From assembly GCA_934140575.1 (NCBI GenBank), contig CAKPBJ010000001.1, forward strand, positions 196,905-260,904: a stretch of DNA of 64,000 nucleotides. The letters run 5' to 3'. Both the position numbers and the translations under genes were made by a program. The notes below the pieces were generated by a model. That model had not been told where the DNA came from, ran no database searches, and saw nothing but the letters and a program-made list of their open reading frames with translations. This document shows, piece by piece, positions 1 to 64,000 of this stretch. Position 1 is the first letter of the stretch. Every line of letters starts with the position of its first letter. This stretch comes from an uncultured Bacilli bacterium. Lineage in GTDB: Bacteria; Bacillota_I; Bacilli_A; RF39; UBA660.

Positions 1-430
1 TCATGAATGCTTTATCTTGACCAACTACAGCTGCATAAACATTTGGTCCAACATATGGAATACCTATTGTTTGTAGATATCCTTGTAATACTCCATCTTC
101 TACATTTGTACCATGTACTATTGGGAATGCAATATCAATTTCTTTAACTATTGATTTAAATAAACCTTTTTTCTTTTGTAATACATAGCTACCATTTTTA
201 TAGTATAAAACTACATTACTACTATATTTTTTTATTAAATTGAAATCTTGGTATACTTCAATATCTCTTAACATTTCTCCTGTATACCATTCTCTATCTT
301 TAGTTATATATATAGGCACTATTTCATATTTTTCTTCATCAATTTTATTCATTGCTTGAATTGCAGAAATAATACTTACTTCATGTTCAACTGTTTCTCC
401 TCCAAAAATAACACCAACTTTAATTCTCAT
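1..430 (-). CDS. ddl: D-alanine--D-alanine ligase, N-terminal part (gene continues past the window start)
   Basis: Reverse translation from 430 gives MRIKVGVIFGGETVEHEVSIISA..., a typical Ddl N-terminus. The RBS AGGAGAG lies about 8 nt upstream of the start. The gene sits directly downstream of murF on the same strand. Confidence 0.85.
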   Translation of the reverse strand, partial: MRIKVGVIFGGETVEHEVSIISAIQAMNKIDEEKYEIVPIYITKDREWYTGEMLRDIEVYQDFNLIKKYSSNVVLYYKNGSYVLQKKKGLFKSIVKEIDIAFPIVHGTNVEDGVLQGYLQTIGIPYVGPNVYAAVVGQDKAFM

Positions 431-444
431 ATAAAATCACTCTC

Positions 445-2061
445 CTAATTCTCGTTATATGTATCTGGCAAATCATTTTCAAATAATGCATATACTTCTT
501 CATTCAAAGCTATGTTTCCTATAAAAGGATATGCATCTCTTACATCATTAAATACAATTATTTTGTCTTTGTCAAACCCACTTGTTAATAATCCTTCTTT
601 TATTGGCTTTGTTTGTCTTTCACCTACTAATATTGCTATATCGGCTACTTGAGCTATTTGTTCTCCAAATTTTTTATTATATTCATATTCTTTTTCTCCT
701 AATTCAATCATTCCCGGCGTTACTACTATTTTTTTACCAGGCATCATACCTAGTATTTTACAAGCATTTTCCGCTCCTATAGGATTTGAATTATAGGCAT
801 CATCTATCTGATAAAAGTTTCCTAGTTTTTTTAATTCTAATCTGTGCTCTACTGGTTTAACATTTTTTACAGCTAATACTAAATCATTAATTTCAATATC
901 AAATTCTCTGCCGCAAGCAATGGCAGCTAATATATTATAAACATTGTGATTTCCAAGTAATTTAGTTTCAAAATGATATTTGTTTGAGTCACCTTTGAAT
1001 ACTACATCAAAACTTGAACCTTTATTTGAATATTTAATATTAGTTGCTCGTACGTCAACATTTTCATTATCTATTCCTATCCAGATAGTTTTTACTTTAT
1101 TTTTTAATTTATAGTTTACTTGCTTTTCATCATCACCATTTAATACAGCAAATCCATCACTTGGAAGAGATTCAATAAGTTCAAATTTTCCTTTAATGAT
1201 ATTTTCTTCACTACCAAAACTTTCTAAGTGAGCTGTTCCAATTCTTGTTAATATTCCATATTTTGGTTTTATTAGTTTACAAAGTCCAGCAATTTCTCCT
1301 CTTACGTAAGCTCCCATTTCAGCTATAAATATATCTGTAAATTTATCCATATAGTTATTAACTGTCATGATTAAACCATTATATGTATTTAAATTTCTTG
1401 GTGTTGGTAATGCATTATATTTTATATTCAGGATATCACTTAAAATATTTTTACTACTAGTTTTACCATAACTTCCTGTTATACCAATTATTTTTAAATT
1501 TGGCATTTCTGATAATTTCTTTTGAGCCATATTTTTAAAGTGTAAATAAACACATTTTTCTATAGGTGTATTTATAATCATTGCTATGAATACTACGAAT
1601 GCATTCAAGTACAGTAAAATACTTTCTATTAGAAACATCTTCCAAACTAATTTTACATTATTTATGTCTAAAAATAGTATTATAAATGGAATTATATAAA
1701 TTATAGATGTTGTTACTATTAATCTTTTTATTCTGGCTGTTACTACTAATTTCTTTTTATTTTGATCATTTACTATTCTTTTATTCCAATTATATCCTAT
1801 TAATAATAAGAATAATGACATTAATATAAGACATAGTGATGCAATGAAACTTATATCAAATATTACATATATTCCTATTACTGAAATACATATTAATATT
1901 ATTTCTATTGAAAGAAATTGTTTTTTATTCTTTATTACCCATTTTATATAACGATTATTTTCATTATATAGGTTTTGTTGAAGCATATGTAATGCTCTTT
2001 TTGATTTGTTTATTATTGCATAAGCAAAAGTTAATATAAGAATTATGTATAAAACTATCAT
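445..2061 (-). CDS. murF: UDP-MurNAc-tripeptide--D-Ala-D-Ala ligase (MurF-like Mur ligase) with an N-terminal domain of about 190 aa containing about 5 TM helices
   Basis: The Mur ligase P-loop GITGSYGKTSSKN and the C-terminal DDAYNSNP motif are present. Residues 1-190 are strongly hydrophobic, with about 5 TM helices. Confidence 0.75.
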   Translation of the reverse strand: MIVLYIILILTFAYAIINKSKRALHMLQQNLYNENNRYIKWVIKNKKQFLSIEIILICISVIGIYVIFDISFIASLCLILMSLFLLLIGYNWNKRIVNDQNKKKLVVTARIKRLIVTTSIIYIIPFIILFLDINNVKLVWKMFLIESILLYLNAFVVFIAMIINTPIEKCVYLHFKNMAQKKLSEMPNLKIIGITGSYGKTSSKNILSDILNIKYNALPTPRNLNTYNGLIMTVNNYMDKFTDIFIAEMGAYVRGEIAGLCKLIKPKYGILTRIGTAHLESFGSEENIIKGKFELIESLPSDGFAVLNGDDEKQVNYKLKNKVKTIWIGIDNENVDVRATNIKYSNKGSSFDVVFKGDSNKYHFETKLLGNHNVYNILAAIACGREFDIEINDLVLAVKNVKPVEHRLELKKLGNFYQIDDAYNSNPIGAENACKILGMMPGKKIVVTPGMIELGEKEYEYNKKFGEQIAQVADIAILVGERQTKPIKEGLLTSGFDKDKIIVFNDVRDAYPFIGNIALNEEVYALFENDLPDTYNEN

Positions 2062-2073
2062 TATTTTCTCCTC

Positions 2074-2793
2074 CTAAAAAAAGTTATTAAGTATTGCGAC
2101 TACTCTAGGTAAATTTTCTAAATATGCATAATGTGTTCCTGGTAAAACTATTAGAGCTGCATCTATCATTATCTTTTCAAGTTGTTTTGCATCGTTTAGT
2201 GGTGCTTCTGTATCTTGTTCTCCCCAAATAAGTAGAGTTGGTTCTTCAATTTCACGAGCGTATTTTGATAAATCTTCATTTACAACATTTACAAGTGTTT
2301 GTCTCATTATTGGACTTGCAGCTTTATAATCTCTTGAGCCTATGAAGTTTTTCATATATTCACCTATTTCGTTTAATCCTGGAAGCTGCTTTAATTTTTT
2401 TAATATTTTAACACCAAGAGATAATTCTTCTTGAATTCTAATGCATGGGCTTCCAAATAGAACTAACTTTTTAATTGGATTTCTAGCACTATATCTAATC
2501 GCTACTCTTCCTCCAAATGAATGACCTATTACAATTGGTTTTTTTACATTTAATTTTTTTAGAAATTCTTCTAACATTAATTCATAATCTTCTATTGTCC
2601 ATGGGCTTTTTGGCTCTTCACTTTCTCCAAATCCTGGAAAATCAAGAATTGTAATTCTAAATCTATCTTGAAAATTATCTCCAATTGGACGCATCATTTC
2701 AATGTTTTGTCCCCAACCGTGAAGTAATACAATATCTTGTCCTTCACCATATTGTATGTAATTTATATTTAAATTTTTAACATTTATTTTCAC
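2074..2793 (-). CDS. alpha/beta-fold hydrolase
   Basis: The HGWG oxyanion motif and the GHSFGG nucleophile elbow are present. The protein is 239 aa. Confidence 0.7.
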   Translation of the reverse strand: MKINVKNLNINYIQYGEGQDIVLLHGWGQNIEMMRPIGDNFQDRFRITILDFPGFGESEEPKSPWTIEDYELMLEEFLKKLNVKKPIVIGHSFGGRVAIRYSARNPIKKLVLFGSPCIRIQEELSLGVKILKKLKQLPGLNEIGEYMKNFIGSRDYKAASPIMRQTLVNVVNEDLSKYAREIEEPTLLIWGEQDTEAPLNDAKQLEKIMIDAALIVLPGTHYAYLENLPRVVAILNNFF

Positions 2794-2898
2794 TCACATC
2801 ACTCCAGTTTTATTATAGCATAATTGATTTATAATATGAACAAATTAGATTGTTATTAAAAAGATGTATTTTTTATTTTTTATATTTTTTTGTAAAAT

Positions 2899-2937
2899 AA
2901 TGTAAAAAAGGAAACTAAAACTAGATGTTTTGTCTCC
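2899..2937. terminator. bidirectional rho-independent terminator
   Basis: An imperfect hairpin ggaaactaaaac/gttttgtctcc is flanked by an A-run and a T-run. It lies immediately 3' of the minus gene 2940..3731. Confidence 0.5.
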
Positions 2938-2939
2938 TT

Positions 2940-3731
2940 TTATTTTTCTTTTTCTATTGAATAAAATGTATAGTTGCCGTCACTTGCTTGTTTAAATGTA
3001 TATTTATAAGTATTTAATTTTGAGGAGTATTTTGATATTACTTCTTTTTTGTTTAAAATACCGTTTCTTAGTGGTATTGTTGCTACTTGAGTTTTTTTAT
3101 CACTTGATGTAAATATTGCAGCTTCTGTTATATCTGTTCCTGAAGCATTATTTAGATATTCTACATAAAATACTTTTCTTTTTACTATAATACTATCTTC
3201 TGTTAGTGATGTTGACTGATTTATTTCCATAAATGTTGGTGAATAGACTTCTCTCACTGTTGGAGCAATATATGTATATTTGTCAGTTACAGCATCATAT
3301 AAAATATTATAGTATTGTCCTGCATTTAAGTTATCTGCTTTATAAGTTAGATTTTTTCCGAATATAGTTTCAAAATCATTTTTTACATCTCCGCCTACTA
3401 ATAATTGTGGGGTATTTGTTCCTAATAAATTATCATAGAGTGCTGCAAATAATGCTGCTCCTTGATCAAACTTTGATGCTAATAATCTATCTTTATATAT
3501 ATATCCAAAATATGTTGAATTTTTATCATTAAATGCTTTATCAAATTTTTCTAATGCATCCCCTACTAGGTAAAATGAATTTAAGTCAATATCTACATTA
3601 TCAATTGTTGTTATTGTCTTTTCTTCTTTTTCTGTTTTATAGAACTTATCATAATATATAAAGCCACCTAATCCTAAAATAATAAATACCAAAATTACTA
3701 TTGTAATTATAAACTTCTTATTCTCTTCCAT
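2940..3731 (-). CDS. membrane-anchored hypothetical protein (one N-terminal TM, Tyr/Asn-rich ectodomain)
   Basis: The ORF is 263 aa with an N-terminal hydrophobic helix (residues 9-27). No recognisable catalytic motif was found. Confidence 0.45.
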   Translation of the reverse strand: MEENKKFIITIVILVFIILGLGGFIYYDKFYKTEKEEKTITTIDNVDIDLNSFYLVGDALEKFDKAFNDKNSTYFGYIYKDRLLASKFDQGAALFAALYDNLLGTNTPQLLVGGDVKNDFETIFGKNLTYKADNLNAGQYYNILYDAVTDKYTYIAPTVREVYSPTFMEINQSTSLTEDSIIVKRKVFYVEYLNNASGTDITEAAIFTSSDKKTQVATIPLRNGILNKKEVISKYSSKLNTYKYTFKQASDGNYTFYSIEKEK

Positions 3732-4025
3732 TAATTATCTCTCCTATTATTCTTTATTAAACTAATTATAGAAAAGATATGATAATTATTCAAGATTTTT
3801 TTGTTTTGATTAACAGTTAATACATTTGTTAGTTTATATTTTTACAATATTTAAAAACTCACGAACAATTAAGCCCGTAAGTTGATTTCAAATGAAGTGG
3901 TAAATAAAGATATTTGAAACTCCTAAAGATAGTTAATAAACAACTAATTACAAGATATTTATAACATTTTTTTATAAAAAGTATCAAAAAAAGAAAAATA
4001 ATGTATAATTATATATGAAAGTAAG

Positions 4026-4742
4026 GTGTACTTAATGGAAAATATAATTACTATAGAAAATGAAAATTTAGCAAATTACATAATGTTTAAATTAGATAAA
4101 ATTGATAATGGTTTTACTGAACAAGAACTAAATAGAATAGCCGATGTAGTTATTGATTATAACAATGAAACTGATAGTAGTTTTGTATTTTTAGAAGAAC
4201 TATCTAAACTTAAAAATTTAAAAACTATTACTTTAAGAAATGGATATATATTTAATGACAATTATAATATCTTTCTAAAATTAAATCATTTATCTGAATT
4301 TGTATTTGAAAATTGCGAATTTGAAAACGCTAATTTAATTACATCACTTAAACTTAAATCATTATCTTTAATAAATTGTAAAATAGAAAGCTATTCATTT
4401 ATAAATATATTTGAAAATTTAAAAGAATTATCAATAATAAATGGAATAGTAGAAATAGAAAAATTAAACATGTTAAATTGTCTAAAGTATTTACAAATTT
4501 CTTATTCAAATATAATAGATAAAACTGAATTAAATATTAATACATTAGAAGAATTATATATTGATAATACTAATATTAATAGTTTTAGTTTTCTAAATAA
4601 TTTATTACATTTAAAAAGAATAAGCATAGATGAAAAACAATATATTAACAACAAATATTTATTCGATAATTTAATAAAAAGAAATATTTTAGTTTTAAAT
4701 GAAAATATGGTTGAGTTTGGTGGTGAAAACAATGAAATGTGA
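4026..4742 (+). CDS. leucine-rich-repeat (LRR) protein
   Basis: It contains repeated LxxLxLxxN/C units of about 22 aa (NLKTITL, LKSLSLINCKI, LKELSIINGI, LKYLQISYSNI, LEELYIDNTNI). Its stop codon overlaps the start of the next gene in the sequence ATGAAATGTGA. Confidence 0.6.
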   Translation: MYLMENIITIENENLANYIMFKLDKIDNGFTEQELNRIADVVIDYNNETDSSFVFLEELSKLKNLKTITLRNGYIFNDNYNIFLKLNHLSEFVFENCEFENANLITSLKLKSLSLINCKIESYSFINIFENLKELSIINGIVEIEKLNMLNCLKYLQISYSNIIDKTELNINTLEELYIDNTNINSFSFLNNLLHLKRISIDEKQYINNKYLFDNLIKRNILVLNENMVEFGGENNEM

Positions 4743-6882
4743 TTATCAATATAAGATTACATTTAAACTAAATGAACCATTTGGTATTAATTATATAAAA
4801 AATATATGTAATCAATATCCAAATTCTAAAATACTAGTTGAAGTTAAAAATACTAAAGGAATAACTTCTTCTATGATGAGACAATTAGGTTCCAATATTG
4901 CAATAAGAATTGCTGGCGGATACGATGAAGAAAGAATTGCTAGATATGGAAAAGATTTGCATTGGTCATCTAATTATTATAATGAAGCAGTCATTTATAC
5001 TAAAAATCAGGCAATTAAAATATTAGAAGAAATAGAAAAAATCGAATCTGGTTTAAATAAAAATTGGTCTGATATTCAAAAATTGATCTATATATATGAT
5101 AAATTAAAAAGAGAAATAATGTATGATCCAAAATTTGAACGTAAACTTTCAAGTGAAATTAGAAGTTTAAGAGGTTTGATTACTAAACAAACTGTTTGTG
5201 CTGGTTATGCAATGATATTAAAAGAATTTATGGACAGAAATGATATAAATTGTGAGTATGTTGAAGGACACACTGAAATTGATAGTAATGGTCAAAGAAC
5301 TGGTGGTCATGCTTGGAATATTGTAACTATTGATGGAAAAAAATATCCTATTGATTTAACATGGGATAATACAACATTTAGATCTGGTAAATCAAGTAGT
5401 TTTGATTGGCTTTGTCAGGATATTTCAACATTTAGCAAAAACCATCATCCTGCACCAGGTGAAAAAACACAAAATTATGAACAAACTTTATCTCAAATTA
5501 ATCCACAATTAGTAAAGCAAATATACTCGCAAATTGGTGGAGGAAGAGCAAGAGATTTTCGTTCAACAACATACTATGGAACTCGAAAAGATGGTTCAAT
5601 ATATATAGTTGTCCAAATAGGAGATAATACATTTAATAATACAAATTATTACAGATATTATTATGTTGATATATCAAAAGATGGAAAAAAGCAACTACCA
5701 TTAATACTTTATAGTGATACAAATATTGCACAGTTAGTTGATTGTAAAAATTTTGGAAAATATATTCCACTTAATTACGAAGAAACAGTTGATAACATTT
5801 TATTTTCAAAAGAAAATATTGCCGACTCAATTGCTAAAAAAACATATTATATAGGTAAAGTAGTTAGAAAAAGTAATGTTGGTAATAAACTTGAGTTAGT
5901 AACTTCTCCTCAAGAAATAGATAAACCCGAAGAAAAAAGAAATTTATTTGTATATCCAACAAAAAGATTTATTAGAAGTGATGGAAGTGTATTTATAGCT
6001 CAACAAATGTTTGAAACTCCACAGAAAGTAAACGGTATTGATGTTATGACCTTTCACATATTTGAAATGGTAAATGAAAATGGCATAGAGGTATTAAAGG
6101 GAAATGTAGTATTTACAGAAAGAAACTTTTTTAAAGATAACAGACAAAGTATGATTGATGATTATTTAAGTCGTAAAAGACTTGATAGAAAAGTTGGAGA
6201 AGCTGGAGGATATATAGGATATTATGATGCAAATGGTATAAGAACTTGTAATCCAGATTTATTTAAATTCTTTGAAACTTCAAAAAAAGTTGATATTGAA
6301 TCATTAAATAGGAAAAGGCAACAGGAAAAAAATCCAGTAATTAAAATACCATCATTTGCAGAGTTAAAAGATTTATCATCAAAATATAAAATGTTTATTG
6401 AACCAAAAGATTCTTATGATTCAGATATATCAAAAATTAAAATTAGAGATATTAGAACTGGGAAAATTCAAACTGATAAATCTATTATAGATAGAGCAAT
6501 ATTTGCTAATATTTGGCTTATTTCTGCAGGTGTAAAATATTATCAAGGTGAATCAAGACCAGGAGAATATTATGCTTTTAATAAACAAGCTGAAAAATTA
6601 TATAATACGATATGTAAACAATTGTTAGATTCATGTAAAAGTAAAGGTGTTATTGATACAATAGATTTGTTAAGAAATATTGAAAACAGTAATAGTTATA
6701 AATATAATAGAGAAATAATTGTTAATTTATTTAGAACTTCATATCAAACAGAAATAATTAATAAACTTTTTTTACAATCTTTAGGTATAAATCAACAAGT
6801 ACAGCCACCAGAACCTTTATACACAATGAGTTATGCTGCTAAGCTTGCCTACGGAAATAATAGTAATACAAAAGGAAGATGA
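4732..6882 (+). CDS. transglutaminase-like cysteine peptidase superfamily protein, large
   Basis: A Cys-His-Asp arrangement is present: CAGYAMILKEF ... GGHAWNIVTIDGKKYPIDLTWDN. A GGTGG RBS lies 9 nt before the ATG at 4732. The alternative ATG at 4699 has no RBS. Confidence 0.6.
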   Translation: MKCDYQYKITFKLNEPFGINYIKNICNQYPNSKILVEVKNTKGITSSMMRQLGSNIAIRIAGGYDEERIARYGKDLHWSSNYYNEAVIYTKNQAIKILEEIEKIESGLNKNWSDIQKLIYIYDKLKREIMYDPKFERKLSSEIRSLRGLITKQTVCAGYAMILKEFMDRNDINCEYVEGHTEIDSNGQRTGGHAWNIVTIDGKKYPIDLTWDNTTFRSGKSSSFDWLCQDISTFSKNHHPAPGEKTQNYEQTLSQINPQLVKQIYSQIGGGRARDFRSTTYYGTRKDGSIYIVVQIGDNTFNNTNYYRYYYVDISKDGKKQLPLILYSDTNIAQLVDCKNFGKYIPLNYEETVDNILFSKENIADSIAKKTYYIGKVVRKSNVGNKLELVTSPQEIDKPEEKRNLFVYPTKRFIRSDGSVFIAQQMFETPQKVNGIDVMTFHIFEMVNENGIEVLKGNVVFTERNFFKDNRQSMIDDYLSRKRLDRKVGEAGGYIGYYDANGIRTCNPDLFKFFETSKKVDIESLNRKRQQEKNPVIKIPSFAELKDLSSKYKMFIEPKDSYDSDISKIKIRDIRTGKIQTDKSIIDRAIFANIWLISAGVKYYQGESRPGEYYAFNKQAEKLYNTICKQLLDSCKSKGVIDTIDLLRNIENSNSYKYNREIIVNLFRTSYQTEIINKLFLQSLGINQQVQPPEPLYTMSYAAKLAYGNNSNTKGR

Positions 6883-6912
6883 CCTATATTTCAAAGTCAT
6901 CTTTTTTATTTT
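6877..6912 (+). terminator. rho-independent terminator
   Basis: The hairpin gaagatgac-N11-gtcatctt is followed by a T-run (ttttttatttttt). Confidence 0.7.
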
Positions 6913-8187
6913 TTAATTCTAATTCTCCTATAGCATTATTATCTAGAACATTATCTTTATACATTTCATTAACTACATCAGTATATTTATCATCTTTATC
7001 AAACCAATTATGAATCTTTCCGTGAATAAATGTATTATCTTATTAAACTTATCTTGCCAATATTCTAATGTGTCTTTTAAATCATTGATTTTTTATTTTA
7101 AGAAAGATATTTCTTCATCTTTATCTTTAATTAAATTATTTAATTTATTAATTCTTAAATTTAAAGACTCATTATTTTCCTCAAGAGTTTTAATTTTATC
7201 ATTTTTGTCTTTTATCTGATTATCTACGTTTGTTAAAGTAGTAGATAGAGTTTGTATTTTATCATATTCTTTATTAGTATTTTCAACATTATTGATAAAG
7301 TCGATAAATGATTCTTTATCTTCTTTTGATAATATATAATTAGCTTTATTTAATTTAGATACTTTTAATGTTTCAATTATATCTTTTATATCTCTAGAAT
7401 TTTGTTTTAATTCCAAAAATTTTTATTGGCATTTTCAAGTGTTTCAATATTTTTTTCTAATTGTTTTTTCATTTCGATATAGTTATCCATATTAGATACA
7501 TGACCATCTCTATTTCTACCTTTTTGTTTCTTCTTTAATGAAGTGTTTAGATTATATTCCTCATAAATTCTTCAATACATGGAGTTCTCATATTGCCTTG
7601 TAATTTTATTAAGATCCTTTAGTAAATACATCAGATTTATCAACTTGTTTAGACTACCATTTTTATTTTTTTCTTTAATAGGTACTCCAACTATATGAAG
7701 ATGTGAACTAGTTTCATCGTAATGGATTATGGCTGATGCTACTTTAAAGTCTGGAATTAATAATTCTAGATCATCAAATTGTTTGGTATAAATACTTAGT
7801 CATTTTTTTAAATTTTTCATCTTTAGTGTCCCAACATTCTTTATCTCCAAGTTCAATAATAATTTCACAAGCAAGGTCTTTCTTTTCGTTGTTAGATACA
7901 TTATCAAAATAATTGTCTAGCATACTAGAATGTTTACAATTGTATTCAAGTCTTGCTTCTTCAAATTCGTTTAAATATAATTGTTTAATATCTTCTAATG
8001 GAGAAGAAGTACCTCTAACTATTTCTATTAGTTCTTGTTCATTATCATCTTTTCTATAATTGTGTTTACCTACTTTAGATAATTGTCTAGCATTTTGAAT
8101 ATCATTGTTACTTAAAGAAGTATTACCACTTATATTTTTTCTATTTTTATCACTGCCAAGATGTAGTGAATAAGCAAATTCATCCAT
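6905..8187 (-). pseudogene. MobV-family (Pre/MobM-like) mobilisation relaxase, disrupted by several frameshifts and stops
   Basis: The N-terminal ORF 7774..8187 contains the HNYRK motif (MobV motif I, HN-R). The segment ...ASAIIHYDETSSHLHIVGVPI (motif III, H-DE--PH-H---VP) follows in another frame after a stop. This matches pMV158 MobM, which reads CDEWIITSDKDFF...ASVHLDESTPHMHMGVVPF. Coiled-coil C-terminal pieces (7093..7416 and 6911..7090) lie in other frames. Confidence 0.7.
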
Positions 8188-8293
8188 ATATAATCACCAC
8201 CCTTTCTTTTTTTGGATGGATGATTTATAAAAAAAATCATTCTTTCGAATGATTCATATATGTAAGTCCGGATTTTCCGAACAGATTCCTCAA

Positions 8294-8368
8294 TGGAGCG
8301 AACGAGGGGAATCGAACCCCCATCACAGCCTTGGCAAGGCCGTATTCTAACCATTGAACCACGTTCGC
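8294..8368 (-). tRNA. tRNA-Gly (anticodon GCC)
   Basis: The reverse complement reads gcgaacgtggttcaatggttagaatacggccttgccaaggctgtgatgggggttcgattcccctcgttcgctcca. It has the anticodon loop cttGCCaa, a T-loop GGTTCGATTCC and an encoded CCA. Confidence 0.85.
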
Positions 8369-8376
8369 ATATAAAT

Positions 8377-8450
8377 TGGAGGGGCCTACCGGATTTGAAC
8401 CGGTGATCAGGGTGTTGCAGACCCACGCCTTACCACTTGGCTAAAGCCCC
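8377..8450 (-). tRNA. tRNA-Cys (anticodon GCA)
   Basis: The reverse complement reads ggggctttagccaagtggtaaggcgtgggtctgcaacaccctgatcaccggttcaaatccggtaggcccctcca. It has the anticodon loop ctGCAac, the U73 discriminator typical of Cys, and a CCA end. Confidence 0.85.
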
Positions 8451-8529
8451 GTTGCAATTAGTATTATATCATATACACTTTTTATATTGCAACTAATTTA
8501 TATATTTTATGTAAAAAAATTAGTGAAGA

Positions 8530-9744
8530 TTACCCTTTCTTCCAATAATTATATATATTTTCATAATTATATTTTAATTCATTACTTTCAACTATTTTCA
8601 TTAAGCCTTCTGAGTCACTATATTTATAGAGTATTCCATCTGATATTAAAATAATGTTTCCATCTATTACTTGCCAGATATCTATATTAGATAATTCAAA
8701 TAAATATTTACTATTATACTTTTTTCCTTTTATTTGACTATAAAATTTATTATCTTTTTTATAATAATAGTAATTTATATCTTCTTTTATATCTAGAGAT
8801 TCTATTTTATTACTCTCTACTTTATAATTTGTAAAATATTGATTATCTTGAAAGAATGATGTTTTATCTAAAATTATTTCCTTGTTATTTCTATATAAAT
8901 AGTATTCATTATTTATACTTATCTCCTCTACTTTTTCTTTTTTTACATTTATTTTATATTGTTTTTTTTCTTTAGTATCTGTTACATAGATATCATTATT
9001 ATATACACCATTAATATATGATGTTTTTGATATTTTTTCTTGTGGCTTGAATTCTTTTAATTTATATTTGTCTAAATCATAATAATATATTTTTTCTATT
9101 CCATTAACTGACCTATTATCAAATATTACATAATACTTATTTACTATTGTTGCCATTACATTGTCGTAGATATCATTTGAAAGAATTGATTTATATTGAT
9201 AATTATTGTTTTTTACTATGTAAATTCCTCTATAATCCCAGATTGTATATACTTCATCATCATTTATATTATCTTTGTAGATACTTAGCTTTTTATATTT
9301 AGTTGTTTTATTTGTTTTATTTATAGTTGGAAAATTATATTTTTTTGCTTTTTTTAATATATTTTTATATTCTTTATTATTTTGTAGAGAGTAATTTGAT
9401 ACTTGTTCTTTTTTATTTAAACAGTAAATATTATTTTCTATTTTTTTATTTTTGTAAATTGGAATTATACAATTAATATCTTTACTTTTATATGTCTTTA
9501 TGTCTTTTATTATTTGTTTTTGTTTGTTTATATTTTTATTTAATATGTATGTATATACTTTATCTTTATTAGTTATTTTTATAGTATATTGATGTTTTTT
9601 ATTAATTATTTTAAAGTTTTCCGTTATTTTATATTTGAATATTTTATATTCTACTTTATGATTTGTCTTTATAATGTGTTTTATAAACATTATTATTAGT
9701 ATAAATAGAATTATTACTATTAGTTGTTTAACTCTTTTTTTCAT
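8530..9744 (-). CDS. hypothetical membrane-anchored Lys/Tyr/Asn-rich protein
   Basis: The ORF is 404 aa with an N-terminal TM segment (IVIILFILIIMFI). The rest of the sequence is low-complexity. Confidence 0.45.
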   Translation of the reverse strand: MKKRVKQLIVIILFILIIMFIKHIIKTNHKVEYKIFKYKITENFKIINKKHQYTIKITNKDKVYTYILNKNINKQKQIIKDIKTYKSKDINCIIPIYKNKKIENNIYCLNKKEQVSNYSLQNNKEYKNILKKAKKYNFPTINKTNKTTKYKKLSIYKDNINDDEVYTIWDYRGIYIVKNNNYQYKSILSNDIYDNVMATIVNKYYVIFDNRSVNGIEKIYYYDLDKYKLKEFKPQEKISKTSYINGVYNNDIYVTDTKEKKQYKINVKKEKVEEISINNEYYLYRNNKEIILDKTSFFQDNQYFTNYKVESNKIESLDIKEDINYYYYKKDNKFYSQIKGKKYNSKYLFELSNIDIWQVIDGNIILISDGILYKYSDSEGLMKIVESNELKYNYENIYNYWKKG

Positions 9745-9787
9745 TTTACCACCTTGTATAAATTATAAAGCAAAAAAAGACTAATTT

Positions 9788-10246
9788 CTAGTCTTCTTCT
9801 TCTCTCTTTAGCCCATATTTTTTCTTTTCTTCAATCATGTAAGTTGAAATTTCATTTTCTATTTCTGTTAGGGCTGGTTTACTAATATTGGATAATGTTA
9901 CAAATTCTTTTATTGTATCTATATATACCTTTCCCCAAATAATACCACTTGATACTTTAATATCATTAAACATATCTGGTGTTATTGAGTTGAAAAAATA
10001 TCCGAATACTACTCTTTTACTTGCAACTAGTAGACGTCTATTTGTTAAAACAACGGCTGCTGTTGTTATTATGTTGAATGGGTTATCATTTTTTTGAGCT
10101 GCAAATGCATAGATTACTTTTTCATCTGTTGCTAGATGTTTTCCTATTACTTGTGCATGACCTCGTAACCTCCAAGCAATTGTTCCTGGATGTCTATTTT
10201 TAAATTCCAATAATTTTTTATATACAATACTTGTATTCATATCCAT
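9788..10246 (-). CDS. hypothetical protein (possible bacterial PH-like fold)
   Basis: The ORF is 152 aa. There is no catalytic motif and the PH-like assignment is weak. Confidence 0.4.
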   Translation of the reverse strand: MDMNTSIVYKKLLEFKNRHPGTIAWRLRGHAQVIGKHLATDEKVIYAFAAQKNDNPFNIITTAAVVLTNRRLLVASKRVVFGYFFNSITPDMFNDIKVSSGIIWGKVYIDTIKEFVTLSNISKPALTEIENEISTYMIEEKKKYGLKREEED

Positions 10247-10261
10247 ATAGTATTCCTCCTT

Positions 10262-10792
10262 TTATTCATTTATAAAACCATTTGTTTTAAAGAAACTTGT
10301 GTAATGAGCTTCATCAGTTAATCCATTAACAGAAGAAACAATCTTGTTATTTGAAACGATAAGTAAGAATGGTGTTCCAAATCCATCTTTAAATGTATCA
10401 TCAGAGTTAATAAATTTAGTTTGATCATCATCACTGAATTCATCAGTATTTAAATAATTTATTTCTATATTATATTTAAATGAAATATTTTGAAGAATTG
10501 GTTCTGCAATTTGACAATAATGACATGTAGGTCTAGCTACTAAAACAATTTTGTTTTCTTCACCTGCATAATATTCAAGATATTTGTCTACATTAATTTG
10601 TGTAAATTCTTTCTTTTCATCATCTTTTACTGTTTCACTTTCTTTTTGGGCATTCGTTACTATCGTTTGACCATCTTCCGTAGCTTTATCTGTTTTAGTA
10701 TTGTTGCTATCTGTTCCTATCATAGAACAAATTATTATTAATATGACTGCTAAAACAATGCCTAAAATTATAAGTATTTTATTATTTTTCAT
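10262..10792 (-). CDS. membrane-anchored thioredoxin-fold protein (CxxC)
   Basis: An N-terminal TM segment is followed by the motif PTCHYCQ. Confidence 0.6.
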   Translation of the reverse strand: MKNNKILIILGIVLAVILIIICSMIGTDSNNTKTDKATEDGQTIVTNAQKESETVKDDEKKEFTQINVDKYLEYYAGEENKIVLVARPTCHYCQIAEPILQNISFKYNIEINYLNTDEFSDDDQTKFINSDDTFKDGFGTPFLLIVSNNKIVSSVNGLTDEAHYTSFFKTNGFINE

Positions 10793-10843
10793 ATACTACC
10801 TCTTTCTATTTAAACTATACTAAATGAGTTTTATTTTTGTCAA

Positions 10844-12436
10844 CTAATTATTTGAATTTGATTCAATGTATTCTTCATAAGGAATTGATCTATCAGTGAT
10901 TGTTCCATCTTTATGAATTTCTATTACTCTATTTGCTACTGTACTATTTAATTCATAGTCACGTGATGTAAAGAATAATTCTCCTTTAAAGTTACATAAT
11001 CCTTTATTTAGTGATGTAATACTTTCTAGGTCTAAATGGTTTGTTGGTTCATCTAGTATTAAGAAGTTTGGCTCTTCTAACATCATTTTTGATAACATAC
11101 ATCTGGCTTTTTCTCCTCCTGATAAGACACTTACTTTTTTAAAGACATCTTCTCCTGAGAATAACATTCTTCCTAAGAAACCTCTTAGTATCGTTTCATC
11201 TTTTATATCATAGAATTGTCCAATCCATTCCATAATATTTTTATCTGTTTTAAAGTACTCATTATTATCTTGTGGTAGATATCCTGGATTTATTGTTTTA
11301 CCCCACTCTATGCTTCCTTTATCATACTTTTCTTTTCCCGTTAAAATATTAAATAGTGTTGTTTTTACCATATCATCTTCAGCTAAGAAACATATTTTAT
11401 CTCCTTTTAAAACTGTAAATGATACTTTATTTAATATTATTTTACCATCTATTTCCTTAGTTAAATTTTCTACTTTTAATATTTCTTTTCCTGCTGGTTT
11501 TTCTATTTTAAAATCAATGTATGGATATTTTCTACTTGATGGAACTATTTCATCTAGTTGGATTTTTTCTAACATTTTTTTACGAGAAGTTGCCTGTTTA
11601 GATTTTGATGCATTAGCGCTGAATCTTGCGATGAATGATTGTAATTCTTTTATCTTTTCTTCTTTTTTCTTATTGGACTCTCTCATTTGTCTTTGTAATA
11701 ATTCACTTGATTCATACCAGAAATCATAGTTACCAATATATAATTTAATTTTTGAATAATCAATATCACATATGTGAGTACATACTTTATTTAAGAAGTG
11801 TCTGTCATGTGAAACTATTATTACTGTGTTATTGAAATTGATTAAAAATTCTTCTAACCACTTAATTGCTTCTATATCTAAACTGTTTGTTGGTTCATCT
11901 AGAAGTAATATATCAGGGTTACCAAATAATGCTTGTGCTAGTAATACTTTAACTCTTAGCTTTACTGGAAGTTCTTTCATTTCCATGTAGTGATATTCTT
12001 CTTTAACACCTAAGTTATTAAGAAGTTGAGCTGCATCTGGCTCTGCATTCCATCCATCAAGGTCTAAGAATTCAGCTTCTAAATTAGCTAATTTCATACC
12101 GTCTTCTTCTGTAAACTCAGTTTGACAATACATTTTGTCTTTCTCTTCCATAATTTCGTATAATTTAGTATTTCCCATTATAACTACATCAATTACACGT
12201 TTATCATCAAATTGATAATGGTCTTGTTTTAAGAAAGATAATCTTTCTCCTTTTGTTATAGTTATTTCCCCAGTAGTTGTTTCTAATTCGCCACTCAATA
12301 ATTTTAAAAATGTTGACTTTCCACTACCGTTTGCACCTATAAGTCCATAGCAATTACCATTTGTAAATTTTATATTTACATCTTCAAATAAAGTCCTTTT
12401 TCCAAACTTTAAACTTACATTAGATACTTGTATCAT
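10844..12436 (-). CDS. ABC-F family ATPase (two tandem ABC domains, no TM domain)
   Basis: Two Walker A motifs (GANGSGKST and a second in the C-terminal half), two signature motifs (LSGGEKAR) and the linker between domains are present. The protein is 530 aa. Confidence 0.85.
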   Translation of the reverse strand: MIQVSNVSLKFGKRTLFEDVNIKFTNGNCYGLIGANGSGKSTFLKLLSGELETTTGEITITKGERLSFLKQDHYQFDDKRVIDVVIMGNTKLYEIMEEKDKMYCQTEFTEEDGMKLANLEAEFLDLDGWNAEPDAAQLLNNLGVKEEYHYMEMKELPVKLRVKVLLAQALFGNPDILLLDEPTNSLDIEAIKWLEEFLINFNNTVIIVSHDRHFLNKVCTHICDIDYSKIKLYIGNYDFWYESSELLQRQMRESNKKKEEKIKELQSFIARFSANASKSKQATSRKKMLEKIQLDEIVPSSRKYPYIDFKIEKPAGKEILKVENLTKEIDGKIILNKVSFTVLKGDKICFLAEDDMVKTTLFNILTGKEKYDKGSIEWGKTINPGYLPQDNNEYFKTDKNIMEWIGQFYDIKDETILRGFLGRMLFSGEDVFKKVSVLSGGEKARCMLSKMMLEEPNFLILDEPTNHLDLESITSLNKGLCNFKGELFFTSRDYELNSTVANRVIEIHKDGTITDRSIPYEEYIESNSNN

Positions 12437-12475
12437 TTTACCACCTCAAAACTTATTATATTTTACTATAAACAT

Positions 12476-12520
12476 TTAAAAAAAACAAGCTTGTGAAATT
12501 GCTTGTTTATATTATTTTTT
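12476..12520. terminator. bidirectional rho-independent terminator
   Basis: The hairpin acaagcttgtgaaattgcttgt is flanked by an A8 run and a T-rich run. Confidence 0.6.
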
Positions 12521-13175
12521 TGACTAATTCTTTAATATTTGAGTGACCATCTATTATTTCGTCAAAATATGCACTACATTCTGTATCTGGTTCTTTCATT
12601 TCTAGTAAACCTTTTAATGCTTGTATTTTATCATTTTGAACATTTGCTTTTCTTAAATCTTGAATAATAAGTGCTTGTAATAATATATATAGTTGATATT
12701 TATTTAAATTTTCTAAGTTTTCTATGTTATCTGTTTTAAATATAGTATATCTGCTTGGATCTGATAAATAAAGAGAACCGTTAAATATAGTGTTTTTTGG
12801 GTCAATACCATTTAATAAAACTTGTTTTGAACTCAATACTCTTACATCCTCTTCTAGTTCTTTTACATTTCTTATAAAGTCATTTTTAGGTATACTTATT
12901 ATATTTTTACTTCTAGGTTTTTGAGAAACTAATTTTAATGTATAGCCTTTGAAAGTGTTATTATAAAATAATAAGTTTTTTGGTAGAAGAATTTTATCAG
13001 TTCTCAATCCTGATAAATATTTTGCTGTATCTCCATCTATACATTCATTTAATTCTTCATTTTCTAATACTTTTAGTGCAGTTTTTTCTAAACGATATAC
13101 ATAGCCTCTTTTTCCCTGAGCTATTTTTTGTAATTTGTTTAGGTCAATTTCTTTTTTATTTATTCTATATCCCAT
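12507..13175 (-). CDS. hypothetical protein
   Basis: The ORF is 222 aa with no confident motif. Confidence 0.4.
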   Translation of the reverse strand: MGYRINKKEIDLNKLQKIAQGKRGYVYRLEKTALKVLENEELNECIDGDTAKYLSGLRTDKILLPKNLLFYNNTFKGYTLKLVSQKPRSKNIISIPKNDFIRNVKELEEDVRVLSSKQVLLNGIDPKNTIFNGSLYLSDPSRYTIFKTDNIENLENLNKYQLYILLQALIIQDLRKANVQNDKIQALKGLLEMKEPDTECSAYFDEIIDGHSNIKELVKKII

Positions 13176-13208
13176 AAAGCCTCCATTTGACTATATTATA
13201 ACATAATT

Positions 13209-13811
13209 TTACTTTTTGTAGAAATTTGATATAAATTTAGCAAATTCGTATAGAATAATATTACTTTTATTTATTGCGAAACTTTTACCTATTGCTTTTC
13301 CACCTATTGTTATAGAGGCAATTATTGCAGCTACTGTTATACTTGTTAGTAGTGCGTTTAATTTAAAATCTAATACTAATGTGGCTGCTATTGATGTTGC
13401 TGCTGCTCCTGATATGATACCACATACATCTCCGATAACATCACAGCAGAAACTAGATACTTTATCGGCATTTTTTTTAAACTTAACCGCAATGTTAGCA
13501 CCTTTTACTTTTCTTGAACTCATCGAATGGAATACTTTTTCATCTGCTGATGTAACAGACACTCCAATTATGTCAAATAGTATACCTAGAAATACGAAAA
13601 ATAAAGTTACAATAATACCAAGCCATAATGAAAGATTTGGTATTGTTGTTTCTGAAATAAAAGATAAGCAAAAAGATGAAATGAAAGCTACTGATACTAC
13701 GGTCATTACCCATTTTTTATTTACTTGTTCTTTCTTTACTTTTTCTTTTTTCTTAGTAACTTCTACTAAATTATCAAATTCATTGTTCTTTTTTTTATTT
13801 TTATTAAACAT
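13209..13811 (-). CDS. small 4-TM membrane protein with Lys-rich N-terminus (OapA-like candidate)
   Basis: The ORF is 200 aa. The N-terminus KKNNEFDNLVEVTKKKEKVKKEQVNKK is followed by four hydrophobic helices. The RBS GGAGAA is at 13815-13820. A 590-nt structured leader lies immediately upstream. Confidence 0.55.
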   Translation of the reverse strand: MFNKNKKKNNEFDNLVEVTKKKEKVKKEQVNKKWVMTVVSVAFISSFCLSFISETTIPNLSLWLGIIVTLFFVFLGILFDIIGVSVTSADEKVFHSMSSRKVKGANIAVKFKKNADKVSSFCCDVIGDVCGIISGAAATSIAATLVLDFKLNALLTSITVAAIIASITIGGKAIGKSFAINKSNIILYEFAKFISNFYKK

Positions 13812-13829
13812 TTTTTCTCCTATCGTTTC

Positions 13830-13852
13830 AAAAAAAAAGTAGTTAAACTACT
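13830..13852 (-). terminator. terminator/attenuator-like hairpin followed by U8 on the minus strand
   Basis: The stem agtagt/actact with loop taa is followed on the minus strand by TTTTTTTT. It sits 20 nt upstream of the RBS of 13209..13811 and at the 3' end of the GC-richer block. Confidence 0.55.
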
Positions 13853-14429
13853 TTATTATTCTTAATTGTTTGGCTATCAAAATAGTAAACTTTGGGCCTT
13901 AGGTCAAGTAGGATTTCCCTAATTCTTACACTTCCGTTACCAGATGTGCGGTTCCCCTTTACAAGAATTAATATGTCGTTTCCGATTCATACGACTTGAT
14001 TGCCACTTAGTGCCCACTGCAATCCTATAATGAAGTACACCCTAGGAGATTTCCTCTCCAACACTTTATTATTAATCCTTTTTTGCAAAAACAATTTCAA
14101 GACGCACACTTTTATGAGCGGCCTGTTCATAAAAGCTTGATCATCTATCCCAAAATTTTCACTCAAGACAGGCTACGCTGTACATAACTTTCGCCATATA
14201 CAGGTTTAATCCTATAACGTATATAATCACACGATGTTAGGTCTCCACGAATAATGGGTCGGGATTCATATGCCATTATGAGTCGCCCATCATTCTTCAT
14301 CTCCAGCATCCACCCCAAACTGGGCGTAAGAAGCAGACACCAAAGGTTTCACAGATGTGCCCTTTAACGAATTTTTAAGCTCGTCTTCCTAATAAAGTAA
14401 TTGACTAGAATAGTGTGCCATCAATTACA
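13853..14429 (-). ncRNA. candidate large structured ncRNA or 5' leader (about 580 nt; OLE-like or long riboswitch leader); identity unresolved
   Basis: No ORF of 60 aa or more occurs on either strand over about 600 nt. GC is about 40-45% here against about 25% in flanking DNA. A consensus sigma-A promoter sits at its minus-strand 5' end and a hairpin/U-run at its 3' end. Confidence 0.45.
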
Positions 14430-14435
14430 GTCTAG

Positions 14436-14464
14436 ATTTTATCATAATTTAGTTAATTTGTCAA
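14436..14464 (-). promoter_or_regulatory. consensus sigma-A promoter (TTGACA-N17-TAAAAT) reading into the structured RNA block
   Basis: The minus strand reads ttgaca aattaactaaattatga taaaat. The plus-strand coordinates are 14459-14464 for the -35 and 14436-14441 for the -10. The predicted TSS is near 14429. Confidence 0.6.
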
Positions 14465-14575
14465 GCAACCACAACCACAACTGCAACCGCTAAACATCAA
14501 AATTAGCTTTCCTGTAAGGTTCAATATAATGTTTTTTATGATTTATTTATATTTTTAATTTTAATAATGTCCTTA

Positions 14576-15619
14576 TTATTTTGAATACACTTTTGGAATT
14601 GATGTTTCTTCTTCTTTTAATTTTTCTGAAAAATAAGGTTTATTCAATATACCATTTTCTGCTAGGTATATTAAGTAATCAGATATTGGTTCTTCACTAG
14701 TCATACACTGAATAATACCTCGATAGTATAAATAATTATTATATTGGTCTAATCCATTTTCATTGTCTTTTAAATATATGAAATATGAATCTAAATATGT
14801 TATTACTTGTTTAAATTCTTCTTCGTTTATATCTTTGTTTGCTTCATATGATTCAAAAATACTATTCAAATTAGTTAAGAACTTTTCTGTTCTTTCTGTT
14901 CCGCCTATTCTTTCTAGATTGTCTTTAATAATTGAAATGTTCCCTTTACTATACGCTTTTAAAACATTATCGCTTCCTATAAGTTCACATAATATTTTAA
15001 CTGATGCTATTTCAAAGGGATATGAATTAACTTCTGCATAGGGATCATTTGAAATGTATTCATTATTTAATAATTCTGTCATACCTTCTATAAAATATGA
15101 AGGTGTTGATGCTAATGGAGTGCGTGTATAAATACAATGGATAAATTCATGGGTTAATACTTCGTCTCTAGTATAATTTTTTGGTCCATACACTTCTATT
15201 TTATGTGGAATATCAAAATATGCTGCTAAAACATTTTCTTCCAAGCCGCTTCTAAGTGGACAGTCATATTCTACTTTTACAGTTGATAAAGCAGCTTTAG
15301 CTATTAATGTATTTAAATATTCATTTTCAGACATTAAATCTTTTAATGAATATATAACTTCTTTTTCTTTTTTTGATAAATGTTCATTATTTATTATTGC
15401 AACTAGCAATTTTTGCAGATTTCTATTGTTTTTTTCTTCTTCCGTTTCTTCTCCAAAGTAGTCTTCGACTTCTTCTATCATTTTATCTTGTGGGTCTATT
15501 TCTAAAATGCTTGTAATTGTTGGAACTACGTTTTTTGCTAATGCATCTGATGCTGTATTATATATAATCCCTGCAGCTAAAAATATTGCAATAATTCTTT
15601 TACTTCTTACTTTTAACAT
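14576..15619 (-). CDS. secreted putative zinc metallopeptidase (HExxH)
   Basis: A signal peptide (MLKVRSKRIIAIFLAAGIIYNTASDALA) and the motif LTHEFIHC are present. Confidence 0.5.
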   Translation of the reverse strand: MLKVRSKRIIAIFLAAGIIYNTASDALAKNVVPTITSILEIDPQDKMIEEVEDYFGEETEEEKNNRNLQKLLVAIINNEHLSKKEKEVIYSLKDLMSENEYLNTLIAKAALSTVKVEYDCPLRSGLEENVLAAYFDIPHKIEVYGPKNYTRDEVLTHEFIHCIYTRTPLASTPSYFIEGMTELLNNEYISNDPYAEVNSYPFEIASVKILCELIGSDNVLKAYSKGNISIIKDNLERIGGTERTEKFLTNLNSIFESYEANKDINEEEFKQVITYLDSYFIYLKDNENGLDQYNNYLYYRGIIQCMTSEEPISDYLIYLAENGILNKPYFSEKLKEEETSIPKVYSK

Positions 15620-15685
15620 ATTAATCCCCCTAAACGACGGTTCTAATTATATCACAAAGTAAAAGAAAAGCAAATTAGTTATTAA

Positions 15686-16381
15686 TTAATTTGCTCTTAT
15701 TTGACTAACATATGAATTTATTTTACTTACCCAAGTATTGCTTTCTGCATATTTTGGTCCGATTGCTTCTACTGTATTTAATCCTCTTGAGTAATAATTT
15801 CTATAAAGATTATCAATAAATCCTACTAAACCTTCATCAATTGAGTTGTAGGCTTTATATGACCCACCATTACAACCAGGTGCTCCTTTTTGGCCACCAA
15901 AATTATTACATGTTCTTGCTAATCTTGAGCATGAGTGCTTGCAACCAGTTTCGTGTAATAGTATAGCCACTGCAACATATGGGTCTACTCCTTTATTAAC
16001 ACATTCTGATGCTATTAAGGCACCTTTTCCTGCAACTATATCAGTTCCAAGATTCCTGTCTAATTTTACAGCTAATTCTTCTAAAGTCATGCCTTCATAA
16101 ACTTCTATTCTTGGTGGGACTATAACAGATGCTGGAGCTGTTTCCATATCAACAGCAGTTAATAAATCTGTTGTTTTTTTATTTTCTTCTGTTGTTTCTT
16201 TATTTGTATCTTGAATTATCATGTTTGCACTTGCTGCCATATTTTGGATTTTAAAATCACTTATATTTACATTAGTATTCAAAGCCTGTGTAGACTCTTC
16301 CTTTTGTATTACCATTCCAACTGAAATCATTAGAATTCCAACTATAAGAGTAATACTACTAATTAATTTTATTCTTTTCAA
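15686..16381 (-). CDS. membrane-anchored peptidoglycan hydrolase with a glucosaminidase (mannosyl-glycoprotein endo-beta-N-acetylglucosaminidase-like) domain
   Basis: An N-terminal TM segment is present. The segment AILLHETGCKHSCSRLARTCNNFGGQK resembles the conserved ESGWG...NNLFG region of the glucosaminidase domain. Confidence 0.55.
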   Translation of the reverse strand: MKRIKLISSITLIVGILMISVGMVIQKEESTQALNTNVNISDFKIQNMAASANMIIQDTNKETTEENKKTTDLLTAVDMETAPASVIVPPRIEVYEGMTLEELAVKLDRNLGTDIVAGKGALIASECVNKGVDPYVAVAILLHETGCKHSCSRLARTCNNFGGQKGAPGCNGGSYKAYNSIDEGLVGFIDNLYRNYYSRGLNTVEAIGPKYAESNTWVSKINSYVSQIRAN

Positions 16382-16601
16382 AATAATTCACCTCAATGTG
16401 TAATTGATGAATCAATTTTACTATGATTATTTTTTTTTGTCAAATTTAGATACTTTTAGATAAATTGTTTAGAAGTAGATTTTATTTAATAATTTATTGT
16501 GAAATAATGAAAGAAATTGGATGAGTATTGGAAAATTATAAATACTTTTTTATAAATTTGTGTTTATAAATTATATGTTTTATAATGAATTTGGTGATTA
16601 T

Positions 16602-17324
16602 ATGAATAATGGTGAATTAATTAAATGGATAAAAGAATCTCATAAAACTGTATTTTTTGGAGGTGCTGGTGTTTCTACAGAGTCTGGATTAAAGGATTTT
16701 AGAAGTAGTGATGGTTTATATAACGAAAAATATGCTTATCCTCCTGAGAAAATTTTATCACATAGCTTTTTTATAAATAATACTTTAGAATTTTATAAAT
16801 TTTATAGAGATAAAATGAATCCTAATGGATATAAACCTAACATTACACATAAAGTATTGGCAGAGATGGAAAAGAAAGGTTTATTAAGCAGCATTATTAC
16901 TCAAAATATTGATGGGTTTCATTCTTCTGCTGGTTCTATTAAAGTATTAGAATTACACGGGTCTGTAAAACGAAATTATTGTATGAAATGTCATAAATTT
17001 TATAATGATGATATTGTATTTAATTCTTCTAGTATTCCTAAATGTAGTTGTGGTGGAATTATAAAGCCTGATGTTGTTTTATATGAAGAAGGGTTAGATG
17101 ATGATGTAATTAATGAGGCAATTGAAGAAATTTCTACTTGTGACTTATTGATAATTGGTGGAACTTCTTTGAATGTATATCCTGCAGCTTCTTTTATTAA
17201 TTATTTTAGAGGTAAACATTTAGTATTAATAAATAAAGATATAACTCCTTTTGATAATATTTGTGATTTAGTTATACACGATAGTATTGGTAAAGTATTT
17301 ACAGAAATTAAAAAAAGCCTTTAA
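16602..17324 (+). CDS. cobB: NAD-dependent protein deacylase, Sir2 family
   Basis: The motifs GAGVSTESGLKDFRS, TQNIDGFH and LHGS are present, with a Zn-ribbon CxxC...CxC. The start chosen is the ATG at 16602, preceded by GGTGA. Confidence 0.85.
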   Translation: MNNGELIKWIKESHKTVFFGGAGVSTESGLKDFRSSDGLYNEKYAYPPEKILSHSFFINNTLEFYKFYRDKMNPNGYKPNITHKVLAEMEKKGLLSSIITQNIDGFHSSAGSIKVLELHGSVKRNYCMKCHKFYNDDIVFNSSSIPKCSCGGIIKPDVVLYEEGLDDDVINEAIEEISTCDLLIIGGTSLNVYPAASFINYFRGKHLVLINKDITPFDNICDLVIHDSIGKVFTEIKKSL

Positions 17325-18160
17325 TTGGCTTCTTTTTCTTTTAAGGTGTTTAACTCTTCAATGGATAAACCTGTAGATTTTGAAATTATATTTATGTCTA
17401 CACCATTTTTCATAAAATTAATGGCAACTTCTCTAATAGCTGATTCTTTTCCTTCTTGCTTTGAAATTTCTTTTTCTGTATTTGTAACTCTTCTCATTTC
17501 TCTTTCAAAGTCATATTCTGGTAAAAAATCTTCTTCTTTAGCTAGTCTTTTTAGTTCATCCATAATGGCTAATGCCTCCTTTTTGCCACATGCAATTCTT
17601 TCCATTTCTTCATAACTATTAGCAGATAAGAAAGATAGCATAGCATCTAATTCATTAGCCTCATTATAGCATAATCCCTTATATTTAGATAGATAGACTT
17701 CATATATTTTCATATAATTCTTTTTGTATTTTCCACTTTCATCAGAAATCATATAGCAAATACTTCCTACTTCTTTATTATCTTTAAAATAACCATCATT
17801 AAAGTTAATTTGAACAATTTGTTTTTCAAAGTAAGTATCTCCTTGTTTTAATGATTTACTAAGTAAACTAAAAACATATGAAAAAGATTTAATAGAATCA
17901 GTTGAATGATAATTCTTATACATTTCAATATTAATAGTCATTCCTAATCTTTCATCTTCATCATTAGGAACAAATACCAAGTCAAGTCTATAATCTTTTA
18001 AACCATTACCTGAATTAATCTCATTATCATATAAGTGATAATTAGTTAAATCAATAGTAGTAAGATACTTAATTAATTTAATAAAAAATAGTCTTGATGA
18101 ATTACTTTTCCATAAATATTTAAAAGTCGTATCATATAAAGGTGAAATAAATCTAGTCAT
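17321..18160 (-). CDS. Rpn-family recombination-promoting nuclease / putative transposase (PD-(D/E)xK, YhgA-like)
   Basis: The N-terminus FISPLYDTTFKYLW, a D...E.K core (DLVFVPNDEDERLGMTINIEMYK) and the characteristic C-terminus TGLSIEELNTL are present. The RBS AAAGGAGG precedes the ATG at 18160. Confidence 0.65.
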   Translation of the reverse strand: MTRFISPLYDTTFKYLWKSNSSRLFFIKLIKYLTTIDLTNYHLYDNEINSGNGLKDYRLDLVFVPNDEDERLGMTINIEMYKNYHSTDSIKSFSYVFSLLSKSLKQGDTYFEKQIVQINFNDGYFKDNKEVGSICYMISDESGKYKKNYMKIYEVYLSKYKGLCYNEANELDAMLSFLSANSYEEMERIACGKKEALAIMDELKRLAKEEDFLPEYDFEREMRRVTNTEKEISKQEGKESAIREVAINFMKNGVDINIISKSTGLSIEELNTLKEKEAN

Positions 18161-18227
18161 AAAACCTCCTTTCATTTATATTATTAGAAAGGAAATTTTA
18201 ATTTTACGAAAAAAAAGAACTAAAGTT

Positions 18228-19799
18228 CTAATTTAATTTGAATGTCTTTGGAGCGACTTTATATACTAGTGCCATTGAAATAAGTATATAAACACCTGTA
18301 AATATAATTCCAAGGATTGATAATACTTTTATGTCTAATACTAAATCTATTAAATTGTAGCAAAGAATGTATGTTATTAATGTAACAAATGAATAGCTTG
18401 TTTTTTTTACTTCTAGGTCTTTATTGAATGGTTGAAGTAAGTAGTATATTACTAAGTAGTGAACTGAGAAGAAGATACTTAAGAATATAATAAATATAAA
18501 CATGCTTAATAGAACAATTATATCTGTTTCTTTTAAAAGTATTAATAATATTATATTTCCTGTTCCTATAACAAATGCTGGTAGTAAGTTTACTTTAGTT
18601 ACAGTTTTTAATCTTTTTTTAAATAGTTCAATAATTGTTTTTGGTTCTTTATAAAAATTGTAGTTTAACATGGCATGGTCACAGTTAAAAAACATTGCCT
18701 GAGTAATGATTGCTCCCCTATTTATAAAATACATTATAATTATAAATATTGATAATCTATTATGTAATAGATTTGATATTTCTTTAGTATAAGTTGGGGT
18801 TTTTATGACTAAATAAATTAATATAATATAAATAGCAATTAATATAAGAGAATATTTTTTAGCACTTCTTAATAATATTTCTTTATGTCTTTCAAAAAAA
18901 ATTGTGTTGAAATATTCATAGCCACTTTTACCTTTTAATTTTCTTTCTGGTATTTTTATATCTTTCTTTTGGACATCAACCATTGCTTGCTTTAGATAGT
19001 CTTTTTCATTTTTCGATGACATTACATTGGTCATTTGACTTAAGTTTTTATATATTGTTTTATAGTCTTTTATTTTTAGTAGATAAATTAGTGACATAGT
19101 ACCTAGAATAACTACTAATATTGTTGAAAGTATTATTGTATTAAATGATATATAAATGTTTAATAATGGAAGAGATGCTAGTCCTAAAGTTGATACTAAA
19201 ATAATAAAATAAAGTGTTGAATTACTGTACCAAATATATTTATATTTACGATAATATAGTATATTTAGAGTTTCTCCAATAAATCTTATAAATGTTGTAT
19301 ATAGTATTAGAATGATACTATAAATGATGTTAGGTGTCATTAACATATGATTAAATAATATTATATAAACACTATTTAATATAAAATTTATTACCGTATT
19401 AGAAAAACAAGTTGCCTGAAAATACTGTGTTGCATCCATGTTAAAGAGAATTATTGAAAAATAATTTTTCTTACTTGTATTTAATAATTTATTATTAATA
19501 AACATTCCAAGAAGTGTTAGAAAGAAATATATATGAAAATATGATTTTATAAAGTTATTTGGAAATAATTTGTAGCAAATAAAGAATATTGTGAAGTAAT
19601 ACATAAATTTTAGAAATGCTTTGGTAAAAAAAGTAAATAAAATACAAAATATACTAATTATTTTTTTTAGTGTTACACTACTATAGGCGTCATCTGTTAA
19701 TAAATCTTTTAGAATAGGCAATTTTCTTAAGATAAAGATATATGAATTTACGGAATATGCATTTTCTATTTCAAAAGATTTTAATAGTGTTTTAATCAT
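18228..19799 (-). CDS. polytopic membrane protein, putative ABC-2-type permease
   Basis: The ORF is 523 aa with at least 10 hydrophobic helices. It overlaps the adjacent ABC ATPase gene by 8 nt. Confidence 0.5.
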   Translation of the reverse strand: MIKTLLKSFEIENAYSVNSYIFILRKLPILKDLLTDDAYSSVTLKKIISIFCILFTFFTKAFLKFMYYFTIFFICYKLFPNNFIKSYFHIYFFLTLLGMFINNKLLNTSKKNYFSIILFNMDATQYFQATCFSNTVINFILNSVYIILFNHMLMTPNIIYSIILILYTTFIRFIGETLNILYYRKYKYIWYSNSTLYFIILVSTLGLASLPLLNIYISFNTIILSTILVVILGTMSLIYLLKIKDYKTIYKNLSQMTNVMSSKNEKDYLKQAMVDVQKKDIKIPERKLKGKSGYEYFNTIFFERHKEILLRSAKKYSLILIAIYIILIYLVIKTPTYTKEISNLLHNRLSIFIIIMYFINRGAIITQAMFFNCDHAMLNYNFYKEPKTIIELFKKRLKTVTKVNLLPAFVIGTGNIILLILLKETDIIVLLSMFIFIIFLSIFFSVHYLVIYYLLQPFNKDLEVKKTSYSFVTLITYILCYNLIDLVLDIKVLSILGIIFTGVYILISMALVYKVAPKTFKLN

Positions 19800-20487
19800 T
19801 TGATGAATCCTTTAATTCGTTTAATATCTTATTTTTATATTTATCTGTATTTAGGTTATCTTTCTTTACTAATTCTAATTTTTTGTTATTTAAAATAACA
19901 ATTTCATCACAAAGGTCAGTTGCTAATTCTAAGATATGAGTTGAAAATATTATTATGTGATCTTTTTTTAATGATTTTAGTAGGTTTTTCATATCTTGTT
20001 GTACTACTATATCAAGGGATGTTAATGGTTCATCTAATAAGATTATTTTTGGATTTGTAATAATATTTATTAGTATTTGAATTTTGTTTTTCATACCTTG
20101 AGAATATTCTTTAAGTAGAATGTTTTGATCTTTTTTATTTATTTTTACAAGGTCAAAATATTCTTCAAGAGATTTTTTATCTTTTATTTTATCTTTATTA
20201 ATATCAATGTAAAATTTTAAAAATTCTTTTCCTGTTAGAAATTCTGGAACTATAGGAGTTGATGTTACATAACCTATATCTTTTGTATCTAATGGTTTAT
20301 TATCTAAATAAAATAATGCAGAGTCTACTTCTATATCACTATTAAGGGCATTGAAAAAGGTTGTTTTTCCAGCTCCATTCCTTCCTAGAAGACCATATAT
20401 TTTTCCTTCTTCAAATGTAAATTCTACATTTTCTAAGACTTTTTTTTCTCCATAACTTTTATTTAAATTTGTAATTTTTAACTCCAT
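19792..20487 (-). CDS. ABC transporter ATP-binding protein
   Basis: Walker A (GRNGAGKTT), the signature motif YSQGMKNK and Walker B (ILLDEP) are present. Confidence 0.8.
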   Translation of the reverse strand: MELKITNLNKSYGEKKVLENVEFTFEEGKIYGLLGRNGAGKTTFFNALNSDIEVDSALFYLDNKPLDTKDIGYVTSTPIVPEFLTGKEFLKFYIDINKDKIKDKKSLEEYFDLVKINKKDQNILLKEYSQGMKNKIQILINIITNPKIILLDEPLTSLDIVVQQDMKNLLKSLKKDHIIIFSTHILELATDLCDEIVILNNKKLELVKKDNLNTDKYKNKILNELKDSSND

Positions 20488-20499
20488 GTAACCACTTTC

Positions 20500-20757
20500 C
20501 TAATCTACTTCTTTTTTTAATAATTTAAATAAGTATTCTCTTACATTTTCATCCTGTTCTTCTTTTATTTCAGAACATAGTTTTATTAATTTTTCCTTTT
20601 TTTCATCATCTATATCTAAATAGTCTATTTTATCTTCAAATTCTTCTATTTCTTCTAATATAGATGGCTCATCATCATCATCACTTTCAATTATCATTGT
20701 TTTTAACATATTTGTTTGTTCTAACTCTTCTTTTAATCTTTCACTTCTACTACTCAT
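20500..20757 (-). CDS. small acidic hypothetical protein
   Basis: The ORF is 85 aa and Asp/Glu-rich. It overlaps the upstream gene by 8 nt. Confidence 0.35.
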   Translation of the reverse strand: MSSRSERLKEELEQTNMLKTMIIESDDDDEPSILEEIEEFEDKIDYLDIDDEKKEKLIKLCSEIKEEQDENVREYLFKLLKKEVD

Positions 20758-21604
20758 AAGCTTTCTCCATTCTTCTTTTCATAAGTTTTACAATACTATT
20801 ATATACTAAAATTACTATTAAACCAATAATGGTAATTATTAGACTACAATTTATAAGACTACCAATATTAAAATTAGTTAAGTTTGTATAATTTATTATG
20901 ATAGATTTTAATACATAACTCATAATTATTGTTTCTAAGCCACCTATTAATAAACTTAGACCAATATTATTAATTACTTTGTGTTTTGGATTTATTAATA
21001 TTGTGATTATTACTGAGTTTATTAGAAATAGAAGGCCTAGAAAAATTTTAAATTTCTTTGAAATTATAAATGAATATATTTTTAATACTTCTTTTTCTTG
21101 TTGAGTCATGTTGTTACTGGTGTTTCTTATTTTTTGTTTCACAAGTTTATTGAAGTCTCTTTCTTCTAGGTTTTCTTTTGTTTCATTTAACATTTCATCA
21201 GTTATCTCTACTCCACTTGATGTTTCTATAACATCTTTGTTTTCTTTTAAATAATTTATCACATCTTGTTCAAAATCTATATTTTCTAGTTCTTCTGGAT
21301 TATCAAGTGACTTAAGCGTTTTATCCATATAATCTTGAATTAATTCTTGAATAGCATCACTTTCTAAAATTTTATTTATTCTTTCGTCTGATGTTGTGAC
21401 TAAATCTTTTGAACTTGTTGCTGATTCATTAATTTGTATATTTGGTTCTTTATAGTTATTTGAGCTTATTGCACTTTTAAATGTTTCTTTTACCACACCA
21501 TCTACTATTACTTTTTGAAAATTAAAACCTACTATTAATGATACAACAATGTTAATATTTATAATAGTAAGAATAACTATTAATATTTTCTTTATTACTT
21601 TCAT
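20750..21604 (-). CDS. hypothetical membrane protein (N- and C-terminal TM segments)
   Basis: The ORF is 284 aa. A TM segment lies near residue 10 and two more lie near residue 180-260. Confidence 0.4.
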   Translation of the reverse strand: MKVIKKILIVILTIININIVVSLIVGFNFQKVIVDGVVKETFKSAISSNNYKEPNIQINESATSSKDLVTTSDERINKILESDAIQELIQDYMDKTLKSLDNPEELENIDFEQDVINYLKENKDVIETSSGVEITDEMLNETKENLEERDFNKLVKQKIRNTSNNMTQQEKEVLKIYSFIISKKFKIFLGLLFLINSVIITILINPKHKVINNIGLSLLIGGLETIIMSYVLKSIIINYTNLTNFNIGSLINCSLIITIIGLIVILVYNSIVKLMKRRMEKAYE

Positions 21605-21705
21605 AAAATCACCTGTTAGTGTTATTATACCACGTATGTTTACTATTATAAATTATAATAAGTAATTACATTTTACTATTAAGTAATCAATATAATTATA
21701 TTAAA

Positions 21706-21763
21706 AAAAGTCTCTTTTCGATGTAGACTATTATTTATTACATCGCTGTGAGACTTTTTTACT
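21706..21763. terminator. two-tier hairpin terminator (bidirectional)
   Basis: The outer stem aaaagtctc/gagactttt and the inner stem cgatgta/tacatcg are flanked by A- and T-runs. It lies downstream of clpB. Confidence 0.55.
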
Positions 21764-21776
21764 TGATTTTTTTATA

Positions 21777-23885
21777 TTATATTCTTTTTTTTACAATGAA
21801 TTTGTCATTAACATAGTTTACAATTATTGTATCATGTTCTTTGATACTACCTTCTATTAATAATTTAGAAAGATCTACTTCTATTGTTTTTCCTACTAAT
21901 CTTTTTAGTGGTCTTGCACCAAAGTTTATATCATATCCTTCATTTATAAATTCTTCTCGTGCTTTATCTGTTAATTCTATTTTAATACTTAAGTCTTTAA
22001 GTCTAAATTCTATTTCTCTAATTATTTTATCTAATATTTTATTAATTGCTTCTTTTGTTAAGGCATTAAATACTACTATTTCATCAATACGATTTATAAA
22101 TTCTGGTCTAAAGTAACTTCTGATTTCATCCATTACTTTACTTTTATCATTTTCAAGGACATGTTCACTTCCTAAGTTAGATGTCATTATAATTATTGTA
22201 TTTTTAAAATCTACTGTACGACCATTTGAATCTGTTACTCTACCATCGTCTAGGATTTGAAGTAATAAGTTTAATACTTCTGGGTGAGCTTTTTCAATTT
22301 CATCAAATAATACTATACTATATGGGTTTCTTCTTACTGCTTCTGTTAGTTGTCCACCCTCTTCATATCCTACATATCCTGGAGGAGAACCAATAAGTCT
22401 TGAAACACTAAACTTTTCCATATATTCAGACATATCAATTCTAACCATATGTTTTTCATCATCAAATAATTCATAGGCAAGAGTTCTTGCAACTTCTGTT
22501 TTACCTACTCCAGTTGGTCCTAGGAACATGAATGATGCAATTGGTTTATTTGGATCTTTTATTCCACTACGTGATTTTAATATAGCATCACTTACTACAC
22601 GTAATGCTTCGTCTTGACCCATAACACGTTTTTTCATATCATCTTCTAAGTGAAGCAATTTTTCTTTTTCACTTTCTAATAATTTTGTTACTGGAATATT
22701 TGTCCATTTAGCAATTATTTTACAAATGTCATTATCTGTTACTGTATCACTTAAAAGTTTATTTTTTTCTCTATTGTTTAGTTCGGCAATTTCTTTTTCA
22801 ACTCTTGGTATTTCACCATGACGTAGGATTGCGGCACGCTCTAAATCATATTTATTTTCTGCTTTTTCTAGTTCAAACTTTAAACTTTCTAACTCTTTTT
22901 TCTTTTTCTTTATATCTTCATTTAAGCTCTTTTCTTTATTCCAAGCTTCAGTTAAGTCTTTTTCTTTCGATTTCATAGATGTTAGTTCTCTATCAATATC
23001 TTCTTTTCTTTTCATAGACATTTCATCTTTTTCTTTTTTAAGAGCTTGCTTTTCTATTTCTAGACGCATAATTCTATGAGTTAGACTGTCTAATTCGAAT
23101 GGTACTGAATCCATTTGTACTCTAATTGTTGCGCAAGCTTCATCTATTAAATCTATTGCTTTATCAGGTAGGAATCTATCTGTTATATAACGATTTGATA
23201 GAGTTGCTGCTGCAATAATTGCTTTATCTTGGATTGTTACACCATGATGTATTTCAAATCTTTCTTTTAATCCTCTTAAGATTGTAATGGTGTCTTCAAC
23301 ATTTGGCTCGTGTACTGTGATTTTTTGGAAACGTCTTTCCAATGCTCCATCTTTTTCTATGTATTTTCTATATTCGTTTAGGGTTGTCGCTCCTATTACA
23401 TGGATTTCACCTCTAGCTAACATTGGCTTTAGGATGTTTGATGTATCCATTGAACCTTCTGAAGAACCAGTTCCTACTATCATATGAATTTCATCAATAA
23501 ACATGATAATACGTCCTTCACTTTTCTTAACTTCGTTTAAGACATTTTTTAGACGTTCTTCAAACTCTCCACGATATTTTGCACCGGCAACAAGAGAGGC
23601 CATATCCAATTCCCATATTGTTTTATCTTTTAAACTGCTTGGGACATCTCCTTTTAAAATTCTTAGTGCAAGTCCTTCAACTATTGCGGTTTTACCAACA
23701 CCAGGTTCTCCGATTAGAACCGGATTGTTCTTTGTTTTCCTTGATAATATTCGGGTAATACTTCGTATTTCTTCATCTCTACCAATTACTGGATCTATTT
23801 TTCCGGCTTTGGCGTCTTCTACTATGTCACGACCATATTTTTCTAAAACATTTTCATTGTTTTCTTCATTTGGATAACCATACAT
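21777..23885 (-). CDS. clpB: ClpB-type AAA+ disaggregase lacking the N-terminal domain
   Basis: Two NBDs ([15 protein letters not shown] and [15 protein letters not shown]) flank a long coiled-coil middle domain. The protein begins about 8 residues before the NBD1 linker. The RBS GAGGTGA lies 5 nt before the ATG at 23885. Confidence 0.85.
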
Positions 23886-23919
23886 ATTCATCACCTCTGA
23901 TATTAATTATACTATTATT

Positions 23920-23946
23920 TTAGCACTTGTCAAGTGTGAGTGCTAA
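23920..23946. promoter_or_regulatory. CIRCE element (HrcA operator) upstream of clpB
   Basis: The sequence TTAGCACTT-GTCAAGTGT-GAGTGCTAA compares with the consensus TTAGCACTC-N9-GAGTGCTAA. It lies about 35 nt upstream of the clpB start. Confidence 0.75.
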
Positions 23947-23981
23947 TTATTTTTTAAAGTAAAAAGACGAGTTTATTCGTC

Positions 23982-25574
23982 TTACTTTTTGGTCTTTATA
24001 AGTTCTTTTAGTGTCTCGTTTGAGTAAGTTTTTTCATTGTTTTCTAGTACTTTTCTAACCTTACTTTGCCAATCACCATTGTGTACAATTCTTTCCACTC
24101 TTTCATCATTCATTAATACTTTTTTCGTAAAATGACTTAATCTATAGAAGTCTCCTATATCAAGAATGTATATAGCATCTCCAGTTGACACTTGATTATT
24201 TGCAGTGTTCTTATAAAATTTTTCTAATATTACTTTACCGTTTGGATAGATATAACCTACATAACCATCAAATGTTTCTTTTCCTTTTACTCTAAACATT
24301 GGATTTGTTGTTGAGAAAAATTCTTTCTTTTCCATATATAGCTCAAGAAGTTTTTCTCTTTTGATTTGTTTTTCTTCATCACTTAGATCTTTTGTATTTT
24401 CTCTTATACCTCTTGCAATACCATCGTCTAATTCTTCTTCTGGAAGTATTTCCCAATTAACGCTTATTTCATTTAAATATTTGATTACTATGTTTTCAAC
24501 TTCTTCTAAATTCATACCTTGAAAATTAAATTTAGAAAAATCTATCATTTTAAGATTTGGATTTTCAACCATCATTTTTCTAAACTTTTGGTAAATAATG
24601 TTAGGAGTTACAATTACTCCGGCTGTTTTTTTATAATCAGGTACATTTTCATTATTAACACTACCCACTACTATCTCTGGTGTTGTTGATGTTTTTCTTG
24701 ATTTATTTTCTCTAAAATAATTGCTTATATAATAGATATACCTTTGTTTACTATCTGTATCAGATAACATTTCGGCATTAATCATAAATTGATTAACTAT
24801 ATATAGTTCTAGACTTTCTTCGTCAATTACTAAATCATTTATATCTATGCTATGTGTAAACATATAATTTAATATATCAGGAGCAAATTCGATTAGTTTT
24901 CTAAAGCTAGTTACTAATCCTTTACAATAATTAGATATATTAAACTCTCTTGCATTTTTAAATAATTCATCAGCAGTTATATCTAGTCCCTTTTCCTTGT
25001 ATATTGATTCAAGTCTTCTTTTCATAATAAGTCTTACTTGAGGACTTAGGCTTTTATTATTAATCTTCTTTTCTGTTCCTAATAAATTCTCATTATATTC
25101 CTTTTCTACTTTATAATTTTTATATAAAAATGGAAAGTTTTTATGAAGTTTAGATTCATTTGTAATTAATGATAATTTTTTTATTCGCTTTTCAAATTCT
25201 GGTGTTAATATTTTTAATGCATTTGATAACTCTAACGATATTGCATCAAGAGATACTGATGGATCATTTAATATGTTGTAGGCATTTAGATTATAAATAA
25301 GTGAACTATAAAAGCCTGATGGTGAAAAAAATAATTTTTTTTCTAGAGTTTGATCATCTGAATATACTCCCATAGTTTTGAAGAACTCTATTCTTCCAAC
25401 ATCTGTAATTGTATTTAAATATTCAAGATATTCATCAAAAGACTTTTCAACTCCTAAGTCTAAGATATCTTTATTCCCAGTTAGTTTTAATAAATCATTA
25501 TATAAAATGTTTATTGGAGTCGATATTGGAATTCCTTTATTTATAATTTTACTTATTTCTGACATATCTGACAT
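23982..25574 (-). CDS. hypothetical cytoplasmic protein
   Basis: The ORF is 530 aa with no recognisable motif. Confidence 0.45.
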   Translation of the reverse strand: MSDMSEISKIINKGIPISTPINILYNDLLKLTGNKDILDLGVEKSFDEYLEYLNTITDVGRIEFFKTMGVYSDDQTLEKKLFFSPSGFYSSLIYNLNAYNILNDPSVSLDAISLELSNALKILTPEFEKRIKKLSLITNESKLHKNFPFLYKNYKVEKEYNENLLGTEKKINNKSLSPQVRLIMKRRLESIYKEKGLDITADELFKNAREFNISNYCKGLVTSFRKLIEFAPDILNYMFTHSIDINDLVIDEESLELYIVNQFMINAEMLSDTDSKQRYIYYISNYFRENKSRKTSTTPEIVVGSVNNENVPDYKKTAGVIVTPNIIYQKFRKMMVENPNLKMIDFSKFNFQGMNLEEVENIVIKYLNEISVNWEILPEEELDDGIARGIRENTKDLSDEEKQIKREKLLELYMEKKEFFSTTNPMFRVKGKETFDGYVGYIYPNGKVILEKFYKNTANNQVSTGDAIYILDIGDFYRLSHFTKKVLMNDERVERIVHNGDWQSKVRKVLENNEKTYSNETLKELIKTKK

Positions 25575-25787
25575 ATATTAATCCCCTTCTTTGCAATTGG
25601 TTATTATACAATAGTATAGAGTAAAAAGCAAGATTAGATTTGTTAGTTTGGTCGCTTTCATAGTAAATTTCTACTCCACAAATAGATTAGCCTCTATTCT
25701 TCATAGGTTTAAATTTAAATGTTTATTTATGATATTCATTATATTTTTTTCATTTTATTTATATAAATAAAAAAAGTAAGAAATATT

Positions 25788-26162
25788 CTATTTACTCTTA
25801 CTTCTTAATAATATTTTATTTTTTAAGCGTTCTATATCTTCACCAAAATACATGATTGATGAATTATCATTTTCATAGCAAATAAATTCTTCACTTTCAT
25901 TTAGTTTTTCTTCTAATGAATTATCTGATTTAGTTATTTTATCTGTTATTTTTTTTAAATATTCATCGTCACATTTTTCTAATATTTTTGGTTTTTTTGA
26001 TGTGTTATTAAACCTTCTACTTTTATATATTTTTGTATTTCCTATATAGTAAGTATTCTTCCAACTATACCTAAATGAATTTTCATCATCTTTTTTATGT
26101 ACCACTGTTGTTTCTGGTATATCATAAATTCTTAAATTAACTACTTTGCGCAGCCCTATCAT
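25788..26162 (-). CDS. hypothetical protein
   Basis: The ORF is 124 aa. Confidence 0.35.
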   Translation of the reverse strand: MIGLRKVVNLRIYDIPETTVVHKKDDENSFRYSWKNTYYIGNTKIYKSRRFNNTSKKPKILEKCDDEYLKKITDKITKSDNSLEEKLNESEEFICYENDNSSIMYFGEDIERLKNKILLRSKSK

Positions 26163-26300
26163 ATAATATATTTCATCTCCTATAGAGAATATTATATGAT
26201 TTTTTTTATAGATTGCAAGTGTTTACTACTTTTTTCTTAATCTTATTTTTTCAAATTATTTTGGTTATCATATTTTTTTTACATATCATTTAGACTTTTA

Positions 26301-26909
26301 TTAATCATAATTTATTACTTTTAATAACTTCCATTTACTTGTCCATTTATCTACTTTGTGATCATACATTTCTTTTGGGAAATCTATTTTTACTGGACGA
26401 AGTGTTAAATTAAATAAATCATTTAATCCATAAGGAGTGCATACAATTAATTTGTTATTTGCAGTTCTTACACCAAGACATGTAATTGTTGTTCCCCATC
26501 TACTTATTGCTTCTTCTACTGATAAATAATCTTTTCTGTTAGTGTTATATTTTTGATTATACCATATTGGCACTCTTTTTTCATTTTTTATATCAAATGA
26601 TAAATTTAGATCTTTTAATTTTAATTCTAAATCTTTAATTATTTTATCTTCTTTTTCATATGACGTATCCTCATCATAATAGACTATATCATAATCTTCT
26701 ATCCCATAATTTAAATCATAATTATGATAGTAATTAAAAACTGTTTGGTTTATGCAGCCGGCTGATAAATAGTAATTTTTAAAGTCTTTATTTTCTTTAC
26801 TATATTCTTCTAGTATTTTTAAAATAGTCATTATGTTTTTACTCTTTTTTAGGATTTGTTCTAAGATATTGATTTGTTCATTAATACTTTTATCTTTACC
26901 AATTAACAT
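26301..26909 (-). CDS. Pol-beta-superfamily nucleotidyltransferase-like protein
   Basis: A GS...DxD-type motif is present: SAGCINQTVFNYYHNYDLNYGIEDYDIV. The protein is 202 aa. Its start overlaps the stop of the upstream gene in the sequence ATGA. Confidence 0.5.
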   Translation of the reverse strand: MLIGKDKSINEQINILEQILKKSKNIMTILKILEEYSKENKDFKNYYLSAGCINQTVFNYYHNYDLNYGIEDYDIVYYDEDTSYEKEDKIIKDLELKLKDLNLSFDIKNEKRVPIWYNQKYNTNRKDYLSVEEAISRWGTTITCLGVRTANNKLIVCTPYGLNDLFNLTLRPVKIDFPKEMYDHKVDKWTSKWKLLKVINYD

Positions 26910-27520
26910 TATTTTGTATACTCCTCATATAGTTTCTTTAGTCTTTTTTTCTTTAATACTGGTTTTATCCCTTCTATACTAACATCTGTATATACTCTTT
27001 CAAGTAATTTTTTTAGTCTTGGATCCATTTTGGCACCATCTTTTACTCTATTCCAATAAGATAATTGGTATTCTTTAGTCCAGTTCTTTTTTTGATAAGT
27101 CATTCCTGCTGATAAAGAGTCACAAATCATTTCTAAAACATATTTAAATGGTATTAATGGAGTTGGGTTTGGTGCTCCATAATCATACCAGTACTCGTAA
27201 TGATGTTTATTGTGATTAATGTGATGAATCCAAGCTAGACTATAACCAACTTCTTTTTTGCAGTTCATTATTGGACTATATGTTCCTTGAAAATATTTAA
27301 CTCCTTCAAAAAATTCTACTGGTGTATATTTAGATAAATCATGAAGCATACCTTGTATCGGTATTCCTACTCTACAACATAAACAAAACACCTTAAATCT
27401 ATGTGTATTTACCGTATGTAAATGACCAAAAAAATTTTTAATTGACATTTTATATTCTCTTTCTTCTTTATTACTCATTTTATACTCACCATATATATTA
27501 TACAAAAAATAAGAGCCCAT
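26909..27520 (-). CDS. hypothetical His-rich protein, possible HD-type metal-dependent hydrolase
   Basis: The pattern H..H...HDLSKY...WIHHINHNKHH is present. The protein is 203 aa. Confidence 0.4.
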   Translation of the reverse strand: MGSYFLYNIYGEYKMSNKEEREYKMSIKNFFGHLHTVNTHRFKVFCLCCRVGIPIQGMLHDLSKYTPVEFFEGVKYFQGTYSPIMNCKKEVGYSLAWIHHINHNKHHYEYWYDYGAPNPTPLIPFKYVLEMICDSLSAGMTYQKKNWTKEYQLSYWNRVKDGAKMDPRLKKLLERVYTDVSIEGIKPVLKKKRLKKLYEEYTK

Positions 27521-27779
27521 TTCTAGACTCTTTACATATCTATATTATTATTTACAATAGATATTAAAACTAATAAAAGTGTTTTTTATAATCAGTTAAT
27601 TTATATAATAAGTTTGTAGGTATATAGTTTTTATTAGTATGAATTTTTTTGTTTTATCAATATCTAATACTATGTAGCCTATAATATAGATATTTATCAT
27701 TTAAAATATAATTGTTTTTTTTACTTTTTTCAATTATTTATTAATTTTATAATACTATAATAAATTATGTTTCTTTGGC

Positions 27780-28448
27780 TTATTGAAAAAAATAATTATT
27801 GTTGTCTGAGTGTAATTGTTTTAGAATGTAGTCATTGTTGTTGTAGATATAGTTTGTTTTTTCGGGTTGTTTATTGAATGAGTTGTTTCCATTTTTTAAT
27901 TTTTTTTCATAGTATTCAAATAATTCTTTAAATCTGTCATAGTGAACAATTTCTCTTTGTCTTAACCATAGAAGCGGTCCTATAACATTTTGATCATCTG
28001 TTAAGTCTATTAAGTTTTCATATACTGCTCTTGCTTTTTGTTCGGCAGCCATATCTTCTGACAAATCAGCTAATGGGTCACCTGTTGTTGCAAAGTAAGT
28101 TGTTGTAAATGGAACTCCTGCAGCATCTGTTGGAAATAAAGCTTTTGCGTGTTCGGCATAGTGCGTATCAAGGCCCGCTTCTTTAAGCTCCTCTAATGTG
28201 GCATCTTTCATAAGTTGATATATCATTGTTTCAAGCATCTCAACATGTCCTAACTCTTCTGTACCAATATCTGTAAGTAAAGCTTTACCTTTATCGTCAG
28301 GCATAGTAAATCTTTGATTTAAATAGCGAAGTGCTGCTCCTAATTCACCATTAGCCCCGCCATATTGAGTAACTAAAAACTTTGCCATTCTTAAATCTTT
28401 TTTTGTAATATTTATTGGATATTGTAATCTTTTATTATATTTAAACAT
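27780..28448 (-). CDS. cotJC: spore coat protein CotJC / manganese catalase family
   Basis: The segment LQYPINITKKDLRMAKFLVTQYGGANGELGAALRYLNQRFTMPD...DIGTEELGHVEMLETMIYQL closely matches CotJC of B. subtilis. Confidence 0.85.
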   Translation of the reverse strand: MFKYNKRLQYPINITKKDLRMAKFLVTQYGGANGELGAALRYLNQRFTMPDDKGKALLTDIGTEELGHVEMLETMIYQLMKDATLEELKEAGLDTHYAEHAKALFPTDAAGVPFTTTYFATTGDPLADLSEDMAAEQKARAVYENLIDLTDDQNVIGPLLWLRQREIVHYDRFKELFEYYEKKLKNGNNSFNKQPEKTNYIYNNNDYILKQLHSDNNNYFFQ

Positions 28449-28869
28449 TATATCCCTCCCATGGCCAATTATTTACCCAGTTAAATTCTTTAGAACTTGT
28501 TATTCCAGATACAGATAGTGGTCCATATTTTCTTTCATATTGTTCTGTTAATACCTTGCACTTTTCTTCATAATCTTTAAAGAGTTGTAACAAGCTTGTA
28601 TCTTCTGGATGTATATCAAGATATAAGTTCAATTCATGAGCTGCGAATGCAACAGTACTTAATTCATATAAATCACGTTCTTGTTCTGTTTTTGGTCTTA
28701 ATGTTTGTGGGGTATAATTTTTATATTCACTATATATATTTGAAAATAAATTTCCTTTCATATACCCTTCTGTTGGACTATATAAATTTATGCTTGTAGA
28801 GACTGTTCTATTTGGATAATCTCTATATAAATTATTATATAATTCATTTAAATAATTATAGTTATTCAT
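28441..28869 (-). CDS. cotJB: spore coat protein CotJB, apparently fused to a CotJA-like N-terminal segment
   Basis: The C-terminal half ...AFAAHELNLYLDIHPEDTSLLQLF...YGPL...NWVNNWPWEGY is CotJB-like. An extra N-terminal stretch of about 60 aa is present. The gene overlaps cotJC by 8 nt. Confidence 0.65.
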   Translation of the reverse strand: MNNYNYLNELYNNLYRDYPNRTVSTSINLYSPTEGYMKGNLFSNIYSEYKNYTPQTLRPKTEQERDLYELSTVAFAAHELNLYLDIHPEDTSLLQLFKDYEEKCKVLTEQYERKYGPLSVSGITSSKEFNWVNNWPWEGYNV

Positions 28870-29327
28870 AATATCTCCCTTCTTTTTAATTTATGAAAGA
28901 TTTATGTCCCTGTTACTAAATTTAAATAATTACTATAAAAAATGCGTATTTTATATTGTAGTTAGTAATGATTCAACTAATTATAATATAGACAATGACT
29001 TTTTGATCAAACATACACTATAAAAAAATAATTATAGAATTAAATAATAAAATATGTGAAACATTTTTATAATAAGTAAATAAAAAAACTGATGGTATAT
29101 CTGAAACAAGTCCAAATAGTCCTATCAGTTCTACTGATTATAGTATAGTAATTTGAAAAAGAAAACAAAAAGTTAGGTAATAATTCTTTATTATTTTGAA
29201 AAAATATATAAATTATAACAACTTATTAATGAAAACAAATTAAATTATCGGAAAAAATAGAAAAAAGTACATTTTTTACTTGTCAAAGTGAGATTTTGTT
29301 GTTAAAATATTCTTGTACTTTGGAAAT

Positions 29328-29404
29328 GGCGCCATTGGTGAAGTGGTTAACACGCTAGTTTGTGGCACTAGTATGCAAGAGTTCGATTCTCTTATGACGC
29401 CCCA
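29328..29404 (+). tRNA. tRNA-His (anticodon GUG) with G-1
   Basis: The sequence reads g gcgccat tggtgaagtggttaacacg ctagt ttGTGgc actag ... aagagttcgattctctt atgacgc c cca. There is one acceptor-stem mismatch. Confidence 0.8.
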
Positions 29405-29414
29405 TTTTAGTATA

Positions 29415-29450
29415 TTAAAACTCATAAGTTTAGGCTTATGAGTTTTTTTG
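29415..29450 (+). terminator. rho-independent terminator after tRNA-His
   Basis: The hairpin actcataag-tttaggc-cttatgagt is followed by tttttttgttttt. Confidence 0.7.
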
Positions 29451-29504
29451 TTTTTATTTAATTTAATTAGAAGAGTTTTATTTAGTGAACTATTGTTGTC
29501 TATA

Positions 29505-29591
29505 GATAAAACTTGCTTACTTGAAACTGTTGGAAAATTTGCAGACGCTTTAGAAATAGACATTAGACAACTATTTGATGATTCTAATTAA
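29505..29591 (+). pseudogene. orphan C-terminal fragment of an XRE-family HTH regulator
   Basis: The 28-codon frame IKLAYLKLVGKFADALEIDIRQLFDDSN* resembles the last helices of Cro/C1-type HTH proteins. It has no start codon or upstream context. Confidence 0.3.
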
Positions 29592-29629
29592 ATTTATTTA
29601 TAAAAAAACATAAATTGTCATTATGTTTT

Positions 29630-30454
29630 TTATTTGCACAATATTTTTACATTATTTCTACCTGTTTCTTTTGCATAATATAATTGTTCATCTGCTTCTT
29701 TTATCTTTCTTTCAATAAAAAGATTAGTTTCTTCGTCTGAATTTGGTAGAACAATTTTTTTAGGGACTGTGACAACTCCAGCACTAAATGTTATATTTTC
29801 GTGGCATAATTCCGTACCATTTTTTTGAAATTCATATGTTCTATTTGCTTGTTTTTCTCTTATTTCATTTAGTCTTCTTTCTGTATTTTCTGGTGAAATA
29901 TTTTTTAATAATAAAATTATTTCTTCTCCACCAAATCTATATATCCCATCTTCTGGTCTTCTTTTTGCATTTAGATTTGTATTGTGTCTAGTATTATTTC
30001 TTAAAAAGTTGGCAATATCTTTTAATACTCTATCTCCTTCCATATGGCCATAGGTATCATTTATTCTTTTAAAATGATCAACATCTAACATAACTAATGA
30101 AAAATCCATAGGTAAATACTTGCATATTCTTATATATTCTTGTAGGTCTTCATTTAGTTTTCTTTTTATTGGAATGTTTAATACAGGATCTGTTTCTAAT
30201 TTTTGAATTTCTTTTTTGTATTTTGTGATATCAATAAAATGAGCTACTTCAAGACCATCTTTTGTATAGTGGACTTTTCTTTGATAATATCTTTTTAAAT
30301 CATAATCGAAAAATTCATCATTTGATATTTGTCGAAGATTTGAAAGATACGCTAGTTGTGTGTCATCTTCTGGATAAATAATCATATTGGTTTTAACTTC
30401 TCTAATACACATTAATTTATCAGGTAATAAAGATGCAACTTCTTTAAGATTCAT
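29630..30454 (-). CDS. GGDEF-domain diguanylate cyclase with an N-terminal domain of unknown function
   Basis: The GGEEI active-site motif (RFGGEEIILLL) is present. The RBS GGGAGG precedes the ATG at 30454. Confidence 0.75.
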   Translation of the reverse strand: MNLKEVASLLPDKLMCIREVKTNMIIYPEDDTQLAYLSNLRQISNDEFFDYDLKRYYQRKVHYTKDGLEVAHFIDITKYKKEIQKLETDPVLNIPIKRKLNEDLQEYIRICKYLPMDFSLVMLDVDHFKRINDTYGHMEGDRVLKDIANFLRNNTRHNTNLNAKRRPEDGIYRFGGEEIILLLKNISPENTERRLNEIREKQANRTYEFQKNGTELCHENITFSAGVVTVPKKIVLPNSDEETNLFIERKIKEADEQLYYAKETGRNNVKILCK

Positions 30455-30536
30455 ATTAGTCCTCCCTTTCAGTTGATTCATACTATAGTATATTTATTAT
30501 AAAAAGTAAAGAAATATCAAATTTCTGATATTTCTT

Positions 30537-31877
30537 CTAATAATAAGGCATATTATCTTTAAGAATTTTAATATTCTCTTTTGATGCTTTAATTGTCACT
30601 TCATATGATTCTGTTCCAATACTCATAAATTGTTTATTATTTATTTTATCAATTTCTTTTTTCATGGCTTTCATCACTGTATTAAAATTACTATTATCTT
30701 TAAATAAATGTATACATACTATTTCATCATCACATTCTATTTCTTGAAATTTATAATTTAAGATATCATTATATTTTGCATCTATTTCAATGTCTTCTCT
30801 ATCTTCTACTTCCCATATTATGTTATCGTAGTTTAGAGTAAGAGAATATTTGTCATTCATAGGAATTGTTGTTGTTTGTGATTTATTATATTCTTTGACT
30901 TCTTTATAGTTTAAAGTTGAAACAAGAGTTATACCAATTGATAGACCAAATATTATTAGTGATGTAATAAATATTATAAATATGTTTCTTGTTAGTAGTT
31001 TTTTACTAATTATAAATCTATATATTATATATAATATTAAGACATTAATAACTATTGATGATATAATCATTAAAAATATTCCTATAAATGTTAGACCACT
31101 CTTTATTATCAATAAAGAAAATACTAAGCATACTAATAATGTAATTAATGTAAATAGGAATGTTGTTCCAAATAATAGTACACAACCTTTTATAAATATT
31201 AATGCTATTTTTAATATACCATTGATGAACTTAAATCCTGAATGTTCTTGATCTCTATAGATAATAACTTTTTCTTTTTTAGATATTTTTTCTTCCACAT
31301 CAATATTTTCTGGTAATTCTTTTTTCTTTTCTTCATATTCATAGTAGTCTAAATATCTTGTTTTATAGAGATTAAGCATTATTATTATATCAAGTACAAT
31401 AACTATAGTTATGCTTATAGAACTTATTATGTCAACAATTCTGTAGGCATATTCAAATGGGCTTAATAGTGAATGAAAAATAATGTTTATTATTAATATT
31501 ATGATAGTTGATATTATAAATAATAAGAAAGCAATTTTTGCTTCTTCAAATAGTAATTTACATTTGTCTTTAAAAGACATATTTATAATCATATTAGTAG
31601 AATTCATTATAAACTTTGTAATTTCTTCTATATATTTATTTATATTAATTTTTCTTTCTTTATCTTCTTTTACCTCATTTAAATCTTCATTTAATAATTC
31701 ATCTACTTTAATATTGAATTTTTTACATATTAATAATATTTTATCCATTTCAGGATATGCAATTCCTGACTCCCATTTTGATACTGATTGACGTGATACT
31801 TTTAGTAAATCTGCTAAATCTTCTTGTGATAGATTATTATCTTTTCTAATCTTTCTTAAATTTTCTCCTAAATTCAT
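30537..31877 (-). CDS. XRE-family HTH protein fused to a polytopic membrane domain
   Basis: The N-terminal segment LRKIRKDNNLSQEDLADLLKVSRQSVSKWESG is followed by about 6 TM helices and a C-terminal extracytoplasmic region. The RBS AAAGGAGA lies at the start. Confidence 0.6.
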   Translation of the reverse strand: MNLGENLRKIRKDNNLSQEDLADLLKVSRQSVSKWESGIAYPEMDKILLICKKFNIKVDELLNEDLNEVKEDKERKININKYIEEITKFIMNSTNMIINMSFKDKCKLLFEEAKIAFLLFIISTIIILIINIIFHSLLSPFEYAYRIVDIISSISITIVIVLDIIIMLNLYKTRYLDYYEYEEKKKELPENIDVEEKISKKEKVIIYRDQEHSGFKFINGILKIALIFIKGCVLLFGTTFLFTLITLLVCLVFSLLIIKSGLTFIGIFLMIISSIVINVLILYIIYRFIISKKLLTRNIFIIFITSLIIFGLSIGITLVSTLNYKEVKEYNKSQTTTIPMNDKYSLTLNYDNIIWEVEDREDIEIDAKYNDILNYKFQEIECDDEIVCIHLFKDNSNFNTVMKAMKKEIDKINNKQFMSIGTESYEVTIKASKENIKILKDNMPYY

Positions 31878-32058
31878 ATTTTTTTCTCCTTTCGTTACAA
31901 AAATCATACTAAATCAACTGGTTGCGAACTACCAATTTTTGGTTGTTTTTTGTAAATTATCGGTTGCAATTACATATATATTAATAAATTTTTTATATTT
32001 TTTCAAATATTATTATAAATAAAACTATAATGAATAGTTCATTATAGTTTCGTTATTA

Positions 32059-32217
32059 TTATCTACAATTTGAATTATTATTATTTCCAAAGCCCCAGAA
32101 TAGGAAGAAAATAATTATAATTACTATAAATATTGCCCACCAACCATTATTTCCAAAATTATCATTTGATGTATTACCAGTTGTATATATTGGATATGGG
32201 TATGCATAATTATACAT
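32059..32217 (-). CDS. YjcZ-like small sporulation protein (52 aa; not in the ORF track)
   Basis: The product reads MYNYAYPYPIYTTGNTSNDNFGNNGWWAIFIVIIIIFFLFWGFGNNNNSNCR. It has a Gly/Asn-rich N-terminus, a central hydrophobic helix and a Cys near the C-terminus. The RBS AGGAGA lies 6 nt upstream. Confidence 0.5.
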   Translation of the reverse strand: MYNYAYPYPIYTTGNTSNDNFGNNGWWAIFIVIIIIFFLFWGFGNNNNSNCR

Positions 32218-32266
32218 AAACATTCTCCTTTCATTTTATTATATTAAGAATATTTATGTTTGTTAA

Positions 32267-34042
32267 TTATTCTACTGTTACTGACTTAGCTAAATTTCTT
32301 GGCTTATCAATGTCTAATTTTTTCAAATCACCTACATAGTAGCCTACTAATTGTAGTGGTGGTACTACCAATATTGATTGGAAGTAGTAATTTATTTTTG
32401 GTACTACATATTTGAAGTGATGATTTTTTAGAGTTTCATCATTAGTTATTGTGAATATCTTACCTTGACGTGATTCTACTTCTATTACATTAGATTCAGT
32501 TTTTTCTTTTATACTTTCATCTGTAATAATTGCAAATATTGGGACATTTTTTTCTATTAATGATATTGTTCCATGTTTTAATTCTCCTGCTTGATAGGCA
32601 TCACTATGAGTATAAGATACTTCTTTTAACTTTAAGCTTCCTTCAAGGCAAATTGCATAGTCAATACCACGACCAATATAGAACACATCATGATTTTTGT
32701 ATATTTCTTTAGAGATATTTTTAAATATTTCTTTATCATCTAATATTTTCTTTAATAATTTTGGTAATTCGTTTGCTTCTTTTAGTATAGTTTCATAATC
32801 TTTTTCTAGTCCTTTTTCTTTTGCTGCTTTTAATGAAATAAGTGCAAGTACTGCAACTTGTAGTAAATATGCTTTTGTTGTTGCGACTGCTATTTCTGGT
32901 CCTGCTTCTATAAACATTACATGTTTTGCTTCTCTTGCGATTGTACTTGTTTTTACATTAACTATTGCTAGTGTATCAACTCCATCAGCATGAGCTTTTC
33001 TCATTGCAGCTACTGTATCGGCTGTTTCTCCTGATTGAGATACTAAAATTACTAATGTTTTTCTATCATATATTACCTTTTTATAACGATATTCACTAGC
33101 ACATTCAACATAACATTTTATATTAGCTTTTTCTTCTAAAAGATTTCTTCCAATCATACCAGCATACATTGCACTTCCACAAGCTACTATATGTATTTCT
33201 TCATATTTTGAAACATCAAATACATCTTCCATATTGTTTATATATTTATTTAGTGTTCTTGCGAGTACCATTGGTTCTTCCATTATTTCTTTTAACATAT
33301 AATGTTTATAAGAACCTTTATCTGCTTCTTCTTTTGTTATATTAGCTGATTGAATATCTTTTTTTATCTCTTTACCATCTTTATAGGCTTTTATTTTTTC
33401 ACTTGTTAATTCTACTATTTCATTTTCTTCTAATAGAATATATTTATTTGTATAGTTAATTATTGCCGCTATATCTGAAGCAATATAATTTTCATTTGAA
33501 TTAGTTCCTATAATTAATGGTGAGTCTTTTCTTACTGCGTATAATTTATCTATATCTTCAAACATTATTCCGAAGGCGTATGATCCTTTTATTTCTTCTA
33601 ATGCCTTTGTTATTGCGGTTACTGGGTCACCTTCATAATATTTATTTATAATTGCACAAGCTACTTCTGTGTCTGTATCACTATTAAAATTAACACCTTC
33701 ATTTAATAATTTTTGTTTTAATTCTTCAGCATTTTCTATAATACCATTATGTACTAATGTTACTTTTCCAACTTGATGTGGATGAGCATTCTTTACAGTT
33801 GGCTCTCCATGAGTTGCCCATCTAGTATGAGCTATACCAATATTTCCTTTTAATAACTTTGAATTATGAATTTTTTTCTCTAAGTCTCTTATTCTTCCAA
33901 CACTTTTAATTATTTGTATTTGATTATTCTCTTTTATTGCGATTCCACTTGAATCGTATCCTCTATATTCTAGATTTTTTAGTCCATTTATTAAAAATTC
34001 TTCAGGGCTTTTTTTACCTATATACCCTATTATTCCACACAT
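32267..34042 (-). CDS. glmS: glutamine--fructose-6-phosphate aminotransferase
   Basis: The N-terminus MCGIIGYIG (catalytic Cys2), tandem SIS domains and the C-terminus ...KSVTVE are present. The protein is 591 aa. Confidence 0.9.
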   Translation of the reverse strand: MCGIIGYIGKKSPEEFLINGLKNLEYRGYDSSGIAIKENNQIQIIKSVGRIRDLEKKIHNSKLLKGNIGIAHTRWATHGEPTVKNAHPHQVGKVTLVHNGIIENAEELKQKLLNEGVNFNSDTDTEVACAIINKYYEGDPVTAITKALEEIKGSYAFGIMFEDIDKLYAVRKDSPLIIGTNSNENYIASDIAAIINYTNKYILLEENEIVELTSEKIKAYKDGKEIKKDIQSANITKEEADKGSYKHYMLKEIMEEPMVLARTLNKYINNMEDVFDVSKYEEIHIVACGSAMYAGMIGRNLLEEKANIKCYVECASEYRYKKVIYDRKTLVILVSQSGETADTVAAMRKAHADGVDTLAIVNVKTSTIAREAKHVMFIEAGPEIAVATTKAYLLQVAVLALISLKAAKEKGLEKDYETILKEANELPKLLKKILDDKEIFKNISKEIYKNHDVFYIGRGIDYAICLEGSLKLKEVSYTHSDAYQAGELKHGTISLIEKNVPIFAIITDESIKEKTESNVIEVESRQGKIFTITNDETLKNHHFKYVVPKINYYFQSILVVPPLQLVGYYVGDLKKLDIDKPRNLAKSVTVE

Positions 34043-34064
34043 ATATTTTCCTCCATGACAAAAA

Positions 34065-34235
34065 TTATAGTGTAGATATATTCTTTGTTATAATGTTGAT
34101 TTTACTTTTTACTATATATCTTTACGAATCACTTATCCGTAGTAGTACCCGCCGAATATTTCGATAACTACTAACCTCGTCATCCTATTATGGACCTGGC
34201 GCTTCAATGATTTACTATCCTTTCTACTAACCATC
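34065..34235 (-). ncRNA. glmS ribozyme (GlcN6P-responsive self-cleaving riboswitch) in the glmS 5' UTR
   Basis: The minus strand reads ...AGCGCCAGGUCCAUAAUAGGAUGACGAGGUUAGUAGUUAUCGAAAUAUUCGGCGGGUACUACUACGGAUAAG.... This matches the ribozyme core AGCGCCAG...GACGAGG...GGUUAUCGAAUUUUCGGCGG. Confidence 0.85.
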
Positions 34236-34482
34236 TTATGATAAGTATACTAAAATTATTTATTAAATACAATGTTCTATACCTTTGTTTACAGTGTAGA
34301 ATACATATAAAAGTTTTTTATAGTAAATCTCTTGAATTAATATAAACTTATAAAATTCATGATCGTACTTATATAATAAAGTTCAAAGAACGTTGTCAAT
34401 ATAGAATTATAAATTTTATTTTAATTATATGCATTTATGCAGAAACTTTCCTTATATATAAAAAAAGACAATAGTTATTCTA

Positions 34483-35592
34483 TTATCTTTTGAAATCTTC
34501 TTCTTTAATAATATAGTTTAATTTTTCTGATGTTGATTTCTTATTTTTTATTAATTCATCTTCTGTTTTTGATGATTTACTAATAGTTTTATATTTATTT
34601 TCTATGTTTTGTGAGGAGTTTAAGAATGTTTCTTCTTCGGTTGTGATTGTTTTATTTGTAAGTTTTTCTTGAAGTTCTTTTAGATATTCAGTACTACCTT
34701 TTAATGATAAATAATTATTATCTGTTTTGTAGAATTGATAGTATATTTTATCTTCTTTTGTTACTTTAATGTAGATATTGTAGTCTTTTTTTACTCCTGT
34801 TACTACATTGCAGACTCCTTCTTTTATCGTTCCATTTACTTTTAGAGTTTCTCTTGAATTATAGATTCTTTTTACTAGAGATGTACAAGTTGCTTCATTT
34901 TCACTGTTTTCTTCGAAATATTTTGATTGTTTTGATGGAAAAATCACATTATACATTGATAGAATCATTATTACTAAAAATATTAGGTACATTACTAATG
35001 GAACTATAAAGTTTACTCCTCCATATTTTGCACATAGTTTTTCTATTGTGAAATCATCTTCATAAGAATTCTTTTTCTTTATAAATAGAACTCTTTTTTT
35101 TGCTACAAACTTATATATTGGATTAAATAATAGACCTGATAAAACCATAGTTATTATTGTATAAATAATTATGTGTTCTGGTATTAATTTTATTACTAGA
35201 CCTGTTATTAGTAGGCCTAGAGTTCCTATGATATATAGTTTTCTATATAAGAAATACATCCAGCCAAGTAAAAGAGCATAAATATTTATTTTCTTTTCGG
35301 CTACTGTTTTGTAGTCTTCTCCAATGTAGGATTCTAAAAATCTATCATATTGGAAATCATAGAACTTTTCTTTTTTTGCACTATTATTATTTACATCTGT
35401 TTGAAAGGCTTGTATTTGGATTTCTGGTTCAGTTGTTTCTTCTTTTTCTTCTTTTAATAAATCGTCTTCTAGAATATCATTATTATATTCTTGATAGTTA
35501 TCTGAATTATCTTCTGGATCATTATAGTAGCCACATACAAGACAGAATCTTTCATTTTCTTTTAAATTTTTTCCACACTTTTTACAACGCAT
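34483..35592 (-). CDS. zinc-ribbon membrane protein (N-terminal CxxC...CxxC, 3-4 TM segments, C-terminal extracytoplasmic domain)
   Basis: The N-terminus reads MRCKKCGKNLKENERFCLVCGYY. The ORF is 369 aa. Confidence 0.5.
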   Translation of the reverse strand: MRCKKCGKNLKENERFCLVCGYYNDPEDNSDNYQEYNNDILEDDLLKEEKEETTEPEIQIQAFQTDVNNNSAKKEKFYDFQYDRFLESYIGEDYKTVAEKKINIYALLLGWMYFLYRKLYIIGTLGLLITGLVIKLIPEHIIIYTIITMVLSGLLFNPIYKFVAKKRVLFIKKKNSYEDDFTIEKLCAKYGGVNFIVPLVMYLIFLVIMILSMYNVIFPSKQSKYFEENSENEATCTSLVKRIYNSRETLKVNGTIKEGVCNVVTGVKKDYNIYIKVTKEDKIYYQFYKTDNNYLSLKGSTEYLKELQEKLTNKTITTEEETFLNSSQNIENKYKTISKSSKTEDELIKNKKSTSEKLNYIIKEEDFKR

Positions 35593-35609
35593 AGTATTAC
35601 CTTCCCTTT

Positions 35610-36593
35610 TTAATCTTCTGATAATCTCTCTATGTTAATTGAATGTTCTTTATTGTACTCTTCTATTTGATCTTCAAATAATTTATTGAATTCTGGTAGA
35701 CTTTTTTTAATAACGTCTGGATATATATTTTTACTATTAACAATAGCTTGTCTTATATCAATTATGTTTACTTCACGTCTATTATCAAATAATGCATTTG
35801 AGAATGCTTGTTGAAGTATTGTTAGTGAAACATCTGGGTAACGGGAACCTATTTCATAGATTCTTTTAAATTCACTTGTTATATCTGTGATAAAGGCCAT
35901 TATTCTTTGTTGGATGTATGGAGAATACATTAGTTTTGCACCTGTTCTATATTCTATTTTTGGAAGAGTACCTAGTAATATTTGAATATTTTCTGCTCTT
36001 GTTGGTTCAAAAATTTCTACTTTTTGGAAACGTCTAACAAAAGCTTTATCTCTTAAGATATATCTTTCATATTCTTCTGTTGTTGTTGCTCCTATTACTT
36101 TAATATCACCTCTATCAAGTGCAGGTTTAAACATATTAGCAAAGTCTAGAGCTTCCCCTTTTGTACCCATAAGTGTATGAATTTCATCTATAAATAATAT
36201 TAATTTTGTTTTATCTTTTAATTCATCAATTAATGTTTGTACTTTTGATTCTCCTGTTACTGGATCAGTTCCTAAAAGCGCTGCTGTATTTATTTTAATT
36301 ACTTGATACCCTTTTAATACATCTGGTACTAAGTTTCTTTGAATACGATATGCAAGTCCTTCTACGGTTGCAGTTTTACCAACACCAGGTTTACCTATTA
36401 AAACAGCTGATTTATCAGGTGTTAGTAAGATTAAAATCAATTGTTTTATTTGTTCGTCTCTTCCTATTGCTGGATTCGTTATATAGTTATTCTTTTGAAA
36501 ATTTTCTCCATAATTTTCAAGTATACTAATTCTTTTTTTCTTAATGTCAAACATTTTTTCTGTTTTTTTATCAAATTCTTCTTCTAAGTTCAT
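35610..36593 (-). CDS. stand-alone Clp-type AAA+ D1 module (ClpA/ClpB NBD1-like ATPase without N-domain, M-domain or D2)
   Basis: The sequence GRDEQIKQLILILL...LIGKPGVGKTATVEGLAYRI...LFIDEIHTLMG...GATTTEEYERYILRDKAFVRRFQKVEIFEP is collinear with Clp NBD1. The RBS GGGAGTG precedes the ATG at 36593. Confidence 0.6.
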   Translation of the reverse strand: MNLEEEFDKKTEKMFDIKKKRISILENYGENFQKNNYITNPAIGRDEQIKQLILILLTPDKSAVLIGKPGVGKTATVEGLAYRIQRNLVPDVLKGYQVIKINTAALLGTDPVTGESKVQTLIDELKDKTKLILFIDEIHTLMGTKGEALDFANMFKPALDRGDIKVIGATTTEEYERYILRDKAFVRRFQKVEIFEPTRAENIQILLGTLPKIEYRTGAKLMYSPYIQQRIMAFITDITSEFKRIYEIGSRYPDVSLTILQQAFSNALFDNRREVNIIDIRQAIVNSKNIYPDVIKKSLPEFNKLFEDQIEEYNKEHSINIERLSED

Positions 36594-36630
36594 AGTAACA
36601 CTCCCATAATCTATTTTATTATAGCATATT

Positions 36631-37521
36631 TTATTTTTTCTTAGCAATTTTATTTGGCTTACCATAAGGATTTACGTGAATTACTGTTAAATATATTTCT
36701 TTAAATTTTTCTCCTATTTCTTTTTCTAAATGATTTGCTATTTTATGACTTTCAAATGTTGTTAGGTTTCCATCTACAAATATTGTAAATGATATTTGGT
36801 ATTTATACCCTATTGGTGTTGAATTAAAATGTTGTACTTTTTTTACTTCTTTATGTTCTTTTATAAGGTTTAAAACTTCGTCTTTTGTTTCATTATCAAT
36901 ACTTTTATCCATTAAAACATTATAGCTTTCTCTAAATAATTCTATTGCTGATAGCATTATCCATAATGATATTAAAATACCTACAATTGAGTCTATATAT
37001 TTTACTCCCTGACTTCCTAAAATTATTGATATAAGTGTTAGAGTTGTTACTAACATGTCATTTCTGTGATCAGTTCTATTTGCTTTTATTAAGATATTAT
37101 TTGTCTTTTTATATAAGTAATTTGTATATAGAAATAGACATAATTTAGTTAGAATTGTTACTATACAAACAATAATTAACCATATTGAGTAATTTACTTT
37201 TGTATTATGAATTAATGTATTTATTGCACTTTTAATAACACTGGTACTTAATAATAACATTGTTATACTTATTAATAAACTATAAATATATTCTGCTTTT
37301 CCATGACCTAGGTTGTGATCATCATCTGCTTTTTTTGAACTGATTCTATTTCCTATATAAGTCATTAGTGATGATAATATATCCCCTGCACTATTAAATG
37401 CATCTGCAAGTAATGATTGACTGTTACTAATAATAGCAATTATTCCCTTAATAATTAATAAAAATAAATTACCTATTATTCCTAATAAACTTGCTAATTT
37501 TGTTGCTTTAAATCTGTCCAT
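36631..37521 (-). CDS. cation diffusion facilitator (CDF) family divalent-metal efflux transporter
   Basis: The N-terminus KATKLASLLGIIGNLFLLIIKGIIAIISNSQSLLADAFNSAGD and the HRNDMLV region are present. It has 6 TM helices and a C-terminal cytoplasmic domain. Confidence 0.8.
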   Translation of the reverse strand: MDRFKATKLASLLGIIGNLFLLIIKGIIAIISNSQSLLADAFNSAGDILSSLMTYIGNRISSKKADDDHNLGHGKAEYIYSLLISITMLLLSTSVIKSAINTLIHNTKVNYSIWLIIVCIVTILTKLCLFLYTNYLYKKTNNILIKANRTDHRNDMLVTTLTLISIILGSQGVKYIDSIVGILISLWIMLSAIELFRESYNVLMDKSIDNETKDEVLNLIKEHKEVKKVQHFNSTPIGYKYQISFTIFVDGNLTTFESHKIANHLEKEIGEKFKEIYLTVIHVNPYGKPNKIAKKK

Positions 37522-37529
37522 AATGTCTC

Positions 37530-38636
37530 CTATTCTTTATCTAATAATTCTAAAAATTTATTTAAGTAATTATACCAAATATAAATATTTTTCTTTTTTT
37601 CTGAATATGCCCCTATTTCATCTAATGTATGATTACCACTTTGTTCAAATCTTTCAATACATCTTTTGTAACAAGTATTAATACATGTTCTAATTACAAT
37701 AATATCTCCTTTTAAAATACTTATATCTTTTATATTTCTAAACTGAGCACTATCAATTATAACTAATTTATTAGAGTATTTAAAGTGGTTAATTATACTT
37801 TTATATACTTCATCAAATGATGTGAATAAGTCTGGTAATTCATTATATTTTTTTATTAACATATCATATACTTCTTGATTTACTTTACTTTTAGTTTTGC
37901 ATTTATAGACTTCGTCTGTATCAATTACTATGCAAGATGGATCATTTTTATATTTTTCTGTTTGAGTAGTTTTTCCACTTCCAGACTCTCCAGTAATATT
38001 AAGTACTAAATCATCACTTAAATGTTTTATATATGGATCTTTATCAATATCGATATCAACATAGAGACTTTCTTTATGAAATAATTCTTTTAAAAAGTCT
38101 TTTTTAGTTAGTGTATAGTTATAGCACTCTACTTCTTCTTTGACAAATGTATATTTAATAAATTTTCTTGTATTTTCTCTTTTAAAGCCTAATTTTTCCA
38201 TTAAAGTATAACTTGCTTTATTTTTTATTGCAGCACACGTTTTTATACTTTTTATCTCTACTTCTAAAAACATATATTTTAATACTTCTACTGCTGCTTC
38301 ATAGGCATATCCCATATGTTGATATGGTGGATCAATAAACCAACCTATATCTCTTATATCATCTTCTATTTCTGGTATAGTTATTTGTCCAATTACAGTA
38401 TTATCTTCTTTTAATTCTATTGTCCAAGTAAAATTAGTAGGATTAGTACTATTTTTTAACTTAGACATTTGATATGGCATTTCTTCTTCCCAATTAAAAT
38501 GAAGTTTTGAAGTTAAATAGTATTTATTAACACAATCTATGCATAAAATATTCCATAATTCTTTTAAGTCTTTTTCTTCTGTTTTATGAAGAAGTAGTCT
38601 TTTTGTTTCTAAAGTTTTACTTCCAAGATATTTCAT
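37530..38636 (-). CDS. fusion protein: RimJ/RimL-type GNAT N-acetyltransferase plus a C-terminal P-loop NTPase/kinase-like domain
   Basis: The N-terminal half has the GNAT core (GQITIPEIEDD...IGWFIDPPYQHMGYAYEA). The C-terminal half has Walker A (ITGESGSGKTTQ) followed by an hhhhDTDE segment. Confidence 0.55.
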   Translation of the reverse strand: MKYLGSKTLETKRLLLHKTEEKDLKELWNILCIDCVNKYYLTSKLHFNWEEEMPYQMSKLKNSTNPTNFTWTIELKEDNTVIGQITIPEIEDDIRDIGWFIDPPYQHMGYAYEAAVEVLKYMFLEVEIKSIKTCAAIKNKASYTLMEKLGFKRENTRKFIKYTFVKEEVECYNYTLTKKDFLKELFHKESLYVDIDIDKDPYIKHLSDDLVLNITGESGSGKTTQTEKYKNDPSCIVIDTDEVYKCKTKSKVNQEVYDMLIKKYNELPDLFTSFDEVYKSIINHFKYSNKLVIIDSAQFRNIKDISILKGDIIVIRTCINTCYKRCIERFEQSGNHTLDEIGAYSEKKKNIYIWYNYLNKFLELLDKE

Positions 38637-39151
38637 TACATATCACCTAGGTATTTCATATAATCTAAATTAAGTAAGTCATTACTTTGTTCTTTTATTT
38701 CTTTTAGTAACTTTTCTTTTACATTTAGAACAAGTTCATAATCCGATTCAGTTATATCATTAGTTTTTAGGGCATAGTTTAATTCATCTTCATCTACTAT
38801 ATTTACAATATTTTCTTTATCTATTGTTATATCTAAATATAAGTCTATGAAGTATGGTATTTTTGTTTCTTTATCAAGACCGCTTTCTTTTATAATGTCA
38901 AAGTAATATTCAACTAGTTCTTTTTTATCATTTAAGAATATACGAAGAGCATAGTTTTTATTTTTTGGTACTATTTCTATTACATAATATCCATTATCCA
39001 TTGCGGTAACATTATTTTTTATTATAAATGGTTTAGATAATTTTATTAGTTTTTTTACTACTACATATTTATCTTCTTCATCAAGAAAAAATTTTATTTG
39101 ATACTTTTCTGCTTCATTTAAATAAGTATTACTTAATAGTTTCTTTTTCAT
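38636..39151 (-). CDS. DUF402-like protein (possible Ntdp/YgaC-type nucleoside di/triphosphatase)
   Basis: A C-terminal acidic stretch (IPYFIDLYLDITIDKENIVNIVDEDELNYA) resembles the DUF402 signature. The RBS AGGTGA lies 5 nt before the ATG at 39151. The assignment is tentative. Confidence 0.4.
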   Translation of the reverse strand: MKKKLLSNTYLNEAEKYQIKFFLDEEDKYVVVKKLIKLSKPFIIKNNVTAMDNGYYVIEIVPKNKNYALRIFLNDKKELVEYYFDIIKESGLDKETKIPYFIDLYLDITIDKENIVNIVDEDELNYALKTNDITESDYELVLNVKEKLLKEIKEQSNDLLNLDYMKYLGDM

Positions 39152-39223
39152 AATAATCACCTAAAATGATTATAACATGTTTTATATTAGTATGTTATAA
39201 TACTTTCTTAAGGAAGTGGTTTG

Positions 39224-39703
39224 ATGGAGAAGTTTGTTTTAAGTAAGATGCGTGATAAGAATTTTTCTAAGGCAGTAAATGAAATTTATTTGTTAACTGA
39301 TTATAATAAAAGTCAGTATCCTGAATATTATAAATGGTTTTTTTCTAAGAATATTCCTCGTGTGATTAATGGGAGCGGAGATATTATTTTTTATTTAGAT
39401 GGTTTAGAGATTGCTGGGATTAGTATTTTAAAAAATGATGATGAGAAAAAGTTATGTACTTTTATGGTTAATCCTGAGTATAGAAAGAAAGGTTACTCTA
39501 AGTTGTTATTAGAAGATTCTTTTGAATATTTAAAGACAGAGAAACCTATAATCACAATTCCAGAGTTTAGACTTGATGAGTTTTCTAGTATTATTAATGC
39601 TTATGGATGGGAAGAGTCTTCTATACTTGATAATTATTATTCTAAAGAGATTGAATTTAATGGAGAAAAACAATTAATAAAAAAGATAACAAAAGAAAAG
39701 TAG
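39224..39703 (+). CDS. GNAT family N-acetyltransferase
   Basis: The acetyl-CoA binding motif MVNPEYRKKGYSKLLLE is present. The RBS AAGGAAGTGG lies at the start. Confidence 0.75.
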   Translation: MEKFVLSKMRDKNFSKAVNEIYLLTDYNKSQYPEYYKWFFSKNIPRVINGSGDIIFYLDGLEIAGISILKNDDEKKLCTFMVNPEYRKKGYSKLLLEDSFEYLKTEKPIITIPEFRLDEFSSIINAYGWEESSILDNYYSKEIEFNGEKQLIKKITKEK

Positions 39704-39753
39704 ATTACATTCTTTTTATGTGTCTACTTTTACTTTATCACTTCATTTCTAGT

Positions 39754-40821
39754 CTATTTGTTTCTTGTTTTTAGGAATTCTACAAAACCTCTTAATAAGT
39801 CTTTTTTGTCTTCTTTTATCCAAGATATATTATTTAAAATATTAAGTGATTCATCATACATATTGTTCATCATTTTTTTTGCATATTCTTTTGCTCCACA
39901 AATTTCAAATATTTCTTTTACTTCTTTTATATTTTCTTCTGTTAGATTATCTTGACCATAGTATTTTAGAAGACTATCTTTATATTTTGTATTACACGTA
40001 TAAGAGTATAATATTGTTTGTTTAAACTCTTTTATGTCTGATCCTTTTACTTTACCTGTTTCTTCTGAATAAATTCCTAATAAATCGTCTTGTATTTGAA
40101 AAGCAATTCCTACTAATTCTCCAAATTTTTCTATATCTTTTAATTCTTCAGAAGTTGTTCCTGCAAGGATCATACCAGTTGATAATGGACCTATTATTGT
40201 ATAATATGCAGTTTTTAATTTATATATATTCATTATATATTCTTCTAGATTTTTATCTTCTTCTATTTTATATTTACTTCTAAAAGGAAGTGTTACATCT
40301 AGTAATTCACCTTTTATGGTATTTATTACGGTATCATTAAAATAGCTTAGTACTTTACTAAAATTATCGTCTTTATTATAGGAATTTATAATAATTTTAT
40401 TAGACAGGTATAGACCATAGTCTCCCATACATATTGCAACTGCGTCCCCTAAGTTTTTTAATTCTTCTTTTTCTTGTGAATAGTCTTTATATTTATTTAT
40501 GTTGGCATAATGAATTGTATCTTTACCTCTTCTTTTACTATCATTATCGATTATATCATCATGTATTAAGATTGCTGTTTGAAACACTTCATAGGCAAGA
40601 GATAAGTCATTACTATAGTCTTTATCTTCTTTTATGAGATAATATCCTAGATTTACAAGTGTTCCTCTTATTATTTTTCCATCTGAATTTAAATTTTTAA
40701 ATAATTCTATATTTTCTTTTATAATTGGATTTTTTTCTGTTAATAAGTTATTGTTAAATTCTATTAACTTTTTATTAATAGTTTCTTTTTCTTTTTTATA
40801 ATACTCTATAAATTTATTCAT
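39754..40821 (-). CDS. trans-polyprenyl diphosphate synthase (long-chain, e.g. hepta/octaprenyl)
   Basis: The first DDxxD motif ILIHDDIIDNDSKRRGK and the second FQIQDDLLG are present. Confidence 0.85.
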   Translation of the reverse strand: MNKFIEYYKKEKETINKKLIEFNNNLLTEKNPIIKENIELFKNLNSDGKIIRGTLVNLGYYLIKEDKDYSNDLSLAYEVFQTAILIHDDIIDNDSKRRGKDTIHYANINKYKDYSQEKEELKNLGDAVAICMGDYGLYLSNKIIINSYNKDDNFSKVLSYFNDTVINTIKGELLDVTLPFRSKYKIEEDKNLEEYIMNIYKLKTAYYTIIGPLSTGMILAGTTSEELKDIEKFGELVGIAFQIQDDLLGIYSEETGKVKGSDIKEFKQTILYSYTCNTKYKDSLLKYYGQDNLTEENIKEVKEIFEICGAKEYAKKMMNNMYDESLNILNNISWIKEDKKDLLRGFVEFLKTRNK

Positions 40822-41031
40822 AATTCTCCTTATAATACTTTTCCTTCACTTACTTGTTTATTTGTTTCTTCAAGTAACATATTATCTAACTCTTTTTTTC
40901 TACTATTTAATTTAATAGTTAGAAATTCGTCTAGTTCATATGGATATGTTTCTATTTGTAATGAGTCGTTTTGAATAGCTAACCTTCTAAATGTTCTAAT
41001 AAATTTATTGGTTAGATTAGTCTGAATGGCA

Positions 41032-41970
41032 TTATTTCTTTCTAATAGTGTTTTTTTTCTTATCTTCTTCTTTTGTGCTTTCTGCAGCTAATTCCCTGGA
41101 TATATATCTGATTGGTAAATATGGGACTGCTTTTATTTTTGTTATATTCTTATTTTGAAGAAGTGTTATAAATATATTTAAACTTAGAATAAATGATGGT
41201 GTTACATCAGTAATGTTACCTTCTGGATAATATGTACTTAGATTATTTTTAAAATCAAAATATTCTTTGCTTTCTTTTTCTTTAATACCATTATTCAATT
41301 TATATAAAAGTCTATTTATTATACTTGTATATTTTTTATTTTCTTCTGTTTCATTTTTCTTTTTATTATCTGAAATTATACTATAAATATAGCAGACATT
41401 TTCATTATTTTCTTGTCTTATTCCATAGTAAATGCTTGGAAGATGGTACTCAACTTCTTGGTTATTTACTACTCCTTTTAATTTTTCTGTTATTTTATAT
41501 GGGGTTTCCATTCTACTATCAGTTAGTTCATTTTGTACTACAAGTGTTGATTTTTTAAATGATGAACCTAATTTTACTTCTAGAGGAGTATCTAATGTTT
41601 GAAATGTCACATCTTTTTGGAAATCAATGTTTCTTCTTAAAAATGTTTCTGGATTTATAAAGTCTTCACTTGTTGCGTTACTAATTAAATTCATTATTAA
41701 AAATTTCATTTTCTCTTCAATGCTTTTATTTATAAATGTATATGCTTTTCTATTTTTAGCTATTTCTAATTCTAAATACTCTTGAAGCAGACTAAAAAAT
41801 TTGTTTTCGTTTCTAATAAGTAATTTACCAGGTGCTTTATTTCCAGTATCAATTATTACTTTTCCATTTTGTTCAATCCTAGTATCAAAGTAAACTGGCC
41901 AATCATCACCATCTATTATTATTGAGCCTGTACTTGCTTCTTTAATTAGTTCATAAAACTTTTCTTTCAT
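41032..41970 (-). CDS. hypothetical protein
   Basis: The ORF is 312 aa with no motif. It overlaps the lspA stop by 4 nt. A +1-frame continuation of 65 codons follows its stop (40838..41030). Confidence 0.4.
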   Translation of the reverse strand: MKEKFYELIKEASTGSIIIDGDDWPVYFDTRIEQNGKVIIDTGNKAPGKLLIRNENKFFSLLQEYLELEIAKNRKAYTFINKSIEEKMKFLIMNLISNATSEDFINPETFLRRNIDFQKDVTFQTLDTPLEVKLGSSFKKSTLVVQNELTDSRMETPYKITEKLKGVVNNQEVEYHLPSIYYGIRQENNENVCYIYSIISDNKKKNETEENKKYTSIINRLLYKLNNGIKEKESKEYFDFKNNLSTYYPEGNITDVTPSFILSLNIFITLLQNKNITKIKAVPYLPIRYISRELAAESTKEEDKKKNTIRKK

Positions 41971-42440
41971 TGTTTTTTCTCTTTTCTACAATCTTTTAAA
42001 ACGCTTATCAATAACAGAAATACTCCGACAGTTATTCCAATATCCGCAATATTAAATACTGGGAAATTATAATTAAATATTCTGAATGATATAAAATCTG
42101 TGACAGAGTGATTTATTATTCTATCAATCATATTTCCAAATATACCGCCTATTACCATTCCTAAAGATATTTCTGATCTTCTATTTAAATCTTTTTCTTT
42201 ATCTATGTAATTATTTAGAACTAATAATATTAAGGCACTTAGTATAACTAAGAATACTGTACTATCTTGTAGTATTGAGAAGGCTGCTCCTGTATTTTTT
42301 AAATAATATATTGAAAAGAAATTTGGTATTACTTTTATAATATCATTTTCTACTAATTTAGCTGAAACTATAAATTTTAGTATCAAATCTACCATAATAA
42401 CAATAGATGCGATACTGTATATTTTTTGTTTACTCTTCAT
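41967..42440 (-). CDS. lspA: lipoprotein signal peptidase II
   Basis: The protein is 157 aa with 4 TM segments and the motifs NTGAAFS and FNIADIGITVG. Confidence 0.85.
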   Translation of the reverse strand: MKSKQKIYSIASIVIMVDLILKFIVSAKLVENDIIKVIPNFFSIYYLKNTGAAFSILQDSTVFLVILSALILLVLNNYIDKEKDLNRRSEISLGMVIGGIFGNMIDRIINHSVTDFISFRIFNYNFPVFNIADIGITVGVFLLLISVLKDCRKEKKQ

Positions 42441-45384
42441 TTGTGTCTCCTTCTAATAGTTTTATTCTATCTATAATAATTTGAATTTCATTAAGACGTT
42501 TTTCTACTTTACCTCTTACTTTTATTAACATGCCACTTTCTAAATTTGGATATTTATTAAAAGTTTTAGGAAATAAAACAAATTCAGTGGATGATGTTTC
42601 ATCACTACCGGTAATGAATGCCATCTTGTCTCCTTTTTTTGTATTAATTGTTTTTATTTTTTCTATTAATATTAATACATCTACTTGTTTATCATAATAA
42701 TCATTTATTTTATTTATTGGTATTGCGTATGGATTATCTTTTTTATAAAAACTTGTCGGATGACATGATAAATAAAATCCGAATACTTCTTTTTCTTTTT
42801 CTAGTAAATAAGAATTTTTATATTCTTCTTTTATTTCTATATCTGGTTTCATTACAAGTGATGGGTCAATGTCTTTAGTTAGTTCTGCATAGTTATATAG
42901 ACTATCTAAATTATAAATTAGTGTAGCTCTATTAAATTTAAATTCTTTGAAGACATCTGCGTAAATTAATGTTTCTAATGTTTTCTTACCTATACCTGCT
43001 ATTGATAATCTACTGAAGCAGTCATATATATCTTTAAATTGACCTTCTTCTTTTGCTTTTTTTATTTGCTCTGTAACTACATTTCCAATTGATTTTATAT
43101 TAGATATTGGATAAATAATTTTATTATTACTTACTATATATCTTGAATCACTATTACTTATTGTAGGTTTTTCTATTTCTATTTTGTTTGCCTTTGCTTC
43201 TAAAATGTATTCATTTGTTTTTGTTTCACTACCTATTACATTGCTTAGTAAGTTAGCAAAGAATATTGTTTTGTAGTGACACTTTAGATAAGCCATTTTA
43301 TATGCTACTACTGAATATACTACAGAGTGAGATTTATTGAAACCATATCCTGCGAAATTTAGGACTAGATTAAATAGTTCTTTAGCTTGTTTTTCATCAT
43401 GTCCCATCTCTTTACTTTTTCTAATAAATTTTTCTTCTTCTGATTTTAAAAGTTCTACTTTTTTCTTAGACATTGCACGTCTTAAGATATCTGCTTCTCC
43501 AAGAGAATATCCGGCATAAACATTTGCAAGTTGCATTATCTGTTCTTGATATATTAAAAGTCCATATGTATTTTTTGTGACTTCTTCTAATGACTTGTCA
43601 AGATATGTTATTTTTTCTTCATTATGTTTTCTTTTTATATATGTGTCGATATTAATTGCTGCTCCTGGTCTAAATAAAGCTATAGCTGCAAAGATATCTT
43701 CAAATGTAGATGGTTTTAGTCTACGCAAGAAATTTCTCATTCCACTAGATTCAAATTGGAATATTCCACAAGTATTAGCTGTTTTAAACATTTCTAATGT
43801 TTCTTTATCATCTAATGGTATTTTTGAAAAGACTACTTCTTTATTTTCTATTGTTTTTATGTCATTTATGATGTTGTCTATTAAAGTTAAGTTTTTTATT
43901 ACTAAGAAGTCCATTTTTAATAGTCCAAGTTCTTCTAAATACTCCATTGAATAACTTGTAAGATACATATCATCTGTTTTATATAGTGGTAGTACTTCAT
44001 CTAAGTCTTTTTTACTCATAATGATACCTGCGGCATGTTGTGATGTGTGTCTTGGGAATCCTTCTAGTTTAACAGCTATTTTAAACATATTTGAAAGAAT
44101 CATATCACTTTCTACATGTGCTTTGAATGATTCATTGTTATTATATATATCTTCTAGTTTTTCTTTTGAATTAGCCGGGATATATTTACATAGAGCATCT
44201 ACTTTATATAAAGGAATATTCAAAACTCTCGAGGTATCTCTTATTGCCTGTTTTGCGGCCATTGTTCCAAATGTTATTATTCCACTTACTCTTTTTTCTC
44301 CATATTTTTCTTTTACATAATTTATTACTAATTCTCTTTTATTATCCGGAAAGTCGGTATCTATATCTGGCATTGTTTTTCTTTCTGGATTCAGAAAACG
44401 TTCAAATAGTAAATCATATTTTAATGGATCAATATCAGTTATACCTAGTGAATAAGCAACAAGTGAACCTGCGGCACTTCCTCTTCCTGGTCCTACTAGT
44501 ATCTTATTTTTTTTAGCATATTTTATGAAGTCATAAACTACTAAAAAGTAATTAGCAAATCCCATTTCATTTATTATTTTTAATTCTTTTATTAATCGTT
44601 CTTGATAATTTTTTGGAACATTTCCATTTAGTCTTTTATTTATACCTACTCTACATAACTCATATAAATACTGTTTGGGATCACTACATTCATAGATTGG
44701 TAATAAATTTTCAGCCTTTGGAAATTGTAAATTACAGTTATCTGCTAATTTATTAGTATTAATTAATCCTACATTGTCAGTTAATTCATAGATGTCAACA
44801 ATATTTAATTCGCATTCTTTTGTGTTATATTCTATTTCGTCAGTAATTGTTTTTCCATCTCTAATACGATATAGGTATGGTAATATGTATTCATCATTCT
44901 TATTCAAGTAAAGAGCTTGTCTATAGAAGATGATATTTTTAGTAAATAAAAGGGCTTCTTGTTCTTCTTTTTTATTTGTATATCCTAAATAAAATTCTTC
45001 ATAAATAGTTTTTAATAAATCGAATGACTCTTTATATTGAAATGGTAGTACTGTTATTGTATTTTTATTATGTTTTTTTAAATCATCTATTGTTATTTTT
45101 CTTTCATTTTGAATAGTTGATAGTTTTATTAGGTTTAGATAGCCTTGATAGTCTTTGGCATATGTTACTAATGTAAATTCATCTAAGTTTAATTCTAATC
45201 CAATTACTGGTTTTATATTTACTTTCTCACATTTTTTAATAAATTCCATAGTTCCAAACATATTTGAATCAGTTATTGCGATGCTTGGTAGTTGCTTAGT
45301 TTTGGCATAGTCTATAATATCATCTATTTTTAAAAGACTTGATAATAAATTATAATTGCTTTTATTATATAGCGGTGTATACAT
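42430..45384 (-). CDS. dnaE: DNA polymerase III alpha subunit, DnaE type
   Basis: The PHP domain N-terminus (LKIDDIIDYAKTKQLPSIAITDSNMFG) and the polymerase core (GPGRGSAAGSLVAYSLGIT, MPDIDTDF) are present. The protein is 984 aa. Confidence 0.9.
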   Translation of the reverse strand: MYTPLYNKSNYNLLSSLLKIDDIIDYAKTKQLPSIAITDSNMFGTMEFIKKCEKVNIKPVIGLELNLDEFTLVTYAKDYQGYLNLIKLSTIQNERKITIDDLKKHNKNTITVLPFQYKESFDLLKTIYEEFYLGYTNKKEEQEALLFTKNIIFYRQALYLNKNDEYILPYLYRIRDGKTITDEIEYNTKECELNIVDIYELTDNVGLINTNKLADNCNLQFPKAENLLPIYECSDPKQYLYELCRVGINKRLNGNVPKNYQERLIKELKIINEMGFANYFLVVYDFIKYAKKNKILVGPGRGSAAGSLVAYSLGITDIDPLKYDLLFERFLNPERKTMPDIDTDFPDNKRELVINYVKEKYGEKRVSGIITFGTMAAKQAIRDTSRVLNIPLYKVDALCKYIPANSKEKLEDIYNNNESFKAHVESDMILSNMFKIAVKLEGFPRHTSQHAAGIIMSKKDLDEVLPLYKTDDMYLTSYSMEYLEELGLLKMDFLVIKNLTLIDNIINDIKTIENKEVVFSKIPLDDKETLEMFKTANTCGIFQFESSGMRNFLRRLKPSTFEDIFAAIALFRPGAAINIDTYIKRKHNEEKITYLDKSLEEVTKNTYGLLIYQEQIMQLANVYAGYSLGEADILRRAMSKKKVELLKSEEEKFIRKSKEMGHDEKQAKELFNLVLNFAGYGFNKSHSVVYSVVAYKMAYLKCHYKTIFFANLLSNVIGSETKTNEYILEAKANKIEIEKPTISNSDSRYIVSNNKIIYPISNIKSIGNVVTEQIKKAKEEGQFKDIYDCFSRLSIAGIGKKTLETLIYADVFKEFKFNRATLIYNLDSLYNYAELTKDIDPSLVMKPDIEIKEEYKNSYLLEKEKEVFGFYLSCHPTSFYKKDNPYAIPINKINDYYDKQVDVLILIEKIKTINTKKGDKMAFITGSDETSSTEFVLFPKTFNKYPNLESGMLIKVRGKVEKRLNEIQIIIDRIKLLEGDTNEE

Positions 45385-45548
45385 AGACTATCACTCCTCG
45401 TATTTATTTTATCATATTTTAATATTATTTTGGGTATTAAGATTACATAAGGGCATTTTCCCTGATATTTAGGAAATTTATTTGACTTTAAGTTAATTTT
45501 ATGGTAAAGTTATAAAGCAGAACGAAGTAATACCGAAGGAGGGATAAT

Positions 45549-45728
45549 ATGGCAGTTAATATTACTACTAGAAAAGATAATGTAAAAAACATTAGATCTC
45601 ATGCTTTAAACACTACTAAGAAGAGACAAAACTTAAATCTACAAGTATTTAGACTTGAAGATGGTACAAAAGTTAGACTTTCAGCTAAAGAAATTAGAAC
45701 TTTAAGAAAAAATGAAAAAGCTGCTTAA
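45549..45728 (+). CDS. rpmB: 50S ribosomal protein L28 (missed by the ORF track; 59 aa)
   Basis: The product reads MAVNITTRKDNVKNIRSHALNTTKKRQNLNLQVFRLEDGTKVRLSAKEIRTLRKNEKAA. The RSHA(M/L)N core of L28 is present. The RBS GGAGGG lies 7 nt upstream. Confidence 0.85.
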   Translation: MAVNITTRKDNVKNIRSHALNTTKKRQNLNLQVFRLEDGTKVRLSAKEIRTLRKNEKAA

Positions 45729-45774
45729 TTATTAATTGAGCAGTTTTTATTTTGTTATTTTTACTAATAATTTA

Positions 45775-45812
45775 AAAAACTGATACTTTTGCATCAGCTT
45801 TTTTTAATATCC
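45775..45812. terminator. bidirectional terminator after rpmB
   Basis: The hairpin ctgatac-tttt-gcatcag is flanked by an A6 run and a T7 run. Confidence 0.6.
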
Positions 45813-46418
45813 TATATCATCTAATATATCTTTTACATCATCTTTATATTTATAGTTTACATTTACATAAACTGCGGTATTTTCAATTCTTGATATTACT
45901 TGATATTTATTATTTGCTTCTTGTGAATATCTTGAATATTTATCAAAATTTACGTATGAATATGTACTTCCACTACCTGTTTCTTTTTTAAATACTTCAA
46001 CATTGTTGTCGTAGAAATTTTTTGCATAGTCAGAATTTGATAAATCATAGAATTCTATTTGGTAAGTGTAATCTTCTGATATAGCTAAGTAGGCTTTGTT
46101 TACATAACTATAATTTGAAAATTGAGCTGTTACATCTTTTATTATGAAGTCTTCTTCTTCCATTGTGGTTTTAAATTCAGATGCGGTAATTGGATTTTTA
46201 CTTGTAACTATATCTTTACCTACTATAAGTAAAAATGATGCAATACCAGCTATTATTAATAGCACTACTCCAATTATAATAAATGGTAAAAATTTTAATA
46301 TTTTTGGTGTTTGTTTTTGTACTTGTTGGGGCTGAGCAACATTATTTATTGGCGAACCACAGTTGGTACAAAATTTTGAATTTTCATTAATTTTATTTCC
46401 ACAATTTCTGCAGTACAT
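45804..46418 (-). CDS. zinc-ribbon membrane protein (paralogous architecture to 34483..35592)
   Basis: The N-terminus MYCRNCGNKINENSKFCTNCGSPI is followed by a single TM segment and a C-terminal domain. Confidence 0.5.
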   Translation of the reverse strand: MYCRNCGNKINENSKFCTNCGSPINNVAQPQQVQKQTPKILKFLPFIIIGVVLLIIAGIASFLLIVGKDIVTSKNPITASEFKTTMEEEDFIIKDVTAQFSNYSYVNKAYLAISEDYTYQIEFYDLSNSDYAKNFYDNNVEVFKKETGSGSTYSYVNFDKYSRYSQEANNKYQVISRIENTAVYVNVNYKYKDDVKDILDDIGY

Positions 46419-46449
46419 ATTATCACTCCTTTATGTAGTGCATTTTATT

Positions 46450-47145
46450 TTATTGACAAGTATATCCTTTAGCTAACATATCAGCTTGAACGTTTTCTTT
46501 TGTAGTATTTGCGACATAATCAATAATTGTATATGTTGTTTGTTGTTGCTTTTCTGGGAATGTTGTCAAATCTAATTTTGTATAATCTACTGTTGTTGTT
46601 GAAATTATACCAGTTCCTGCTGGAGTTAAGACAACTTCATATCCTGGTATTGATACTAAATATTGTTGGAAAGCAACTTTATAATTCTCAATTGCATTAG
46701 GTCCAATTGCACTTCCTGGAGTTGGATTAATTGATGTAGTTCTTACAAATTTTGTTAATGCATTATTTTCAAATGTATATATTGTATTATATATTTGATC
46801 TGTTCCATCAGTACCATTTACAATTGTATATGTACATTTTAATGTATCTTTTTGTGATGTGTTTTCTCTTTTTTGAACAGTTGGTGAGTCATTATCTGAT
46901 ACAGGCTCAGAGGTTAGAGTTTGAACCACACCAAATGTTGTTCCAAAGAAAATAGACAAAGCGCCTATAATAGCAACTATAATTGCTGGTTTCTTACTAA
47001 TTGACTTTTCATATCTAGCAGCTTCTTCTACATCTTTTAAATTTAAAACTTGTGTTTTTTGTAATTCTTCTTGACTCATATTTTGATAATTTATATTTTG
47101 TTGTCTTTGATTTCTAATGTTATTATTTTGGTTCATAATTCCCAC
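46450..47145 (-). CDS. hypothetical membrane-anchored protein with an Asn/Gln-rich N-terminus
   Basis: The ORF is 231 aa with one TM segment near residue 55-75. Confidence 0.4.
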   Translation of the reverse strand: MGIMNQNNNIRNQRQQNINYQNMSQEELQKTQVLNLKDVEEAARYEKSISKKPAIIVAIIGALSIFFGTTFGVVQTLTSEPVSDNDSPTVQKRENTSQKDTLKCTYTIVNGTDGTDQIYNTIYTFENNALTKFVRTTSINPTPGSAIGPNAIENYKVAFQQYLVSIPGYEVVLTPAGTGIISTTTVDYTKLDLTTFPEKQQQTTYTIIDYVANTTKENVQADMLAKGYTCQ

Positions 47146-47252
47146 CTCTATCTTAATTACATTATATTAGAATTATTATAATTATTCAAGCAAAATCTTA
47201 TATTTCTACTTTTTTAGACTTGATGGTTTACTTTTATATTTTTTGCTTTTAT

Positions 47253-47280
47253 CAAAAAAAACACTATCTTTCGATAGTGT
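47253..47280 (-). terminator. rho-independent terminator downstream of typA
   Basis: The hairpin acactatc-tttc-gatagtgt is followed on the minus strand by U8. Confidence 0.75.
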
Positions 47281-47284
47281 AATT

Positions 47285-49099
47285 TTACTTCTTATTTCTT
47301 GCGTCAAATTTCTTTCTTTCTTCTGTATTTAATATTCTTTTACGTAGTCTAATGTTGTTTGGTGTTACTTCTACTAATTCATCTGAATTAATATAGTCAA
47401 GTGCATATTCCAAAGTGATTGGTCTAGGTCTTTTTAACACTACTGTATGATCAGAACCTGATGCTCTTGTGTTTGTTAATTGTTTTCCTTTTACAACATT
47501 AACTGCAAGATCAGAATCTCTATTACATTCTCCTACAATCATTCCTTCGTAAACTTCTACTCCTGGCTCAATAAACATAGTTCCTCTATCTTCTAGGTTA
47601 CCGATAGAATATGCTGTAGAGTTTCCATTTTCCATTGAAACTAAAACTCCTAGTTTTCTTTCACCAATTACGATATTTTCATATGGTTTATATTCTTTGA
47701 ATGTATGGTTCATGATACCATAACCTTTTGTCATAGTCATGAAATCTGTTGAGAATCCTAAAAGTCCACGAGATGGAATTGTATATAATAATCTAACTTG
47801 ATTTTCAAAATTAGTCATACTTTCCATTTTACCACCACGAACACCTAATTGTTCAATTACTGTTCCTACTGAATCTTCTGGTACTTCTATTTGTAATTCT
47901 TCGTATGGTTCACATTTTACTCCATCTATTTCTTTAATAATTACGTTTGGTTTTGATACTTCAAGTTCAAATCCTTCACGTCTCATGTTTTCTATTAATA
48001 TTCCTAAATGTAATTCTCCACGTCCACTAACTAAGAATGATTCATTTGTTGCTGGTTCAACTTTCAATGATACATCTCTTTGTGTTTCTTTATTTAATCT
48101 TTCTTCTATTTTTCTAGCTGTTACGATTTTTCCGTCTCTTCCAACGAATGGAGATGAGTTTGCACCAAATGTCATTTGAAGAGTTGGCTCATCGATATGT
48201 AATGGAGTAAGTGGTAGGATATGATCATTATTACATACTGTTTCTCCTACTGAGATATCAGCAAGACCAGATATTGCGATAATGTCTCCTGCTTCTGCTT
48301 CATTGATTTCTACTCTATTGTATCCGTAGTATCCAAATAATTTTTGGATTCTAAATTGTTTTGTAGTTCCATCTAGTCTACAGCAAGTTACCATTTCACC
48401 TGTTTTAATTGTTCCGTTTGCTACTCTACCAATTCCAATTCTTCCTACAAATTCATTGTAATCTAATAAAGCTGGTTGGAATTGTAATGGAGCATCTTTG
48501 TCTCCAGTTGGAGCTGGTATTTCTTCTATTATTTTATCTAATAACTCAGCAAATCCTGGAGTTTGAGTAGATAAATCTTCATCTAATGAACAAGTATTGT
48601 TTAGGGCTGATGCATAAATAACATCAAAATCTAATGCTTCTTCATCTGCACCTAATTCAATAAATAAATCTAATACTTCGTCAACAACTTGTTTACATCT
48701 TGCACTTGGTTTATCAACCTTGTTTATTACAACGATTGGTTTTACTTTTGCTTCAAAAGCTTTCTTTAAAACGAATCTTGTTTGTGGCATTGCTCCTTCA
48801 TATGCGTCAACTACTAGGATAACACCATCTACCATATTCATTATACGTTCAACTTCTCCACCAAAGTCTGCATGTCCTGGTGTATCTAGAATATTTATTC
48901 TTACACCCTTATAATCTAATGCTGTTGTTTTTGCTAAAATTGTAATTCCACGCTCTTTTTCTAGAGAGTTTGAATCCATTGACATATTACTTAAGTCTTC
49001 ATTATCTCTAAACATACCAGAATGTTTTAAGATACAATCAACTAATGTTGTTTTTCCATGGTCAACATGGGCAATAATTGCTACATTTCTTTTTTCCAT
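47285..49099 (-). CDS. typA: translational GTPase TypA/BipA
   Basis: The motifs AIIAHVDHGKTT, DTPGHADFGGEV and NKVD are present, together with EF-G-like domains. The RBS AGAGGTG lies 8 nt before the ATG at 49099. A TGnTATAAT -10 element is at 49129-49136. Confidence 0.9.
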   Translation of the reverse strand: MEKRNVAIIAHVDHGKTTLVDCILKHSGMFRDNEDLSNMSMDSNSLEKERGITILAKTTALDYKGVRINILDTPGHADFGGEVERIMNMVDGVILVVDAYEGAMPQTRFVLKKAFEAKVKPIVVINKVDKPSARCKQVVDEVLDLFIELGADEEALDFDVIYASALNNTCSLDEDLSTQTPGFAELLDKIIEEIPAPTGDKDAPLQFQPALLDYNEFVGRIGIGRVANGTIKTGEMVTCCRLDGTTKQFRIQKLFGYYGYNRVEINEAEAGDIIAISGLADISVGETVCNNDHILPLTPLHIDEPTLQMTFGANSSPFVGRDGKIVTARKIEERLNKETQRDVSLKVEPATNESFLVSGRGELHLGILIENMRREGFELEVSKPNVIIKEIDGVKCEPYEELQIEVPEDSVGTVIEQLGVRGGKMESMTNFENQVRLLYTIPSRGLLGFSTDFMTMTKGYGIMNHTFKEYKPYENIVIGERKLGVLVSMENGNSTAYSIGNLEDRGTMFIEPGVEVYEGMIVGECNRDSDLAVNVVKGKQLTNTRASGSDHTVVLKRPRPITLEYALDYINSDELVEVTPNNIRLRKRILNTEERKKFDARNKK

Positions 49100-49161
49100 A
49101 ATACTACACCTCTTCTTTGCGTCGCCACTCATTATAGCATAAAATCCATGGTATTACTAGA

Positions 49162-49196
49162 GGTTTACAAAAAAAAGAGTATTTTTTATGTACTCT
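49162..49196 (-). terminator. rho-independent terminator downstream of the M48 protease gene
   Basis: The hairpin aagagta-N9-tactctt has a U8 run on the minus strand. Confidence 0.55.
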
Positions 49197-49262
49197 TTTT
49201 GATATTTATTATAACTAAAAACTTGGAAGTTAATAATATTAATTATTTTTTACGATAATTTT

Positions 49263-50882
49263 TTACATAACAATTCCTAAAATAATTAAAACAACAGCAA
49301 GTATAATTCCTAGTATTTGAATTACTTTATATGTTGGATAACTGCATAATCTCTTTACTTTACCATCTACTTCAATTGTATTAATTTCAATATATGGTAC
49401 TGGACTTCTTCTATACCATCCTTTTATCTTAGCAGTTTTATTAAAATATTCTGGAGCTTTAAAAAGTGCAAATATTTTGTCTTGAAGTTTTAGAGGTTGT
49501 TTATAATCTAGAAAAATAATTCCAGTTTCATCTCTAATAACAAAATCTTCATTAAAAATACAACCAGGATTTCCCCTACCAATAATAGTTCCTTCTATTT
49601 CGCAGGGAATAGATGTTATTTCTGACACTTTCACTTTTTCTAGTAGGCTACTTACTGTGGTTTTATTATAATCTTTATTTTTATATCTTCTATTTACTTT
49701 TATTTTCCATGTAAAAATCATTACTAGTAACATTATACCAACTACTATAAATGGGGACATTACTGGATATAGCAAATATATGAAGAATATTAGAATAGCT
49801 AATAATATTCCTATTAGTGGCATCCAACTGATTAATAAATCTATTAAGAAGTCATCTACATAAGATTCTTCTTTTTGTAAGTCAAAGATTATATATGGCT
49901 CTTGATTATATTCTTTACTTGATTTAGATATTTCTAATAATCTTCTTGATATTAGTGGATGTGTTGAATTTAGTTGATAAATGAAAGCCCATGGATTCCA
50001 CATTTCCCATTTCATGGCATTTTTTATCATATTCTTATCAATACTGCCTGATTTACTATAACTTGATACTACTAATGTTTTTGATGTTTTTGAATCAAAT
50101 ATTCCTAACGCATTTGATCTTGATACTGAATGTTTTTTATTAGAGTCTGCAGTTGTTGTTAGACCATACCCTATTTTTACAAGAGCTTGAGCAAGTGAGT
50201 TTGGATTTTTGGTAACTTTTATTGAAAAGTCATCAGCATAATATTCTCTTGTTCTTGATAGCCATAGAATTATATAATTTGAAAATAAATAGAATAGATA
50301 AGCAATTAATCCTATTAGTTCTGCATAAGATGAATTTTTATTATTATTACTTCTATTATCTAATATAGTTACTTCATATATAAAATATAGTACTAGTGGT
50401 ACTAGTTGAGCCATTGTCATAAATAACATATCATAGTGAACTGCATGTCCTAATTCGTGCCCTACTACTGCTTTTACTTCATCTTCTGTTAATAGTTCAA
50501 ATATACCTTTTGTTAGAACGATTCTTGCATCATTTTTTGTATGTCCATAAGTAAAAGCATTTGGAGATGAATCATCAATATATCCAATACGAGGATATTT
50601 CATATTATTTTCTCTACAGATATTTTCAATAAATTGCTTTAAGTAGTCTGGCAATTCATAGTCAAATTTTGCATTATAAAACCACTTCATTGAAACATCT
50701 GTTAAGAATGGAGAAATCATAAATTGTATAATTAAAATAAATATACTTAGTAATATACCATTTGATGGTGGATATCCTAATAAAATAACAATTAATATTA
50801 CTATTGCTGATAGTAATACATATAGACCAGTTATTGTTAATAGGGAAATTCCAAATAAATTCTTTTTCATAATTTTACACAC
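49263..50882 (-). CDS. M48-family (HtpX-like) zinc metalloprotease with an extra C-terminal domain
   Basis: The motif HELGHAVHYD (HExxH), several TM helices and a C-terminal region of about 150 aa ending in a TM segment are present. Confidence 0.7.
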   Translation of the reverse strand: MCKIMKKNLFGISLLTITGLYVLLSAIVILIVILLGYPPSNGILLSIFILIIQFMISPFLTDVSMKWFYNAKFDYELPDYLKQFIENICRENNMKYPRIGYIDDSSPNAFTYGHTKNDARIVLTKGIFELLTEDEVKAVVGHELGHAVHYDMLFMTMAQLVPLVLYFIYEVTILDNRSNNNKNSSYAELIGLIAYLFYLFSNYIILWLSRTREYYADDFSIKVTKNPNSLAQALVKIGYGLTTTADSNKKHSVSRSNALGIFDSKTSKTLVVSSYSKSGSIDKNMIKNAMKWEMWNPWAFIYQLNSTHPLISRRLLEISKSSKEYNQEPYIIFDLQKEESYVDDFLIDLLISWMPLIGILLAILIFFIYLLYPVMSPFIVVGIMLLVMIFTWKIKVNRRYKNKDYNKTTVSSLLEKVKVSEITSIPCEIEGTIIGRGNPGCIFNEDFVIRDETGIIFLDYKQPLKLQDKIFALFKAPEYFNKTAKIKGWYRRSPVPYIEINTIEVDGKVKRLCSYPTYKVIQILGIILAVVLIILGIVM

Positions 50883-50965
50883 CTCTTTATTCTATATTTA
50901 AATTATATGTTCTTTTTTATTTTCTAGCAAGAAAAAAGAATTATATTATCTTTTGTTATAATTCT

Positions 50966-51672
50966 TTAATGTAGAAGTGAATCTATATATTCATTTAATT
51001 CATTAAACTCTTCTTTTTTTAGTTCATTTAGTTTAGGATGATGTTCTTTTATTATGGCACCATTAAATGTTTTTAACATTTCATAGTCATTATCATTATC
51101 CCCTATTACATATAATTTATTATATTCAAGATTTTCTATATTTAATAATCTTTTTAGGGCATGTTCTTTATTCACACTTTTTTCAATTATATTTACGTGA
51201 GTTCTACTTGCGTATATATGAACATTTACTTTTTCTTGTATTAATTTAACTATTCTTTCTTTTTCTTCATCATCTGTACAATTTACTACTATTTTTACAC
51301 AGTCATTCATATTTGTTGTTTTATTATAACCATCATCTAAATAGTAATCAGCATTTATACTATCTAAAATATCTGTTGCTTTTTCAATAGTATTTTTATC
51401 TAAGTTAATCGTATCTAAGCAATAATCAACACTATTAAATATTTTTGCTCCATCATCACAAACTAAGTATGTATATAAAATGTTATATTTTTTTAAATAC
51501 TTTTTTAAATCTGAATAGTTTCTGCCGGTTATTATGCAGAAGATATTTCCGTTTGAAATAAATTCATTAATTTTAAAAGCATTTCTTTTATTTTTTTCTT
51601 CATCTTCTAAAAAATAGATTGTATTATCAAAGTCACTTGCTAGTATTTTTATAAATATCGCCTGCCTTTCAT
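50966..51672 (-). pseudogene. HAD-superfamily (Cof-type) hydrolase with no canonical in-frame start; likely frameshifted at the 5' end
   Basis: The reading frame encodes ILASDFDNTIYFL (motif I DxDxT) ... GDNDNDYEML (motif IV). No ATG, GTG or TTG occurs in frame upstream of motif I. The only nearby ATG (51670-51672) is in another frame and stops after 7 codons. Confidence 0.5.
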
Positions 51673-52017
51673 CTAATATTAGTATACCTTATAAGTGACT
51701 GATGTGTAAAATATCTTTTTTGCTTACTTTTATTATTTTATATATTTAGTATAATTATTTAATAAGACTGAGTATAGAATTGATATGAAAACAATTGATT
51801 CATTGTACAAAAGTATTTATGATGAAGTAAGAAAAGTTCATAATTACGAAGTTTTTGAATTAAGTTATTATGAAATTAGTGCAAATAAAGAATTTATAAC
51901 ATGGGTAAATGAGAAAGTTAGACAAGTAACAAGTATATAAAACAAGTAGATATAAATAATATTTATTTGTTTTTTTTATTGATTAGTATTATAATATGCG
52001 AAAAAAGGAGGGGTTTT

Positions 52018-54300
52018 GTGCGTGAATTTAAGGAAATTTTTGAAGAATTAGGTTATACGTTCCCTAGTGCAGATGTTTTAGAAGACGTTTATACCTTTTA
52101 TAGATATTATAATAATGAAGCAAATAAAGGTGTATCAGCAATTTTATTAGAAGGAGATCCAGGTTGTGGTAAAACTTTTTTATCTGAGGTATTTCAACAA
52201 TATTTAGGAAAAGATACAGAATATATTTATACACAATGTGTTGAAGAGACTAATAGTGATAAGTTAATTGCTACTTACAACGTTCCTGCTATTGTTAAAG
52301 GAGACTCTGATAAGGCTATTGCTGAAGGTATTCTTACTCATGCAATAATGCTTGCTAATGCTGGTAAAAAAGTAGTACTAACAGTTGATGAGTTAGATAA
52401 AGCAAGAGAACAACTTGATTCATACTTCTTAGATTTTTTACAAAATGGTAAGATAGAAACAGCAGATAATAAAATTTTATCTTTAACTGAGGAAGGAAGA
52501 AAAAATCTTTATGCAATATTTGCTAAGAATAATGAAAGAGATTTACTAGATGCCTTACTTAGAAGATGTTCTGTAATTAAATTACCACCTATGCCACCAG
52601 TTTTAGCTTATAAAACTTTACTTAGAAAATTTGAAAATAATAAGCATGATCCAAAATTTTTAAAATTTATTTGTAAAGTATATGAAGCAATATATAATGA
52701 ACAAATGAATAGTAATGAAGAATTACTTAATAGACTACCTGCTCTACAAGAATTAATTTCAGCAATAAGTAGTGATTATGAATTATATTTAGATGGAATA
52801 AGTAGTACTAGAAGAATTAAAAGTTTAATTAGAAAACTTGGAAAAGATGATAATAGTCGTGAAATAATTACAGATATTCTTACTAAAAAGTTTAAATATC
52901 AAAATAAAGAAAGTAATTATACTAATGAGACACTTAACTTTGATATCGATGATTCAAATGACTATATGAATACAAGAGATAAAGAAAGTTTAGTTGATCA
53001 GTATATAGAAAAGAAAGATAATGGTGAATATATCTTTGAAGAAGATGAAATGGAAGACCCGATGAAAGATATTGCTAATATTCTTGATAATATGAAAGAT
53101 GATCAATCTCTTGTATTTATAGATAAAGCAAATAAAGAAAAAATTGTGGAACTTGGAACTATTACTCATGATAATCCACAGGCACTTGACTGTTTATTTA
53201 ATCAAGTAAAATTTAAAGGAAATCCTAATAGTAGATTTGGTTTTCTTGACTTTGATGGAGATAATTTTGTAGGTTTAATGAAATATAAAAACACATTAAT
53301 ATTAGTTGCAAATAAAGAATATGTTTCTCCAAAACTTCTTATGAGAAGTCTTTCTTCTATTATAACAATAATTTGTGATGCAAATAATAATCCTGATTTT
53401 AATCATTATTATTTTTCTGAATCAAGTGCTGATGACTTCAAACTCACTGGAATAAATGCTAAAATCTTATCAAATTCACCAAAGATGGTTTTAAATAAAA
53501 TGAAAAATGTTAATGGAGTTATGACTTATAATGCGAATAATTTAAAAATTACTCATGATGATTCACTTAATATTAATTATTTTAGATATTTACAAAGATA
53601 TAGAGCAGAACCTATTTTTGATGTTGTAAAGAAATTATGTGAATTTAATCCTGAACTTGCAATTCCAGCATCATTTATAAATGCGAAAAAGTTTGAGCCT
53701 AATAGTTTTAATGGCCTAAGAGGTAGCGATTACTATGAGCGTCAAAAAGATAGAGCTCAAAGATATGAAGAAAAAGGATGGAAAGTTACATTTGATGAAA
53801 TGACTCCAATGCACTTAACTATCGGAAAAATGGATACACTAAGAGGAAAACATTATTGGGAAGATGAACATAGATATTATGAAGTTGAAGATGACTATGT
53901 TTTTGAATATGATGAAACTATAGATGAAGAAAATAAAACAGTTCATTTATATCCTAAGTATAAATTAAATGGAGAGTATGTATTATATACTCAAGAAAAA
54001 GACTTTATGGAAAATGAATCTATTAAACAATTAGATCCATTTCAAAAAGAGATTGCTATGATGGCTAAAGACATATTTGGTAACTTTATCCCTGTATTTT
54101 CAAGCGAAAGAAACCCTGACTACTTTTCAAAACTTACTATGTCACATACGGGTAGAATTGTTGATAACAAACAAGATAGAAGAAGAATTCCTGGTATATC
54201 ACAAGATATTACTGAAGAGAATGACTTTACAAAATATTATAATTCATTAGCAGAACCATGTTCTTTAATTACACCTGAAAAAGTATTTAGAAAGAAATAA
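52018..54300 (+). CDS. MoxR-like AAA+ ATPase with a C-terminal extension of about 550 aa of unknown function
   Basis: Walker A reads AILLEGDPGCGKTF and Walker B reads VVLTVDELDKA, followed by ...LDFLQNGKI as in the MoxR/RavA family. The RBS AAGGAGGGG lies 4 nt before the GTG at 52018. There is a 3-nt gap to the next gene. Confidence 0.65.
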   Translation: MREFKEIFEELGYTFPSADVLEDVYTFYRYYNNEANKGVSAILLEGDPGCGKTFLSEVFQQYLGKDTEYIYTQCVEETNSDKLIATYNVPAIVKGDSDKAIAEGILTHAIMLANAGKKVVLTVDELDKAREQLDSYFLDFLQNGKIETADNKILSLTEEGRKNLYAIFAKNNERDLLDALLRRCSVIKLPPMPPVLAYKTLLRKFENNKHDPKFLKFICKVYEAIYNEQMNSNEELLNRLPALQELISAISSDYELYLDGISSTRRIKSLIRKLGKDDNSREIITDILTKKFKYQNKESNYTNETLNFDIDDSNDYMNTRDKESLVDQYIEKKDNGEYIFEEDEMEDPMKDIANILDNMKDDQSLVFIDKANKEKIVELGTITHDNPQALDCLFNQVKFKGNPNSRFGFLDFDGDNFVGLMKYKNTLILVANKEYVSPKLLMRSLSSIITIICDANNNPDFNHYYFSESSADDFKLTGINAKILSNSPKMVLNKMKNVNGVMTYNANNLKITHDDSLNINYFRYLQRYRAEPIFDVVKKLCEFNPELAIPASFINAKKFEPNSFNGLRGSDYYERQKDRAQRYEEKGWKVTFDEMTPMHLTIGKMDTLRGKHYWEDEHRYYEVEDDYVFEYDETIDEENKTVHLYPKYKLNGEYVLYTQEKDFMENESIKQLDPFQKEIAMMAKDIFGNFIPVFSSERNPDYFSKLTMSHTGRIVDNKQDRRRIPGISQDITEENDFTKYYNSLAEPCSLITPEKVFRKK

Positions 54301-54303
54301 TTT

Positions 54304-56169
54304 ATGGATAAAATACCTAGTTTAGATAGTTTATTAGATTATGGTGATGAATATAAATATCCGGATTTAATAACTAGCGATTATTTTGTAATCGATAAAA
54401 AAAGACAAGAAAAGAATAGTCAAAATAGTAATGATAATTCGCCTACTGACAATAATCAAAAAGAAAAAGACAATTCAAATGATTTTAGTAATGAAACTCA
54501 ACAAAATCAAAATAATTCAAATACATCTGATGTAGATGGTTCAGAAAGTAATGACTCTAATTCTGATACAGATAGTAAAAGTAATTCGGATAGTTCTTCT
54601 AATGATGAGACTTCACAAGATAGTTCTAGTTCTTCTGAGACTGATAGTTCAGAAAATAATGATTCTAATTCTGATACAGATAGTAAAAGTAGTTCTGGAA
54701 ATTCTTCTAATGATGATTCTTCACAAAAGAGTTCTAGTTCTTCTAACTCTAATGGTTCAGAAAATAATGATTCTATTTCTGATAAAGATAGTAAAAGTAG
54801 TTCTGGAAGTACTTCTAATGATGAGGTTTCGCAAGAAAGTTCTAGTTCTTCTAACTCTAATGGTTCAGAAAATAATGATTCTATTTCTGATGGAGATAGT
54901 AAAAGTAGTTCTGGAAGTACTTCTAATGATGAGGTTTCGCAAGAGAGTTCTAGTTCTTCTGATACTGATAATTCAGAAAATAATGATTCTATTTCTGATA
55001 CAGATAGTAAAAGTAGTTCTGGAAGTTCTTCTAATGATGATTCTTCACAAGAGAGTTCTAGTTCTTCTAACTCTAATGGTTCAGAAAATAATGTTTCTAT
55101 TTCTGATGGAGATAGTAAAAATAGTTCTGGAAGTTCTTCTAATGATGATTCTTCACAAGAGAGTTCTAGTTCTTCTGAGTCTGATCGTTCAGAAAATAAT
55201 GATTCTTCACATGAGAGTTCTAGTTCTTCTGTGGCTGATAATTCAGAAAATAATGATTCTAACGAAGAAGAAAAAGATTTACTTGATGAAAATAAAGAAG
55301 AGAAAGATTCTGATAAAGAAAAACAAGATAATAAAGATAATGATTTGCACAAAAATAACGATAGTGATGACGAAAATAATTTTGATGATTTAATGAACAA
55401 TTATGATGAAGATAATGATACAAAAAGAAATCGTAATACTACGAATAGTGATTCTTCTGGCAGCCCTAGTGATAAACTAAGTAGTATTCATAGTTCTAAA
55501 GTATATATGACTTTAAAGAAATTAGTTTCACTTAGTTATGAAAGATATACTAAAGGCACGTATAAATATAATAAAAAAGACATAGTTAAGCATTATATTA
55601 CTAACCAAAAATTTAGAATTATGGATGATATGGTAAGTCCTACTTTTAAACCTGATGTTTATGTATTTGACTTATCACCTTCTAATGACGATTCTCTTGA
55701 ATTATATGTTAATACAATTAGTAGTGTTGCCTCTAAAGGTTCTATTATATATTTAACTTTTAATGAAAGAATACTTAGAAAACTTACTATTAAGAAAAAT
55801 AGTTCTTCAGGTATTGATGTTGAGAAAGTTGCTAAATCAAATACTACAAGATATCAAAATTTTGATTGTGAAGTATTTGATGAATTTCGTTCTTTATATG
55901 ATGAATTGAAAGATATAAAAAATAAAAAAATATATGTGTTTTCAGATTTTGATGTTAGTGAAGAGATGTGTTCCCTATCACAAGAAAATGATAGTATTGT
56001 TTGGTTTTCAACAGAAAATAGTGCTCATTATGGAGGAATGTTTGATTTTTATAGACCTTACCCTACTACATATAAAGGATATTATGTTGAAACACAAGGA
56101 ATTGATGATATAGAAAAATATGTTTTAGAAAAAAATAAAAGTAAATATAAAACGAAAGGAAAAAGATAA
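54304..56169 (+). CDS. vWA (MIDAS) domain protein with a long Ser/Asp/Asn-rich tandem-repeat linker
   Basis: The C-terminal roughly 230 aa has DVYVFDLSPSNDDS (the DxSxS MIDAS motif), ...T..., and IYVFSDFDV (the vvvhTDG-like strand). The central roughly 260 aa consists of about six 39-aa repeats (GSENNDSISDGDSKSSSGSTSNDEVSQESSSSSNSN). Confidence 0.6.
   Translation: MDKIPSLDSLLDYGDEYKYPDLITSDYFVIDKKRQEKNSQNSNDNSPTDNNQKEKDNSNDFSNETQQNQNNSNTSDVDGSESNDSNSDTDSKSNSDSSSNDETSQDSSSSSETDSSENNDSNSDTDSKSSSGNSSNDDSSQKSSSSSNSNGSENNDSISDKDSKSSSGSTSNDEVSQESSSSSNSNGSENNDSISDGDSKSSSGSTSNDEVSQESSSSSDTDNSENNDSISDTDSKSSSGSSSNDDSSQESSSSSNSNGSENNVSISDGDSKNSSGSSSNDDSSQESSSSSESDRSENNDSSHESSSSSVADNSENNDSNEEEKDLLDENKEEKDSDKEKQDNKDNDLHKNNDSDDENNFDDLMNNYDEDNDTKRNRNTTNSDSSGSPSDKLSSIHSSKVYMTLKKLVSLSYERYTKGTYKYNKKDIVKHYITNQKFRIMDDMVSPTFKPDVYVFDLSPSNDDSLELYVNTISSVASKGSIIYLTFNERILRKLTIKKNSSSGIDVEKVAKSNTTRYQNFDCEVFDEFRSLYDELKDIKNKKIYVFSDFDVSEEMCSLSQENDSIVWFSTENSAHYGGMFDFYRPYPTTYKGYYVETQGIDDIEKYVLEKNKSKYKTKGKR
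54540..55250 (+). repeat. about six in-frame 117-nt tandem repeats encoding a polyanionic Ser-rich disordered linker
   Basis: The unit ggttcagaaaataatgattctatttctgatggagatagtaaaagtagttctggaagtacttctaatgatgaggtttcgcaagaaagttctagttcttctaactctaat recurs with point differences. Both antisense frames give spurious ORFs. Confidence 0.8.
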
Positions 56170-57176
56170 TGGAAAATATTAAATTTAATAAATTATTAGA
56201 TGATAAATATTCTCTTATGAGTGATATTGCGAAGAAATATAATTATAATGATGAGTTACTTTCAATGCTTACTTTTATTTATGTTGCTTTTTACATGGAT
56301 TTTGGAAAAGATGTTGACTTTCCTTTATATGATTTGTTTAACAGAGTAAAAATAATATATGAAGAAGGAAATGTTTCAGAAATTTCTAATAGACATGGAT
56401 ATGGTAAAATGGAAGCTGGAAGTGCAGCAGTAACTATTTTTATACCTAATTTTAGAGTATTTAATAATCCTGAAGAAAAACAAAATTCACAAGTTATTTT
56501 GCTTGGTACACATGTAGGAGAATATCTTGCAACACCTGTTTTAAAACTGGAAATGTTAGCTCATGAAATAAGACATGCACTTATGGGATATTACAATACT
56601 AATAAATTAATAGATAGTAATACTTATTATATGAGAAGTGGTTTACAAGAAATATTTTATAAAAGAAATGATTTTGATAATAGAATTACTAGTATGGTTA
56701 AGGCTCATACTTTAGGGGAAGTCACTAATACTTATATAACTGAAATTCTTATTAATAGAATTATGTCATTTAAAAACTATGATATTAGGAATAATAATTT
56801 AAAAAGATATTTAAAAATGCTTAATACAAAACAACTAGATGGTAGATATAGAGCTATTGGATACAATAATGAAGTAAGATTATTATATCCTCTACTTTTA
56901 AATACTATGTTTATAGACTTAGTTAATAAGTGTGAGTTTGATGGAGATGTAGATTTAGTTAGAAAATTTATTGAAACTAATACAAATATTTGTAGTTATG
57001 ATGAATTTTGTAAAATACTTGATGAAGTATATAATGGAAATATTTCTTTTGCAAAAGATGTTCAAGAAAAGAATATGGATAAAATAAATAGACATGTTGA
57101 AAATATTAACAAAATTAAAAGTGTTGTTATGAGTGTAAAAGAAAGCCTTGATTGTCCAGTACTTAAAAAAGTATAA
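56169..57176 (+). CDS. HExxH zinc-metallopeptidase-like protein, third gene of the MoxR-vWA operon
   Basis: The motif LEMLAHEIRHALMGYY is present. Its start overlaps the upstream stop (gaTAATGg). Confidence 0.5.
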   Translation: MENIKFNKLLDDKYSLMSDIAKKYNYNDELLSMLTFIYVAFYMDFGKDVDFPLYDLFNRVKIIYEEGNVSEISNRHGYGKMEAGSAAVTIFIPNFRVFNNPEEKQNSQVILLGTHVGEYLATPVLKLEMLAHEIRHALMGYYNTNKLIDSNTYYMRSGLQEIFYKRNDFDNRITSMVKAHTLGEVTNTYITEILINRIMSFKNYDIRNNNLKRYLKMLNTKQLDGRYRAIGYNNEVRLLYPLLLNTMFIDLVNKCEFDGDVDLVRKFIETNTNICSYDEFCKILDEVYNGNISFAKDVQEKNMDKINRHVENINKIKSVVMSVKESLDCPVLKKV

Positions 57177-57498
57177 TATCTAATTAGTGGGGATCTTGTG
57201 TTTAAAACAGATATTAATTTAAATTTATATAAAACTTTTTATAATATTGCGAAATATGGACTAGTACAGTAAAGATAAAAGTTCCAACTCTTGGAATTAA
57301 AACTTATTCTCCTCCAGGTAGAGAAGTTGGTAGTTCTTGTGGTGAATTTACTAAGCATTATTATCATGAAGAGATTGAAACATAGGAACAAAGAAAAGAA
57401 TTTGAAAAATTTGAGAAAGAACATCTTATTAAAGAATAATAATAAAAAAGAGAACTAAGTGAAGTTATATTTTAGTATGCTTCATCCTTGTTCTCTTT

Positions 57499-58077
57499 TT
57501 AATATTTTTGTTTTTCCCTTAAGTAAAATATTACTACAAGTTGTCTATCTTGAGTATTTCTTTTGCATGTAATTAGAGTTAAAGTATTTTTATTTTTATT
57601 TCTAATTACTTCTACATTTCCATCTTTTTTTACATCATATATTTTATCAACAGAGTATATGTATTTAGTTCCTTGATAGTAAATATATGCTAAATCATTT
57701 TCGTTTAATTTATGTAATTGATTGAAATAAGAAATATCAGAGTTACCATTATGACCTTCTAATATAATATTTCCATTATTTTCAGTAGGAAGTGAACTTT
57801 CTTTCATTATTTCAATATTCTTTTCAATTGTATTTAAGTTAGAATCTAATTTGTATACTACTCTTTTTAAATTTATTTTAGGTACTTCTAAAACAAGTAA
57901 TAAATCATTTGTAGTACCATTGGATTTATTTGATGTATTACTTATATATTCTTTTACTTTTGTATTTTCTTTTTCTATTTTTATGTCTTTTAAAAATATA
58001 GGAATAATACCTATTATTATTCCTATTATAATGATAATTAAGCCTAATATTAATTTAGTTTTTCTTTTTAATTGCAT
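57499..58077 (-). CDS. sortase (transpeptidase)
   Basis: An N-terminal TM anchor, the catalytic His (LEGHNG), the catalytic Cys (TLITC) and a downstream Arg are present. Confidence 0.8.
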   Translation of the reverse strand: MQLKRKTKLILGLIIIIIGIIIGIIPIFLKDIKIEKENTKVKEYISNTSNKSNGTTNDLLLVLEVPKINLKRVVYKLDSNLNTIEKNIEIMKESSLPTENNGNIILEGHNGNSDISYFNQLHKLNENDLAYIYYQGTKYIYSVDKIYDVKKDGNVEVIRNKNKNTLTLITCKRNTQDRQLVVIFYLREKQKY

Positions 58078-58693
58078 TTATAATTAATGTTGTTCCTATT
58101 AATATTATAATTATAGAAAATACAATAGTATATGAAGAACTATTTTTCATAGTATTTGGTGATTTGACTATTTCACTAACTTCATCTTCATATTGGGCAT
58201 AAAATGACCAATCAATATAGGATAATTCATCATAATTAGTATTATCATAATCTTTTGATAAAGATGTTTCAACAGTCATTTTTAATTTTTTTGATGGCTT
58301 AATTTCTCCAATTAAGATTGCATCCTGAAGGTTTATTCCATCATTATTATAATCAAGGCCTGTTGCCTTACCATTATATATTACTTTATCATCTAACTTT
58401 ATAGTCATTTGGATATTTTCTAAGAATTCATCAGCTTCATTACTTTGTTTTTTAGGTTTTACTTGAAAATATAATGTATATTTAGTCTTTGTACCATTTT
58501 CAAGTATTAATTCATCTGTAAAAGAAGACCCTGGCACCATATCAGTGTGTTTCATAAAAACATCTTCATCTATTAAACTACTTTCATAATATAAATGTTT
58601 ATCATAATCTGTAAAATACAGTTTATTTTCTTTTGCTTGGACTGGTAATATACTTACTATAAATAAAGCTAAAATTAAAATAATTTTTTTCAT
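58055..58693 (-). CDS. secreted protein with a C-terminal sorting-signal-like tail (possible sortase substrate)
   Basis: A signal peptide (MKKIILILALFIVSILPVQA) is present. The C-terminus reads KSPNTM-KNSSSY-hydrophobic helix-KKKN. The gene overlaps the sortase gene by 23 nt. Confidence 0.5.
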   Translation of the reverse strand: MKKIILILALFIVSILPVQAKENKLYFTDYDKHLYYESSLIDEDVFMKHTDMVPGSSFTDELILENGTKTKYTLYFQVKPKKQSNEADEFLENIQMTIKLDDKVIYNGKATGLDYNNDGINLQDAILIGEIKPSKKLKMTVETSLSKDYDNTNYDELSYIDWSFYAQYEDEVSEIVKSPNTMKNSSSYTIVFSIIIILIGTTLIINAIKKKN

Positions 58694-58720
58694 GACAGGC
58701 CTCCTATCTAACTTTTGAAA

Positions 58721-59353
58721 TTAACTAATTGGAACTGTTGTTCCCCAAGCAGTTTTATATTGATCATATTGAACAGTTTCAACTTTAATGTTTAATTTAT
58801 ATGTTCCACCTGCATAACCACTTGTAGTTGTTGTACAAGTTTTTGTGTTATTAGCACTATTAGTTACACAATTGTCATTTGTTGAAATTGTAACATTAGG
58901 ATTAAACGTAACTGATTTGATTAAAGATGTTGTGGATGCATCCTTTGCAAGCTTAGTTTTGTAGTAGTAATAGTCTACACCATTTTCAGTTGATTTAGTC
59001 CATTTTGTAGATAAATCATCAGAAAAGTTAATAATAGCTGCTCTATTAGTACCATCTGTTAAAGCTAATGTTGCTCCTGTTGAATCTTTCCACTCTTCTG
59101 TATAAGAAACACGTACTGCAGCTTCTACTTCTCCTTTATTAGTTGCAATAATCTTTTTTTCAGTTGTTGTACCTGGAGTCCAATTACTAGGGCTTTCAAA
59201 AGTTTCAACTACCTCCATCTTATATGGTTTAGTTCCAAATACATTTGAAAATGTATCAGTACTTGTAAAATAAGCAAATGTGGTTCCTACTACACCAATT
59301 ATTGCTACCAATAGTAATGCAAATAATGATTTTTTATTCTTTATGTTCTGCAT
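58721..59353 (-). CDS. SipW-cognate biofilm matrix / pilin-like protein (BsaA/TasA family)
   Basis: The signal region ...LLLVAIIGVVGTTFAYFTSTD has the GT(T)FAYF SipW-cognate motif. The RBS AAGGAGTG precedes the ATG at 59353. Confidence 0.65.
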   Translation of the reverse strand: MQNIKNKKSLFALLLVAIIGVVGTTFAYFTSTDTFSNVFGTKPYKMEVVETFESPSNWTPGTTTEKKIIATNKGEVEAAVRVSYTEEWKDSTGATLALTDGTNRAAIINFSDDLSTKWTKSTENGVDYYYYKTKLAKDASTTSLIKSVTFNPNVTISTNDNCVTNSANNTKTCTTTTSGYAGGTYKLNIKVETVQYDQYKTAWGTTVPIS

Positions 59354-59855
59354 TTTTTTCACTCCTTTCATTATTTTTATCTATATCAAAAGTTTTTATA
59401 TTACTTAATAAAAACTCTGATAATAAAATTACTACTAAAGTTATCATAAAAATTCTTACATTATCATTAATGAATTTAATATAATAACCTATGTATGGTA
59501 AGCTAAACTTAGTAACCTTACCTTTAATATTATTATACTTAACCTTATTTACATCAGCTGTATTATTAGCATCGCCTTTTGTTTCAATAAGATTGTTATC
59601 TATACTATTTACTCTATGAGAAATATATTTATTATCATATTCATAGGTAATAACATCCCCTACTTTTATATTTTTAAATGGAACTTTTTCATAATAAATA
59701 ATACTTCCTATCTTATATGTTGGTTCCATGGAACCTGATAATACTACAACTGGATTTTTGCCAAATAATATTGGTATACATACTATGGCATATAAAATTA
59801 TTAGTATGTAGGCAATGTTTGCAAAAAAATGAATTATTTTTTTTATTATTCCCAT
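59334..59855 (-). CDS. sipW: signal peptidase I, SipW type
   Basis: The catalytic-Ser box VVLSGSMEP and an N-terminal TM segment are present. The protein is 173 aa. Confidence 0.8.
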   Translation of the reverse strand: MGIIKKIIHFFANIAYILIILYAIVCIPILFGKNPVVVLSGSMEPTYKIGSIIYYEKVPFKNIKVGDVITYEYDNKYISHRVNSIDNNLIETKGDANNTADVNKVKYNNIKGKVTKFSLPYIGYYIKFINDNVRIFMITLVVILLSEFLLSNIKTFDIDKNNERSEKNAEHKE

Positions 59856-60442
59856 GTTACATTTCCTCCATTTATTGTCGCTTTTTTATTCCAAATTTCA
59901 CTTATAGCATTACTTGTTGCTTGTATTGCTTCAAAATTAAAATCTAGCTCATAATCATAACTCTTATATTCTTCGTAGTATGGAGATATAGAAATTAAAT
60001 TTTCATTTAAGTAAATTGACTCTAAAACTTGAACAGACTTTTTTGGTTCTAGTGTTTTTTTATAGTAATACCAACCATCTCCACCAGTTATAAAATCATT
60101 TGTAAATGCAGTTGTCCATTTTTTTGTAACTACGTTCATTCCATTTACATTATTATCAAGAGATAGTTTATTACCATTAATTTCTTTTCTCCATGATTCA
60201 TTATAATTGATTCTTAATACTACAGGTGTATTGGTGCTTTCTTTATTTACAAAGTTTACTTTTTTGGTACCCCAAGTATTATTAAATTCTTCTTCGATTT
60301 GAACATTATATGTCATCGTTTTAAACTCATTTGAAATGGATATTTCAGAATAGTAATAAGCAAATGTTCCAGCAATTATACCTATAAATGGAATTATAAG
60401 GAGAAAAACTAAGGGCTTTTTTTTGATTTTTTTTAAGTTCAT
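59846..60442 (-). CDS. second SipW-cognate matrix protein (BsaA/TasA-family paralogue)
   Basis: The signal region ...LLIIPFIGIIAGTFAYYYSE is present. The RBS GGAGA lies 9 nt before the ATG at 60442. Confidence 0.6.
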   Translation of the reverse strand: MNLKKIKKKPLVFLLIIPFIGIIAGTFAYYYSEISISNEFKTMTYNVQIEEEFNNTWGTKKVNFVNKESTNTPVVLRINYNESWRKEINGNKLSLDNNVNGMNVVTKKWTTAFTNDFITGGDGWYYYKKTLEPKKSVQVLESIYLNENLISISPYYEEYKSYDYELDFNFEAIQATSNAISEIWNKKATINGGNVTWE

Positions 60443-60443
60443 A

Positions 60444-62510
60444 TTAGACATCTCCTTGTACTATTTTATTGACTACTCTGCCAAAAGAATGTAAGAAGCC
60501 TCTTCTCATAAATTCATTTGTATAAGTTATTTCATAGTCCTTATCTTCTTTCACCACTAAGTTTGAGTCATCAGTAGTTATTGAACCAGTTACTGATTTA
60601 ATCTTATATTCTTGTGGGACTATTTCTTTTATTTTATAAGTACCTGGGTCTAGGTAAACTGTATCGCATTTGTCTTTTTCAAGTGTTATCCACGTTTCAT
60701 AGTTACTTGTAATACCTGTTATATGGAATTGAAATGTATTTTCATTATAATTAGTACTAACTTTTTTACATATTTTTAATTTAGACTGAATCTTAAAGCT
60801 TGTTGTTGCAATATAATCATCGTCTGCTAATTGATAATTATTATCAGATAGTGCACCTTTTATTTCGGATGCATTTGAAACTGTACCAGAATCTGTAGAG
60901 TTTACAGTGTACGTTGCATATAAATCAATTGATGAATTTGCAGATATTGATGCAATTTCAGCAATATGTTCACTAGTAATTGAATATCCTAAACCCGCCT
61001 CAAAGAATGTGTCATTTTTTTCTTTAACAACTACGTTTTTTATTGGAAATGAAGCAGTATTTTTTACTGTTATTTTAAATTTAACAACATCGCCAATTCT
61101 AAAATATGTTTTATTATTTGTTACATTTTTTATTATTGATGGTTTAAAACTACCAGCTTCTTTTTTCCATTCACCATATACAATAATATCGTTTGATGGC
61201 ATTTTAAAACTTGATTCTTTATTCCAACCAAGGAATTTATAACCACTTGGTACATTTTTAACATCACTTAAAACAACGGTGCTTCCAGCTTTATATTCTT
61301 GTGTTTCTGGAAGGTATTGTTCTGCATTAGGAGGGAGAATTCCACTATTAAATGCATAATTTACTTTATATGTAATTTCTTCAAATGAACCTGTCAAAAT
61401 AACATTTGTTGCTGGCATTATAAATTCTGTGTCACTATTACTATTAATGGTTATGTTTGAAGATGTCCATCCTTTAAATCTATAACCATTAAATACATCG
61501 CCTGGTTTTAAATTGTCTAAAGTTACAGTGTTTCCCTCATAGTAATTTTTTTCAAGTGGTACTTTATAACCATCTGGGATAGTGCCTGATATTATGTATG
61601 ACACTTTATACTGATTTGCTTTTTTCGTAAATCTTCCTTTAAAAGTAACGTCTTTTTCAGGCATAGTAAATAAATTATTTGAGACAGTAACATCCGATGT
61701 TGTCCAACCACTAAAAGTGTAACCTTCTACTTCAATATTTGATGCAACGCCAACTTTAGTATTTTTTGCATAACTTGTTGCAAGCGGTGGGGTTGGAGCT
61801 CCATCTGGTATTGTTCCTTCATATTTATAGTTTACACTGTAAAGAGATATTGTCTCACTTCCCATAAAAGCATGAACTGTATTAGATTTTACTGTTAAAT
61901 CTTTTTCTTTTGCAGTTGCGAAATTATAAAAATCTCTTCTTGTTTCTTTTATTGGTGTTGCTGGATCATCAATAGTTGGTGTTTTTGTCTTTATACCTAC
62001 TGTTAACTTACATCCTGCATTTATATTTTTTACTTTAAATGTAACTGTATTAGTTACTTTATTGTAATGTAGACCGTGGTAAGTATATTCTGTTTTAGAA
62101 CTATTCCATGTACCTGAGTCCACACTTGACTCATTAGTATCATCTACAACTTTTCCTGTACATAATACTGAGTCATCATTTCTTTTTACTGCACCAATTG
62201 ATCCATCTTTTGTTGTTACAAATCCTGTAAACTCTAGCCCTTCTGGTAGTTTGTCTTCTACACTTATTACACCACTACTAATTTTTGACATAGTAGTGTC
62301 TGATGATTTACTACCATTTCTATCTACTCCATCATAAGATACATTTAAATAGTAAATTAATTCAGAGTTTTCTTCTACTTCAACATCATTATCTAATAAT
62401 GCTGCAAAACTATTTCCAACTAAAATAGTTAATATAATGGTAATAATAGTAATAGCAAATATAATCCAAAATAAATTGAGTTTTTTCTTAATTTTAATTG
62501 CCTCTTCCAC
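60444..62510 (-). CDS. large cell-surface protein with Listeria-Bacteroides-type repeats
   Basis: An N-terminal TM/signal segment is present. Three units of the F.GW....F.MP...V.L.G.F type occur (GWTTSDVTVSNNLFTMPEKDVTFKGRF, GWTSSNITINSNSDTEFIMPATNVILTGSF, GWNKESSFKMPSNDIIVYGEW). The protein is 688 aa. Confidence 0.6.
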   Translation of the reverse strand: MEEAIKIKKKLNLFWIIFAITIITIILTILVGNSFAALLDNDVEVEENSELIYYLNVSYDGVDRNGSKSSDTTMSKISSGVISVEDKLPEGLEFTGFVTTKDGSIGAVKRNDDSVLCTGKVVDDTNESSVDSGTWNSSKTEYTYHGLHYNKVTNTVTFKVKNINAGCKLTVGIKTKTPTIDDPATPIKETRRDFYNFATAKEKDLTVKSNTVHAFMGSETISLYSVNYKYEGTIPDGAPTPPLATSYAKNTKVGVASNIEVEGYTFSGWTTSDVTVSNNLFTMPEKDVTFKGRFTKKANQYKVSYIISGTIPDGYKVPLEKNYYEGNTVTLDNLKPGDVFNGYRFKGWTSSNITINSNSDTEFIMPATNVILTGSFEEITYKVNYAFNSGILPPNAEQYLPETQEYKAGSTVVLSDVKNVPSGYKFLGWNKESSFKMPSNDIIVYGEWKKEAGSFKPSIIKNVTNNKTYFRIGDVVKFKITVKNTASFPIKNVVVKEKNDTFFEAGLGYSITSEHIAEIASISANSSIDLYATYTVNSTDSGTVSNASEIKGALSDNNYQLADDDYIATTSFKIQSKLKICKKVSTNYNENTFQFHITGITSNYETWITLEKDKCDTVYLDPGTYKIKEIVPQEYKIKSVTGSITTDDSNLVVKEDKDYEITYTNEFMRRGFLHSFGRVVNKIVQGDV

Positions 62511-62589
62511 AATTATCTCACTCCTTTTATATTTACATATATTTATGTATCTTATAAATTTCTTGTTAAGAAAATAGCAATTTATACTT

Positions 62590-64000
62590 TTAGTTTTCTT
62601 TTTTCATATCTATTATATATGGATTTTGCATACTTCCTTCTCCACTTATGTATTCTGTTCCAGGAAGTAGTGAAACGGATGGTCTTACGCCATATTCATC
62701 TGATATAGTTTCATAATCTCTATACGGATACACAATATTTCCACTTGGAAAGATAGCATTATCAGTAGAGAAAGCACTTGGTGTAATAAGCCAATAGCTT
62801 TGAATATTTGTACTTTTTAGTAATGCTCCTAACCCTGATAAAAAGTTCTCGGTCATTGATAGCAAACCAACCTTATATTTTAATCTTGCTTTTTCATTCT
62901 CTGTACTAAATTTGTCAGTTATGTTTTGACAATTAAAATTATCATACCACACACGGTAATATCCCGGAAATTTTAATTCTGATTTTATATCTCCACCATC
63001 TGGATTCCAACCACCTTTATCGTATATACTCCTGTTATTACAGAATACTGTATCTTCTAAGTAATTTGAATATTCTAAAATATTGTGTTCGAACCAGGCA
63101 TCTATTCCACTTTTAATTACCGAATTGTATGTATTTACATCATTTGCCGAAAGCATTTCGGTTAATGCATCTTCTATACTATTTCCATTGACTAAATCTA
63201 TATAATATTTTTGTCCATAACTTTCATAATAATTATATATATATGATAGTGTTGAGCACTCACCGGTTGTATTCCAACATGTATAGTGATAATTATTTAT
63301 TAATTTATTATCTTTATATAAATCTATATCATTTATTTTTTTTGTGTCTTTTAAAGTATATTTTCCATTTTTATATGTAAAGCTATTACCATAAATAAAA
63401 TTATCATTTATACTAATATAGTTTGAATTAAATTTAAAATTATATGGTACTGTATACCATAAGTCACTACAAGTATTATTTTTGGTATTCTTACATATAT
63501 ATTTTTCATTCATATTAACACACTCTTTATAATAATCTTTAAATTCAATTGTAGTGGGATTATTTATGGTGTATGTACCATCTCCATTATCAGTATAACT
63601 ATCTCCATATGTGTATGTATCTGTTACTGTTGTTTGACCTTTTGTTAATTTCTTGTAATAAATTGTTTTTTCTTTAACGCCTGCAATATAGAAAACACTT
63701 GATGATATATTAGTTTTATTATTATCTAGAAATGTATACTTGCCAACTAGTTTTGAATAATCTGTTGTTGATGATACTTGGTATGGATTATTTAAAGAAT
63801 AGGTGTCATTGGTTGAATTATATGTTACATTGTCTGCATACCAATAATTAACGCCATTCAGAATTTTATAGTCTAATACTTTATCGGTCTTGTATAATTT
63901 AGTTTTACTATAATAAGATGTATTATACATATATCCTAGAGAAGCAGGTGAATAATCATTATAATTAAATTGTAATGTTCCAAATTGGGAGTATGCAGAG
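62590..64000 (-). CDS. Tyr/Asn/Thr-rich secreted protein, 5'-truncated by the window end
   Basis: The frame stays open upstream of the listed Met (…SAYSQFGTLQFNYNDYSPASLGYMYNT…), so the gene continues beyond 64000. Confidence 0.5.
   Translation of the reverse strand, partial: SAYSQFGTLQFNYNDYSPASLGYMYNTSYYSKTKLYKTDKVLDYKILNGVNYWYADNVTYNSTNDTYSLNNPYQVSSTTDYSKLVGKYTFLDNNKTNISSSVFYIAGVKEKTIYYKKLTKGQTTVTDTYTYGDSYTDNGDGTYTINNPTTIEFKDYYKECVNMNEKYICKNTKNNTCSDLWYTVPYNFKFNSNYISINDNFIYGNSFTYKNGKYTLKDTKKINDIDLYKDNKLINNYHYTCWNTTGECSTLSYIYNYYESYGQKYYIDLVNGNSIEDALTEMLSANDVNTYNSVIKSGIDAWFEHNILEYSNYLEDTVFCNNRSIYDKGGWNPDGGDIKSELKFPGYYRVWYDNFNCQNITDKFSTENEKARLKYKVGLLSMTENFLSGLGALLKSTNIQSYWLITPSAFSTDNAIFPSGNIVYPYRDYETISDEYGVRPSVSLLPGTEYISGEGSMQNPYIIDMKKEN

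What the first reader, a model, noticed from the sequence alone, without database searches (positions are those of the whole stretch)
13209..14464. Structured RNA of about 590 nt, driven by a consensus sigma-A promoter and ending in a hairpin/U-run 20 nt before a 4-TM, Lys-rich small membrane protein gene: OLE/oapA-like arrangement or long riboswitch leader
On the minus strand there is a perfect TTGACA-N17-TAAAAT promoter at 14436-14464. It is followed by about 590 nt with no ORF on either strand and GC near 42% in a roughly 25% GC genome, a hallmark of structured RNA. A stem-loop with a U8 run follows at 13830-13852. The RBS and start of a 200-aa protein with a Lys-rich N-terminal tail and four TM helices follow at 13811. 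Established knowledge is that OLE RNA, about 600 nt and found in anaerobic or extremophilic Firmicutes, lies immediately upstream of oapA, which encodes a roughly 21-kDa four-TM protein that binds it. The inference is that this could be an OLE-class RNA. It could alternatively be another large ornate RNA, or a long cis-regulatory leader ending in a terminator-type expression platform. The 3'-proximal 190 nt contain GGGGAACC and GGGAAAUCC elements loosely reminiscent of c-di-AMP (ydaO-type) riboswitch halves. I could not match RNase P, tmRNA or SRP consensus sequences.
Basis: partly seen in the sequence, partly recalled or inferred. Interest (0 to 1): 0.65.

Follow-up and report, generated by a model that had tools for sequence, protein, structure and literature searches.

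The report
OLE RNA and its oapA gene

Summary
Window 13854-14437 (minus strand) is an OLE RNA. Rfam RF01071 matches it end to end at 399.6 bits (threshold 50, E 6.5e-114), and no other RNA family comes close. The fold holds up independently: in 74 homologous regions from gut-bacterial genomes, 87% of cells pair versus 39-50% in shifted controls, and 92 pairs carry compensatory changes. The 200-aa gene 20 nt downstream of the U-run is oapA. It is 38% identical (E 2e-30) to a published OapA, has four hydrophobic segments, an invariant DxxxD motif, and the weak CNNM similarity reported for OapA. A near-consensus sigma-A promoter with an extended -10 precedes the RNA, and an AU-rich hairpin plus U9 follows it; both are conserved in most relatives. 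Unlike about half of the relatives that have the hairpin, the window has no separate oapA promoter after it, so oapA is probably expressed by read-through. The host is most likely an RF39-type gut Bacilli species. Its OLE keeps P8, the k-turn and the OapB site, but has a species-specific truncation of the P7 tip. OLE in such lineages was surveyed in 2024. Verdict: observation confirmed, interpretation supported, already known, low interest. One side observation: the neighbouring orphan gene has a kinase-like fold.

The parts
14436..14464 (-). Sigma-A-type promoter of ole: -35 TTGACA (14464-14459), 17-nt spacer ending in TG, -10 TAAAAT (14441-14436)
   Evidence: 11/12 consensus with TG. The same architecture is upstream of OLE in 65/73 relatives. 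Synteny with the closest relative L005 starts exactly at the -35.
14428..14432 (-). Predicted transcription start (inferred, not mapped)
   Evidence: It lies 5-8 nt after the -10. The sequence conserved among relatives begins at G14428 (GUAAUUGAUGG, alignment A1 column 10).
13854..14437 (-). OLE RNA (Rfam RF01071), 584 nt matched to model positions 1-616
   Evidence: 399.6 bits vs gathering 50, E 6.5e-114. No rival family. Covariation supports the fold.
14390..14397 (-). 5' strand of the long-range P3-like helix (CUUUAUUA), pairing with 14064-14071 (UAAUAAAG); not annotated in the Rfam model
   Evidence: Predicted independently by RNAalifold, with up to 20 sequences showing compensatory change at a single pair. 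Coordinates.
14366..14385 (-). P4a hairpin (Rfam 54-73), the region where one OapA binding site was mapped in the literature
   Evidence: Rfam alignment. 25 compensatory AU/GC changes at one pair. Binding-site statement from PMC12265935.
14298..14365 (-). P5/P5.1 stem with flanking k-turn elements (5' CAUC-UGU-GA within 14365-14348; 3' GGAGAUG at 14304-14298), the OapC/bS21 site in H. halodurans
   Evidence: Motifs located. Helix 14346-14300 has 20 pairs. K-turn description from PMC9723947.
14211..14241 (-). P7, with its distal part deleted relative to most relatives
   Evidence: Alignment A1 columns 218-261 are empty in the window and L005 only. Most relatives carry CCUAUACG...CUGAUGG there. 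The same sequence occurs in four independent metagenome assemblies.
14178..14203 (-). P8 hairpin (retained)
   Evidence: Rfam 249-277 aligned. 99.8% of cells paired across 74 sequences (helix 7).
14076..14169 (-). P9 multi-segment arm
   Evidence: Rfam 286-383. Helices 8-11. Coordinates.
13920..13970 (-). P12.2 / internal loop UAAAGGGGAACC / P13 with GUAA tetraloop: the OapB-binding region in H. halodurans
   Evidence: Motifs at RNA nt 477-488 and 495-504. Helices 17 and 18 are 99% and 96% paired with many compensatory changes. OapB site per PMC9723947 and PMC12265935.
13830..13854 (-). AU-rich 8-bp hairpin plus U9 run: probable weak intrinsic terminator and 3'-end element of OLE
   Evidence: dG -5.8 kcal/mol, z -2.0. 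Not called by the strict scan. Hairpin plus U-run conserved in 69/78 relatives with compensatory stem variants.
13817..13821 (-). Ribosome-binding site AGGAG of oapA, 5 nt before the ATG
   Evidence: Read directly from the sequence.
13209..13811 (-). oapA: 200-aa, 21.9-kDa membrane protein with four hydrophobic segments and a Lys-rich N-terminal tail
   Evidence: ORF. 38% identity over 162 aa, E 2e-30, to a published OapA. Clade HMM vs that OapA gives E 5e-37. Hydropathy. Weak PF01595 CNNM hit, 19.4 bits.
13428..13442 (-). Codons for the OapA DxxxD motif (D124-V-I-G-D128)
   Evidence: D124 and D128 are invariant in 79 homologues. The motif is described as distinctive of OapA in PMC11332333.

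Best explanation
The segment is the ole-oapA locus of an uncultured gut Bacilli bacterium, most likely of the GTDB order RF39. A strong sigma-A promoter (14464-14436) drives a transcript of about 600 nt starting near 14429. It folds into the conserved OLE RNA architecture and ends at an AU-rich hairpin plus U9 (13854-13830). There are only 20 nt and no promoter between the U-run and the oapA start codon. The oapA mRNA (13811-13209) is therefore most likely made by polymerases that read through this weak terminator, giving abundant free OLE RNA and less oapA message. By homology with the studied systems, OapA dimers in the membrane bind the RNA near P2 and P4a, the RNA dimerises, and the resulting membrane ribonucleoprotein helps the cell cope with stresses (alcohols, cold, excess Mg2+, poor carbon sources). 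Shown here: the RNA's identity and conserved fold, the conservation of promoter and hairpin, and the OapA homology and motifs. Inferred: the transcript ends, read-through, RNA-protein binding, dimerisation, localisation and physiology.
For: Rfam OLE at 399.6 bits, full length, with nothing else at E < 3. All 20 of the most divergent relatives tested also give full-length OLE hits of 338-380 bits. OLE-like sequence lies upstream of the oapA homologue in 82 of 84 loci. On a MAFFT alignment not fitted to the structure, the Rfam structure gives 87.2% paired cells vs 39-50% for slid controls, 92 vs 38-50 pairs with compensatory change, and 0/500 shuffles reaching the observed values. RNAalifold recovers the same helices plus the long-range P3-like helix. 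OapA: E 2e-30 to the published OapA, invariant DxxxD and four hydrophobic segments, and a sub-threshold CNNM hit as published for OapA. The promoter is conserved in 65/73 relatives, the hairpin plus U-run in 69/78, and a TGnTAnAAT promoter follows the hairpin in 34/69 relatives but not in the window. Function and binding sites come from PMC12265935, PMC9723947, PMC11332333 and PMC12286853.
Against: No expression data exist for this locus. The hairpin has only two G-C pairs, fails the terminator scan and is only modestly more stable than shuffles, so termination efficiency is unknown. In H. halodurans, ole is part of a long polycistronic transcript and its 3' end is made by processing, so the autonomous-unit model is specific to this clade and untested. 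OapB and OapC were not found in the 64-kb window, and RF39 genomes are reported to largely lack them, so the composition of the particle here is unknown. The OapA structure prediction failed (pLDDT 38).
Confidence: 0.95

Rival explanations
1. The ~590 nt are a long cis-regulatory leader (riboswitch or attenuator) of the 4-TM gene, with the hairpin/U-run as its expression platform.
For: A hairpin plus U-run lies 20 nt before the start codon with no promoter in between, the classic geometry of a terminator-type riboswitch.
Against: No riboswitch family matches even at E <= 10, and the whole region is a full-length OLE. In 34 of 69 relatives with the hairpin, oapA has its own TGnTAnAAT promoter after it. 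In six others there is no hairpin at all. The RNA is therefore a gene in its own right. No alternative antiterminator pairing was seen.
Confidence: 0.02
2. It is a different or new class of large structured RNA (ROOL, GOLLD, raiA-like) that only resembles OLE.
For: None beyond size and GC contrast.
Against: 399.6 bits to RF01071 across model positions 1-616, with the family's signature conserved blocks. No hit to other families.
Confidence: 0.005
3. It is a decayed or frameshifted protein-coding gene whose GC content differs from its surroundings.
For: Three short ORFs of 46-59 aa overlap the region.
Against: Substitutions among 74 homologues preserve base pairs, with 979 cells changed on both sides vs 335 expected. 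No ORF is conserved.
Confidence: 0.005
4. This rival concerns expression only. The hairpin/U-run does not terminate transcription. ole and oapA are always co-transcribed, and the hairpin serves as a 3' stabiliser or processing landmark after cleavage, as OLE is processed in H. halodurans.
For: The stem is weak and AU-rich. H. halodurans OLE comes from a polycistronic RNA and is processed at its 3' end. Six relatives lack the hairpin and run straight into oapA.
Against: A stem directly followed by 9 U is the canonical intrinsic-terminator form. It is conserved in 69/78 relatives, half of which place a new promoter right after it, which only makes sense if transcription often stops there.
Confidence: 0.2

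Closest known systems
OLE RNA (Rfam RF01071), as studied in Halalkalibacterium halodurans and Clostridium acetobutylicum
   Same: Size, full set of Rfam helices, signature conserved blocks, the k-turn elements flanking P5, the P12.2/P13 OapB-site motifs, the long-range P3-like helix, and oapA immediately downstream on the same strand.
   Different: It has its own consensus promoter and a hairpin/U-run at the 3' end, rather than being embedded in a long polycistronic operon and processed. The neighbours are not the isoprenoid, DNA-repair or translation genes typical of ole loci; they are a secreted 347-aa protein, a glucosaminidase, an orphan kinase-like protein and an ABC-F ATPase. The tip of P7 is deleted and the small hairpin at Rfam 424-435 is absent.
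Reduced OLE variants of gut symbionts: variant 1 (TANB77; shorter P7-P9, OapB site often lost) and variant 2 (common in RF39; P7 and P8 absent) (Fernando and Breaker 2024, PMC11332333)
   Same: The host is a reduced-genome gut lineage related to RF39 genus CAG-877. P7 is shortened, and P7 and P9 tips are lost sporadically in relatives.
   Different: P8 is intact, P7 is only truncated, and the OapB-site motifs are kept. It is therefore neither variant 2 nor a typical variant 1. All 74 aligned relatives keep P8.
OapA, and its distant relatives the CNNM/DUF21 domains of MpfA/CorB Mg2+ transporters
   Same: About 200 aa, four hydrophobic segments, DxxxD motif, FH(S/A)M and GGKAI blocks, 38% identity to a published OapA, weak sub-threshold PF01595 match, and no CBS or CorC domains.
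   Different: The Lys-rich tail is N-terminal (residues 1-33) here, whereas the published OapA has a short N-terminus and a Lys-rich C-terminal tail. With four membrane passes both ends face the same side, so the tail may do the same job from the other end (inference).

Membership tests
OLE RNA (RF01071) | Covariance-model score at or above the curated gathering threshold, over the full model | tested here: met
   399.6 bits vs 50; model 1-616/616; E 6.5e-114.
OLE RNA (RF01071) | Ornate conserved secondary structure supported by covariation | tested here: met
   87.2% paired vs 39-50% slid; 92 pairs with compensatory change; 0/500 shuffles reach the observed values. RNAalifold finds 93 of 163 pairs with compensatory change.
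OLE RNA (RF01071) | Length of about 600 nt with many invariant nucleotides | tested here: met
   584 nt matched, about 600 nt predicted transcript. About 200 invariant columns among 74 relatives.
OLE RNA (RF01071) | oapA as the immediate downstream neighbour on the same strand | tested here: met
   oapA starts 43 nt after the end of the Rfam match. OLE lies upstream of oapA in 82/84 loci.
OLE RNA (RF01071) | Host in Bacillota, typically anaerobic or extremophilic | tested here: met
   Contigs come from human-gut metagenomes. Relatives are gut Bacilli MAGs including RF39 genus CAG-877.
OLE RNA (RF01071) | K-turn-forming elements flanking P5 (OapC/bS21 site) | tested here: met
   CAUC-UGU-GA and GA-GAUG are present and nearly invariant. 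Protein binding itself is not testable here.
OLE RNA (RF01071) | P12.2/P13 OapB-binding region with GNRA loop | tested here: met
   UAAAGGGGAACC loop and GUAA tetraloop present; helices 96-99% paired.
OLE RNA (RF01071) | RNA dimerisation, membrane localisation, stress phenotypes | not testable with these tools
   Known only from experiments in other species.
OLE variant 2 (RF39-type) | Complete absence of P7 and P8 | tested here: not met
   P8 is intact at 14178-14203 and P7 is truncated but present at 14211-14241.
OapA | Sequence homology to an experimentally used OapA | tested here: met
   BLASTP gives 38% identity over 162 aa, E 2e-30. The clade HMM gives E 5e-37. The reference sequence is from Kretsch et al. 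2025, Supplementary Table 4.
OapA | DxxxD motif | tested here: met
   D124-VIG-D128; both Asp are invariant in 79 homologues.
OapA | Small protein (~21 kDa) with four transmembrane helices | tested here: met
   21.9 kDa. Kyte-Doolittle segments at 33-54, ~60-85, 125-147 and 149-172. This is hydropathy only, not a dedicated TM predictor.
OapA | Distant, sub-threshold similarity to the CNNM domain, without CBS/CorC domains | tested here: met
   PF01595 at 19.4 bits, below the cutoff of 28.4, residues 67-198; no other domain. This matches the description in PMC11332333.
OapA | Predicted fold superimposable on the CorB/CNNM transmembrane domain | tested here: inconclusive
   AlphaFold2 on a shallow alignment gave pLDDT 38, so no fold search was run on it.
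OapA | Binds OLE RNA (2:1) and tethers it to the membrane | not testable with these tools
   Experimental property.
Riboswitch / cis-regulatory leader (ydaO, yybP-ykoY, M-box and others) | Match to an aptamer covariance model | tested here: not met
   Permissive scan of 13700-14600: apart from OLE, the best E-value is 3.7, to an unrelated snoRNA.
Intrinsic terminator | Stable G+C-rich stem followed directly by a U-run | tested here: inconclusive
   An 8-bp stem followed by U9 is present and conserved, but it has only 2 G-C pairs and is not called by the scan. Function is untested.

The most novel reading that the evidence does not exclude
In this RF39-like clade, ole-oapA has become an autonomous module with its own strong promoter. 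A conserved leaky terminator sets the ratio of RNA to OapA. The fast-evolving orphan protein with a kinase-like fold, encoded directly after oapA in about two thirds of the clade, is a lineage-specific component or regulator of the OLE particle, standing in for partners (OapB, OapC) that reduced genomes are reported to lack.
Probability: 0.07. Interest if true: 0.5.

Novelty: already known. Interest (0 to 1): 0.13.

Why it matters
It matters little as a discovery. OLE RNA has been known since 2006, is in Rfam, and was surveyed across GTDB Bacillota (2,822 hits, RF39 and TANB77 gut lineages included) in 2024. The value is practical. The region should be annotated as ole plus oapA rather than as an intergenic gap and a hypothetical protein. 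This clade also offers a compact natural example for people studying the still-unknown biochemical function of OLE: its own promoter, a probable terminator, a naturally truncated P7, an N-terminal Lys-rich OapA tail, and retained k-turn and OapB-site motifs in a lineage said to lack those proteins.

Tried and rejected
1. OapA structure: AlphaFold2 on an 18-sequence alignment of 82-100% identical homologues gave pLDDT 38, which is unusable, so no fold search was run on it.
2. Sequence search of OapA against the PDB found nothing relevant (best E 0.49, a photosystem subunit).
3. NCBIfam has no OapA model; the only hit was spurious.
4. I looked for GTDB taxonomy of OLE hits in the supplement of Fernando and Breaker 2024, but the held text (5 kb) had none. 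The RF39 placement instead rests on two relatives from GTDB genus CAG-877.
5. I looked for OapB, OapC and bS21 in the window by listing small ORFs and by tblastn with published OapC and RpsU. Nothing had E below 1.9. OapB was not searched by sequence because I had no reference sequence. 64 kb cannot show absence from the genome.
6. I considered an internal oapA promoter inside the OLE 3' end (TTGACC-17-TATTTT at 13907-13879, 9/12). I rejected it because the -35-like hexamer is the invariant OLE motif CUUGACCUAAGG and the -10 is poor.
7. I asked whether the G/T-rich element upstream of the -35 is a variable-copy repeat. It is not; it differs by one SNP between strains.
8. My first guess, that the 222-aa neighbour is an active kinase, is only half right. 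The fold is kinase-like, but the catalytic Asp position is Gly in most members.

Full report
**Observation**

- The promoter TTGACA-17-TAAAAT, with a TG extended -10, is at 14464-14436. It scores 11/12 and is the best site in the scanned 3.3 kb, although promoter-like sites in general are no more frequent there than in shuffles.
- The following ~590 nt are 38.9% GC, against 25.8% for the window. They hold no ORF of 60 aa or more.
- An 8-bp AU-rich hairpin followed by nine U's ends at 13830. Its dG is -5.8 kcal/mol with z = -2.0. It is too poor in G-C pairs for the tool's terminator rule.
- AGGAG and an ATG at 13811 open a 200-aa ORF.

**What the RNA is**

A scan of the whole window against Rfam places OLE RNA (RF01071) at 13854-14437 on the minus strand. 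The score is 399.6 bits against a threshold of 50, E is 6.5e-114, and the match covers model positions 1-616. A permissive scan of 13700-14600 finds nothing else better than E = 3.7. This removes the riboswitch, ROOL, GOLLD, raiA, ydaO, yybP-ykoY and M-box alternatives.

**Independent test of structure**

The downstream protein retrieved 80 loci from species-representative genomes, plus four metagenome contigs carrying the identical protein.
- nhmmer finds the RNA upstream of the protein gene in 82 of 84 loci.
- Rfam calls full-length OLE at 338-380 bits in all 20 of the most divergent loci tested.
- I aligned 74 copies with MAFFT and projected the Rfam structure through the window sequence.
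- On that alignment, 87.2% of cells form standard pairs, against 39-50% when partners are slid by 1-3 columns.
- 92 pairs show changes on both sides, against 38-50 in the slid controls, and no shuffle out of 500 reaches the observed values.
- RNAalifold, run without the Rfam structure, recovers the same helices. It adds long-range pairings that Rfam does not annotate, notably CUUUAUUA (14397-14390) with UAAUAAAG (14071-14064). This corresponds to the long P3 helix of current models.

**Anatomy relative to the literature**

I matched stem numbering to Rfam coordinates using Lyon et al. 2022, Fernando and Breaker 2024, and Lyon and Breaker 2025.
- P4a is at 14385-14366.
- P5/P5.1 is at 14346-14300 and is flanked by intact k-turn elements: CAUC-UGU-GA and GA-GAUG.
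- P6, P8 and P9 are present.
- The P12.2/P13 region that binds OapB in H. halodurans is intact (UAAAGGGGAACC and a GUAA loop at 13970-13920).
- The distal part of P7 is missing in the window, in the four metagenome copies and in the closest genome (L005). It is present in most other relatives, so the deletion is real and recent.
- Other relatives have lost P7 or P9 tips independently.
- This RNA is therefore not the 'variant 2' form, which lacks P7 and P8 and is described as common in RF39. It is closest to the full-length form with one shortened stem.

**The protein**

- The 200-aa product is 21.9 kDa. It has 12 Lys/Arg in its first 33 residues and four hydrophobic segments.
- Pfam gives only a sub-threshold CNNM match: PF01595 at 19.4 bits against a cutoff of 28.4. 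That is exactly how OapA is reported to behave against this model.
- The OapA-specific DxxxD motif is D124-VIG-D128, and both Asp are invariant in 79 homologues.
- The OapA sequence printed in Supplementary Table 4 of Kretsch et al. 2025 aligns at 38% identity over 162 residues, E 2e-30.
- A profile of the clade's proteins hits that published sequence at E 5e-37.
- One difference: the Lys-rich tail is at the N-terminus here and at the C-terminus in the published protein.
- A structure prediction failed for lack of alignment depth (pLDDT 38).

**Expression architecture**

- A TTGACN-N16-18 -10 promoter abuts the RNA in 65 of 73 relatives.
- Homology with the closest genome begins exactly at the -35.
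- A hairpin plus U-run follows the RNA in 69 of 78 relatives. The stem sequences differ but stay complementary: AAAGUAG/CUACUUU, AAUAGUAU/AUACUAUU, GACAAAG/CUUUGUC.
- In 34 of those 69 relatives, a TGnTAnAAT extended -10 follows the hairpin and could drive oapA separately.
- In six relatives there is no hairpin, and the RNA runs straight into the oapA ribosome-binding site.
- The window has the hairpin but no such promoter in the 20 nt before the start codon.
- My inference is that oapA is expressed here by read-through of a weak terminator. The rival, that the hairpin only marks or protects a processed 3' end as in H. halodurans, cannot be excluded without transcript data.

**Host and context**

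- The identical protein occurs on contigs from Hadza and other human-gut metagenomes.
- Relatives are MAGs labelled Bacilli, Mollicutes, Tenericutes or Erysipelotrichaceae. They include Mycoplasma sp. CAG:877 and Candidatus Faecimonas intestinavium.
- That genus is GTDB CAG-877, order RF39, family CAG-611. The window's own order was not determined directly.
- RF39 is predicted to be thin-walled, and the window encodes a glucosaminidase-domain protein.
- The neighbours are not the isoprenoid, DNA-repair or translation genes typical of ole loci.

**Side finding**

- The 222-aa gene directly after oapA has no family match. It has only 22 homologue clusters in the large protein collection.
- It is predicted with good confidence (pLDDT 81.9, pTM 0.79) to adopt a protein-kinase-like fold. 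There are more than 1,600 PDB matches at E <= 0.001, and all 50 listed top hits are protein-kinase domains, one of them a pseudokinase, with TM about 0.5.
- The position of the catalytic Asp is Gly in 23 of 33 members, and the beta-3 Lys is Arg in 9. It is therefore more likely a pseudokinase or an atypical enzyme.
- It lies between oapA and a highly conserved ABC-F ATPase in 51 of 78 loci; the ABC-F gene follows oapA in 59 of 80.
- The upstream glucosaminidase is equally syntenic (56 of 80). The adjacency therefore need not mean more than conserved gene order.

**Verdict**

The feature is a member of a family known since 2006 and catalogued in Rfam, and its presence in gut RF39/TANB77-type lineages was described in 2024. 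It should be scored low. The only mildly new points are the clade's promoter/terminator architecture, the P7 truncation, the relocated Lys-rich tail of OapA, and the kinase-like neighbour.

Noticed in passing
window 12507-13175 (-): An orphan 222-aa protein lies 34 nt after oapA, with its own extended -10 promoter-like site (13222-13195). It has no Pfam, NCBIfam or PDB sequence match, but AlphaFold2 (pLDDT 82) plus Foldseek show a minimal protein-kinase-like fold. The catalytic Asp position is Gly in most members, suggesting a pseudokinase. It is present directly after oapA in 51/78 relatives and evolves fast (23-82% identity).
   Followed up: yes
window 10844-12436 (-): An ABC-F family ATPase (NCBIfam PRK15064, 667 bits) is conserved downstream of oapA in 59/80 loci at 74-98% identity. 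ABC-F proteins act on ribosomes, and OLE has published links to translation proteins. However, the upstream glucosaminidase is equally syntenic (56/80), so this may be plain gene-order conservation.
   Followed up: partly
window 14465-14490 (-): A 26-nt G/T-rich stretch, GCGGTTGCAGTTGTGGTTGTGGTTGC, abuts the -35 of the ole promoter in an otherwise AT-rich spacer. It is kept within the species (one SNP in two of four metagenome copies) but absent from the closest genome, L005, where synteny breaks exactly at the -35. Its purpose is unknown.
   Followed up: partly
window 34065-34214 (-): A glmS ribozyme/riboswitch (RF00234, 72.1 bits vs 37) lies directly upstream of a 591-aa ORF (32267-34042), presumably glmS.
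   Followed up: no
window 8294-8368 (-), 8377-8450 (-), 29329-29404 (+): tRNA-Gly(GCC), tRNA-Cys(GCA) and tRNA-His(GUG).
   Followed up: no
alignment A1: L022, L007, L006, L064, L068, L053, L054 (P7); L058, L074 (P9): There are independent deletions of the distal P7 stem, and of the distal P9 arm, in several relatives. Most full-length P7 stems carry a conserved CCUAUACG...CUGAUGG internal motif that the window has lost.
   Followed up: partly
L066 (2.4 kb), L017, L019, L021, L054 (about 0.5 kb), L041, L058, L060 (about 0.19 kb): In these relatives extra DNA separates OLE (with its hairpin) from oapA, so the two genes are not always contiguous. The content of the inserts was not examined.
   Followed up: no
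window 13713-13811 (-), OapA residues 1-33: The Lys-rich tail of OapA is N-terminal in this clade, whereas the published OapA has it at the C-terminus. With four membrane passes both termini face the same side.
   Followed up: partly
L005:2305-2330 and L056:28-53; L014:28-55 and L065:48-75: Identical 26-28-nt strings occur about 45-70 nt upstream of the OLE promoter in otherwise unrelated flanks, three of the four close to a contig end. This could be a repeat or mobile-element end that breaks assemblies, or a technical artefact.
   Followed up: no
window 14576-15619 (-): A 347-aa protein upstream of ole has an N-terminal hydrophobic segment and a weak HExxH-type match to flagellinolysin (NCBIfam E 6e-4, far below cutoff). 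It is poorly conserved in the clade (24/80 loci).
   Followed up: no
L014, L028, L052, L053, L082: Loci carrying this Bacilli-type ole-oapA unit sit in bins labelled Parabacteroides goldsteinii or Muribaculaceae. This is probably binning contamination rather than transfer to Bacteroidota.
   Followed up: no
window 45549-45728 (+): A 59-aa ORF reads like ribosomal protein L28. This is by eye only and was not tested.
   Followed up: no

Follow-up and report, generated by a model that had tools for sequence, protein, structure and literature searches.

Organization of the locus

The window (the whole stretch of DNA analysed, 64,000 nucleotides) contains three open reading frames on the + strand, encoding an AAA+ ATPase with a C-terminal extension (gene 1), a vWA cofactor (gene 2), and a zincin-fold protein (gene 3) (Table 1). 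All three are present as given in a preliminary description of this DNA, except for the start of gene 1. That description began the operon at 51967, as does the program-made list of open reading frames (51967-54300, TTG start, 777 aa). The TTG at that position is part of the -35 hexamer of the operon promoter, and the true start is the GTG at 52018, four bases past GGAGGGG, which yields a protein of 760 aa. An equivalent -35/-10 layout was found 20-35 nt 5′ of the ribosome-binding site in six other loci, ahead of gene 1 in L003, L005, L008, L010, and L011, and ahead of an orphan ATPase homologue (P0105) in L001. The 3-nt gap between genes 1 and 2 and the one-base overlap of the gene 3 ATG with the gene 2 TAA stop are both as first described.

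Searches against Rfam found no RNA elements in or around the operon. A 51-aa open reading frame 5′ of gene 1 (51785-51940) was considered as a member of the system and rejected, because it is conserved in near-identical strains only. Downstream, the window encodes a sortase, an S26 signal peptidase, and repeat-bearing surface proteins, in agreement with the sortase/matrix island reported previously. The flanking HAD gene, earlier called decayed, is one continuous frame of about 240 codons with DFDNT and merely lacks a canonical start codon.

Table 1 Features of the operon, with positions in the window.
Feature	Position	Strand	Details
Operon promoter, sigma-A-type	51967..51995	+	-35 TTGTTT 51967-51972, 17-nt spacer, -10 TATAAT 51990-51995; consensus match
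RBS of gene 1	52007..52013	+	GGAGGGG
Gene 1, AAA+ ATPase with C-terminal extension	52018..54300	+	760 aa
AAA+ module, core and lid	52018..52920	+	about residues 1-300
Walker A	52153-52176	+	GDPGCGKT, residues 46-53
Walker B	52378-52404	+	LTVDELDKA, residues 121-129
Sensor-1/Arg-finger block	52525-52569	+	KNNERDLLDALLRRC
C-terminal module	53050..54297	+	about 415 aa, about residues 345-760
Hypervariable patch in C-terminal module	53668..53967	+	residues 551-650
Gene 2, vWA cofactor	54304..56169	+	621 aa
Conserved N-terminal peptide	54304..54408	+	M..IPxLDxLLxYGxEYxYPDLIxSDYF; kept across lineages
Polyanionic low-complexity linker	54409..55473	+	
Tandem repeat in linker	54535-55206	+	108 bp x 6.2; Tandem Repeats Finder
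Conserved acidic/aromatic motif in linker	55369-55413	+	DENNFDDLMNNYDED
Conserved basic helical segment and vWA domain	55474..56166	+	
MIDAS	55669-55683	+	DLSPS, residues 456-460
Distal MIDAS element	55942-55953	+	SDFD, residues 547-550
Gene 3, zincin-fold protein	56169..57176	+	335 aa
Zinc-binding motif	56562-56576	+	HEIRH, residues 132-136
Candidate third zinc ligand	56718-56720 (E184)	+	E184 (or E161)

Conservation and dispensability

For each of the three proteins there are 45-115 clusters of homologues, 49-99% identical, and the gene order never varies. The genes are adjacent in this constant order in every sufficiently long contig examined, a deletion allele without gene 1 being the exception, and an independent scan placed gene 2 directly upstream at 18 of 18 gene 3 loci. 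Order is kept, with genes overlapping or abutting, across lineages down to 50-56% protein identity; flanking genes vary by lineage, and the promoter layout travels with gene 1. A genome-contig scan with a single-protein query returned one locus, in an uncultured Bacilli MAG. Genes 1-3 are a real, conserved operon of uncultured gut Bacilli, syntenic at many loci. An ATPase outside MoxR, a second protein without a vWA fold, and a lack of synteny had been named at the outset as grounds for abandoning the proposed triad, and on each of these points the results described here fall on its side.

At several loci, parts of the operon are deleted, frameshifted, or absent. At one (L024), a microhomology deletion of 3.4 kb has taken out gene 1 together with the 5′ half of gene 2, leaving the vWA domain fused in frame to the zincin, with no ATPase; the resulting fusion protein accounts for three clusters with 91 member sequences. 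Gene 1 is frameshifted in three further loci (L007, L037, and L018), the L018 lineage carries the ATPase and the vWA protein as a dyad without the zincin, and there is presence/absence polymorphism within a species. Given the ATPase-less fusion allele and the zincin-less L018 lineage, the three parts do not depend strictly on one another, and the module is accessory and dispensable rather than essential.

A predicted MoxR-like ATPase with a variable C-terminal module

Seven subfamilies of MoxR ATPases have been described (MRP, APE0892, RavA, CGN, APE2220, PA2707, and YehL). The top-scoring AAA profile on gene 1 is Pfam AAA_5 (PF07728; 46.9 bits against a cut-off of 22, E 3.6e-12), which covers residues 42-184 and model positions 2-139 of 139; the AAA_3 profile gave no Pfam match. 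Of the 105 gene 1 homologue clusters, nearly all of them full length and 56-97% identical, only 3 lack a listed AAA_5 match. By tblastn, the best relatives that carry an annotation are proteins named ‘MoxR family ATPase’ by PGAP, with 25-35% identity over the AAA+ module, among them a CoxD adjoining CoxE in a CO-dehydrogenase cluster.

The Walker A and Walker B motifs noted earlier are present and are kept across 21 homologues, bar the divergent orphan P0105 (GKRKSGKT and D-N). Across the homologue alignment, G51/K52/T53, D124/E125, N171, and R182/R183 show little or no variation, and N171, R174, A179, and R183 are invariant when gene 1 is aligned with CoxD and two other MoxR-type ATPases. The block N-x-x-R-x-L-x-x-A-L-x-R-R-C is common to gene 1 and its nearest MoxR-family relatives, and R182/R183 supply the arginine finger that the preliminary description had proposed to look for. 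Residues R265/R266, assigned by position only, are the candidate sensor 2, and the patterns QC.EE...D.L and LQNGKIET are suggestive of a helix-2 insert/pre-sensor-1 hairpin. Generic AAA and clamp-loader profiles from Pfam, NCBIfam, and PHROGs also score on the core, and PDB chain searches gave no significant sequence match to solved MoxR structures. A clamp-loader-like class, prompted by the generic NCBIfam and PHROGs matches, was set aside in view of the higher AAA_5 score, the MoxR/CoxD identity of the annotated relatives, and the vWA partner. Judged by its sequence, gene 1 encodes a CoxD/MoxR-like AAA+ ATPase, as was first suspected.

The C-terminal module gave chance-level, sub-threshold matches only in Pfam and nothing meaningful in NCBIfam, PADLOC, PHROGs, or the PDB, and its profile found just 24 matches among 1.84 billion representatives. 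Stand-alone homologues of 299-379 aa exist: P0273, P0274, P0280, P0283, and P0285 align along the length of the module, P0280 without its variable middle region. Exact-match look-ups found no vWA or zincin neighbours for these proteins, scans of JGI metagenomes and IMG/VR returned nothing on their genomic context, and profile-profile comparisons revealed no hidden homology between the module and genes 2 or 3.

Within this module, a hypervariable patch carries 50-73% of all gene 1 differences to four 92-94%-identical relatives and 33% of those to a 97%-identical relative, and across 94 homologues entropy peaks there. Compared with the L007 gene, dS is 0.67 and dN 0.23 in the patch, against a dS of 0.12-0.27 elsewhere; dN/dS is 0.34 in the patch and 0.05-0.17 outside it in all three proteins, which are under strong purifying selection there.

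A vWA protein on a polyanionic tether

Gene 2 joins its conserved N-terminal peptide to a C-terminal vWA domain through a linker of 200-350 aa that keeps its composition and not its sequence. The linker has a net charge of -65 in this operon, and in four other triad lineages the value ranges from -61 to -96; the linker of the L018 dyad is shorter, with a net charge of -19. The vWA domain is the C-terminus of the protein in all homologues. A moderately confident predicted structure indicates that this domain adopts the vWA fold proposed in the preliminary description, and the top structural matches of the model include the AAA_5-partnered midasin MIDAS domain and the NorD vWA domain, with BchD also among the matches. 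Of the MIDAS motif previously described as intact (DLSPS...T...SDFD), the D, S, S, and distal D are invariant in 24 homologues and correctly placed behind β-strands of the predicted structure. The threonine could not be assigned: neither the 24 homologues nor the model has a conserved Thr in the expected loop, and T95 of the modelled fragment sits in a β-strand.

With hits considered up to E 10, no Pfam vWA family matched any of the 24 family members, and the family profile found nothing in the PDB. The 330-aa partner of a Clostridium argentinense plasmid ATPase was rejected as a relative of gene 2; its DTSGS aligns with DLSPS at E 0.12, without statistical support.

A putative zinc peptidase outside known families

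The predicted structure of gene 3 is a high-confidence zincin with the HExxH on the active-site helix, in line with the peptidase-like protein reported at first reading, and 160-177 of its residues align with gluzincin peptidases. The H, E, and H of the motif are invariant in 37 homologues, as are E161 and E184, the latter opening the next long helix (180-203). Pfam scans of all members of the gene 2 and gene 3 families, run to E 10, yielded nothing beyond noise and assigned gene 3 to no described peptidase family, and BFVD contained no match for it. Against PDB chains, genes 1-3 and their family profiles retrieved only an FtsH HExxH stretch (E 0.64) and uS4 (E 0.009). Gene 3 is thereby modelled as a zincin that looks catalytically competent, and it lies outside known peptidase families. 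At L008, a second HExxH protein past the triad is weakly like gene 3 (hhalign E 0.002, probability 13%).

Relationship to known MoxR systems

MoxR proteins work with vWA cofactors (PMC3893208). As in CoxD-CoxE, NorQ-NorD, CbbQ-CbbO, and RavA-ViaA, an AAA_5-type ATPase gene is followed here by a gene ending in a vWA/MIDAS domain; CoxD has the sensor-1/Arg-finger block in common with gene 1, and RavA likewise has an extra C-terminal domain on its ATPase. However, gene 1 is about twice as long as the ATPases of these pairs and bears a 415-aa module without a known relative, and in gene 2 the place of a folded N-terminal domain is taken by no more than a peptide of 30 aa and a polyanionic tether. 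In addition, the zincin gene is an integral third member here, and no client enzyme is encoded nearby. The likeness to Midasin/Rea1 is one of analogy, not membership: in that giant eukaryotic protein, six tandem AAA modules form part of a single polypeptide, whereas the operon encodes its motor and its tethered MIDAS domain as separate proteins and has a peptidase in addition.

The metallopeptidase-vWA fusion of jumbo phages is, we take it, of the Pfam DUF2201_N/DUF2201 type, and neither of these profiles matched any member of the gene 2 and gene 3 families at E up to 10. The jumbo-phage pair (PMC7824862) brings together a MoxR ATPase with a vWA domain and an HExxH metallopeptidase, the three activities also combined in the operon; there the peptidase is N-terminally fused to the vWA domain, while here it is a separate downstream gene from a different, unclassified zincin family.

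The MoxR-vWA ternary conflict systems of Kaur et al. 2020 are defined by a third component that is VMAP, iSTAND, FtsH, or a beta-propeller, and also by the fusion of effector domains to the C-terminal side of the vWA domain (PMC7159879). As in those systems, a MoxR-vWA core of CoxD-derived appearance is accompanied by an obligatory third protein, and one component has a variable region. The operon nevertheless falls outside the published class, to which the preliminary description had likened it: the third protein is a free-standing zincin, none of the four defining kinds, nothing such as an effector domain follows the vWA domain, and adaptor domains, EADs included, are absent. VMAP, bpMoxR, and STAND profiles gave nothing above threshold on the three proteins. 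The hosts also differ, being multicellular actinobacteria, cyanobacteria, or similar for the ternary systems and uncultured low-GC gut Bacilli here.

Discussion

A known chaperone type, MoxR-vWA, is paired here with a previously unclassified zinc peptidase. Our preferred reading, to which we would give about an even chance, is a self-contained, separately promoted MoxR-vWA remodelling operon coupled to its own zinc metallopeptidase. In the arrangement that we infer, as regards physical complex, direction of control, and substrate alike, the ATPase is presumably hexameric and its C-terminal module would be a non-enzymatic partner- or target-binding domain, positioned like the LARA domain of RavA and bearing the fast-changing patch on its surface. 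Gene 2 would act as the cognate vWA cofactor, its MIDAS face binding an acidic residue of the client and docking on the ATPase ring, by analogy with NorQ-NorD, CbbQ-CbbO, and the midasin MIDAS domain, and its polyanionic tether would join the vWA domain to an N-terminal peptide that is a probable site for a second partner. The zincin would be the output of the system, with substrate access or activation gated by ATP-dependent remodelling by genes 1 and 2.

An anti-phage or other conflict function, as first proposed, is possible, if doubtful: the gene 1 patch would sense an invader protein, ATP hydrolysis would signal through the vWA protein, and the zincin would be released as a toxic or invader-directed effector. 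The raised dN and dS of the patch resemble a recombining specificity determinant, the acidic linker of gene 2 is prone to repeat-number change, gene 1 is repeatedly inactivated or deleted, and there is presence/absence polymorphism within a species. Genomic location differs between lineages, some of the genes nearby have a mobile or defence flavour (L003, transposases and a Schlafen/AlbA_2-HATPase protein; L018, KAP NTPase, Mob, RepA_N, and TnpV; L011, Fic; L005, RhuM), and the ternary systems offer a conceptual precedent (PMC7159879). Against it, the patch dN/dS is not above 1, all three proteins are strongly conserved outside the patch, neither the third component nor the vWA protein has the hallmarks of the published class, and neighbours in the window, L008, L010, and L012 are ordinary metabolic or envelope genes. 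The recommended PADLOC search yielded only a weak PDC-M37B match (3e-6) to the P-loop region of gene 1, and relatives were absent from a phage GenBank set, IMG/VR, and BFVD. The patch, the repeat linker, the frequent inactivation of gene 1, and mobile-element neighbours at some loci lend the original sensor/effector proposal a measure of support; because it lacks a published class, more than a weak PADLOC match, phage relatives, and defence neighbours in the window, we carry it forward as a hypothesis. In its most specific form, it would make the operon a fifth, as yet undescribed class of MoxR-vWA ternary conflict system, restricted to low-GC gut Bacilli, with the sensor in the ATPase itself as a recombining hypervariable patch of its C-terminal module, a midasin-like acidic tether placing the MIDAS domain, and a free-standing ATP-gated effector from a new zincin family, which we regard as unlikely.

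It is rather unlikely that the zincin is instead the client, with the MoxR-vWA pair serving as its chaperone for maturation or metal insertion and so loading or activating gene 3 in the manner of CoxD-CoxE, NorQ-NorD, and the chelatases. CoxD beside CoxE is among the closest annotated ATPase relatives, the NorD vWA domain and BchD are among the structural matches of gene 2, and gene 3, a metalloprotein, is encoded immediately downstream. Yet gene 3 persists in the deletion allele, where the ATPase is gone, the L018 lineage has the ATPase and vWA protein but no gene 3, and the C-terminal module, variable patch, and acidic tether would be left without a role; moreover, we know of no ATPase need for metal loading among simple mononuclear zincins.

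A gene 3 that is a non-peptidase zincin-fold hydrolase, such as a YbeY-like nuclease, or an inactive scaffold, in a system whose target is not proteins, is improbable. The YbeY site is HxxxHxxxxxH, whereas gene 3 has a peptidase-type HExxH with an invariant catalytic Glu and further invariant Glu residues downstream; its alignment with gluzincin peptidases also argues for a peptidase, and its uS4 match is at chance level. That the three genes are mere neighbours in a decaying, lineage-specific island, with no joint function, would fit the frameshifts and deletions at several loci but is very improbable in view of their strict order and overlap or abutment amid unrelated flanks and the strong purifying selection on all three outside the patch.

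MoxR-vWA pairs are widespread and poorly understood, with a client known for just a handful. Whether or not the remodelling operon that we favour proves to be a defence system, which is possible at best, the triad adds three families that no curated model covers, namely the 415-aa appendage of the ATPase, a divergent vWA protein on a polyanionic tether, and a new zincin family. As a compact three-gene system, it makes the logic of AAA+ motor, MIDAS adaptor, and protease directly testable, with the natural ATPase-less alleles as a ready-made comparison. If the patch is a specificity determinant, NTP-dependent conflict systems would extend to common human-gut Bacillota; if it is not, the operon would be one more dedicated chaperone-protease module, of local interest.

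Operon layout, conservation and surroundings

All three open reading frames (ORFs) of the preliminary description, encoding an AAA+ ATPase (gene 1), a vWA protein (gene 2) and a zincin (gene 3), are present in the window, and every motif quoted from their products was found. The 760-aa gene 1 product was likewise obtained, from a GTG preceded by a ribosome-binding site (RBS) rather than from the TTG at 51967 at which the gene had been started, as this TTG is part of a −35 hexamer. A comparable −35/−10 pair precedes gene 1 in six other loci, and we therefore consider the triad to be its own transcription unit. Its isolation in the window fits this assignment: nearly all ORFs of at least 150 aa lie on the − strand, with the triad forming the main block on the + strand, and positive GC skew in its region is confined to the triad stretch, with the sign flipping exactly across it. 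The pattern would fit separate acquisition, or inversion, of the unit.

The order gene 1-gene 2-gene 3, abutting or overlapping, was found in every sufficiently long contig examined. When gene 3 served as the seed of an independent scan, gene 2 lay directly upstream in 18/18 loci, with gene 1 upstream wherever those contigs reach far enough, except in one locus (L024). Flanking genes are unrelated between loci (TypA, M48 and sortase in the window; ZnuA/Zip with transposases in L003; SpoIIIAH/RhuM in L005; methyltransferase and radical SAM in L008; aldo-keto reductase and Fe-hydrogenase in L010; Fic and FTHFS-MutL in L011/L012). All triad sources are gut metagenomes or MAGs labelled "uncultured Bacilli bacterium", and no relatives of the triad were found in IMG/VR, a phage GenBank set or BFVD.

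Several neighbouring features were recorded separately. The HAD gene, previously called decayed, is a single unbroken frame of ~240 codons containing the catalytic motif DFDNT; no ATG, GTG or TTG occurs before an internal Met (codon 1 of a 114-aa ORF), and the gene appears to have lost its start codon or to use a non-canonical one, not to be frameshifted. A 51-aa ORF upstream of the triad promoter has a conserved counterpart (90%) in the near-identical strain L007 but in none of the other lineages. After gene 3 lies a remnant of ~21 first codons of a LysR-type regulator, where the related locus L023 carries an intact LysR-type gene (303 aa) and a radical-SAM-like gene (345 aa, CNLGCKMC) before the sortase region; relative to L023, the window strain has evidently lost ~1.8 kb. 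Some lineages carry extra genes after the triad (in L008 and L003, all without a Pfam match): one product (346 aa, HEINH) weakly resembles gene 3 (hhalign E 0.002), and two (295 and 307 aa) have in common a G-x-G-x-C-R-H-T motif that may be a cysteine peptidase or transglutaminase-like site.

Coordinates of the triad, its surroundings and its homologues (window positions unless another locus is named)
Feature	Coordinates	Strand	Description
HAD gene	50966-51670	−	
51-aa ORF	51785-51940	+	MKTIDSLYKS...
Promoter −35, TTGTTT	51967	+	sequence match
Promoter −10, TATAAT	51990-51995	+	sequence match
Gene 1 RBS, GGAGGGG	52007-52013	+	
Gene 1 start codon, GTG	52018	+	760 aa
Gene 1 residues 330-429	53005-53304	+	uS4 profile match
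Gene 2	54304-56169	+	3 nt beyond gene 1 end
Gene 3	56169-57176	+	ATG shares one base with gene 2 TAA
LysR-type remnant	57198-57260		
L023, LysR-type and radical-SAM-like genes	8027-10040		
L018, divergent ATPase and gene 2 homologue	6478-9909		
L001/L002, orphan ATPase	428-2683		
L008, extra genes	14010-15998		
L003, extra genes	15136-16059		

Gene 1 joins a MoxR-like core to an independent module

The proposed placement of the ATPase in the MoxR clade held. The Pfam AAA_5 model is covered whole by residues 42-184 (E 3.6e-12), outranking generic AAA and clamp-loader profiles; NCBIfam, PHROGs and PADLOC gave generic P-loop matches only, and sequence search found no solved structure. All 28 tblastn matches on annotated plasmids are limited to the AAA+ module, and the majority carry the PGAP name "MoxR family ATPase". 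The top match (35% identity) comes from a Clostridium argentinense plasmid, an ATPase whose gene is followed by an overlapping one for a 330-aa protein with FFLDTSGS; another is CoxD, whose neighbour in a CO-dehydrogenase cluster is named "VWA domain-containing protein" (CoxE). In alignment, the Walker motifs coincide with those of CoxD and other plasmid MoxR-type relatives, K-N-N-E-R-D-L-L-D-A-L-L-R-R-C of gene 1 aligns to S-N-G-T-R-D-L-S-D-A-L-R-R-R-C of CoxD, and N171, R174, A179 and R183 are invariant. Given these named relatives and the common Walker motifs and N-R-A-R block, gene 1 is accepted as MoxR-like and CoxD-related at the sequence level.

Residues ~345-760 matched nothing in any profile library. 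A profile of this C-terminal module drew 24 matches in all from 1.84 billion representative proteins, mostly fragments of the same family, together with five stand-alone proteins of 299-379 aa. Stand-alone homologues from other gut bacteria include P0273, P0280 and P0283, and P0288 and P0274 in L014-L016. The five align along the module (P0280 without the variable middle region), none contains a Pfam domain, and no ATPase, vWA or zincin gene neighbours them in the L014-L016 contexts. Since the stand-alone homologues lack the triad partners, the module is taken to be an independent evolutionary unit fused to the MoxR core. Its conserved residues include none that is obviously catalytic, and we read it as a putative binding domain; the LARA domain of RavA occupies a comparable position. 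A family-profile match of residues 330-429 to the S4-domain region of a eukaryotic uS4 (chain 7qca_SJ0, E 0.009) is probably due to chance.

Within the module, residues 551-650 form the entropy maximum among 94 homologues, and this patch, 13% of the length, holds 50-73% of all differences to four 92-94%-identical relatives. In comparison with L007, a locus of 96% identity, dS is 0.67 and dN 0.23 in the patch, as opposed to dS 0.12-0.27 and dN/dS 0.05-0.17 elsewhere. Because dS and dN are both raised, the pattern fits exchange of a divergent segment between alleles better than it fits simple positive selection.

Gene 2 is a predicted tethered vWA protein and gene 3 a predicted zincin

Gene 2 keeps one architecture across lineages: an N-terminal peptide of 30 aa (IPxLDxLLxYGxEYxYPDLIxSDYF) leads into a linker of 200-350 aa, after which come an acidic/aromatic motif (DENDFDDLMNNYDE), a helical segment of basic character and, at the C-terminus, a domain of ~170 aa. 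The linker is conserved in composition, not in sequence (24-39% D+E), with a net charge of −61 to −96 in triad lineages; the L018 dyad, an ATPase-vWA pair, has a shorter linker with a charge of −19. In the window it contains 6.2 copies of a 108-bp repeat, in which assemblies frequently break (contig L007 ends there), and the exact gene 2 protein was absent from the protein collection searched. The C-terminal domain is predicted to adopt the vWA fold proposed for it. The intact MIDAS claimed earlier stands in part: in the model, DxSxS comes after the first strand, and the fourth of the parallel strands is followed by an invariant Asp, the placement known from MIDAS sites, while neither alignment nor model identifies the Thr.

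In gene 3, the HExxH is predicted to lie on helix 123-141, followed by a four-stranded meander and a long helix from the invariant D183-E184; E161 is likewise invariant. The protein matched no profile of a peptidase family, no PHROG and no viral structure and is, on its model, a zincin of an undescribed family. As the catalytic Glu is intact, activity as a zincin peptidase is plausible.

The triad is repeatedly eroded

Compared with L023, L024 has 97% identical flanks and lacks 3.4 kb, namely the whole of gene 1 together with the 5′ half of gene 2. The deletion junction, located in A-rich microhomology, joins a small upstream ORF in frame with the last ~295 residues of gene 2. This fusion protein is represented by three clusters (P0224, P0225 and P0227, with 31, 9 and 51 member sequences), so the deletion allele is common in nature rather than an artefact of assembly. 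Frameshifts also disrupt gene 1 in L007 (7-nt insertion), L037 and L018; the L018 gene, for a divergent ATPase, is broken at Walker A, and its product is called with a length of 520 aa (23 member sequences). The L018 element carries a gene 2 homologue without gene 3, along with Mob_Pre, RepA_N, TnpV, a KAP NTPase and a Schlafen/AlbA_2-HATPase gene. An orphan gene 1 homologue (L001/L002; 751 aa, 40% identity) is flanked by a DivIVA-like gene and deoC and lacks a vWA or zincin gene as partner; it has Walker A GKRKSGKT and D-N in place of D-E in Walker B, and its AAA+ core contains an insertion. Taken together, the deletion, the frameshifts and the partnerless orphan indicate that the triad is accessory and repeatedly eroded, ATPase first.

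Interpretation

The interpretation offered in the preliminary description is partly supported. The triad belongs to none of the four classes of MoxR-vWA ternary systems described by Kaur et al. (VMAP, iSTAND, FtsH and beta-propeller; PMC7159879). Nor is it the phage-type fusion of MoxR with a metallopeptidase-vWA protein (PMC7824862), with which it has three activities in common, although its arrangement and families are new. A role in defence draws support from the variability of the patch, the repeats in the linker, the loss of gene 1 and, at some loci, neighbours of a mobile or defence-flavoured kind; however, PADLOC gave no defence-profile signal, most loci have ordinary neighbours and dN/dS is below 1, and we regard defence as unlikely. 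The zincin could instead be a client matured by the MoxR-vWA pair, to which we give a slightly smaller chance, and a non-proteolytic role for the triad is improbable.

The best-supported reading is a MoxR-vWA remodelling pair, formed by genes 1 and 2, that would control, or work through, a dedicated zincin. Target binding would fall to the C-terminal module of gene 1, while the N-terminal peptide of gene 2 and its acidic tether may provide a second attachment, a layout that by analogy parallels the AAA_5 motor, D/E-rich tether and MIDAS domain of midasin.
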